35,639 bases of DNA from a virus (lineage: Duplodnaviria > Caudoviricetes), in the IMG/VR virus record IMGVR_UViG_3300025687_004282, positions 1 to 35,639 of that record; one strand, 5' to 3'. The notes beneath the pieces were generated by a model. It saw only the letters and a list, made by a program, of their open reading frames with translations. It was not told where the DNA came from and searched no databases. Position 1 is the stretch's first letter. Each line of letters begins with the position of its first letter. Shown piece by piece: positions 1 through 35,639 of the stretch. A program made the position numbers and the translations under genes.

Positions 1-1
1 T

Positions 2-1000
2 CGAAATCGCGCTCATGTCAGAACGCTCGCTCACACTGAACGCAGTATCATAACTCTGGATCACATACTCGCAAGCAGGAGGATCATCCTTCTCCCAACG
101 CTTCCACCACTCACGCTTGATAATCGCGCCCTCTTCCGAGGTCGGATTCTGCATGTACTGGGCATTCCACTTCGCCAAAGGAATCGTCGCCTTGACAGAC
201 TCCAACTCCTCCAGCTTCCAGTACTCAGGCCACAAAGGCTTGCCACTCGGCAAGATCGCAGGGAACTCAACAACCTCCCACTTGTCAGCCCCACGCTCCG
301 CCTGCTTCTGCAACACACGCGACACCAAGTCCTTGATAGACCAGCGCGTCATCACAATGATAATCGCCCCGCCCGGCTGCAAACGCTGCCGAGGACCAGA
401 CGTGTACCACTCGTAAACCTTCTCTAACTCGCTCGGGCTCAACGCCATCTGTTCAGAAATCGGGTCATCAATAATCGCCAAGTCAGCACCGCGACCAGCC
501 AACGCGCCCCCAACACCGACCGCATAATACTCGCCTCTCTTATTAGTGCTCCAACGCCCACTCGCCTTAGCATCCGACGCCAACTTGACACCCGGAAATA
601 CCTCCCGAAACTCGTCGCTCTCAATCAAGCCCTTGACCTTGCGACCAAAGCCAACAGCCAACTCCGCAGTGTGCGTCGCCTGAATGATCTTCTTCGTCGG
701 GTCACGACCCATCAACCACGCAGGAAACAAGAAACTCGCAAACTCAGACTTCGTATGCCGAGGAGGCATGCACACAATCAGTCGCTTCAGCTTCCCCTCA
801 GCAACCTCCTGCAACTTCTTCGCGTAAACACGGTGATGCTCGCCCTCAATAAAACCGGGCCAAACATGCTTCACGAAAGTCATGAAGTCCTTCTGATTGA
901 CCTCCTGACTCTCAAGAGCCTGCAAACGCTCAAGCATAGGAGCTACAGACTGTAGCTCCTCCGCACTCAGAAGTTTGCTTAAGTCACTAAGCTCATTCAT
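2..1000 (-). CDS. terL: Terminase large subunit, N-terminal part (runs off window)
   Basis: Not in the ORF track; translated by hand from ATG at 1000 (ATGA overlap with the upstream stop): MNELSDLSK...RLIVCMPPRHTKSEF (Walker A)...GRGADLAIIDDP (Walker B)...VMTRW...WNAQYMQNP...IQSYDTAF (start of nuclease domain). Open to the window edge. Confidence 0.95.
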   Translation of the reverse strand, partial: MNELSDLSKLLSAEELQSVAPMLERLQALESQEVNQKDFMTFVKHVWPGFIEGEHHRVYAKKLQEVAEGKLKRLIVCMPPRHTKSEFASFLFPAWLMGRDPTKKIIQATHTAELAVGFGRKVKGLIESDEFREVFPGVKLASDAKASGRWSTNKRGEYYAVGVGGALAGRGADLAIIDDPISEQMALSPSELEKVYEWYTSGPRQRLQPGGAIIIVMTRWSIKDLVSRVLQKQAERGADKWEVVEFPAILPSGKPLWPEYWKLEELESVKATIPLAKWNAQYMQNPTSEEGAIIKREWWKRWEKDDPPACEYVIQSYDTAFSVSERSDMSAIS

Positions 1001-2886
1001 CTCATCAAGCTGGACAGCACACTGTCAACAGCACGGCTCAAGCTGTCCCCAGACATCCCACCCTGCAACTGAGACATCCGCTCAGCACTGGTCATCGTCG
1101 GACGCGGACGCATCGGAGGGACCTCAACAGGCGCACGGCGCGCAGGCGTCAATGCCTCTACAGCACGCGCGACATCAGCCTGTCGTACCCCCCCTTTTTG
1201 CGCAAGATTCGCAGGACGCGGAGGAGGTGCCGTAACAGGCCCACGGCCCTTGAGAATGAAGTCAACATAGTCCCGCGTCTCCTGAATGTCAGGAACCCCA
1301 CCAGCCTTCCTCACGCGACCAACGCCAGCATTATACGCCGCAACAGCCTTCTTCTCATCACCGCCAAACTCGCGGATCAAAGCACTCAGATACTCCGCAC
1401 CAAACCGCAAACTCTCATTCGGGTCCATCGGATCGGCCAAAGGCGTAACCCCAAAACCAGGATCTCGCGCAGTCGCAGGCATCACCTGTGCCAAGCCCAT
1501 CGCACCCTTCGGGCTCCGAGCCATCGGGTCAAAGTTGCTCTCGCGCAAAATCAACCGCTCGAACATGTCAGGCCTGATCCCATACTGCTCAGCCGCAGCG
1601 CGAGCAGCCGCACGATAGTCAACCGCGCCACCCTCCTGCATCTGCCTCGGACGCTGCTGCAAGCCAAAGAAGTTCACACTTGGCAACACATTCCCAGTCG
1701 AACCAACAGGCACAAACGTAGTGCCACCACCGGGAGTTACCGTGATCCGGTCAAGGATCTCCTGCAACGTCTCACCAGAAGAAAGAGTCGTGTCAGGCTT
1801 CTCTTCCTCTTTCTTCTCCTCCTCATCAAGCTCAACAGCAACAGGAACACAAAGGTTCGTCACAGGATCGCGCTCATAACCCTCAGCACAAGCCTCGAAC
1901 ACATCCTCACCATCATCCCCGCGCGCAGCAGCCTCAGCCTCATTACGAGCCATAGTCTCAGCGGTCCGACGCCGATAATCAGCCAGAGCATCAGCGCCGT
2001 ACTTCTCGATAAACGCCTCCTCACCCTGCGTCATCAAGAGCCAGCCCATCGCAATATCGTCAGCAATCCCGCTAAAAAACCGACCAAGGCCGTCAAAAAA
2101 ACCGCCCTGCTCAGGCTGCGTAGTAGGAGCAACAGACGTTTGACCACCCGTTTGAACAGCAGGAGGCATGTAGCCGTAAACGTCACCATACTCAGGACGA
2201 GATAGGCCAGCAGTCGGGACATTCCCCATCAGAGACGTAATGTCAGGACGACTCATCACAGGACTGACATAGGCAGGAGAAACATCCCCATACTCAGGAC
2301 GAGATAGACCAGCAGTCGGGATGTTGCCCATCAAAGAGCTAATGTCAGGACGACTAACAACAGGACTGACATACGGCGCAGCAGGCAAACTACCACCCGC
2401 AAAGCCGCCGTCAGGACGGCCCATCACAGCAGACCCAGTAGCGCCTTGAATCGCAGACCTGATCGCAGCCTCATTCGGCACAACACCACTCGGAGTCACA
2501 CGACCCAAAGCCGCATTCGCCAACTGCTCAGCAACGTACGAACGCTCTATCTCACGCGCCAGATTCGGCGTGTCGTCGTCACGGTCTTCACGCCAACTCG
2601 ATCCGCCAGAAACCTCACGCGTTACCTGCGCAGGCTCCCGCGCAGGCGTAGCAGCCGTGGTCGTCCGCGTAGACGTATAGGCCGCAGGCTCTCGTGTCGT
2701 CTGCGCCGCAGTGCTCGTAGAACGCGTCGCAGCAGAACCAGCAACAGGACCAGCCGCAGCCATCGTGCCCCAGCCGCTTAACCCGCCAGTCTGCATATAC
2801 TGAACCGGAACCATCCCCCCGCCACGCATATACTGAACCGGAACACGCCCGTAAAACATCGACCCCAAGCCACGGTTCATCATCAC
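997..2886 (-). CDS. Putative virion-associated protein with C-terminal soluble lytic transglycosylase (SLT/GH23) domain
   Basis: RESNFDPMARSPKGAMGLAQVMPATA...GAEYL...AVAAYNAGVGRV...ETRDYV are SLT motifs; low-complexity N-terminus; coupled to terL. Confidence 0.85.
   Translation of the reverse strand: MMMNRGLGSMFYGRVPVQYMRGGGMVPVQYMQTGGLSGWGTMAAAGPVAGSAATRSTSTAAQTTREPAAYTSTRTTTAATPAREPAQVTREVSGGSSWREDRDDDTPNLAREIERSYVAEQLANAALGRVTPSGVVPNEAAIRSAIQGATGSAVMGRPDGGFAGGSLPAAPYVSPVVSRPDISSLMGNIPTAGLSRPEYGDVSPAYVSPVMSRPDITSLMGNVPTAGLSRPEYGDVYGYMPPAVQTGGQTSVAPTTQPEQGGFFDGLGRFFSGIADDIAMGWLLMTQGEEAFIEKYGADALADYRRRTAETMARNEAEAAARGDDGEDVFEACAEGYERDPVTNLCVPVAVELDEEEKKEEEKPDTTLSSGETLQEILDRITVTPGGGTTFVPVGSTGNVLPSVNFFGLQQRPRQMQEGGAVDYRAAARAAAEQYGIRPDMFERLILRESNFDPMARSPKGAMGLAQVMPATARDPGFGVTPLADPMDPNESLRFGAEYLSALIREFGGDEKKAVAAYNAGVGRVRKAGGVPDIQETRDYVDFILKGRGPVTAPPPRPANLAQKGGVRQADVARAVEALTPARRAPVEVPPMRPRPTMTSAERMSQLQGGMSGDSLSRAVDSVLSSLMR
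2180..2374. repeat. Intragenic tandem duplication, 102-bp (34-aa) unit, 2 copies
   Basis: CCATACTCAGGACGAGATAG at 2186 and 2288; protein YVSPV[V/M]SRPDI[S/T]SLMGN[I/V]PTAGLSRPEYGDV twice. Confidence 0.9.
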
Positions 2887-5102
2887 GAAGTACCCCCCGG
2901 GCGATACAGGCCAGCACCAGCAACAGGATTGGCCAACCAGTCAAAAACATTCACACTCTCAGGACGAGCAGGCAAGTCTATCGAGCCAATCCCACTCGTA
3001 ATCCGTGCCTGCGGCGAACCATAGTACGTCACAGGACGAGTCCCAAACGCATCACTCGCGCCACGCGTAAACGTCGGAATCGTCCCCATCGTAGGCTGAT
3101 ACGACGCACCCTCAGGCATCCCATACGACGAAGGCTCCAACACACCAGTATACCTCGGACCAGCATACGCAGCCTGCAAGTCACTCAACTGCTGACGCAA
3201 CACATCCAACTCACCCTCATAAAAACCCCTCTGCTGATCCAAAATCCCACGGTCAGCATAAATGTTCGTAGCCTCATAAGGGTTAACACCACCAGCAGGA
3301 GCACCGCTAACCACACCAGCAGGCATCCCAGCGCCAGCAATAGGCTGGCCACTCAGCGAACCAGCATACGCGCGATACGCATCAATATTCCGCGCAATGT
3401 TCGGGTCAGACTCCTGTAACGCAGCATTATAAGCAAGCTGACGCTCGTTAAACATGTTCATCAAACGCGCAGACTCACTCTCAGGATCAACACTCGCAGC
3501 ACTCAACTCAACCATCGCACGGCTAAAATCGCCCGCACTCTGCATCCCACCCAACGCACCAGAAGCCTGCATCACATCAACCATGCCCTTCTGTGCACTC
3601 ACCATGCTACCATCCGCAAAGCGAACAGTAACCATGTCACTCCCCAACTGCTCATTACTAAACGGCTGGCCAGCACCAGCATAAGAAACGTCAGAAACAG
3701 TCACCCCATTAGTCTTCAAATACTGGTTCTGATCCGCAATCGAACGAACATCCTCAAGGCCCAAAGAACCACTCGTCCGCTCGCCAGACAACAAACCCTG
3801 ACGTAAACCCTCAACCTCCAAAACCGTCCCGGGACGCGAATACGTCCCATCCGCATAACGCATCACAAACATCCCGGGAACAATGTCCCCAGCACTGTCA
3901 CGAAGAGCATTCATTCCAACAGGGCCACCCTCCGGCTCACCCCGCGTCGTCCCAGAAGAAGGAGCAACATACGTCCCAGCAGGAGCAGCCTCATAAGCAC
4001 TAATCAAAGACTCATAGCCGGGAAGAATCTTGCCAGTTTGCTGATAAGACTTAATCGCAACGTCGCCAATGCCGCCGCCGCTAACAATTTCATCAAAAGT
4101 CTTCCTGAAAGCAGCAGCAGGATCACCACCCTTCTGGTCAGGAGGATCAGTCAGCAAACTCTCATAGCCAGACCGAAGCAAACTACCAGCATCATACGGC
4201 TGATAACCAACACCCTGAAAACGCCCCGCTCGCTCACCAGTAATCCCAGCAGCCGCTACCGCAGCGTCAATCTGATCCTGCGTAACACCAAAAGACGCAG
4301 CATTCTGAGGCGTCAAACCAGTCAACGGCAAACCAGCAGCGTCAACAACCATCAACTGGTTGTCATACATCTGAATACGAGGAGCGCCGGGACCACCAGC
4401 AACGTCCCTCACATCATAATCACGCGCAACAGCAGTAGGCGTGTAAGCCTTAGTCTCAGGATCGTAAAACCTCGGGTCCGTCGCAATCGGAGCGCCAGTC
4501 GAATACATCTGACGTGTCGCCTCCTGCGTAGCCTTCAAAGGATCGCCAGAAGACATGATCGCATCCCAGTCGCGAATGTCCACATTCGACCCAACAGACC
4601 CATACAACGCCTGAGATGCCGTAGCAGCGTCAACACCCGTCGCCTCCATGAACTCACGCATGTTCGGCTTCGCAACACCGCCACCCTGCATATACTGAAC
4701 CGCACCACCCCCACGCATCATCGCTACCGGCCTCGGTATCGACGCATCCATCATCCCACCCGGAATCCCACTCGCAAAAACATCAGCAGGCATCGCTCCC
4801 GGAACAGGACCACTCGCAACAGCCCCAACCGCAGCGCCAAAACCAGCACGCTGCGCAGCCGTACTCGGCGCAGGCAACGTCCCCAAACTCGCAGGACGAC
4901 CACCCTGAGGCGGAGGACCACCCATCGGACCACCCATCGGCATCGGCATCGGAGGAGGCATCCCACCCATCGGCATCGGTGGCATCCCCGGCATGCCGCC
5001 CATCGGGGGCATGCCCGGAGGAGGACCCATCGGAGCGCCCATAATCCCCGGCATCTGAGGCATCATCCCCGGCATCGGTTGCGGTCCAGTCCTCACAGCC
5101 AT
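2883..5102 (-). CDS. Large Pro/Met/Gly-rich hypothetical protein, possibly virion-associated
   Basis: Long ORF coupled to the SLT gene; likely start MAVRTGPQ at 5102; contains MMRGGGAV/YMQGGGV motifs. Confidence 0.75.
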   Translation of the reverse strand: MAVRTGPQPMPGMMPQMPGIMGAPMGPPPGMPPMGGMPGMPPMPMGGMPPPMPMPMGGPMGGPPPQGGRPASLGTLPAPSTAAQRAGFGAAVGAVASGPVPGAMPADVFASGIPGGMMDASIPRPVAMMRGGGAVQYMQGGGVAKPNMREFMEATGVDAATASQALYGSVGSNVDIRDWDAIMSSGDPLKATQEATRQMYSTGAPIATDPRFYDPETKAYTPTAVARDYDVRDVAGGPGAPRIQMYDNQLMVVDAAGLPLTGLTPQNAASFGVTQDQIDAAVAAAGITGERAGRFQGVGYQPYDAGSLLRSGYESLLTDPPDQKGGDPAAAFRKTFDEIVSGGGIGDVAIKSYQQTGKILPGYESLISAYEAAPAGTYVAPSSGTTRGEPEGGPVGMNALRDSAGDIVPGMFVMRYADGTYSRPGTVLEVEGLRQGLLSGERTSGSLGLEDVRSIADQNQYLKTNGVTVSDVSYAGAGQPFSNEQLGSDMVTVRFADGSMVSAQKGMVDVMQASGALGGMQSAGDFSRAMVELSAASVDPESESARLMNMFNERQLAYNAALQESDPNIARNIDAYRAYAGSLSGQPIAGAGMPAGVVSGAPAGGVNPYEATNIYADRGILDQQRGFYEGELDVLRQQLSDLQAAYAGPRYTGVLEPSSYGMPEGASYQPTMGTIPTFTRGASDAFGTRPVTYYGSPQARITSGIGSIDLPARPESVNVFDWLANPVAGAGLYRPGGTS

Positions 5103-5155
5103 CTCAACACCCCACACAAAGGCCAGCCAGCCAACAACAACCTAACACACACACC

Positions 5156-5395
5156 TCACGCTGACAACTTCTCCAACAAACCGAACTCAATCATGCTCAA
5201 TGCCAACATCTCATTGCTCCCAAAGTAGTAAACCCCACCATTCCACTCGCACATCTCCATCGCTACACGCCTCCGAAACGCCTCCTCCGAAGTCCCCGGA
5301 GCCAAGTGCCTAGCCCTCAAATGCCCAACAATCTCTCCAAACTCACCCAACTCAACCTCAAAAGGTTGACCATACCTCACCACATACCGCGCCAT
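5156..5395 (-). CDS. Hypothetical protein (79 aa)
   Basis: GGAGG RBS and a TTGCCC-N17-TAAAAC promoter-like element upstream. Confidence 0.7.
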   Translation of the reverse strand: MARYVVRYGQPFEVELGEFGEIVGHLRARHLAPGTSEEAFRRRVAMEMCEWNGGVYYFGSNEMLALSMIEFGLLEKLSA

Positions 5396-5461
5396 CAGAC
5401 TTGTCCTCCATATGCTACAAGTATGGGGGTTTTAGCATACTGTGGGTAGAAGGGCAACGGG

Positions 5462-7633
5462 TCAGTCGGGGCGGGACTGAGGACCAGACAACAAGCCTTC
5501 CAACTCGCCCTGCGACAGGTTGTTTGCAAGCGCCTGCTCGACATCCGCTGCGGTGACGCCAAGAAGGGCAGCAGCGCCGCCTATGCCATACATGCGGACG
5601 ATGCTGATGAGGCGGTCGTCGAAGACGACATAGTTGCGGGAGCCGTCGCCAGCGCCGCGCGAACCTGCGTCAAGATAGCGGATACCGGGGATTCCAGACC
5701 GAGCCGCGTCTTTTACGTTTGTGGCCGAATGCACCGGGTCTTGGAATAGTCTGAAGCCAAGGTCTTGCCCTGTCATTCCTGTCCAATCCGAAAGACGGCG
5801 CGCCTCGCTATCCAACTGCCGAAGCCGCTCAAATTCCGGTGTCGGGCTGTCAAAGAAACGCGACAGGTCGCCGTCTGGCGCAATCCGCGCCAACCCGGCG
5901 CGGACCTCATCCTTCATCGCGGCGATTTCTTCGGGGGCTGCATATCCAAGTGCGCGCGCCACCTGAGGCTGCTCACTCAGCGGCTTGTCCCAATCAAGGA
6001 AGTCCTCGGGATCGGCGTCAATGCGGACTTCATACATGCGGCCAAGTTTGTCAATAGCATCCTTCAATGCTGGGCTGGGATCGTAATCATCAAGCGACCC
6101 ACGAGTCGCTGCTGTAATAGCCTGCGAAGGGTAATCAAAGCCAAGCCAGTCGTTATTCTTTAACTCCTTTAAAAATTGCGTTTGATCTGGCGTAAAATAA
6201 TTTTGCTCTATAAGGTCATCAACTTCTTCAAAATCAGCATCGGCTGGCAATTCTTCAAGAAATTTGTTTTTAATGTTTCCATAAGAAAGACGCTCCCGAT
6301 ACCCGCGCGCCACATCTTCCGCCTCAGCAAAATACAGCCCGCGCCCGTAAGCCTGCGCGCCCTCTCCGGTGCCAATCTTCGACATATCGAACCGCTCGAA
6401 CGTGTGCGGCGAGCCGTGATAAGCGCGGACGCCTTCACGAGCAGGAATGCTAGAAACAGTCTCTCCAGAAGACCCCAAGCCACGCCTAAACTCATCACCA
6501 CCGCTAACCATCCGCGATGTTACGTCAGGCAACATGGAGTTAAAGTCGGCGCTATACCTCTGCTTCGAGCCCTCAAGGCGATACGCAGACATAACATCAG
6601 GCAACGCATCCCTCACCAAATACTCAGCGTCGCCCAAAGCCTCATCGCCAAGGTCACGGCGCGCAACCTCGTCTCTCAACGCAGAGCCAAAGCGGCCAAA
6701 CGAAGACGCAATCTCAGAGGGCTCATGCCCATACTTCTTCAGAGTAAGCCTATCAACATTGCTCATGTTCGAGAAATACTCACCCAACTCAGACGACAGC
6801 GAACGCAACTCGTCATCACCCAACTCGCCAAGCTCGCGAATGTACGCATCAGGATCACTAATCATCAAGTCAACAAACTCGTCCCGCGTACGATCATAGT
6901 CCCTTCTCAAGTTAAAAACGCGAGAACTTGGCTCAAAAATACTCTGCCGGATCCGTTCAATTTCAGCACGGCGCTCACCAATCATCCTCGCAACCTCATC
7001 CTCACCAAGACGCCGTCCAAAAGCGTCAATGTCGTCAAAATAACCACGCTCCAAATCAGAAATCTCACGCTCCAAGCTGTGAGACCGAGCACCCGGATCA
7101 AGTGCCCTCATCTCCTCATAAATGCCCTCTATCCCAGAACGAAGGTCATTAATCCGAGACAGACCAGCGCCAAGCCTCCCACCACCCCTAGCACCAGCAC
7201 GACCCAAGCCCTCCAACATCTCGTCAACAGGCAACGCAGGCGTCGCAGCAGCCGCACCTAACCCAGCCAAAAACTCACGGCGAGACATGTCCATCGGACT
7301 ACGCGAAACCTCAGGCGCACCCGTAGGCGACAAAACCTCCATCAAAACCCTCGCCGCATCCTCACCATACGGCGCAACAGCAGAAACAGCAGGACGAGCA
7401 AGCCTCGAAGCAACAGCACTCGCAACACCCGGGGCAACAAAGCCAGCAGCATTAGTCACGCCACCAACAACATCACCCTCACGCACATCCTTCAAATACT
7501 CCCTGTACGCAGAAACAGGGTTCAACATGTCAGCGCCAGCCAACAATGCACCCAAGCCCTGACGCAACTCAGGAGGGATGTACCGATCCACACGGCGACC
7601 AAACAACGGGTTGCGATATGTTTCTTCGGCCAT
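5462..7633 (-). CDS. Large protein with C-terminal ADP-ribosyltransferase-like (ART-PolyVal-type) domain
   Basis: Likely start MAEETYRN at 7633; RAYHGSPHTFERFDMSKIGTGEGAQAYGRGLYFAE...GIPGIRYLD...NYVVFDD resembles the ART-like domain of phage polyvalent proteins. Confidence 0.75.
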   Translation of the reverse strand: MAEETYRNPLFGRRVDRYIPPELRQGLGALLAGADMLNPVSAYREYLKDVREGDVVGGVTNAAGFVAPGVASAVASRLARPAVSAVAPYGEDAARVLMEVLSPTGAPEVSRSPMDMSRREFLAGLGAAAATPALPVDEMLEGLGRAGARGGGRLGAGLSRINDLRSGIEGIYEEMRALDPGARSHSLEREISDLERGYFDDIDAFGRRLGEDEVARMIGERRAEIERIRQSIFEPSSRVFNLRRDYDRTRDEFVDLMISDPDAYIRELGELGDDELRSLSSELGEYFSNMSNVDRLTLKKYGHEPSEIASSFGRFGSALRDEVARRDLGDEALGDAEYLVRDALPDVMSAYRLEGSKQRYSADFNSMLPDVTSRMVSGGDEFRRGLGSSGETVSSIPAREGVRAYHGSPHTFERFDMSKIGTGEGAQAYGRGLYFAEAEDVARGYRERLSYGNIKNKFLEELPADADFEEVDDLIEQNYFTPDQTQFLKELKNNDWLGFDYPSQAITAATRGSLDDYDPSPALKDAIDKLGRMYEVRIDADPEDFLDWDKPLSEQPQVARALGYAAPEEIAAMKDEVRAGLARIAPDGDLSRFFDSPTPEFERLRQLDSEARRLSDWTGMTGQDLGFRLFQDPVHSATNVKDAARSGIPGIRYLDAGSRGAGDGSRNYVVFDDRLISIVRMYGIGGAAALLGVTAADVEQALANNLSQGELEGLLSGPQSRPD

Positions 7634-7649
7634 GTCGATACATCCGCCA

Positions 7650-7862
7650 AGGGACCCAAAACGCACAGTAACACAAGGGACCCAGAGACGCAAAGGGACC
7701 CGTAGGGACCCGGAACACCATAGGGACCCGGAGACTCAAAGGGACCCGGGCGTTCGAGGGGGACAAGGTGTAGAGAGAGCGTGCCCGCTTTCCCAGAAAA
7801 GGGGGGGTGCCCGGCCCGTTCAAGCCCGATTTGCCCCGACCCGACCCGACGCCAAGGGACCC
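7650..7862. repeat. Seven copies of AGGGACCC in a non-coding region (candidate pac site or genome-end region)
   Basis: AGGGACCC starts at 7650, 7676, 7694, 7704, 7722, 7740 and 7855; G-run at 7801-7807. Confidence 0.8.
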
Positions 7863-7887
7863 GGCCCGACCCGGCGGGCAGGGTGAA

Positions 7888-7919
7888 GCCCGGGCGGGCA
7901 ATTGTTCGCCTGCCCGGGC
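7888..7919. other. GC-rich inverted repeat just downstream of the amidoligase gene
   Basis: GCCCGGGCGGGC-AATTGTTC-GCCTGCCCGGGC; no U-tract. Confidence 0.6.
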
Positions 7920-7929
7920 AGGGCCGGCG

Positions 7930-9030
7930 CTATGCGCGCCGGCGGGGGGCAAGTGCTTCGATCCGGTTTTGCCACCACTCGAATGTGTCATCGTCCAGCC
8001 CGGCCCAAATGCTGGTCATCACTCCGTCGCGGATGGCTGCCGCTCCGGTCTGGGTCGTGGTCCAGCGTTCGCGGATTTCGTAGCGGGCAAGGTCGTCGCC
8101 GTCTCCGTAGGCGTGGCCGTTCGCCTGCTGCGTGTGGGTGATGATGGCGTCGTCGCCATGCTGGGTGCGCATCTCGCTGATGCGGGCGCGGATGTTCACG
8201 GCGGTCGTGCCGGTGATGGTCATCAACTCGCGGACGGTCGCGCCGCCCGGGGTGTTGCGGCAAGCGCGCCAAATCACGTCAATGCGGCTGCCTGCGCGAT
8301 AGGGCCGTTCGGGCGTGACGTGCTCGGTGGTGACGGTCGCGCTGTGGTCCAGCCGCTCGGTCGTGGTCCAGCGGATCAGGTTCAAGAGGAAGAGAACCCA
8401 TGCTTCGACCTTCTCGAACTCGGTGGTGCCTGCTGCCTGCCTGAACTCAATGGTGCCTCTGCTCCACGTCGCAAGGTTGATAGTGCTGAACTTGCCATTG
8501 GTGGCGGCGGACAGTTCGGCGATAGTGCTTGCGGCGGTGATGCGCGCAAGGCGGTTGGTGAGGGGCTGGCAATAGCGGTTGTTGGTGCGGCTCGGCGGGT
8601 GCATGACGTCTATCAAGGGCTGCGCGGCGGTGTAGCGTTGGACTATGTCGCGGACGGCGACGGCGCCCAGCGGCTCGCCAAACAAGGCCGGGACGGGCTG
8701 GCGATTGTGCGCTGCCTCTATGCTGTGGCGGCTGAATGACGCGGGCGTGATGCCATCTGCTAGGGGCGCGTTGCTGATGTGGACATGGAAGCCGCATGCT
8801 CCGTTCACGTCTGCGCCTATGCTCGAAAGGGCGTCCATGACGCTGCGGATATAGCGCCATGCGAAGGGGCAGGGGGCAAGCGGGGGGAAGTTGATTTCGG
8901 CGGTAACGGTGGGCGTCGCGTCGGCTTTCACGGTCATGCCCTCTATTGATGCCTGCGCGAAGGCTGCCTCTATCAGGCGCGGGGTGACGTTGCTGAACTC
9001 AAGTTCTATGCCGAAAGCGTGGTGGGCCAT
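7930..9030 (-). CDS. Putative amidoligase (COOH-NH2 ligase, Amidoligase_2-like) with C-terminal winged HTH
   Basis: Start MAHHAFGIELEF with AGGAG RBS; motifs FGIELEF, CGFHVHI, KFSTINL, TIEFRQ; C-terminal RIDVIWRACR...ATVRELMTITGTTAVNIRARISEMR is HTH-like. Confidence 0.8.
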   Translation of the reverse strand: MAHHAFGIELEFSNVTPRLIEAAFAQASIEGMTVKADATPTVTAEINFPPLAPCPFAWRYIRSVMDALSSIGADVNGACGFHVHISNAPLADGITPASFSRHSIEAAHNRQPVPALFGEPLGAVAVRDIVQRYTAAQPLIDVMHPPSRTNNRYCQPLTNRLARITAASTIAELSAATNGKFSTINLATWSRGTIEFRQAAGTTEFEKVEAWVLFLLNLIRWTTTERLDHSATVTTEHVTPERPYRAGSRIDVIWRACRNTPGGATVRELMTITGTTAVNIRARISEMRTQHGDDAIITHTQQANGHAYGDGDDLARYEIRERWTTTQTGAAAIRDGVMTSIWAGLDDDTFEWWQNRIEALAPRRRA

Positions 9031-9153
9031 GGTCTGTGCTCCTGTTGCTAGCGGCGGGCTGCCTGCCTGCCGTATGATTTTCCTAGCATGTGCTCGGCAT
9101 GTGCTCAAGCGTAATCTTTCCTTTGTTTTCAATGGGTTAGCGTCGGCCAGAGG

Positions 9154-9187
9154 CGAACAATTGTTCGGGTTCGTTCCTGATTCGTTC
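9154..9187. promoter_or_regulatory. Palindrome CGAACAATTGTTCG plus a GTTC-N7-GTTC (alphaproteobacterial LexA-box-like) site
   Basis: Perfect 14-bp palindrome at 9154-9167; GTTC-CTGATTC-GTTC at 9173-9187; upstream of the amidoligase gene. Confidence 0.5.
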
Positions 9188-9252
9188 GGGTCGAACGTCG
9201 GACAAGGGTCGGACATGGGGCTGGCGAGATCGAGATCGGACGAACGTCGGAC

Positions 9253-9281
9253 AAAAGAAAAGGGGCGGATTGCTCCGCCCC
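9253..9281 (-). terminator. Rho-independent terminator after the GGCT gene
   Basis: Minus strand GGGGCGGA-GCAA-TCCGCCCC-TTTTCTTTT. Confidence 0.85.
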
Positions 9282-9303
9282 GATCCCCGATCCCCGATCC
9301 CGA

Positions 9304-9705
9304 TCAAGCGGCTTCCGCAGCCGCAGCCCGAAGATGCCAATCGTCAAGCCCGAAGTCCCGATACCCCTCTTCGATCATCCGATAGTAGGCAGCGGAAGGC
9401 TCGGCAAACCGATCCTTGCGGTTCATCTTGTAAACCCACCAGCCCCCGTTGATCTGCTCCCGCGTGTAAAGGCGGGGATACCCTTCGAGGTGGTCGAGCG
9501 CCCGAAGGCAAGCTGGGGTGATGGACCAGAGGACGACCGGGGCCACGCTGTCCCGATCCCGAATAATGTCAGCCACGCCCCGAAAGACAACCCGATGCTC
9601 GGGGAGATAGAACCCCCCGAGCGGCTCGGCAGCGGGACATCGAACCTTCATCGCGTCCCGATTGGTGTTCATGCCATAGGCCATGTAAAGCATCCGGTCG
9701 TTCAT
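9304..9705 (-). CDS. Gamma-glutamylcyclotransferase (GGCT/AIG2-like)
   Basis: LYMAYGMN...RCPAAEPLG...LDHLEGYPRLYTR; start at 9705 by ATGA coupling. Confidence 0.85.
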   Translation of the reverse strand: MNDRMLYMAYGMNTNRDAMKVRCPAAEPLGGFYLPEHRVVFRGVADIIRDRDSVAPVVLWSITPACLRALDHLEGYPRLYTREQINGGWWVYKMNRKDRFAEPSAAYYRMIEEGYRDFGLDDWHLRAAAAEAA

Positions 9706-9899
9706 GCGTCTTCCTCCGAGCACTCGGCGTCGAAAGCGTAGGTCGAAGTGATAGCGCCCTCGTCCTCACGGCCCTTCTCGAAGATGTCAACGACGACGCC
9801 CTCATCTGTGACATGGATACGGACGCTAAAACCCTTGACTGTGAGCCACATGTTCTTGTCCACGAGCGTGTAGTCTTTGTCGTGCAGTTCGTTGCTCAT
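9702..9899 (-). CDS. Hypothetical protein (65 aa)
   Basis: ATGA-coupled at both ends with GGAGGA RBS. Confidence 0.7.
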   Translation of the reverse strand: MSNELHDKDYTLVDKNMWLTVKGFSVRIHVTDEGVVVDIFEKGREDEGAITSTYAFDAECSEEDA

Positions 9900-10180
9900 G
9901 CGTCTTCCTCCGCCTCTGCCCGAACATAGTGCCCGGCAATCTCATACCAGTTAACGGCAGACAGTGCCGCGTTAAGCAAATCGACAGTCAGCCCGCCCTC
10001 GACGCTGCCCGTGTCCATCTGGACGGTTTCCTCGGTGTAGTCCTTGAGCGCCTGCGACAGTTTGTATTGATCGCACGCGAAGCTGTCGGGCTGCTCCTCC
10101 GCATAGATGCGGAAATCCTCACCGAGCCAAAGGTTGACAAGCCACGTCTCGTAGTTGGTCCATCCGTTATAGTCAGCCAT
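9896..10180 (-). CDS. Phage hypothetical protein with YNGWTNYETW N-terminus
   Basis: Recognisable phage N-terminal motif; GGAGG RBS; promoter upstream. Confidence 0.75.
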   Translation of the reverse strand: MADYNGWTNYETWLVNLWLGEDFRIYAEEQPDSFACDQYKLSQALKDYTEETVQMDTGSVEGGLTVDLLNAALSAVNWYEIAGHYVRAEAEEDA

Positions 10181-10210
10181 CGTTGCCTCCGTTTGCTAGA
10201 ACGTATGCCT

Positions 10211-10239
10211 GTTATATGCCCGATCTCGGCATACGTCAA
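10211..10239 (-). promoter_or_regulatory. Sigma70-type promoter
   Basis: TTGACG-N17-TATAAC; overlaps a TATGCC...GGCATA inverted repeat. Confidence 0.75.
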
Positions 10240-10243
10240 GCAC

Positions 10244-10270
10244 AAAAAAAGACCCCACCGAAGCGGGGTC
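10244..10270 (-). terminator. Rho-independent terminator
   Basis: GACCCCGC-TTCG-GTGGGGTC-TTTTTTT. Confidence 0.9.
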
Positions 10271-10300
10271 AGGCTGGCAGTCTAGGAGGGTCCGACAGAG
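10244..10300 (-). ncRNA. Candidate small RNA (about 55 nt) with anti-Shine-Dalgarno sequence
   Basis: TTGACA-N17-CATGCT promoter (10334-10306) followed by ...GACCCTCCTAGACTGCCAG... and the terminator; no ATG or RBS in between. Confidence 0.5.
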
Positions 10301-10463
10301 CCTAAAGCATGGCGCGAACAATTGTTCGTGTCAATGGTGCATAGCTGTGTGGTATCCAGATACCCCATCCCGAGCCCGATGTGGTATTATGATACCGCTA
10401 CCCGAAAGGCCCGATGGGGGTGGGGGAGAGGCGCATTATTCCCCCCTCCCCCGATCCCCGGGT

Positions 10464-10982
10464 TCAGTTAGATTCTGCTAACCGCTGGTCTTCGATCCCG
10501 ATGATGTTTTGTTCGGGTTCGGCTGGGGTTACATCGACCATGCGATTTTGGGCCTTTTCCATGACTTCGCGGAGTTTCGCGATGATCTGTTCCTTAGTCA
10601 TGGAATCGACGTTTTCGTGGGTAACGTGCGACTTGTTGACGAGCAGTCCGGTGGCTTTGAGGCGTAGTTCCTCGGCTTTGATGGCGGCTGAGATCTTGCC
10701 CTCGCGGAGTGCTTGATCGCGCATGGCTTTGAGGTCGCGAACGGACTTTTCGATTGTGACCCCGAACTTGGCGCGCATTTCGTCGCGCATTTCTTCGAGG
10801 CGTTCTTGGATGAGCGGGTTGTTGAGTAGCTTGACGGCATAGACGTTCGGGTGGGCGAAGCCTGCGTCTCTTGCTGCTGCGGTTTGTGTCATGTCCCGAT
10901 GCAGATAGTTATCGAGGAACTTCTGCTGCTGTGGTGTGAGACGCTTTCGGCCATCTGGCAGTGGTTCCCCTACCTTAGGCAT
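10464..10982 (-). CDS. terS: Terminase small subunit
   Basis: LTPQQQKFLDNYL...TQTAAARDAGF...AVKLLNNPLIQERLEE...SAAIKAEEL is typical of Terminase_2-type TerS. Confidence 0.85.
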   Translation of the reverse strand: MPKVGEPLPDGRKRLTPQQQKFLDNYLHRDMTQTAAARDAGFAHPNVYAVKLLNNPLIQERLEEMRDEMRAKFGVTIEKSVRDLKAMRDQALREGKISAAIKAEELRLKATGLLVNKSHVTHENVDSMTKEQIIAKLREVMEKAQNRMVDVTPAEPEQNIIGIEDQRLAESN

Positions 10983-11613
10983 CTTGCGTCTCTTTCTTCT
11001 TGGCTTGGTTGTAGGGTGCGTTGCGGTGTTCGTATGGGTCGTCTGAGAGGTTGACGAGTTTGTAGGATTCGAGTTGTGAGGAGTATGTTTTGTTGTCCTT
11101 GCAGGTGTAGGCGATGAGGTATTTCTGGGTTCCGTCTGCGCGAGAGATGTAGGGTGTTACGTTGGTGACTTTGACGTAGAGCTTGGGCTTGGTGTTGTCG
11201 TTGTTCGGGAAGGTCCAGAAGATGTCCCCGATGTTTGGAACGTGTTTCAGGCGCACGGACATTCCGTTTGGCCCGATGGGTTCTGCTGCTGCGAGTTGTT
11301 CTGGGTGAGCGAAGCTGTTGGCTCTCCGCTGTCGATAGATGTCTGGCTTCTTGTGCCCGTGCTTTGCGAGTGACTTCGAGCAGAGGCCTGAGGAGTAGTA
11401 GTTCTTGTCTTCGTCTTGGAAGGCAATGACGTGTGTTGTGGTTTGGTCTTTGGCTCGGACGTATTCGGCTACGTCTGTGACGACGAGGAAGAGCGGGATC
11501 TTGGCTTTGCCATAGGATGTAAGGAAGGTGTCCCCGACGCTGGGGGTTTCCTTGAGATCGACCTGTCGATCTTTGTTGGTGGATAGCGGCTTGGGGTATT
11601 TTCTGGCGGGCAT
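10975..11613 (-). CDS. Hypothetical protein with two tandem domains of about 60 aa
   Basis: GGAGAG RBS; TTGACG-N17-CATAAC promoter at 11722-11694; internal repeat. Confidence 0.75.
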   Translation of the reverse strand: MPARKYPKPLSTNKDRQVDLKETPSVGDTFLTSYGKAKIPLFLVVTDVAEYVRAKDQTTTHVIAFQDEDKNYYSSGLCSKSLAKHGHKKPDIYRQRRANSFAHPEQLAAAEPIGPNGMSVRLKHVPNIGDIFWTFPNNDNTKPKLYVKVTNVTPYISRADGTQKYLIAYTCKDNKTYSSQLESYKLVNLSDDPYEHRNAPYNQAKKKETQDA

Positions 11614-12084
11614 TGTGTCTCTCCGATGCTTGCTGGCGTTCCGGGTGCCATGGCGGTCGCTGCGTTTTGCCCTGCTTCGACTGCCGTTCTGGAGTTATGG
11701 CATCTGTGTTCGGCTACGTCAATCCCGTCCCCGGGACGAGTAACCCCGGCCCTACGGCCTCCGGGGGTTACATCCCTAATAGCCCATTAAGGGCTAGGGA
11801 TGTAGGGTGTTGGAATGAAAAAAATTCTCAAAAATCCCGAGAGTTTTCTGGCACATGGGCCTTCTGTATCAGGGTTCCATTGTTCTGGATTCCAACCGTT
11901 TTAACTGTTTCTGTTCAGTGGCTTACGAAAAAAAATCATTTCACCCCGATTAAAACGTGCATCTTCATGCGGCTGCTGGCCTATCATTTTTTTGGGGCAC
12001 ATGTAGGAAAAACAACAACATGACCCTTCTGTATCAACCCCCTACATATCGCTAAAACGGAATATGTAGGCCCTCCAGACCCCC

Positions 12085-12113
12085 TTGACATGCTCGTTTC
12101 GTGCCCGTAGTAT
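12085..12113 (+). promoter_or_regulatory. Sigma70-type promoter of the plus-strand gene block
   Basis: TTGACA-N17-TAGTAT. Confidence 0.75.
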
Positions 12114-12154
12114 GCCAGTATCTTGACGATTCTAGCAGACGACAGGAGACGCCG

Positions 12155-12331
12155 ATGCGACAACGTGACGCAGGTAAAACCTTCAAAAAGTGCGAGGAGT
12201 GTGACGGCACTGGGGAGGTTGAGGTTGAGTATGTCCGTGGTTCTGGCCCGAACGCTGACTTGGCGTATCGCTTGGACGTGTGCGAGGAGTGTTGGGGTTG
12301 TGGGGAGGTAGAGTGTGATGGCGACGCATGA
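12155..12331 (+). CDS. Small DnaJ-type zinc-finger protein
   Basis: CEECDGTG and CEECWGCG (two CxxCxGxG); AGGAG RBS. Confidence 0.75.
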   Translation: MRQRDAGKTFKKCEECDGTGEVEVEYVRGSGPNADLAYRLDVCEECWGCGEVECDGDA

Positions 12332-12396
12332 GGAGCCTTTGCCCAAGTGGCTGGAGGCAGAGTGGAAGGCCGAACAATTAAAGCATGGAGAGGTCA

Positions 12397-12651
12397 ATGA
12401 AGCTGGTAGTGTTGACAGTGATCGCGAGCACGAGCGGGACGCCGGATCTCGGCTATGTAGGGCTCTATCGGGACATGGATCAGTGCAAGGAGATGCAGGG
12501 GATTTATATCGATCACCTCGATCCTGACGCGATCATGGTGTGTGACCCCGTGACCAAGAAACAGGCGGTGCTGATTCCGCCGCCGAGGCCAGAGGGCCTG
12601 CGTGTAGCGCGTCAGCCTGTGCTGATCCCGCCGATGAGGCCGAGCAAATGA
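12397..12651 (+). CDS. Hypothetical protein with hydrophobic N-terminus and Pro-rich C-terminal repeat
   Basis: MKLVVLTVIA...; VLIPPPRP and VLIPPMRP; GGAGAGG RBS. Confidence 0.6.
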   Translation: MKLVVLTVIASTSGTPDLGYVGLYRDMDQCKEMQGIYIDHLDPDAIMVCDPVTKKQAVLIPPPRPEGLRVARQPVLIPPMRPSK

Positions 12652-13375
12652 GCGAGGAAGTGAAGGAAGGAACGATCCGCGTGGTCGAGTGGACGCTCGA
12701 CTACGACGCTGGGCCGCTGATTTTGTCGAACAATTTCCGCTGGCGTCTTGAGCAGTATCTCGGAGGTCAGTGGGTCGAGATCCCTGCGTTCCATCTCGAC
12801 CGGGATGGGAACCTGAGAGAGGGCCGGCTTTACCCTATGGAGGCGAGACAATGACCGAGGCGCAAGTAGAGCGGGCCGTGATCGAGGCTTTCAAGGTGGT
12901 CTTTCGGAAGATGCGGGAGGGGAAGCTGTGAGCAAGAAGCACTGCCCGCTGGGCGAGGACTGCGACCTGACGCTTGCGTGGATGATGGGCGCGGCTGACG
13001 CGCGCGACAAGGCGAAGGCTCGCATCGGGGCGCTGGAGGCCAAGCTGGCGAAGGCGGAAGACTTTGTGCGTCGAGCGATACGCTATGCGGGCAACAACGG
13101 TGATGATTTTCTTTCCGACAAGGGGCGAGAAGCTCTCTTGGAATTGAGAGGAGATAACGATGAGTGAAGACCTCAAGCGCGAGATCCAAGAACTCCAGCA
13201 ACAGGCCCAGTTCTGGCAGGAGCGCGCTGAGTATTGGCGTGACCTGTGGAGCAGGGCCGCGAACCGGCTGTTGCAAGTGGACCCGGAGTTGTCCGGACCG
13301 ATGACGACCAAGGCTGAGGAGATCCACAGGATCGCGCAGGCTTTGAAGAACCCAGATCCGTGGAAGGATGTGTGA
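12648..13375 (+). CDS. Run of four coupled small hypothetical ORFs (12648-12854, 12851-12931, 12928-13167, 13160-13375)
   Basis: Consecutive short start/stop overlaps, mostly with purine-rich RBSs; the last is coiled-coil-like. Confidence 0.6.
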
Positions 13376-13584
13376 TGGCAGAAGGCCACTACCTGACAGA
13401 CGACAGCGACCCCCGCATCTGCATCATGATGGACCAACATGTATTCGACGCCATCAATGCCCATGCGAACAGATGTCGGGAGCCTTTCTCGAACGTAGCC
13501 CGTGAGCTACTGCGGTGTGCGGTCGAGGACGGGAAGCTGGACGAATACTACCCGAGAAGGAGGAAAAGATGGAAAAGCGCGTAG
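13375..13584 (+). CDS. Ribbon-helix-helix-like DNA-binding protein
   Basis: RICIMMDQHVFDAINAHANRCREPFSNVARELLRCAV has the RHH pattern. Confidence 0.55.
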   Translation: MAEGHYLTDDSDPRICIMMDQHVFDAINAHANRCREPFSNVARELLRCAVEDGKLDEYYPRRRKRWKSA

Positions 13585-13745
13585 ACGCGGAAGGCCTGAT
13601 GAGACTTATGGAGCGGACATTGAAGTCGCTCGTTCAAGACCTCGGAGACGACGCCCAATTTGTGCGTGGCTTTCGCTTTGCCACTACTGTTGTAAAAATG
13701 GAGGCAGAGAAGCCAGCCACAGGAGACGCATCGTGCAAATCGTAG
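13569..13745 (+). CDS. Hypothetical protein
   Basis: AGGAGGA RBS before ATG at 13569. Confidence 0.55.
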   Translation: MEKRVDAEGLMRLMERTLKSLVQDLGDDAQFVRGFRFATTVVKMEAEKPATGDASCKS

Positions 13746-14155
13746 TTCCGGCCTACAATGTGAAAGCGGATCAGGCGACGCGGTATGAGGCGCAGATTGC
13801 GGTTATCATGCACATGCACAGGGACAAGGAGATCAATCGCTTTGTGAGCGAGAAGTTACCTGAGGCTAGGCCTAGGGCGATTACCCGTGCGAATGTGCCG
13901 AAGTTGCCTGATGGCGAGAAGAAGGTTGTTGGCAGCGCGAGGGGGAGGGAGAACAATGCGACGGACGAACTTGTTCTGAAGGCTTTGGCTGAGCGTGAGA
14001 TGTCGATTGCGGATATTTCTGAAACTGTAGGTATCTCTCGCCAACTTGTTCGGCATGTGGTTGACAGGCTGTTGTCTCGCAAAGAGATCACGCGGAGAAA
14101 TCGTGCGAAGAAGGTGACGATGTTTCGTCTGGCTGAGGATCTGGATGATGCCTAA
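13733..14155 (+). CDS. Winged helix-turn-helix protein
   Basis: GTG start after AGGAG; ELVLKALAEREMSIADISETVGISRQLVRHVVDRL. Confidence 0.7.
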   Translation: MQIVVPAYNVKADQATRYEAQIAVIMHMHRDKEINRFVSEKLPEARPRAITRANVPKLPDGEKKVVGSARGRENNATDELVLKALAEREMSIADISETVGISRQLVRHVVDRLLSRKEITRRNRAKKVTMFRLAEDLDDA

Positions 14156-14348
14156 GGAGCTTAGGAAGAAGGATCTTGTTCGGATTATGGAGCAGATGCC
14201 TGAGAAGATGACACCGAGGGATGCGAGCATTATCCTGTGCGCGATTGTGAGCAACTACGGGATGGAGGAGTCGTTTCCGTTGATTGTGACTGCATCTGCT
14301 GTGGCGCTTGGGCTGGCTGAGGTGGTTGACAAGAGCCAGATAAACTGA
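14145..14348 (+). CDS. Hypothetical protein (67 aa)
   Basis: Overlaps the wHTH gene stop; GAGGA RBS. Confidence 0.55.
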   Translation: MMPKELRKKDLVRIMEQMPEKMTPRDASIILCAIVSNYGMEESFPLIVTASAVALGLAEVVDKSQIN

Positions 14349-14450
14349 GTATGTTTTATGCCGGGAAGGGGCACATACCATTCACATCTTGGGTGGTCGG
14401 GCCGCGTATCCAGTCCTGCGCCACAGTCTGATGCGTCGCCGTGTTCCTTC

Positions 14451-15197
14451 CTAGCTTCCCAACTGCTTGAACAGTTCGCTGATCTTGATGTCGTCTGCGT
14501 TGATGCGGGCGATGATTTTTTCTGCGTCGTGCGGTGCGTGACGGAATGACAGTCTGAGGATGTCCATCCAGTTGACGTTGTTGCGTGATCTGGTTTCTTC
14601 GATCTGGTTGATGATGAGTTTTCGGCGCAGGTTTTGCGTGCGTTCGATTGCGAGGAGGCGCGGGATTTCCGTGTCGATGTCGCTGTCCCACCCGGAGAAA
14701 TGTTCGGGGAGATCTGAGGTTCGGTGGTAGGTTCCTCGTCCGATCTGTGGGCGGAGGAAGTATGCTCGGTTGATGATGCGATGGATGTTTTGTTCGAGCA
14801 TGTCGTGGCCTCTGGCGATGAGGCGATTGTAGGTGTGCTCGAAGGTTGTGTCTGTGTTGTCGAAGACGACTGTTTGCTGATCGAGAATTGGTCCTGTGTC
14901 GATGTGAGCGTCTAGTTTGTGGATGGTCACGCCGGATGGTGTTCCGTCGTAGTGCGCCCAGAAGTTCGGATGTGCGCCCCTGTTGAGCGGCAGGAGGGAG
15001 ATGTGGACGTTGAAGGCGTCGCAGGTTGCGGTGTCGAGCAGGGCTTTGGGGATGATGTGCCTGTATCCGAAGCTGATGATGATGTCGTAGGGTGCCAGTT
15101 CAGTGACTGGATCTGTTACGCAGAAGGTCTTGTGGCCTTTGGCGTTTAGGAGCGGTGCGATTTTGAGGGCCTCTTGGCCGAGGAGTAGGGCTTTCAT
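14451..15197 (-). CDS. N10-formyl-THF-dependent formyltransferase (sugar N-formyltransferase-like) with C-terminal extension
   Basis: ISFGYRHII, NVHISLLPLNRGAHPNFW, SGVTIH, IDTGPI; ATGA-coupled to pseI. Confidence 0.85.
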   Translation of the reverse strand: MKALLLGQEALKIAPLLNAKGHKTFCVTDPVTELAPYDIIISFGYRHIIPKALLDTATCDAFNVHISLLPLNRGAHPNFWAHYDGTPSGVTIHKLDAHIDTGPILDQQTVVFDNTDTTFEHTYNRLIARGHDMLEQNIHRIINRAYFLRPQIGRGTYHRTSDLPEHFSGWDSDIDTEIPRLLAIERTQNLRRKLIINQIEETRSRNNVNWMDILRLSFRHAPHDAEKIIARINADDIKISELFKQLGS

Positions 15198-16213
15198 TTG
15201 ATGTGTTCCCATGTGACGGGTGTGTTTGGTTGCGCGTCTTTCTTGGCTTTGGTGCCTTCGACGAGCCAGTCGAGATGGGGTGGCAGGCCGTATCCGGGTC
15301 TGACGCTACGGAAGTGTTCGGCTGTGATGGTTTCGCCTGCGGAGACGGGTTTGACGAAGTAGAGTGATCTGCGGAAGACCCTGCTTCCTGCTTCCTCTGG
15401 CTTGTCCTCGAAGCTGTAGTGGAGTGAGTTTGCGGTGTCGTCGAGATCTTTCCGCAGGGCTGCGAGTTGTTCGGGTGTGATGGAGAAGTGATCGTCTGGC
15501 CCGTGGCCGTTGGGGTCGAGGGTGACGTGCTTCTCGATGTATTGTGCGCCGAGGGCAGTCGCTGCGATGGCTGCTGTGTTGTTCATGGTGTGGTCGGACA
15601 GGCCGATGGCGCAGCGAAAGCGACTTGAAAGCTCTTTGATGTTCAGGAGGTAGGAATGTTCGGGTTGCGCTGGGTATGCGGAGATGCAGTGCATGAGCAC
15701 GATCTCTTGTGTGTTGCTGAACTTTGTCCAGTTTGGCTGGGTGCTTTTGACTGCGTTAACGGCGCGTTCGATGTCTGCGAGGGTTGCCATGCCTGTTGAG
15801 ATGAACATGGGCTTCAGGGTTCTGGCTGCGTAGGAGATGAGTGTTGTGTCTGTGATCTCGAAGGACGCGATCTTGTAGGCTGGGCAGTCGAGATCTCGGA
15901 GAATATCGACGGAGGACTTGTCGAAGACGGAGGCGAACAAGTTGATCTTGTTCTTGCGCGCGAAGTCGAAGAGTTCGGGCATCCACCTTAATGGTGTATG
16001 GGCTTCGGTGTAGAGATCGTAAAGGTTAACGGATCTGCCTCTCCAGTTAACCTTGAAGTCTGGGGTGTCTGCTTTGAGTGTGATGGTATCAGGGGTGTAG
16101 GCTTGGAGCTTCACCATATCTGCGCCGTTTTTGGCGCATTCGAAGATGAGTTCCTTTGCGCGGTTGATGTCGCCGCGATGGTTGCCTGAGATTTCTGCGA
16201 TGATCTTTACCAT
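15194..16213 (-). CDS. pseI: Pseudaminic acid synthase (NeuB family with SAF domain)
   Basis: IAEISGNH, VKLQAY, YKIASFEITD, STGMA, HCISAYP, GLSDHT, IEKHVTL, RRSLY...RPGYGLPP. Confidence 0.9.
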   Translation of the reverse strand: MVKIIAEISGNHRGDINRAKELIFECAKNGADMVKLQAYTPDTITLKADTPDFKVNWRGRSVNLYDLYTEAHTPLRWMPELFDFARKNKINLFASVFDKSSVDILRDLDCPAYKIASFEITDTTLISYAARTLKPMFISTGMATLADIERAVNAVKSTQPNWTKFSNTQEIVLMHCISAYPAQPEHSYLLNIKELSSRFRCAIGLSDHTMNNTAAIAATALGAQYIEKHVTLDPNGHGPDDHFSITPEQLAALRKDLDDTANSLHYSFEDKPEEAGSRVFRRSLYFVKPVSAGETITAEHFRSVRPGYGLPPHLDWLVEGTKAKKDAQPNTPVTWEHIK

Positions 16214-16878
16214 GTCGAGAGCAGTGCCTCTGCTGCGTTCCAGTCTGCTGGTTCGTCGATGTCGATGGTGTGCTTGGGCATGATGTAGGCTTTTGTGTGG
16301 ACGCTGATGATGGGTGTCTCTGAGAGCCAGATGTGTGCTGCTGCCCAGTAGAATTGGCCTGCATCGTGGTAGGACTTGGTTAGGTCTTGGGTGCGCTGGC
16401 TCATGGCTGCGGGGCTTCGCGGCATGACGTGGTTGTCTTTCATGAGGTGCAGCGAGCGTTCGATTGGGTGTGCGTATTCTACTGCTGCCATGATGAAGGC
16501 TGCGTCATTGGACGACAGGAGCAGGTTATGACTGCCGATGAGATGTTGCGGCTTGGTGAAGACGGCTGTGGGGTAGAGGCAGCAAACGGGTTCTAGGTGT
16601 TGACAGCCCACTTCTTCGATGGCGTGCGCGATGACGGTCTTGGTTGAGGTGTTGTCGTCGCACAGATGTTCTGGCCTGAGGAGGTAGTGGATGTCGCTGT
16701 CCTTTGCGATGTCGATGGCTTTGGTGTCGTCGGTTGTGACGATGATGTCGTCGAAGATGCCTGACTTCTTTGCGCTGTGGATAATGATGTTGAGGATTGG
16801 GGTGTCGATGAAGGTTGCGGTGTTTTTGCCCGGGATGCGCTTGGACCCTGCGCGCGCTGGGATGATGCAGATTGTCAT
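16207..16878 (-). CDS. pseF: Pseudaminic acid cytidylyltransferase (CMP-Pse synthetase)
   Basis: IIPARAGSKRIPGKN, CCLYPTA, RTQDL...YHDAGQFYW, DIDEPADW. Confidence 0.9.
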   Translation of the reverse strand: MTICIIPARAGSKRIPGKNTATFIDTPILNIIIHSAKKSGIFDDIIVTTDDTKAIDIAKDSDIHYLLRPEHLCDDNTSTKTVIAHAIEEVGCQHLEPVCCLYPTAVFTKPQHLIGSHNLLLSSNDAAFIMAAVEYAHPIERSLHLMKDNHVMPRSPAAMSQRTQDLTKSYHDAGQFYWAAAHIWLSETPIISVHTKAYIMPKHTIDIDEPADWNAAEALLSTW

Positions 16879-17972
16879 GTGTTGGCCTTTACGATGCTGA
16901 TGACTTCTTCTTGTTCTTGGTGGGTGAGTTGTTGGTGGAGTGGCAGGCTGACGGCTTCCTTTGCGTAGCGTTCAGCTTCGGGGAACATTTCTGGCCTTGT
17001 GCCCATTTTTTGCATGCGGATGGAGTAGTATGGGTGTGAGTAGATTGGCCTGTAGTGGAGAGGCGAGTGGTATCCTGCTTGCTTAAGGGCCTCTCTGATG
17101 CCTTCTGCGTTCGGGTGTGTGATGATGTGGAGATGGTGTGCGCTGTGCGCGGTTAGGCTGATTGGTTGCTGGCGAACATGCGAGTGGAGTTCATCAAAGT
17201 ATCGCATGGCCAGTTCCTTGCGGATTTTGATGAAGGTTTCTGCCTTACGGACTTGGGAAGATCCGAGCGCCGCTGCCATGTCTGTCATGCGGTAGTTGTA
17301 GCCTAAGAGATACTGATGGCCGTTCAGCATGCCGTGGCTACGGAAGGCTTGCATGTATTCAGCGATTTTTGGGTCGTTGGTGACTGCCATGCCTCCTTCG
17401 CCTGTTGTGATTGGCTTGACGGGATGGAAGCTGAAGACGGTGATGTCTGAGTATTTGCATGATCCGACAGGCGTTTTTTCGTCGTAGCGTGCGCCGAAAG
17501 CGTGTGCTGCGTCTTCGATAACGCGCACGCCGACTGTTCTGGCAAATGTTCGGATCTCTTTCATGTTCGCTGGCATGCCTGCCATGTGGGTGACAATAAG
17601 GAAGTTCGGTTTGTTTTTGCTGGTTTGCAGTTTGTCCCAGAGGGCTTTGGTTGACATGTTGTAAGTATCTGGGTCGATGTCCACGAAGTCCACATTTGCG
17701 CCGCAGTAGAGGGCGCAGTTTGCTGTGGCTGCGAAGCTGATCGGGCTGACCCAGACAGTATCTCGTTCGCTTACGGAGAGTGCTTTGCAGGCTGCGTGAA
17801 GTGCGGAGGTTGCTGAGTTCATGGCGACGCCGAAGCGTGCGTTCACGGCAGCGCAGACATCTTTCTCGAATTGTTCGACTGCTGGCCCTTGGGTGAGCAT
17901 AGGCGAACGGAGGATCGAGGTGACGGCTTCGATGTCGTCTTCGTCGATCTGCTGACGGCTATAGGGTTTCAT
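16875..17972 (-). CDS. pseC: PLP-dependent UDP-4-keto-sugar aminotransferase (DegT family)
   Basis: PYSRQ, LTQGP, NSATSALH, IEDAAHA, FSFHPVKPITTGEGG, GYNYRMTD. Confidence 0.9.
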   Translation of the reverse strand: MKPYSRQQIDEDDIEAVTSILRSPMLTQGPAVEQFEKDVCAAVNARFGVAMNSATSALHAACKALSVSERDTVWVSPISFAATANCALYCGANVDFVDIDPDTYNMSTKALWDKLQTSKNKPNFLIVTHMAGMPANMKEIRTFARTVGVRVIEDAAHAFGARYDEKTPVGSCKYSDITVFSFHPVKPITTGEGGMAVTNDPKIAEYMQAFRSHGMLNGHQYLLGYNYRMTDMAAALGSSQVRKAETFIKIRKELAMRYFDELHSHVRQQPISLTAHSAHHLHIITHPNAEGIREALKQAGYHSPLHYRPIYSHPYYSIRMQKMGTRPEMFPEAERYAKEAVSLPLHQQLTHQEQEEVISIVKANT

Positions 17973-18924
17973 GTGCGAGCCAGAGCTTGAGTTGTTCGGA
18001 CGTCATCCAGTGTGCGTTGTTGTCGCTTGTGTAGAAGAATGATGGTGAGACAGCGACGCCGTCCTTGATGCGCGTGGGATCTAGGTGCCAGTCGTAGATG
18101 GCTGGCAGGATCTTGAAGTAGTCTTGGTATTCGTAGGTGTATGGCGCGTCTTCGTGGCCAATCATTTGTTCGTGCAGTTTTTCGCCGGGCCGTGTGCCGA
18201 TGATGTCGAGCGACGCTTCTGGCCGAATTGTTCGGGCTATCTCTACGACCTTCATGGAGGGGATCTTGCGAACATAGATCTCGCCTCCGATTGAGTCGTT
18301 GAGTGCGTGCATGACGAGATCCACCCCTTGGTCGAGGGTTATCATGAAGCGTGTCATGCGGATGTCTGTGATGGGGATTTTAGTCCCCACGAAAGATTTG
18401 AAGAGCGGGATGACTGAGCCTCGTGAGCCCATGACGTTGCCGTAGCGCACGACGGAAAAGATTGTGTTGCTGTAGGAGTTCGAGGCGATGAAGAGCTTGT
18501 CTGAGCAGAGTTTGGATGCGCCGTAGAGGTTGACGGGCGAGGATGCCTTGTCGGTAGAGAGGGCTACGACCTTCTTGACGCCGCATGTTGTGGCTGCGTC
18601 GGCTACGTTCATCGCGCCGATGACGTTGGTCTTGATGCACTCGAAGGGATTGTATTCTGCTGACGGGACGATCTTCATGGCTGCGGCATGGATGACGTAA
18701 TCGACGCCGCGCATGGCAAGATGGAGACGCTCGCGGTCACGAACGTCTCCGATGAAGTATTTGACCTGTGGGTGCTTCTTGGCCATTTCCCACTGCTTCA
18801 TTTCGTCTCGCGAGTAGACGATGATGCGAGCGGGTTTGTGGGCAGATGCTGCCTTTACGAACGCTTGGCCGAAGGAGCCTGTGCCCCCTGTTATGAGAAC
18901 GGTGGCATCAGTCAGCAGGGTCAT
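17959..18924 (-). CDS. pseB: UDP-N-acetylglucosamine 4,6-dehydratase (inverting)
   Basis: TGGTGSFG, SRDEMKQ, HAAAMKIVP, EYNPFECIKTN, LSTDKA...YGASK, RYGNVMGSRGSV, RPGEKLHE. Confidence 0.93.
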   Translation of the reverse strand: MTLLTDATVLITGGTGSFGQAFVKAASAHKPARIIVYSRDEMKQWEMAKKHPQVKYFIGDVRDRERLHLAMRGVDYVIHAAAMKIVPSAEYNPFECIKTNVIGAMNVADAATTCGVKKVVALSTDKASSPVNLYGASKLCSDKLFIASNSYSNTIFSVVRYGNVMGSRGSVIPLFKSFVGTKIPITDIRMTRFMITLDQGVDLVMHALNDSIGGEIYVRKIPSMKVVEIARTIRPEASLDIIGTRPGEKLHEQMIGHEDAPYTYEYQDYFKILPAIYDWHLDPTRIKDGVAVSPSFFYTSDNNAHWMTSEQLKLWLAHETL

Positions 18925-19075
18925 GTAGGTCTTCGCCTTTCTTGATTGCTTCGACCAGTCGTTGGATCATCAGCGCACGATCTTTGTTCCAAGGCGTCTT
19001 GGGATCGTTGAAGATGATGTCTGCTATGGCGGTTATTCGGTCTAAGCCTTTGATTGCGTTGTCTGAGAGTTCCAT
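18908..19075 (-). CDS. Hypothetical protein (55 aa)
   Basis: Translated by hand: MELSDNAIKGLDRITAIADIIFNDPKTPWNKDRALMIQRLVEAIKKGEDLHDPAD; TGATG-coupled upstream, overlaps the pseB start. Confidence 0.6.
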   Translation of the reverse strand: MELSDNAIKGLDRITAIADIIFNDPKTPWNKDRALMIQRLVEAIKKGEDLHDPAD

Positions 19076-19311
19076 CAGTCCCACCTTGCTTCATTTTCGA
19101 GGACGAGAACTGGCCCGTAGAGCGGTCGACCAAACATGTCGCTGGCCTTCTCGTTGATCGGCAGTTGCTTGATCAGACCTTCCTCATCGACGAGGACTTG
19201 CACGTCGCCGACATGGATCATCTCGACCCATCCGCCGATGATGCTCTGAGCCTGTTCTAGAGAAGGACGCTCCTCCCGCGTGGAGAGAGCGCCGAAGAAT
19301 TGCATAGCCAT
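19075..19311 (-). CDS. DUF3846-like phage protein
   Basis: SLEQAQSIIGGWVEMI...VDEEGL...LPINEKAS...LYGPVLV. Confidence 0.7.
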   Translation of the reverse strand: MAMQFFGALSTREERPSLEQAQSIIGGWVEMIHVGDVQVLVDEEGLIKQLPINEKASDMFGRPLYGPVLVLENEARWD

Positions 19312-19339
19312 CTGTGCCTCCTATGTTGCTAGCATGGGA

Positions 19340-19368
19340 AACTTAGTAACTTATTCCACACAAGTCAA
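19340..19368 (-). promoter_or_regulatory. Promoter for the DUF3846-pse operon
   Basis: TTGACT-N17-TAAGTT, then CTAGCAACATAGGAGG leader. Confidence 0.65.
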
Positions 19369-21575
19369 ACATTATCTCGTGCGGTCGTGGGTTGATATTC
19401 ACCGCGCGAGAGGGGGCCACCGGGAACGCCGAGGAACTTGGTTGCACCGCTGGGGGTGAGGGCCTTGAGGATGACTTGTCCTGTGGAGAGGAGGTAGTCG
19501 AGTTCGGTCTTGATGGTGGACTTCGACCACGGCTTGAGGGCGTTGATGAAGATGTGATCGTTGGACATGGTCTGGATGACCTCGTGGACGCCGTTGCGGC
19601 CTGTCATCATGACTGCCTCGCCATTGTTCTCACGCAGTTCGATGAAGCCGATGAGGGCGTTGCGGCGCATGTCTGTGTTGCCGCTGGCTGTCTGGGCTGC
19701 GAGCAGTTCGATGCTGCAATCCTTGAGCAGGCCTGTGTTCATGTCGCGCACGAAGTGCCGGATCTCGCGGTTGGCTGGGCCGTTGGATTTGACCACTGCC
19801 CCATCGAAGCAGATGTTGCGCGAGAACGGGATGTTAAGGAACTTGCAGAACTCTCGTGCGGTCTTCTCTTCGACTTGCCAGAGGGCGAAGGCAGCGCGGA
19901 CGCCATCGACGATGGCTGAAGTGCCACGGATCAGGTTACGGGCTTGCTCCGGAGTTGTGATGGGCTCGCTGTCCTTGATCTTTGCCATGTGATGGTTGAC
20001 CATGACGGTAGCGCCGGTTTCGGTTGCCATCTGGGCGAGCATGCCCATGAATGCTGCGCCTGCCGCTGGATCTGCGTTTACGTCTGCGTGGACGAAGGAA
20101 GCGAGCGGGTCTGCTACGAAGAGTGCGAGGTTCTCGATTTGCAGGATTTGTTCATAGAGGCGAAGGAACTCCTCCCCCATGGCGTAGGAGTTATCGACCT
20201 TGACCATGATCGGAAAGACGCCGCCGAGGTTCGGCAGGGGGATGATGTAGAGGTTGTGCTCGAAGTTGAACCTGTCCCCGTTCGGGTCCAGACGTTCGAT
20301 GCGGCGATGGATCTCGTCCTTGTCGTCCTCGGCGCAAAGCAGGACGACGTTTCCAAAGTGAGAGACTAGGCCACCGAAGGCGAACTGCATTGGCTTGCCT
20401 GAGGCGATCTTCATGGCAAGATCGAGGGTCATCATGCCTTTGCCGCTATCGCCTGCGGCAGCGAAGACGACGGGGACGCCAAGCGGCAGAGTGCTGTCGA
20501 TCAGGAAGTGCTGTTCGGGTGCTGGGCCACGGAATTGTTCGGAGATCAGCAGCGAGTTGTCGAGGAGGTTGATGGGCTTCTTGGTTGCCTTGTTCGGCGC
20601 GTTAACGAAGGCCGCGATGTCGAAGCCTTCAGAGATAGCGTCGGAGGCGTCCCACTTCTCTGGCTTGCCCCGTGGGGGCGTTAGCATGGTGATCGAACGC
20701 GCACCGGCCCTTGCAGCGAGTTCCTGCACTAGCTTGGCGACCTTGGCACCGGATGCGTCGTTGTCTGGCCAGATGATGAGTTCTTTGCCTTGGAGCGGCG
20801 AGAAGTCGTAGCTTGGCGCTGACTTGGGCGAGAGCATGCCTGCACCGCCGAGGGTGCATGTGGCGACGTAGCCGAGCTTGTTGAGATCGTCGGCGCACTT
20901 CTCTCCTTCGACCCAGATAATGCGGTCAGCGGTGTTGATGCCGGGCAGATTATAGAGCGGACGGATGTCAGGCATCTTCGGGTATGGGCTACCCTGAGAG
21001 AACTGCCGGAACTCTTTCTTGGGCTTGCCGTCAGAGCCGAGGACGGGCTGTCCGTTAGCGTCTCTAGCGATGTATCGCCGCACGATACAGATGATCTCTC
21101 CATCGACGGAGGAGTAGATATGTTCGCCATCGTGGGGCGTGTTGATGTCGATCTGCCGGGACGCAGTCGGGGGAGAAGACGATACTGTCTCGGGGGGCCT
21201 GATGGGATTTTGGGGCGGGGCTACGCGAGGCGGTGCGACATCGCCGATGTAGGATCTGTAGTGGCTGACGACCTCTTGGAACGTCCAGCCGCGTCCTTCC
21301 ATGAGGACCTTGCAGATGCCGCCGACACCTTCGCCGGATGCGAAGTCTGAGCCCTGCATGAAGTGCGGGCTGTGCATGGCGATGTCGATCTTGAGCGATT
21401 TGCCGGGCTCTCCGTTGAAGGAGCCAACTGTAAACACTTCGCCTTTTCGCTGCCCTTGGGGAAAGGTTTCGAGAAGGTCTGAGAGTTGCACTGAGCGCGG
21501 CACACGCTCGCTGATTAGCTGGGCTAGATTCTTGTCCCCGCTAGATCTTGTGTTGCCAAAGGGGATGATCGACAT
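19365..21575 (-). CDS. Primase-helicase (TOPRIM plus RepA/AAA_25-like helicase)
   Basis: WVEGEKCAD and IWPDNDASG (TOPRIM); AAGDSGKG, CAEDD, VADPL, NHHMAK, IRGTSAIVD (helicase). Confidence 0.85.
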   Translation of the reverse strand: MSIIPFGNTRSSGDKNLAQLISERVPRSVQLSDLLETFPQGQRKGEVFTVGSFNGEPGKSLKIDIAMHSPHFMQGSDFASGEGVGGICKVLMEGRGWTFQEVVSHYRSYIGDVAPPRVAPPQNPIRPPETVSSSPPTASRQIDINTPHDGEHIYSSVDGEIICIVRRYIARDANGQPVLGSDGKPKKEFRQFSQGSPYPKMPDIRPLYNLPGINTADRIIWVEGEKCADDLNKLGYVATCTLGGAGMLSPKSAPSYDFSPLQGKELIIWPDNDASGAKVAKLVQELAARAGARSITMLTPPRGKPEKWDASDAISEGFDIAAFVNAPNKATKKPINLLDNSLLISEQFRGPAPEQHFLIDSTLPLGVPVVFAAAGDSGKGMMTLDLAMKIASGKPMQFAFGGLVSHFGNVVLLCAEDDKDEIHRRIERLDPNGDRFNFEHNLYIIPLPNLGGVFPIMVKVDNSYAMGEEFLRLYEQILQIENLALFVADPLASFVHADVNADPAAGAAFMGMLAQMATETGATVMVNHHMAKIKDSEPITTPEQARNLIRGTSAIVDGVRAAFALWQVEEKTAREFCKFLNIPFSRNICFDGAVVKSNGPANREIRHFVRDMNTGLLKDCSIELLAAQTASGNTDMRRNALIGFIELRENNGEAVMMTGRNGVHEVIQTMSNDHIFINALKPWSKSTIKTELDYLLSTGQVILKALTPSGATKFLGVPGGPLSRGEYQPTTARDNV

Positions 21576-21613
21576 TATATTGTTCTCGCACGCTTCTTTT
21601 TGGTTGGGTGACT

Positions 21614-21640
21614 GGCGGGGCTTCGGCCCTGCCTTTTTTT
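21614..21640 (+). terminator. Rho-independent terminator oriented on the plus strand
   Basis: GGCGGGGC-TTCG-GCCCTGCC-TTTTTTT. Confidence 0.75.
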
Positions 21641-22463
21641 ATTGGCTATCCCAGCAAGTTTTCTGGAACTCGCACATGCGGCAGGCGAAGTAGTCTTGCG
21701 TCTGCGCAATGCGAGGCAGGATGTCATTGGCTTTTGAAGCGGTCAATATGTTTGCCGCTCGGTCGCTGATGCGTTGGGCAAGCTCGGCATCGAAGGGAAC
21801 GAGTTCGTAGTAGATCTCTGAGGTGTTCTTGTTGACGACAGTGAAGAGCGCAGGGTTCTCTGTCAGGTCCATGTAGGCTTGATAGATGGCTATCTGCGCT
21901 GCGTAGACGGGATTGGCCTTGGCGACACCATGTCGCACGAACTCGTTGAACTTCTTGTCGCTGGCTGTCTTGTTCTCCCAGAGGCATGGGTAGCCGATGA
22001 CGTTAGGACCGCCGCAGATCACGCCGTCTATGTGCCCTGCGATTTGGTCTTCAGCGATGGAGAAGCCGAACTGCTTACCCTTCGAGTCTTGGGTTCTGAG
22101 ATCGAAGCCTGCCATGCGCAGGACCTTGACCATCTCGTCTTCCAGAACATGTCCGAGCGCGAAGATCCGCAGGGTTCTTGCCGGGAACTTTTTGTCCTCG
22201 TCCACGGGGGCATCGAGATAGCGATACTGGATCTTGCGCGAGCATTCGTCGCCCAAGGACGACGCGCCGATGTAAGCACGTCTGGGTTTCTTTTCGTGAT
22301 CCGCGAGGATCGCGGCATCTACCAGAGCCGACACTTGTTCGGCTGTTGGGTCGCTAGAACGGGATGCTTGTAGCTGGCCAAGTGCCAGTTGACTCAACGT
22401 AGGTGCGCTCGATGGTTGCGAGGTCATGCTCATCCTCAATCTTGTTGGCTTCTTGGATACCAT
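21639..22463 (-). CDS. Cas4-like PD-(D/E)XK exonuclease (start uncertain)
   Basis: YIGASSLGDECSR, GHIDG, WENKT, YAAQIAIY, CRMCEFQKTC (four Cys, Fe-S-like). Confidence 0.85.
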   Translation of the reverse strand: MVSKKPTRLRMSMTSQPSSAPTLSQLALGQLQASRSSDPTAEQVSALVDAAILADHEKKPRRAYIGASSLGDECSRKIQYRYLDAPVDEDKKFPARTLRIFALGHVLEDEMVKVLRMAGFDLRTQDSKGKQFGFSIAEDQIAGHIDGVICGGPNVIGYPCLWENKTASDKKFNEFVRHGVAKANPVYAAQIAIYQAYMDLTENPALFTVVNKNTSEIYYELVPFDAELAQRISDRAANILTASKANDILPRIAQTQDYFACRMCEFQKTCWDSQ

Positions 22464-22605
22464 AGATGAGGCTGATTACCTGCTTCTCTGTCAGATCGCA
22501 CAGCCTTGTTTCCCATCCGAACTTGCCGAACAGGAACGTGAGTTCTTCCATGGGGCCGTTTCTTTGCACCTTGCTTTCGATTGTGGTCTCGAAGGGATTT
22601 TGCAT
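22354..22605 (-). CDS. Phage hypothetical protein (DUF6511-like)
   Basis: GWETRLCDLTEKQV motif, IPF C-terminus, located between helicase and exonuclease. Confidence 0.55.
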   Translation of the reverse strand: MQNPFETTIESKVQRNGPMEELTFLFGKFGWETRLCDLTEKQVISLIYGIQEANKIEDEHDLATIERTYVESTGTWPATSIPF

Positions 22606-22606
22606 T

Positions 22607-22897
22607 TCATCTGTCCGGGCTGTGGAGTGGGACGATATTGTTCGGGAGGTCCTCGTTCAGATGGCTCAGTGAAAGCATGGACTGTCCTCGGATGAAGACA
22701 TTGGCCGTGCAGTACATAATATCATAGAACTTGGAGAACTTCCGGCAGTGTTCGTCTAGCAGGTTGACTGCGCGCTCTTCGACAATGTCTTTGTCGTAGT
22801 CGTCTTCGACAAAGCACATCACAGGGTCAGTGAATGCCCTGATCTCGCCTGACGGCTCACGGATTGTGGTGACGATATGGACCTCAATCCTTGCCAT
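22607..22897 (-). CDS. Hypothetical protein (96 aa)
   Basis: Fills the operon gap with short overlap/abutment. Confidence 0.6.
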   Translation of the reverse strand: MARIEVHIVTTIREPSGEIRAFTDPVMCFVEDDYDKDIVEERAVNLLDEHCRKFSKFYDIMYCTANVFIRGQSMLSLSHLNEDLPNNIVPLHSPDR

Positions 22898-23174
22898 TGG
22901 TGGCCATCTCGCCGCCGAGGGCGCTGTAAGCTGCCTTGTCGATCCATGAGTCGGTATGTTCGAGGGTGACTAGGATGCGTGAGGTCTTGAGCCAATCCAT
23001 CATCAGAGCGACATGGGCGGGCGTCAGCTTGCCGTGCGTCTCGATGGCGCGCCAGACGATGACGTTCCATCCGTCAGCAACGCGCTGGTGCATGGATAGT
23101 GCGTCGCCGTAGTCACGGGCGCGGTCGCCGTTGATGAGGTCTTTGGCCTTGTCGAGGATCTCGTCACGCTGCAT
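22884..23174 (-). CDS. DUF6378-like protein
   Basis: LINGDRARDYGD...VALMMDWLKTSR...DSWIDKAAYSALGGE. Confidence 0.75.
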   Translation of the reverse strand: MQRDEILDKAKDLINGDRARDYGDALSMHQRVADGWNVIVWRAIETHGKLTPAHVALMMDWLKTSRILVTLEHTDSWIDKAAYSALGGEMATNGKD

Positions 23175-24852
23175 TTGTGTAGCCCATCTTGTTAATGATG
23201 CTGTCGATTGCCTGCCTGTTCCACAGATAGTTCAGCCAGCACGCTGCCTTGTAGCGTGTCCAAGAGTAGTCCAAACGCCCAACTGTGACACCTTGAAGCG
23301 CGAGAAGTTCTCTTTGCTTTTCGCTTACGGACTCGTCGAGCCAACGCTTTGTCTTGCTGGCAGCTTTGCCATTTTCCACTTCACGCAGGAAATCATCTGC
23401 TGCCGCTGTCGCCTGCACTTTCGTGCCGATTGAGACGACGCGTGTTCTGCCGCCCTTCTCCTTGACGATGGCGATGCAGGTGTCCTGTTCTGTCTCGATG
23501 ACGATGCCGAAGCCATTGAAGCCTGTTGCCATCTTGCATGCGCCAGTGCCGAACGGGTCGATCCAGCGGAATGGAGATCTGCTGATGAGGTCGATCTCGG
23601 TGAGTTCAAATGAGTGAAGTTCTTCCTTCTCGTCTGGCGCTGACGACTTGAAGAGGTGTCCACAATTCTGACACTCCTTCGCGTTTTGAGGGACGAGGAA
23701 CTCGCATTCTGGGCACTCCTTTTGCGGAGCCAAGCCCATTTCTCTTCCGTCATTGCCGTCGAGATCTACGTCATCATCCAGTTCCCCATGGGTCAGGATG
23801 CTCGTGCCGAAGTCGATGACGATGCAGTCTTTCTTGATGAGCCCCGGGTGGATCTCTGGGTCTACAGTCCGCAGACCCCTGCCGATCATCTGCACCATGG
23901 TGGCTTTGTAGGAGCATGGGCGCGTCAGGATGACGCAGGATACGGGCTGGGCGTCAAAGCCTTCGGTGAGGACGGCTACGTTGACGACAACTTGTACGTC
24001 GCCAAACTCTAGGTCGTGCAGGATCTGCTTGCGCTCTTCTCTTGGCGTGTCGCCCGTAACTGTCTTGGCGTTGATGCCTGCGTCTACGAAGGATTTGCAG
24101 ACGCCTTCTGCGTGAGCAATGGTGGAGCAGAACACGACTGTCTTGCGGTCGCCAGCGAGTTCATCCCACTTTTCCACAATGGCGTCGTTGATGACGCGCT
24201 TGTTCATGATCGCTTCGACTTGGTCCATGTCGAAGTCTGAGGCTACCTTTCGCACGCCTTCGAGTTCTGCGCGCACACCCAAGTCGATGACGTAGGCTTT
24301 TGGCGGAACGAGGAAGCCTTCACGGATCAGCGTTGTGAGCTTGATCTGATGAGAGCAGTTGGTGAAGACGTCCTTGAGGCCTTTCTTGTCGCCACGATTT
24401 GGGGTTGCGGTAAAACCTACAACTTCGGCATTTTCGTTGTCCTTGCGGACAGCTTCGATGACCTTGAGGTATGTGTCCGCTGCGACGTGGTGGCTTTCGT
24501 CGATGACCACCATGTCGAACTTGGGGCGCTTGGACAGGTTGTTCTCACGCGAGAGGGTCTGGACCATGGAGAAGATGGCATCGCCACTCCAATCCTTCAT
24601 GGTTCCATCCACGATGCTCGTGGTGATGTAGGGGTTCACCTTGAGGAACTTGGCGCGGTTTTGGGCCACCAGTTCGTCGCGGTGTTGCAGGACAAGAACG
24701 CGCTTGTCCTTCTTATGGCGCTTGCCGATTAGGGCTGAGAGCATGATCGTCTTGCCTGCCCCTGTGGGCGCAACGACGATGGTGTTCTTGTGTTTGTCGA
24801 GAGCCTTACAGGCATCTGCGACAGCGGCTTGCTGATAAGGACGCAGGATCAC
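23164..24852 (-). CDS. Superfamily 2 DExH helicase with zinc ribbon
   Basis: LRPYQ, APTGAGKT, IDESHH, GFTATP, VLTEGFD, QMIGRGLR, CPEC...CQNC. Confidence 0.92.
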   Translation of the reverse strand: MILRPYQQAAVADACKALDKHKNTIVVAPTGAGKTIMLSALIGKRHKKDKRVLVLQHRDELVAQNRAKFLKVNPYITTSIVDGTMKDWSGDAIFSMVQTLSRENNLSKRPKFDMVVIDESHHVAADTYLKVIEAVRKDNENAEVVGFTATPNRGDKKGLKDVFTNCSHQIKLTTLIREGFLVPPKAYVIDLGVRAELEGVRKVASDFDMDQVEAIMNKRVINDAIVEKWDELAGDRKTVVFCSTIAHAEGVCKSFVDAGINAKTVTGDTPREERKQILHDLEFGDVQVVVNVAVLTEGFDAQPVSCVILTRPCSYKATMVQMIGRGLRTVDPEIHPGLIKKDCIVIDFGTSILTHGELDDDVDLDGNDGREMGLAPQKECPECEFLVPQNAKECQNCGHLFKSSAPDEKEELHSFELTEIDLISRSPFRWIDPFGTGACKMATGFNGFGIVIETEQDTCIAIVKEKGGRTRVVSIGTKVQATAAADDFLREVENGKAASKTKRWLDESVSEKQRELLALQGVTVGRLDYSWTRYKAACWLNYLWNRQAIDSIINKMGYTNAA

Positions 24853-24865
24853 GGGACATTCCTTT

Positions 24866-24940
24866 TGCTAGAAGGATGGTGGGGGATTAGCGGCCCGCGT
24901 CCCCCGGCGCGGTCTAGCAGGCAGGAGTTGCCATGCCGCT
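24866..24940 (-). ncRNA. Candidate structured RNA (multi-helix, pseudoknotted) upstream of the helicase gene
   Basis: Five complementary segment pairs within 75 nt (see findings). Confidence 0.55.
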
Positions 24941-24942
24941 CG

Positions 24943-25581
24943 TTATCTTTTGGCCCAAGCAGGGACAGCGCCAGATGTCATCATCTGCGGCTGCTGCTGC
25001 ACGGGCTGGGGCGCATATGTCTGCTGCTGGAACGCAGGCTGCGCCGGTACATGCTGTGTATATTGCGACCCATCGCGCGGCAAGTAGCCGTTGTCCTTGG
25101 GCGTCATGGCGACCATCAAGCGGTTGGTATCCTTGTAGCCGTTGGTGCCTTTCTTGATGCCAACCTTGGCGCAGATCTCCACGCCGTTGAGCGCACCAAC
25201 GCCGGGAAGGTTGCGGGCCTGCTGGGCCTGCGGCGACATGTCCGAGGGATCGAGCCCTGCGGCGCTGTCGATCAGGGCCTTAAGCGTGCGCAGACCAATC
25301 TCCTTGGCCTCGGGCATGCCGGATGCGCCCAGCTTGTCGCCATCGACGAAGACCTTGTCCCAGAACTTGCGGCGGTCGTAGGGTCCACCAATGACAGTGA
25401 ACTCCAGATCCATCCACTTGGCCTTGGTTTCGCGCGCGGCCTTGAACCAGTTGCCTGCTCCATACTCGGGCAGGGAGATCTCGCCCGGCTTGATCGACAT
25501 GATAGCGCGGACGATAGAGCCAGCCGGGATGAGGTCGAACTCACGCTGCTCGCCAGCGGGAACGGAATTGAGGTTAAGCAT
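24943..25581 (-). CDS. DUF669-like single-stranded DNA-binding protein
   Basis: FDLIPAG...LEFTVIGGPYDRRKFW...; Gln/Pro-rich tail ending PAWAKR; follows the AAA_24 ATPase. Confidence 0.7.
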   Translation of the reverse strand: MLNLNSVPAGEQREFDLIPAGSIVRAIMSIKPGEISLPEYGAGNWFKAARETKAKWMDLEFTVIGGPYDRRKFWDKVFVDGDKLGASGMPEAKEIGLRTLKALIDSAAGLDPSDMSPQAQQARNLPGVGALNGVEICAKVGIKKGTNGYKDTNRLMVAMTPKDNGYLPRDGSQYTQHVPAQPAFQQQTYAPQPVQQQPQMMTSGAVPAWAKR

Positions 25582-25592
25582 CGTCAGATCCT

Positions 25593-26444
25593 TTAGCTAG
25601 TGGTTTGGGTGGCGGGGTCAACGAAGGTCAAAGGCCGTGCGGCTTGCGGCACTCCTGACCCCATTTTTGCGATGAGCTTTCCGAGATGAGGTTCTTCCAG
25701 CACATCTAGTCTGCCGCTTCTGTCTTTAGCGGGGTATCCCCACTGATTGAGTGTTTGGCACACGAATGCCCTGTAGGGGCCTTCGTCGCCTGCCATGACC
25801 GCCATCGTGATGACCTCGTCAACGATGCCGGGGAGTTCGCGGCCAGTCTTGCTGCCCTCGATCTGCAAGTCGTATTGCTTGCGGCCATACTCGTCAACAC
25901 TCTCGTCGAGGATGCCAACGAAGATCACGTTCTTCGAGCGGATATGCTGAAGGTGCGTCAGCCACGCCATCATCTCACGCCCGTGCATGCCGTAGACTGC
26001 GCGGGTGTCTACCTTGCCAGTGCGGTCACTGCGATTGTCGGGCTGTTGCGCGCACCAAGTGAAGCAGAGGCGACCGGCCACAGTGATGGAGTCGATGAAG
26101 AGCGATTCGTACTTGTTCATCATCTGCTCGGGATCGCCGTAGAGTTGGCAGACGTAATCGTAGTGGGCTTTTGAGTAGGCCTGATCTTCAGAGAGCGACG
26201 GGTTGAAGCCGCCGAGGAAGCAGGCGAAGTCGCGACACTCGATCCATGTGCGCGGGCGAATGACGTCCACCGGCCATCCTTCGATGGCTGCGTCGCCAGC
26301 TTCCAAGTCCATGAAGAGGGTGGTGTCGCTGTCGAGCGTGCGGGCGAGGGTTGTCTTGCCCACACCGCTCTTGCCGCAGACCACGATCTTGTGGCCGCGA
26401 CGTTCTGCCATGCGCTCTTCGGCAGAGATGATCTTCATCGCCAT
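25593..26444 (-). CDS. AAA_24 (Sak4-like) ATPase
   Basis: GKSGVGKT, DLEAG, FIDSIT, LPGIVDEV, AKDRSGRL; start MAMKIIS at 26444. Confidence 0.85.
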   Translation of the reverse strand: MAMKIISAEERMAERRGHKIVVCGKSGVGKTTLARTLDSDTTLFMDLEAGDAAIEGWPVDVIRPRTWIECRDFACFLGGFNPSLSEDQAYSKAHYDYVCQLYGDPEQMMNKYESLFIDSITVAGRLCFTWCAQQPDNRSDRTGKVDTRAVYGMHGREMMAWLTHLQHIRSKNVIFVGILDESVDEYGRKQYDLQIEGSKTGRELPGIVDEVITMAVMAGDEGPYRAFVCQTLNQWGYPAKDRSGRLDVLEEPHLGKLIAKMGSGVPQAARPLTFVDPATQTTS

Positions 26445-26445
26445 G

Positions 26446-26850
26446 TCATTCCTCCTTGAGATCGACGCTGAACGAGCCAATGCGCGTCGTACGGGCGGGC
26501 TCTAGGACGCGCCGGATATGAGGCGGCGCCATGGTGTATTTGCGCTCATCGACTGCGAGCGTCATCTTGGCATAGTGCTGGGCATCCTCTTCGCTCATCT
26601 CGTTGAGCGCCTTCATCAGGATGCCTTGGTCCCACTCGACCTTCTTGGTGACGACCGCCTTGATCTCCTGATTGCCCTCAGGGATGTAGACAGTGCCGAA
26701 GTCCTTGCCTGTCGTGGCCAAGATGTCCTTAGCCTTCGTCAGATAGGCTTCCTCAAGCTCTGTGTCGATGCGGTCGATGTCCTTCTTGAGAGTAGCGATG
26801 TGCGACTTCAACACCTTACGCTGCTCGAACAGATCAAGCATCTTGCTCAT
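26446..26850 (-). CDS. Phage hypothetical protein, coiled-coil N-terminus
   Basis: KDFGTV...KKVEWDQ; GAGGAG RBS; TTGACG promoter-like element upstream. Confidence 0.7.
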   Translation of the reverse strand: MSKMLDLFEQRKVLKSHIATLKKDIDRIDTELEEAYLTKAKDILATTGKDFGTVYIPEGNQEIKAVVTKKVEWDQGILMKALNEMSEEDAQHYAKMTLAVDERKYTMAPPHIRRVLEPARTTRIGSFSVDLKEE

Positions 26851-26903
26851 GTTGTGGCTCCTCGTTGCTAGTGCCCATTACATGGAATAACTTGCGAGAA
26901 ACG

Positions 26904-27272
26904 TCAAGAGGTTTTTTTGACCACGTTGATCTCGATGCCGAGGACAGCCTGCATGAGCTTCTTTTTCAGTTTGAACTCAGGGGTTTCGACGCCCTTCGCG
27001 TCCTCGACGATTGGCTCCCATGTGCCGTCCTGCTTCTCGCGCTCGTAGGAGAAGTCAGCGACATAGGTGCAGATGAGGACGCCATTGACCGCCAGCTTGT
27101 AGCGCGGCTGTAGCTGTAGGCTACGAACAACTCCTGCTCGTTCGAGAGACTTCAAGTATCCATAGCGTTCGGACTCGAACTTGGAGGCGAAGCGGATGCC
27201 ATCGACGGTTGTCGGCTTTGCGCCGTATTTGTGCCTTGACCTAACTGTTATGGGATTATATGTTCGCGGCAT
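26904..27272 (-). CDS. DUF1064-family PD-(D/E)XK endonuclease
   Basis: KYGAKPTTVDGIRFASKFE, LQPRY, YVADF, VEDAKG, FKLKKKL; likely start MPRTYN at 27272. Confidence 0.85.
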   Translation of the reverse strand: MPRTYNPITVRSRHKYGAKPTTVDGIRFASKFESERYGYLKSLERAGVVRSLQLQPRYKLAVNGVLICTYVADFSYEREKQDGTWEPIVEDAKGVETPEFKLKKKLMQAVLGIEINVVKKTS

Positions 27273-27296
27273 GTCTACTACATGTGAGGAACCAGC

Positions 27297-27482
27297 ATGA
27301 AAACCAAGTTTAAGTCCGTGGGTCTGGAGATGCAAGCCTACGAGAAGCTCAAGGAGCTTGCGGAGCTTGATCGCCGCAGCATCGGGCGAGAGCTTGCTCT
27401 CATAGTGGACACTGTGCATGCGGAGCGGATGACCAAGAAGCCTGTCCGCGCCCGCGTTGGCCTTGCAGCCGTCACCGATTAA
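27297..27482 (+). CDS. Arc/RHH-like transcriptional regulator
   Basis: FKSVGLEMQAYEKLKELAELDRRSIGREL; GAGGA RBS; TTGACC-N17-TATGTT promoter at 27236-27264. Confidence 0.7.
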   Translation: MKTKFKSVGLEMQAYEKLKELAELDRRSIGRELALIVDTVHAERMTKKPVRARVGLAAVTD

Positions 27483-30400
27483 GCAGGGCTGCGCTTCCTA
27501 GACCGCCGAGAAGAGAGGCTGCGATGGCAGGGTTTTCTGTGGCCCTCTGTCGCAGCGACTTTTCTATGGCAGACTGTCTGATACCTTCAATTGGAGACAG
27601 CGGCCTGCGAGGTGTCTGTGCCATGGGCTGGGCGGGCTCAAACATGTTCGCGAAAGAGAAAGCCTCAGGTGGCTGAACTCGCGGCACGCTGCGTTCATCT
27701 GGTCCGAAAGACTCAACCACCGGGCGAGCCGCAGACTGCCTAGCGACGCGAGCACCAACATCCAAATTTTGAACCGCGCGACGCGCTTTCTCTGCCATTT
27801 TCGCGGCATCAACGCCTTGCTCAGCAGCAACTTCATTCATCATTGAAATGATGGCTTCGCCTCTGCCTTCTGGCGATGCCTCAAGTTGTCTGCGCAGCTT
27901 GATGTAACGCCGAACGGTTTCTGGGTCGCTGAACATGCGAGACAGGAAGCGGAATCGACCCATCTGAAGAAGCGTGTTCACAGGGTGACTGAAGATGCGA
28001 GAAGTAATCCCAGCAGCGGCAATGCTGCCCTCTTTCGACAAATCTGAAAGAGTTGCGAGGTCGTCAGCGAACTGCCTAAGGCCACTGAACGTGTCTTCCC
28101 CAAGGATGCGCTTCAATACGCCGGGCTTGTAGGAGTCCACGACTTCTTTCAGCGAGTTCGCGTTAGCTTTGTTCGAGAAAACATCAACTGTCACAGACTG
28201 AAGGATGTCATCCAGAACATATGCTCGGATTTTTTCTTTGATCTCTGGAGTATCTTGGAAGGACCGCAAGATACGCACAGTCTCAGAGTCTGTCGTGCTG
28301 GGCGATACGATTTTGCGCGCAGCATCTTCAGGCGTGAGAACGCCAGCATCTATGTCACGAGCCACTTTAGCCGAGAGCGCTTCGTCCAAGTTGACCTGTG
28401 CCTCGTTAAGGCGCGTAAGCGTTGTCACTATGTCAGCGCCGGGATCTTGCGCGATGACTTGATCGAGGATCTCTCGATCAATTTTACGCTGTCCGTTGAA
28501 CGAGACAGCGCGTGCAAGCCGTTGCACGCGATCCCAGTCTTCCCCAAACAGTTCCTTGCCAGTTCCTTTCAGCTTTTTGATCTGCCTATAGAACGTGCCA
28601 CCGTCAAACTTGTTCGGGTTGTTGAAGTCAACGTCAGAGGCTTCAAGCGCATCATCAAGGTAACGCTTGGCAAGCATGTCTCTGATGACCTCAGGGTTGT
28701 CGGTAGCATTGAGCACAACCTTCAACCGTTCTGGGGAATCTGGCTTGATGACTTTCTCGAAGAACCTATCAACGAAACGCTGAGGTTCTTTCTCTAGCTC
28801 TTTCAGCGAACGAATGATGTTCATCTTCTGAAGTTCATCAAACCGCTTCATGCCCTGACGGAAGTCATCGTGCGCCTTGTAGAGCATTTCAGATGCTTTG
28901 GACATGAGCATGCGCTCACGACCAAGAAGGCCGGGGATGTTGTCGAGGATGTTGGTCTCGCCCAACATAGCGTCAACAATTTCTCGAAGTTTGGTGACTT
29001 CTTTGCCGCCCTTCGTGCTCATGCCTGTGTTGAAGTAAGCGTTATCTGTCAGGAACTTGCGAAAGTTCACCAAGTTCTCGAACGAGGCCATTTTGCCGAA
29101 GTCTTCGACGATGCTGTAGGCCTGATCGACAACAGGGTCCAAAAGGTTTCTGGAGCCAGCGCGCTCAAGGATGTCCTTCAACGTCGAGTTCAGTGCGCCA
29201 GTGTCAAACAGTTTGACAGTGCCGCCCTCTTTCATGATCTGCCTGCCGTTGCGCAAAGTAACAGGGACTTCAACTTTCTTGAGTGTCTCAGTCACCATGG
29301 CGTACTTGTCGCGTGTGATTTTGTCGAAGTTATCGAACGCAATCCTGATCTCATCCAAAACTGCACGATTGAGGTCTACGCCTTCCTCAGCGCCCTGCCG
29401 AAGAACCTTTACGCTGTCTGTGATCGCTTCCAGCGCGTCTTTGCTGTTTTGATCCCTGATGACCCGCAGTTTGTTCAATTGACCCGGAGCCAAGAACTGT
29501 ATGGCCTCTGAAAGCTCTCCAAGAGGATCAGCGCCAACGCTTTCCAAAAAGTCTGCTTTGCGCGCGAGAGCAGTCGAAGTGTTGTTCTGTATTCTGGCTG
29601 TGTTTTTGCTGACGTTTTCCAGAAACTTTTGCTGGAACGCGATGAACTGAGGGGCTCCTGCCAGTTCAAGAGAAGGAGTGAACCCGCGCCCTAGAAGCCC
29701 TTCAGCGCGAGCCAACTGCTCTTCAGTTGTGTCGATGCTAGGACGACCAAGTCGTCTGGCAGCGCCTGTTGCTGAACGCGCAGCGCCACGCCCAATCGCG
29801 AAAATAGCGCCGCCAACAAGGTCTGCGCCAGCGCCGATAGCACCCTCTATGGCCACATCTTTTGCGACCTCACCAAGAGTTTGCGTCTGAACGCCAAGCA
29901 ATGTCTCAATGCCCTCTTCAACGGCTTGCGCGCCAGCACCGCCAAGGCCTGCACCAGCAGCCGATCCAAGCAAGCCAAGCGGAGCACCTAAAACGCCACC
30001 AATAACCGAGCCTGCGATTTCAGGGATAGATCCGGTAATGTCAGCTACATCGCCAAAAGAGAAGCCCTCGTCTTCTATGACAATGTTTTTGTCGCTAGGG
30101 GCCATGCCTCGTTCTTCTTGACCTTTCGGCGTCAAGGCAAGCCGCCCACCCGCGTCTCTTGTGTAGCCGCCTGCGCCAACGATGCTTTTGAGAATGGACT
30201 CCTTGTCGGACTCCGTCTCACCAAAAGAGATCAGCGCACGCAGACTTGAATCTGCGCCAGTCTTGTAATCAAAGGCGTCCCTGTCGATGCCCTGACGTTC
30301 ATCAACTAGTTCTTTTAGGCTCTTGCCTTTGTTCAAAGTGGAAAAAGCTAGGGAGCCGATAAGATCTGATACACTTTGATCGTCAGCGTTTGATTTGAGA

Positions 30401-30486
30401 GCACGAATGGCCTCAAGCTGCTGTCGCTCATTGAACGAGCCAGAACGCAAGCCGCGAAGAAGAATAAGCTGAGAACGCTCGTCCAT
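27472..30486 (-). CDS. Large putative internal virion/DNA ejection protein (1004 aa)
   Basis: Last gene of the late operon; Gly/Ala-rich hydrophobic segment (GGVLGAPLGLLGSAAGAGLGGAG) followed by a long helical-looking region. Confidence 0.65.
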   Translation of the reverse strand: MDERSQLILLRGLRSGSFNERQQLEAIRALKSNADDQSVSDLIGSLAFSTLNKGKSLKELVDERQGIDRDAFDYKTGADSSLRALISFGETESDKESILKSIVGAGGYTRDAGGRLALTPKGQEERGMAPSDKNIVIEDEGFSFGDVADITGSIPEIAGSVIGGVLGAPLGLLGSAAGAGLGGAGAQAVEEGIETLLGVQTQTLGEVAKDVAIEGAIGAGADLVGGAIFAIGRGAARSATGAARRLGRPSIDTTEEQLARAEGLLGRGFTPSLELAGAPQFIAFQQKFLENVSKNTARIQNNTSTALARKADFLESVGADPLGELSEAIQFLAPGQLNKLRVIRDQNSKDALEAITDSVKVLRQGAEEGVDLNRAVLDEIRIAFDNFDKITRDKYAMVTETLKKVEVPVTLRNGRQIMKEGGTVKLFDTGALNSTLKDILERAGSRNLLDPVVDQAYSIVEDFGKMASFENLVNFRKFLTDNAYFNTGMSTKGGKEVTKLREIVDAMLGETNILDNIPGLLGRERMLMSKASEMLYKAHDDFRQGMKRFDELQKMNIIRSLKELEKEPQRFVDRFFEKVIKPDSPERLKVVLNATDNPEVIRDMLAKRYLDDALEASDVDFNNPNKFDGGTFYRQIKKLKGTGKELFGEDWDRVQRLARAVSFNGQRKIDREILDQVIAQDPGADIVTTLTRLNEAQVNLDEALSAKVARDIDAGVLTPEDAARKIVSPSTTDSETVRILRSFQDTPEIKEKIRAYVLDDILQSVTVDVFSNKANANSLKEVVDSYKPGVLKRILGEDTFSGLRQFADDLATLSDLSKEGSIAAAGITSRIFSHPVNTLLQMGRFRFLSRMFSDPETVRRYIKLRRQLEASPEGRGEAIISMMNEVAAEQGVDAAKMAEKARRAVQNLDVGARVARQSAARPVVESFGPDERSVPRVQPPEAFSFANMFEPAQPMAQTPRRPLSPIEGIRQSAIEKSLRQRATENPAIAASLLGGLGSAALLNR

Positions 30487-32318
30487 TACATTATCCCCAA
30501 TGCTCTCAAGCCCTCTATGCGCTCAGCTTGATCTTCTTCACTCAGTTCACTTTGGCTAAGAGCCTCGCCAATGTTTCGACCAGTATAACGGTTAAGGTTA
30601 TTAAGAGCTTGTTTAATGTCAGCTTCTGCGCCCAACACAATGTCGTTGAACAATTCCTCAATTTTAACAGCCATCTCTCGGGGGTCAGTGCCTGCCTTTA
30701 GCTCGCTAACAATCCTTGCGACACGCTCGCGGTCGCCGTCTGAAATTGTTTTGCCAGCTTCTCCAAGAATTTCTGGAGCATTTTTTGCTTGGAGCTTTTC
30801 CAATATCATTTGAATGCGCTGACTGTCAGACATGTTTTCACTAAATTGAACGCCAAAAGCTGATGCGTAAGCGTCTAGCTTATCAAGGGTAAATGTGAAT
30901 ACATTCTGCCCCTGAACAAGCATACCAAGTTCAGCAAACCGTTCTTTTGCTTTTTCATTATCGCGGAACATGCGGGCAAGAGCTTCATACTGCTGTTGAC
31001 CATCACCAGAAATTATGGGCCTCCCATTGGGGTTTGTGTTTGGATTGGGGTCAAAAACACGAACCTTGAAGATGTCGTCTTCTGCCCCTTCAAACAGAGG
31101 AACGTCCCTACCGGCGGTCAAGTAGAACTCTTTTGCCTCTGGAGCCTTCATGGCTTCATTTACGATGGAAGACCACGTCGAGCCGGGCAGGATGTCGTAC
31201 TTGCTCGTGAAGTCCTTGTTCTCTTGGAGCCTGCTGAGTTCTATAGCGTTAAGAGCCTGCAAGCTGCCTTTATCCACGTTCGCAAGAAACCCGCTTACGC
31301 CATCGCTTTTCGGCACGATGTAGTAGCTGCTGCGATCCATCGCGGCTTTGCGCATTTCTTCACGTTTCGCCGTATCCGCCGCGCGCATCTTGAGGGCATA
31401 CTCACCAGCCGCGAGAGCATTTGCGCGAGTTTCTTTCTTCGCAGCCTCTAGGGCTGGCAGAGCCTTCTCGCCAGCCTCGCCAATCGAGCGCAGGATGTTG
31501 CCCACGTTGAAGCCGCTGCCTGCACGGTTCTGCATGAGCGCAAGGCCAAATGCCATGAGCGCGGCGCTCTTGTCAGGCTTGCCGCTGATGTCGATGCCAG
31601 TCGCCGCAGCGAACTCTTTCTTGTAGGCGTCGATGTCGCGGACCTCGGGGAGTTCTTTCCCAGCGGCCTCCATCGCAGCTTCGATGGCATCCATGAACGC
31701 AGTCTGAGGATCAAACGTAGGCGCTTCTGGCGCGGCTTCAGGAGCGGCTTCCGGCTCAACTGGCGCTTCTGGCTCGCTCCGAACAGGAGGGGCAAAACCG
31801 CCGCCAACACCCGGCGTGCCGACACCACCACGACCACCCCGACGACGGGTGACTTCCGCCAATACGTTTGCGATCTCAGTTCCCATTTCAGGGCCTTCAA
31901 GCGCGAATATATCAGGTGTTCTAGCTGCCGTAGCTCTCTCTGCCATCAGTGCTTGCACCAACTCGCTTGGCTCACGTCCTTGCGGCGGAACGGCAGCAAT
32001 TGCCCTATCACGCTCGATTTCAAGATCAAGCTGGCTGGGAGGGATGCCTGAGATCATCTCTGGCCCCTCAACATCGAAGAGGCCACGCCTGACACCAAGT
32101 AGGCCTGCACGTTCACGGGCAAAAGGAGACACAGCATACGTTGCCAGTTCGTTAGGCGTTAGCGTGACATTCGGGACTTCCATTGCAGCCGGGACGGGTG
32201 CGCCACGAGACCCCGGCCTGCTAATCGCGCCGAGTCCGCTCATCATCCTGCGACCTTCTGGCGTATCGCGAAGATATCTCTCTTGAGCTTGCTGCCGCGT
32301 CAGCGTCCGATCAACCAT
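30486..32318 (-). CDS. Putative internal virion/ejection protein (610 aa)
   Basis: Position in operon; ALMAFGLALMQ segment; TAATG coupling to the next gene. Confidence 0.6.
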   Translation of the reverse strand: MVDRTLTRQQAQERYLRDTPEGRRMMSGLGAISRPGSRGAPVPAAMEVPNVTLTPNELATYAVSPFARERAGLLGVRRGLFDVEGPEMISGIPPSQLDLEIERDRAIAAVPPQGREPSELVQALMAERATAARTPDIFALEGPEMGTEIANVLAEVTRRRGGRGGVGTPGVGGGFAPPVRSEPEAPVEPEAAPEAAPEAPTFDPQTAFMDAIEAAMEAAGKELPEVRDIDAYKKEFAAATGIDISGKPDKSAALMAFGLALMQNRAGSGFNVGNILRSIGEAGEKALPALEAAKKETRANALAAGEYALKMRAADTAKREEMRKAAMDRSSYYIVPKSDGVSGFLANVDKGSLQALNAIELSRLQENKDFTSKYDILPGSTWSSIVNEAMKAPEAKEFYLTAGRDVPLFEGAEDDIFKVRVFDPNPNTNPNGRPIISGDGQQQYEALARMFRDNEKAKERFAELGMLVQGQNVFTFTLDKLDAYASAFGVQFSENMSDSQRIQMILEKLQAKNAPEILGEAGKTISDGDRERVARIVSELKAGTDPREMAVKIEELFNDIVLGAEADIKQALNNLNRYTGRNIGEALSQSELSEEDQAERIEGLRALGIM

Positions 32319-32327
32319 GTTTGTTCC

Positions 32328-33485
32328 TCACTGTTGCCCGTAGACGCCCTGAAGCGCGGTGTAGGCACCAAGTCCAGCAAGATAGGGGTTCGTCGCAGGC
32401 TGTGTCTGCGACGTGTACTGCGAGTAAAGCGATGCGGAAGGCGTGCCAGAGAGGACGCTATACGCATAGTTGTACGGAAGCAGTGCCTGCTCAAGGGGCC
32501 GCATTTGCTCCTGCCGCGCCAGATCCAGCCCTTGCTGCCGATACGCACGCTCGGCTTCGCCGTAACCATACATAGTTGCAAGGTCAGCCGGAGCGAGTGC
32601 TGAGTAGACGCGGCCAATGTCAGCAGTCGTCCCGCCGAGTTGGCCGTACTGCTGGCCAAGAGTGCCATACTGCGTGCCGATTTGGCCGAACGATTGTCCG
32701 AGACCGCCAAGTAGGCGACCGGCCTCAAGGGCTCTGGTCTGCGCCTGTTGGAAAGCATTCTGCGACGACTCAAGCGCCTGACCGTAGCCAGCCTGACGCA
32801 GTGCCGCTGCTTGCTTCGCCTTGGTGTCGAGGATCGCGCGCTCGACCTCAGCAGCCTGTAGGCCCTGACGAGATCCGCCGAAAGCACCAGCATTGACCGC
32901 CTGAGCAGCGGCGCGCTGGCGAGCTACATCACCCTCGCGCTCGATGTCAGCCATCGAACGCTGGATCACATCTTCGGTGTATGGCGACATGAACTCGCTG
33001 ATGTAGTCCTGCGGACGATACATCCCTGCGCCACTCGTGACGTAGCCAGCGGCGGGACCGAAGAACGATGCAGCCTCGCCAAGCGATCCAAGGCCGCGAT
33101 ATAGTGCCTCACCTCCGCCAGTGATATACTCGCCTGCCTGACCGAAGAAAGGTTGATACCGTTCCATGAAGTCAGGGATGCCGTTGGCGTCCGCGTCGGC
33201 CTTGAGCGACTCCTCAACAAATGTCTCTAGACCGAAAGAGGTATATTGACCTGTAGCCGGATCGTAGACAGTCGGTAGCTGCCCAGCCCTTTGATACTGC
33301 GGGATGGCAAACGAAATGTCGGTCAGAGGGCTGCGCGGAATGCCGCCTTCAAAGCGACCGGGCTCACCTTCAGCGCCCTCGACGTAGCGGCCAAAGATCG
33401 CGTCTAGCAGGCCTTTTTCAAGCCTTTCCAGATACTCTGGGCGACGCTGAATCTGCTCCACTGTTGCCACATCTTCTTCGGCCAT
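32328..33485 (-). CDS. Putative DNA transfer (pilot/ejection) protein (385 aa)
   Basis: FMSPYTEDVI...AGAFGGSRQG and Gln/Gly-rich helices as in podovirus ejection proteins. Confidence 0.65.
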   Translation of the reverse strand: MAEEDVATVEQIQRRPEYLERLEKGLLDAIFGRYVEGAEGEPGRFEGGIPRSPLTDISFAIPQYQRAGQLPTVYDPATGQYTSFGLETFVEESLKADADANGIPDFMERYQPFFGQAGEYITGGGEALYRGLGSLGEAASFFGPAAGYVTSGAGMYRPQDYISEFMSPYTEDVIQRSMADIEREGDVARQRAAAQAVNAGAFGGSRQGLQAAEVERAILDTKAKQAAALRQAGYGQALESSQNAFQQAQTRALEAGRLLGGLGQSFGQIGTQYGTLGQQYGQLGGTTADIGRVYSALAPADLATMYGYGEAERAYRQQGLDLARQEQMRPLEQALLPYNYAYSVLSGTPSASLYSQYTSQTQPATNPYLAGLGAYTALQGVYGQQ

Positions 33486-34498
33486 TATGCCATCTCCTCA
33501 AGGCGATCCATCAACTTGTAAGCCTTCTGGATGCCACGTTCCTGATCGCCGTTGCCAAGGCCTTTGACGGCATCTTTGGTGAGCACAAACTCACCAGCCA
33601 TCAGCATTGCCGGAACGTCATCTTTCTGACCAGACCCTTCGTGCGGCATGATGCCGCCATTACGACGGGGGAAGTATTGTCCGTTCACCATGCCGCCAGC
33701 GGCATATCCGCCCCATGGGATGTACTCTTCCGTGCCGCCAAACGGCCTGCGAGCACGACGCGTTTCTTCTGACTCTTCTCCCTTGCCGCCCAGTTTGGAT
33801 AGCAGACCAGAACCGAGCGAGAAGGCAAGTGCTTCGCCAACGGGGCTCGACAGGAGATCTAGGATCTTGCCGCCCTGCATCGACGGGAAGGCGTCGTAGA
33901 GAAACGAGCCAATGCCGAGCAGCTTCGGGTTCGCGGCTGGGCCGCGCAGCTTGGCAAGTTGTTCGGCTGCGCGTGTAGAAGTCGAAGGCACCAAGTTCTG
34001 TGGGCGCGGAGGTGGCGCAACAACCTTACCAGCGGCTGTTTGGCCTCCTGTCAGCGTTTCAACGCCACCTTCGCCGCCCATGCCGAACGCCTGCCCCAGC
34101 GGGACACCGCCAAGGAACGAAGACCCAAGGCCTCCAGTGATGCCGCCGATCAGCGCGTTGCGCAGAGCGTCTTTCGGCTTCGAGCCAGTCAGGAGAGATG
34201 TTAGACCAGTCGTAAGGGCCGCTTGACCGAATGGGCTCGCGGCAAGGGAGCCAATCGCTGAAAACAGAGCGGGCAGAAAGAACTCCTGACGACCAGTCAT
34301 TGGGTTGTAGCTGCCGGTCGGACTGCCGACCATGTAGCGCGTCGGATCGACGCCCTGCTGGCCAATAGCAGTCATGATCCCAGCGCGCAGGCCGGGATTT
34401 GCATTCAGAACTGGGCCGGGGACGACCATTTCGCCCGGGGCAACGTGCGCCATTTGCGTGTCGCCATAGCGCCCCATTGCCGCCATATTTTGCATCAT
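33485..34498 (-). CDS. Putative ejection protein (337 aa)
   Basis: GRYGDTQMAHVAPGEMVVP and GSGQKDDVPAMLMAGEFVLTKDAV motifs; YAAGGMV. Confidence 0.65.
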   Translation of the reverse strand: MMQNMAAMGRYGDTQMAHVAPGEMVVPGPVLNANPGLRAGIMTAIGQQGVDPTRYMVGSPTGSYNPMTGRQEFFLPALFSAIGSLAASPFGQAALTTGLTSLLTGSKPKDALRNALIGGITGGLGSSFLGGVPLGQAFGMGGEGGVETLTGGQTAAGKVVAPPPRPQNLVPSTSTRAAEQLAKLRGPAANPKLLGIGSFLYDAFPSMQGGKILDLLSSPVGEALAFSLGSGLLSKLGGKGEESEETRRARRPFGGTEEYIPWGGYAAGGMVNGQYFPRRNGGIMPHEGSGQKDDVPAMLMAGEFVLTKDAVKGLGNGDQERGIQKAYKLMDRLEEMA

Positions 34499-34623
34499 GT
34501 CGGACCTCGGATGCAGTGCTGCCCTAAGTTACCAAAAGAAGCCGTCAATGGCTAGGGCCGTGTTCACTTGTGATGCAGTTCATCGTCTTGTTGCTGCAAT
34601 ACAGCATATGGTATTGATGCACC

Positions 34624-34986
34624 ATGAAATCCATCGAGACCATAGCTCGATCAGGCGAGTATCTCGTCGCTCACGTCCTTGAGGCGCATGACATTCGCGT
34701 TTCCCATGCCAATGTGTCTGGCCATGATCTATGGTGCAGGACCCCAACGGGCAGGCTGGTGAGCGTGCAAGTTAAGACCAGCGCGACGGAAGTCTCTCAC
34801 CATGCCTCCACAGTCTACGACTTCTCGAACAATAGTATGAGTTGGACCCCAAACGTCTATGCCTTTGTCGCCTTGGACAAAGGCTTTTTTCTTTGCGAGG
34901 CGTCGATGTCAAAGCGCAGAAAAATCCGCGCTGACAGCTTCACCAAGGAAGCTATGGAAGAGAGTATCAAGAAGTTTTTCTACTGA
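34624..34986 (+). CDS. Stand-alone PD-(D/E)XK endonuclease on the opposite strand
   Basis: SGEYLV...GHDL...SVQVKTS...YAFV fits the E...D...QxK nuclease pattern. Confidence 0.7.
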   Translation: MKSIETIARSGEYLVAHVLEAHDIRVSHANVSGHDLWCRTPTGRLVSVQVKTSATEVSHHASTVYDFSNNSMSWTPNVYAFVALDKGFFLCEASMSKRRKIRADSFTKEAMEESIKKFFY

Positions 34987-35543
34987 CCCATGCCCTTGAC
35001 GGCAGACGCAATCCTGCCAACCCATGTGCGCTTGCTCGCCATCTCAAGGGCTGTGTGTAGCGTCTCCTCATTCCGCCGAAGCCATCCACGACCAAAGGTG
35101 TCGAAGGTGCGAAGGCCACGATAGAAAGCCTCGCGCGCATCCGCCATGTCCTGCACGATCTCTTTCGGGTCTTTCTTCTCGACAGCAGCCAACGTCGCAG
35201 GCCCAACGCCGCCATCAGGCGTTACGCCGACAACCTTCTGTAGCGCCTTTGCCGCGCGGCCAGTGCCAGAGTTGACGGCCCAGTCGAACACCGCCCAGTC
35301 CACGCCACCGGGAAGGTCGTCGCCACGCACCTTGTCCCAGTACAGCTTCTTGTATAGCGGAGCCACGTCCTTCACTGTCAACTTCTTCATGGCATCAGGT
35401 GCAGCAGGTTTGCCAATCCACTCTTCCCAGACCTTGCGGGTGACACCCAAATTGGTCTCACCACCGGGGTCTTTGGGGTGATTGACGTAGCCACCCTCGT
35501 GCTTGAGGAGCATTTCCAAGCAGTCGTTGAAGTTCTCTTTCAC
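34980..35543 (-). CDS. Endolysin, glycoside hydrolase family 108 with peptidoglycan-binding domain
   Basis: HEGGYVNHPKDPGGETNLGVT, FDWAVNSG, DGGVGPAT, FGRGWLRR. Confidence 0.92.
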   Translation of the reverse strand: MKENFNDCLEMLLKHEGGYVNHPKDPGGETNLGVTRKVWEEWIGKPAAPDAMKKLTVKDVAPLYKKLYWDKVRGDDLPGGVDWAVFDWAVNSGTGRAAKALQKVVGVTPDGGVGPATLAAVEKKDPKEIVQDMADAREAFYRGLRTFDTFGRGWLRRNEETLHTALEMASKRTWVGRIASAVKGMGQ

Positions 35544-35638
35544 TTCTTCCTCCTGAACAGTCCGATGAACCCGCGCAACATTTCTGGCGGGCTAGGTGCC
35601 ATCCATCCGATCATAAACGCGATCCAGTACCAAATCGG
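35540..35638 (-). CDS. C-terminus of a membrane protein upstream of the endolysin (partial; possibly lysis-related)
   Basis: Translated by hand: PIWYWIAFMIGWMAPSPPEMLRGFIGLFRRKK*; GTGA overlap with the endolysin start. Confidence 0.55.
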   Translation of the reverse strand, partial: PIWYWIAFMIGWMAPSPPEMLRGFIGLFRRKK

Positions 35639-35639
35639 G

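What the first reader, a model, noticed from the sequence alone, without database searches (positions are those of the whole stretch)
24866..24940. Compact, potentially double-pseudoknotted RNA between SSB and helicase that carries the antisense of the CTAGCA...GGAG motif
Seen (minus strand): AGCGGCAUGGCAACUCCUGCCUGCUAGACCGCGCCGGGGGACGCGGGCCGCUAAUCCCCCACCAUCCUUCUAGCA, followed by AAAGGAA. Possible helices: AGCGGC/GCCGCU; GGCA-ACUCC-UGCC (anti-SD in the loop); CCGCG/CGCGG; its loop GGGGGA with downstream UCCCCC; UGCUAGA/UCUAGCA next to the helicase RBS. CUCCUG-CC-UGCUAG is complementary to leaders such as CUAGCA-A-CAGGAG (amidoligase) and CUAGCAG...CAGGAG (12132). Inference: a cis switch for helicase translation and possibly a processed trans-acting antisense RNA for the whole leader family, analogous in logic (not sequence) to P1 C4 and P4 CI RNAs. 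I do not recognise it as a known family.
Basis: partly seen in the sequence, partly recalled or inferred. Interest (0 to 1): 0.78.

Follow-up and report, generated by a model that had tools for sequence, protein, structure and literature searches.

The report
Phage RNA knot gripping mRNA starts
Marine phages carry a small, conserved, doubly knotted RNA right after their single-strand-DNA-binding gene whose exposed strand changes in step with the predicted first letters of its own operon's message about 1,900 bases away, so it likely pairs with that message start and likely acts as a feedback brake on replication and early genes.

Summary
The element is real. It follows the SSB-like gene in 286 of 300 related marine-phage loci (76 distinct cores), and its helices covary (95.6% of cells paired, 17 of 22 pairs with two-sided changes). 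It has no Rfam match. The conserved fold is a three-way junction with two pseudoknots: L3 pairs with a 3' C-run, closing a 14-nt loop in 61 of 76 cores, and junction strand J2/3 pairs with the 5' tail. The UCUAGCA helix beside the helicase RBS is lineage-limited (46 of 70).

The main new result: J2/3 covaries with the predicted first nucleotides of the same operon's mRNA, 1.9 kb upstream. Eight seed families give the best cognate match of 40,320 permutations, tied to the promoter, not the RBS. One clade lacks both knot and seed. In this window's lineage six leaders carry the seed beside their SD.

Best reading: a guide RNA that likely represses translation (0.45). Rivals: end protection in a closed loop (0.27), or a switch for downstream genes. 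The host, expression and sign of the effect are untested. It may be an unnamed candidate in Fremin 2023.

The parts
24881..24942 (-). Conserved core of the RNA element (5' tail to end of second pseudoknot), single copy in the window
   Evidence: CM R2 hit 24878-24946, 65 bits, only hit in the window; 286 of 300 SSB-relative loci
24935..24942 (-). 5' strand: degenerate 5' tail (CGAGC; UCUAGC in most relatives, where it pairs with J2/3) running into the P1 5' strand AGCGGC
   Evidence: sequence; tail:J2/3 covariation UCUAGC:GCUAGA, UUAGCG:CGCUAA, UCCAAC:GUUGGA, GUGAGU:AUUCAC
24920..24932 (-). P2 hairpin GGCA-ACUCC-UGCC; loop is anti-SD-like in this lineage only
   Evidence: P2 3 of 4 pairs with two-sided change; loop variable, YYCC 27 of 76
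24913..24919 (-). J2/3 guide strand UGCUAGA, exchangeable partner of the 5' tail, the 3' copy and the leader seeds
   Evidence: covaries with operon leader in 8 seed families
24895..24912 (-). P3 hairpin CCGCG-CCGGGGGA-CGCGG; loop purine run is the 5' strand of pseudoknot 2
   Evidence: 5 of 5 P3 pairs with two-sided change
24889..24894 (-). P1 3' strand GCCGCU
   Evidence: P1 100% paired, 3 of 5 pairs with two-sided change; GCGCC:GGCGU and AGGGC:GCCCU variants
24881..24886 (-). S4 strand UCCCCC pairing with L3 GGGGGA (pseudoknot 2); 13 nt lie between the two strands here, 14 in most relatives
   Evidence: 4 of 5 pairs with two-sided change; loop length 12-16, 14 in 61 of 76
24866..24872 (-). 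3' copy UCUAGCA beside the helicase SD (lineage-limited partner of J2/3)
   Evidence: 46 of 70 cores; in the MFE fold it and the SD are paired
23164..24852 (-). SF2 (ResIII) DNA helicase gene, GTG start, SD AAGGA 24864-24860
24943..25581 (-). SSB-like OB-fold gene; its stop codon abuts the element
   Evidence: phrog_2300; model and fold search
25595..25600 (-). Seed copy CUAGCU in the SSB leader, 2 nt before its SD
   Evidence: kept across TCT/ACT/CCT-AGC codons in relatives
26866..26907 (-). Predicted operon promoter (TTGACG 26907-26902, 17 nt, CATGTA) with predicted start near 26872 and seed CUAGCA 26871-26866: the universal long-range partner
   Evidence: promoter and start site inferred from consensus spacing, and the site is not among the 4 called by the strict sigma-70 scan
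26446..26850 (-). First gene of the operon (phrog_2480), followed by the Sak4-like AAA_24 gene (ORF 25593-26480)
19318..19368 (-). Predicted early promoter with seed CUAGCA 19332-19327 then SD (DUF3846 gene)
10187..10239 (-). Predicted early promoter with seed CUAGCA 10199-10194 then SD (DUF7249 gene)
9039..9051 (-). Amidoligase leader CUAGCA-A-CAGGAG (likely start 9030); 6+6 bp complement of loop and guide

Best explanation
The element is a conserved double-pseudoknot RNA just after the SSB-like gene whose J2/3 strand is complementary to, and covaries with, the predicted first nucleotides of its own operon's mRNA, so it likely pairs with that mRNA start and likely lowers translation as a negative feedback. 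Shown: the fold by covariation; the guide-leader complementarity and covariation; the position of the seed relative to the promoter; extra seed copies beside the SD of the SSB, helicase and early genes in this lineage. Inferred: the local 5' tail masks the guide by default; a leader displaces it, which also lets P1 gain 2-3 pairs because tail and P1 share the same bases; a ribosome ending on the SSB stop (tail 0-3 nt past the stop in most clades) or RNA trimming would help unmask it; the knot likely resists decay and accumulates, acting in cis or in trans. In this window the tail is degenerate, so the guide would go to the helicase-RBS copy (7 bp) or to leaders (5-7 bp), where the ACUCC loop could also cover the SD if P2 opens.
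For: Fold: (95.6% paired against 83.2% shuffled; 17 of 22 pairs two-sided against 10.6 +/- 1.2; slid controls 42-50%). Guide-leader covariation: GUCGCUAAA:UUUAGCGAC, UCGCUAGAU:AUCUAGCGA, AGUUGGAA:UUCCAACU, GUUGGGA:UCCCAAU, UUCAC:GUGAA, GUUAGU:ACUAAC, UGCUAC:GUAGCA, UCUGCUAGAA:UUCUAGCAGA. Cognate assignment is best of 40,320 permutations of 8 families, and the changes fall on separate branches of an SSB tree. In B-prime the leader follows the guide while the local tail keeps a wobble. Clade D and L401 lack both knot and leader seed. For repression: seed copies sit 1-7 nt before the SD in 7 of 50, 5 of 52, 9 of 57 and 10 of 67 called genes of four W/A genomes against 0.5-0.9 expected. All six minus-strand window leaders form a two-part duplex over the SD (-12 to -18 kcal/mol). 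The lineage whose early promoters carry a GCAAT-N-ATTGC palindrome has an HTH gene right after SSB, and its clade D has lost the knot, which fits replacement of one brake by another.
Against: No expression or functional data; the one RNA run did not cover the element. The seed's distance to the start codon varies from 14 to 62 nt (sd 5.3) while its distance to the -35 box barely moves (sd 1.5), so in several clades it lies outside the ribosome footprint. The anti-SD loop is not conserved, and SD pairing to CUCC is partly trivial. By duplex energy the operon leader ranks first among leaders in 6 B/C records but is not in the top 5 in the window, G005, G076, G077 or G066. In clade E the leader offers only about 5 bp, no more than the local tail. 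Clade D has a promoter-proximal motif GCUUAAC at 3-5 early promoters with no partner found, and clade H's other early leaders do not match its guide, so seeds at other early genes may reflect shared promoter sequence rather than targeting. The HTH argument rests on one lineage. Permuted families are related, so 1 in 40,320 is not a clean probability.
Confidence: 0.45

Rival explanations
1. Protective closed loop: the knot is the 3' end of the first-gene/Sak4/SSB message and docks that message's own 5' end, hiding both ends from RNase E, RNase J and 3' exonucleases (and perhaps feeding ribosomes back), so SSB is made in excess over helicase.
For: Seed fixed at about +1 to +6 of the predicted transcript, offset 33-41 from TTGAC in 93 of 93 non-C rows. 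Leaders are otherwise unstructured. The knot always sits right after SSB. Full-length RNase J-like genes in 61 of 61 genomes of the order of the MAG holding L280. Precedents: hly 3'UTR shielding prsA2 from RNase J1 (PMC8722363 abstract), hbs (PMC8406224 section 6).
Against: In clade C the 5' end is already a 6-10 bp hairpin with the seed in its loop, so hiding the end is not needed there. Seed copies before the SSB and helicase SDs are not at promoters. Host unknown; no RNase J hit passed the family cut-off.
Confidence: 0.27
2. The leader is the signal and the knot the switch: an intact 5' end, or short abortive transcripts from these promoters, displace the local strand and change processing, pausing or translation of the downstream helicase-primase genes.
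For: Mutually exclusive partners of J2/3. 3' copy beside the next SD in 46 of 70 cores. The window's MFE fold sequesters the helicase SD. Seeds lie within abortive-product length.
Against: No RBS-linked output in clades B, C, F, G, H and L256; in B and L256 the knot is inside an ORF in two different frames. The clade C seed is at about +10 to +15 in a hairpin loop. No intrinsic terminator near the element.
Confidence: 0.13
3. A catalytic or ligand-binding RNA: J2/3 is a substrate guide that cleaves, caps or ligates at the 5' tail and at transcript 5' ends, or the junction binds a metabolite.
For: Compact double pseudoknot; substrate-like exchangeable helix at a fixed distance from transcript starts. 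With the 3' copy paired, the helix order equals that of HDV-like ribozymes (order recalled, not from a call).
Against: Almost no invariant unpaired bases: one junction A in 73 of 76 cores and an A-rich linker. The HDV-like outer helix is missing in 24 of 70 cores. No Rfam ribozyme or riboswitch hit.
Confidence: 0.07
4. A T4 gene 32-type operator: the pseudoknot nucleates binding of the SSB-like protein, which then represses translation nearby.
For: Pseudoknot next to an SSB-like gene followed by an unstructured A/C/U linker and an RBS in many clades; gp32 precedent (passage in PMC10690425).
Against: Lies downstream, not upstream, of the SSB gene; inside an ORF in clade B; does not explain guide-leader covariation.
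Confidence: 0.05
5. A single-stranded DNA structure or a set of DNA protein-binding sites (origin or operator) rather than an RNA.
For: Sits in a replication operon; CTAG is palindromic and recurs near promoters.
Against: G-U type pairs only on the mRNA-sense strand. Seeds always in one orientation and the guide in the other. Single-base guide changes are matched by complementary leader changes.
Confidence: 0.03

Closest known systems
S. aureus icaR 3'UTR-5'UTR pairing; B. subtilis hbs; Listeria hly 3'UTR-prsA2 (PMC3868564 abstract, PMC8406224 section 6, PMC8722363 abstract)
   Same: A region 3' of a coding sequence pairs with a 5' leader, in cis or in trans; the outcome is repression (icaR) or protection from nucleases (hbs, hly).
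   Different: Here the pairing strand is a 5-10-nt junction of a covarying double pseudoknot, has a built-in local decoy, lies inside a phage operon 1.9 kb from its partner, and the seed is tied to the predicted transcription start, not to the SD.
Flaviviral class 1 xrRNA (PMC8374639 parts 1-2 of 5; PMC5760640 passages)
   Same: About 65 nt, three-way junction, 5'-end pseudoknot plus L3-to-3' latch, fixed-length loop (14 nt here; 15-16-nt ring there); xrRNAs also block bacterial RNase J1.
   Different: J2/3 is 4-9 nt and is the pairing partner here, against 0-1 nt in class 1. No base-triple signature tested, nuclease resistance untested, DNA phage host, and the 5' helix is exchangeable for a distant leader.
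Phage P1 C4 and P4 CI antisense RNAs (features recalled; C4 is in Rfam)
   Same: Small structured phage RNA with short exposed seeds complementary to leaders of the transcript that carries it.
   Different: No Rfam match; different fold; one universal seed rather than two; lies in a replication operon, not an immunity region; processing not shown.
HDV-like ribozymes (features recalled)
   Same: Same nested helix order when J2/3 pairs with the 3' copy, as it can in this window.
   Different: P3 5-7 bp and L3 pseudoknot 6-8 bp, no P4, no conserved catalytic C strand, outer helix absent in 24 of 70 cores.
Pseudoknots as obstacles to RNase E scanning (PMC9943677 abstract and section 11)
   Same: Coaxial pseudoknot pairing in an mRNA can protect downstream cleavage sites.
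   Different: Those are engineered or riboswitch cases; no long-range guide.
Fremin et al. 2023 candidates DNAVirus_4843 and DNAVirus_3730 (PMC10690425 supplementary tables)
   Same: 61 and 68 nt, marine Caudovirales, 146 and 44 sequences, within 25 nt of ResIII-type helicase genes in some cases: either could be this element.
   Different: Alignments could not be read, so identity is unknown; no name, pseudoknot or long-range partner is given in the tables and passages seen.

Membership tests
Any Rfam 15 family | Match at gathering score | tested here: not met
   No hit over the element at E<=5 in the window; none at gathering in 8 divergent loci
Class 1 xrRNA | Three-way junction P1-P2-P3 | tested here: met
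Class 1 xrRNA | L3-to-downstream pseudoknot latch closing a fixed-length loop | tested here: met
   6-8 bp, 14-nt loop in 61 of 76; loop measured between the two strands, not the crystallographic ring
Class 1 xrRNA | 5' end pairs into the junction | tested here: met
   tail:J2/3 at least 5 bp in 71 of 76 cores; partner is J2/3
Class 1 xrRNA | 0-1 nucleotide between P2 and P3 | tested here: not met
   4-9 nt against 0-1 (PMC8374639)
Class 1 xrRNA | Ring around the 5' end and resistance to Xrn1/RNase J1 | not testable with these tools
   needs structure and assay
HDV-like ribozyme (features recalled) | Nested double pseudoknot with outer helix to the 3' end | tested here: not met
   present in 46 of 70 cores only
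HDV-like ribozyme (features recalled) | 3-bp P3, 1-2-bp P1.1, P4 and conserved catalytic C in J4/2 | tested here: not met
   P3 5-7 bp, L3 pseudoknot 6-8 bp, no P4, linker variable
HDV-like ribozyme (features recalled) | Self-cleavage | not testable with these tools
   assay needed
P1 C4 / P4 CI antisense RNA (features recalled) | Sequence and structure match to the C4 model | tested here: not met
P1 C4 / P4 CI antisense RNA (features recalled) | Short seed complementary to a target in its own transcript's leader | tested here: met
P1 C4 / P4 CI antisense RNA (features recalled) | Processed stable small RNA acting in trans | tested here: inconclusive
   only contigs of one RNA run, no cover of the element
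3'UTR-5'UTR pairing regulators (icaR, hbs, hly-prsA2) | Conserved complementarity between a post-CDS region and a 5' leader | tested here: met
3'UTR-5'UTR pairing regulators (icaR, hbs, hly-prsA2) | Pairing covers the SD (icaR type) | tested here: inconclusive
   possible in the window lineage; seed 14-62 nt from the start codon across clades
3'UTR-5'UTR pairing regulators (icaR, hbs, hly-prsA2) | Changes translation or mRNA stability | not testable with these tools
   reporter and half-life assays needed
T4 gene 32 operator pseudoknot | Directly upstream of the SSB gene | tested here: not met
   downstream of the SSB stop in all 286 loci
Riboswitch | Invariant unpaired ligand-pocket nucleotides | tested here: not met
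   one near-invariant junction A; other loops free

The most novel reading that the evidence does not exclude
A new class of phage RNA: an exonuclease-resistant knot that works as a 5'-end-capturing machine, swapping its own 5' tail for the triphosphate end of chosen transcripts to close its mRNA into a loop and to cap, park or silence a set of early mRNAs in trans, possibly with chemistry at that end.
Probability: 0.25. Interest if true: 0.93.

Novelty: new variant of a known kind. Interest (0 to 1): 0.8.

Why it matters
Covariation-backed pairing between an internal structured element and the very start of the same operon's mRNA, 1.9 kb away, was not found described for a DNA phage in my ten literature searches (open-access library only). 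The scaffold has an xrRNA-like layout, and all xrRNAs in the review read (PMC8374639) are from eukaryotic RNA viruses. The system is small and directly testable: natural compensatory variants already give eight guide-seed pairs for specificity swaps. If the guide can be reprogrammed it would be a compact 5'-end-addressing RNA tool, and it would add an RNA layer to early-gene control in a widespread, uncultured marine phage group.

Tried and rejected
Rfam: nothing on the element. Single-sequence folding: not significant. A loose sequence-free descriptor gave 577 hits in 1.43 Mb, mostly noise; a tighter one ranks the element first in the window, H and F records but only 60 against 59 in the window. 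Model R1 had mis-set structure columns and was not used; R2 was. Readthrough or frameshift fusion of SSB and helicase: rejected, spacing of 96-107 nt falls in all frames. Helicase-RBS switch as the universal role: rejected. Anti-SD loop as a conserved second seed: rejected. Extended 16S pairing as the reason for the CUAG leader motif: considered, not tested, and made unlikely by the clade-specific seeds. A second antisense element for clade D's GCUUAAC motif: CM searches of 4 partial D records, text and hairpin searches and the descriptor found none; a hairpin with a GUUAAGC loop was rejected because its loop is not conserved. A protective 5' hairpin in clade D leaders: not supported. Extra copies: one clear hit per record in all records with a hit; two weak second hits (E 0.03 and 0.86) not followed. 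Cellular genomes: 1 of 151 searched, the phage-like MAG contig itself. Cultured relatives AcaML1, Wolbachia WO and MAnkyphage have the SSB homologue but no element. Expression: 3 runs, contigs only, the RNA run does not cover the element: no evidence either way. Earlier findings of this scan: none. Fremin 2023 supplements: short element motifs not found in files 3-6, but files 1-2 and mmc1-3 could not be read, and they bear on novelty.

Full report
Setting. The window is a 35.6-kb virus record. Its minus strand carries a replication operon: a 134-aa gene, a Sak4-like AAA_24 gene, an SSB-like gene, the element, an SF2/ResIII helicase, then nuclease and primase-helicase genes. The SSB-like protein has no Pfam hit, but its model (pLDDT 83) matches OB-fold DNA-binding proteins (PrgE, E 6e-5; then RPA and SSB chains). 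Near-complete relatives are 55-56 kb. The capsid protein of one relative is 69% identical to that of Pelagibacter phage HTVC023P and 56% to Roseobacter phages CRP-901/902, and two MAG contigs labelled Rhodobacteraceae and Maricaulis hold the locus. A marine alphaproteobacterial host is therefore likely but not shown.

Observation. On this sequence alone the fold is not better than chance (z = -0.37; descriptor score 60 against 59). Rfam has no match. The leader motif CTAGCA...GGAG is enriched (6 against 0.81).

Conservation and fold. Loci were collected mainly through the SSB protein, not the RNA. Of 300 such loci with at least 75 nt after the stop, 286 carry the element and 14 do not (13 of one clade, called D, plus L401). 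Many loci are the same contigs from two collections; they reduce to 76 distinct cores (three mis-parsed rows were re-anchored by hand). On a MAFFT alignment of 61 distinct sequences (some came from a pattern scan, that fixed GCTAG and the G/C runs), 22 named pairs are 95.6% paired against 83.2% in shuffles, 17 pairs change on both sides against 10.6 +/- 1.2, and slid controls give 42-50%. The fold is a three-way junction (P1, P2, P3). L3 pairs with a run 2-5 nt after P1 (for example GGGGGA:UCCCCC, GAGGGAG:CUCCCUC, GGAGGAC:GUCCUCC). The stretch between those two strands is 14 nt in 61 of 76 cores (range 12-16) although P1 varies from 2 to 7 bp. J2/3 pairs with the 5' tail by at least 5 bp in 71 of 76 cores, with full replacements such as GUGAGU:AUUCAC. 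Tail and P1 share 2-3 bases, so the two helices compete. The 3' copy beside the next SD is present in 46 of 70 cores with downstream sequence. In clade B and L256 the element lies inside the ORF of a small HTH gene, in two different frames, about 250 nt from the helicase RBS. Sequence conservation of unpaired bases is low (one junction A in 73 of 76 cores), which points to a structural or pairing role rather than catalysis or ligand binding (inference). Each record with a hit has one clear copy.

The long-range partner. I took the leader of the operon's first gene in every locus that reached it. A seed complementary to that locus's own J2/3 follows the TTGAC promoter box: UUUAGCGAC for GUCGCUAAA, AUCUAGCGA for UCGCUAGAU, GUGAA for UUCAC, UUCCAACU for AGUUGGAA, UCCCAAU for GUUGGGA, ACUAAC for GUUAGU, GUAGCA for UGCUAC (only AGCA in some clade I rows), UUCUAGCAGA for UCUGCUAGAA, UCUAGUA or CUAGCA for UGCUAGA. 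Over 99 distinct leader/guide rows (rows with a mis-called start or without a guide were dropped) grouped in 8 seed families, the cognate assignment scores best of all 40,320 permutations. The families are related, so this is a ranking, not a p-value, but the changes fall on separate branches of a 63-row SSB tree, and the B-prime state appears at two places within clade B. In 93 non-C rows the seed starts 33-41 nt after the first T of TTGAC (sd 1.5), i.e. at about +1 to +6, while its distance to the start codon runs from 14 to 62 nt (sd 5.3; first match taken in a +30 to +70 window, loose pattern for clade I). In clade C the seed sits in the loop of a 5' hairpin whose stem itself varies. Clade D and L401 lack both knot and seed. 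Transcription starts are inferred from spacing; the window's promoter is not called by the strict consensus scan, though TTGAC-N(29-36)-CTAGC occurs 4 times against 0.39 expected.

Further seeds. In the window's lineage and clade A the seed also precedes the SD of SSB, helicase and several early genes, some on the opposite strand: 7 of 50, 5 of 52, 9 of 57 and 10 of 67 called genes against 0.5-0.9 expected. Clade F shows UUAGC and L256 ACUAAC at about three early leaders each, matching their guides. Against a general trans role: clade B has few such sites (3 of 68 against 1.8), clade H's other leaders do not match its guide, and clade D has its own motif GCUUAAC at 3-5 early promoters with no partner found. 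The 12132 site resembles a leader kept in B and D as well and is probably a different element. By duplex energy the operon leader ranks first among leaders in six B and C records, third in L256, fourth in H, fifth in G003, and outside the top five in the window, G005, G076, G077 and G066 (two records were scored with a near variant of their guide), so in those lineages the seed alone is not selective.

Mechanism. Shown: fold, competing partners, covariation, positions. Inferred: everything dynamic. The tail masks the guide; a leader can replace it while P1 extends; a terminating SSB ribosome or trimming would help. In the window the tail is weak (-6.2 kcal/mol, using bases shared with P1, against -8.5 to -10.2 for the six leaders), and with the ACUCC loop included each leader forms a two-part duplex over its SD. 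I commit to negative feedback on translation (0.45) because the extra copies are all RBS-adjacent and because the lineage with an HTH gene after SSB has palindromic operator-like sites in its early promoters and, in clade D, no knot (one lineage only). Protection of both mRNA ends in a closed loop (0.27) fits the start-anchored seed better, and RNase J-like genes are in 61 of 61 genomes of the candidate host order, all below the family cut-off. The two can coexist. A downstream switch (0.13), catalysis or ligand binding (0.07), SSB binding (0.05) and a DNA role (0.03) follow. The one RNA run gave no cover of the element.

Comparison. It works like the 3'-to-5' pairings of icaR (PMC3868564, abstract and outline seen), hbs (PMC8406224, passages and section 6) and hly-prsA2 (PMC8722363, abstract and outline), and in logic like P1 C4 and P4 CI (recalled). 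Its scaffold resembles class 1 xrRNA (PMC8374639, parts 1-2 of 5 read; PMC5760640, passages, showing RNase J1 is blocked) but fails the 0-1-nt J2/3 feature, so it is not filed there. Pseudoknots can also hinder RNase E scanning (PMC9943677, abstract and section 11). It is not an HDV-like ribozyme by the recalled core features, nor a T4 gene 32 operator by position (passage in PMC10690425). PMC2864571 was seen as a search listing only; its motifs are covered by the Rfam scan as far as Rfam holds them. Ten searches found no description. It may be catalogued without a name as DNAVirus_4843 or DNAVirus_3730 (PMC10690425 tables); the alignments could not be read. Cultured phages with the same SSB family lack it, and 1 of 151 cellular genomes searched has it, on the phage-like contig.

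Verdict. A real, previously unnamed RNA family with a covariation-supported long-range partner at the predicted start of its own operon. New variant of a known kind (3'-to-5' leader pairing or phage antisense RNA) on a scaffold not matched to any family; interest 0.8.

Noticed in passing
L215:6621-6950, L257:6640-6924, L256:6639-6917; early promoters in G004, G067, G068, G078-G084: A small HTH gene follows SSB only in clades B, D and L256, and the same clades have a GCAAT-N-ATTGC palindrome between -35 and -10 of 2-5 early promoters each: a likely repressor-operator pair.
   Followed up: partly
G067, G083, G084 early promoters (e.g. L483:11895, 12608, 16324): Knot-less clade D has GCUUAAC at about +2 to +4 of 3-5 early promoters; no partner found.
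   Followed up: partly
window 12110-12155 (+); G003 47169, G004 46904, G005 18102, G067 5927: Leader with CTGACA...CTGACACTAGCC..GACAGGAG just after the capsid gene in clades A, B and D; the window's 12132 site resembles its 3' half. Possibly a separate conserved RNA or operator.
   Followed up: no
L022:1889-2305, also L042, L075, L078, L079, L280: A PDDEXK_14 endonuclease gene is inserted between the element and the helicase in several relatives and takes over the RBS with its 3' seed copy.
   Followed up: partly
L227, L232, L239, L245 (about 40 nt upstream of the element): In-frame insertion that looks like a partial duplicate of the element's 5' hairpin (UUAGUG...CACUAA).
   Followed up: no
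window 14451-18924 (-): Nucleotide-sugar cluster: epimerase, aminotransferase, cytidylyltransferase, NeuB-SAF synthase, formyltransferase; resembles a nonulosonic-acid pathway carried by the phage.
   Followed up: no
window 9240-9400 (-): GC-rich run of hairpins and GGGGATC repeats ending in a terminator-like stem between the GGCT and amidoligase genes; weak PrrB/RsmZ hit (E 3.1, below gathering).
   Followed up: partly
window 10380-10470 (-); G087:29613-29687: G-rich/C-rich hairpins just after the small terminase gene; a weak second CM hit (E 0.03) in G087 is a similarly G/C-rich stretch.
   Followed up: no
window 7930-9030 (-): The amidoligase gene probably starts at 9030, not at the listed ORF start 9216.
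   Followed up: partly
window 5462-7693 (-): Large virion-type protein with an ART-PolyVal ADP-ribosyltransferase domain (PF18760, above cut-off).
   Followed up: no
window 21614-21641 (+): Strong intrinsic-terminator-like hairpin on the strand opposite the replication operon, just upstream of the primase-helicase start: suggests antisense transcription.
   Followed up: no
G003, G005, G087, G077, G086 promoters: CCCA...TGGGA inverted repeats inside promoter spacers, a possible operator in clades without the HTH gene.
   Followed up: partly
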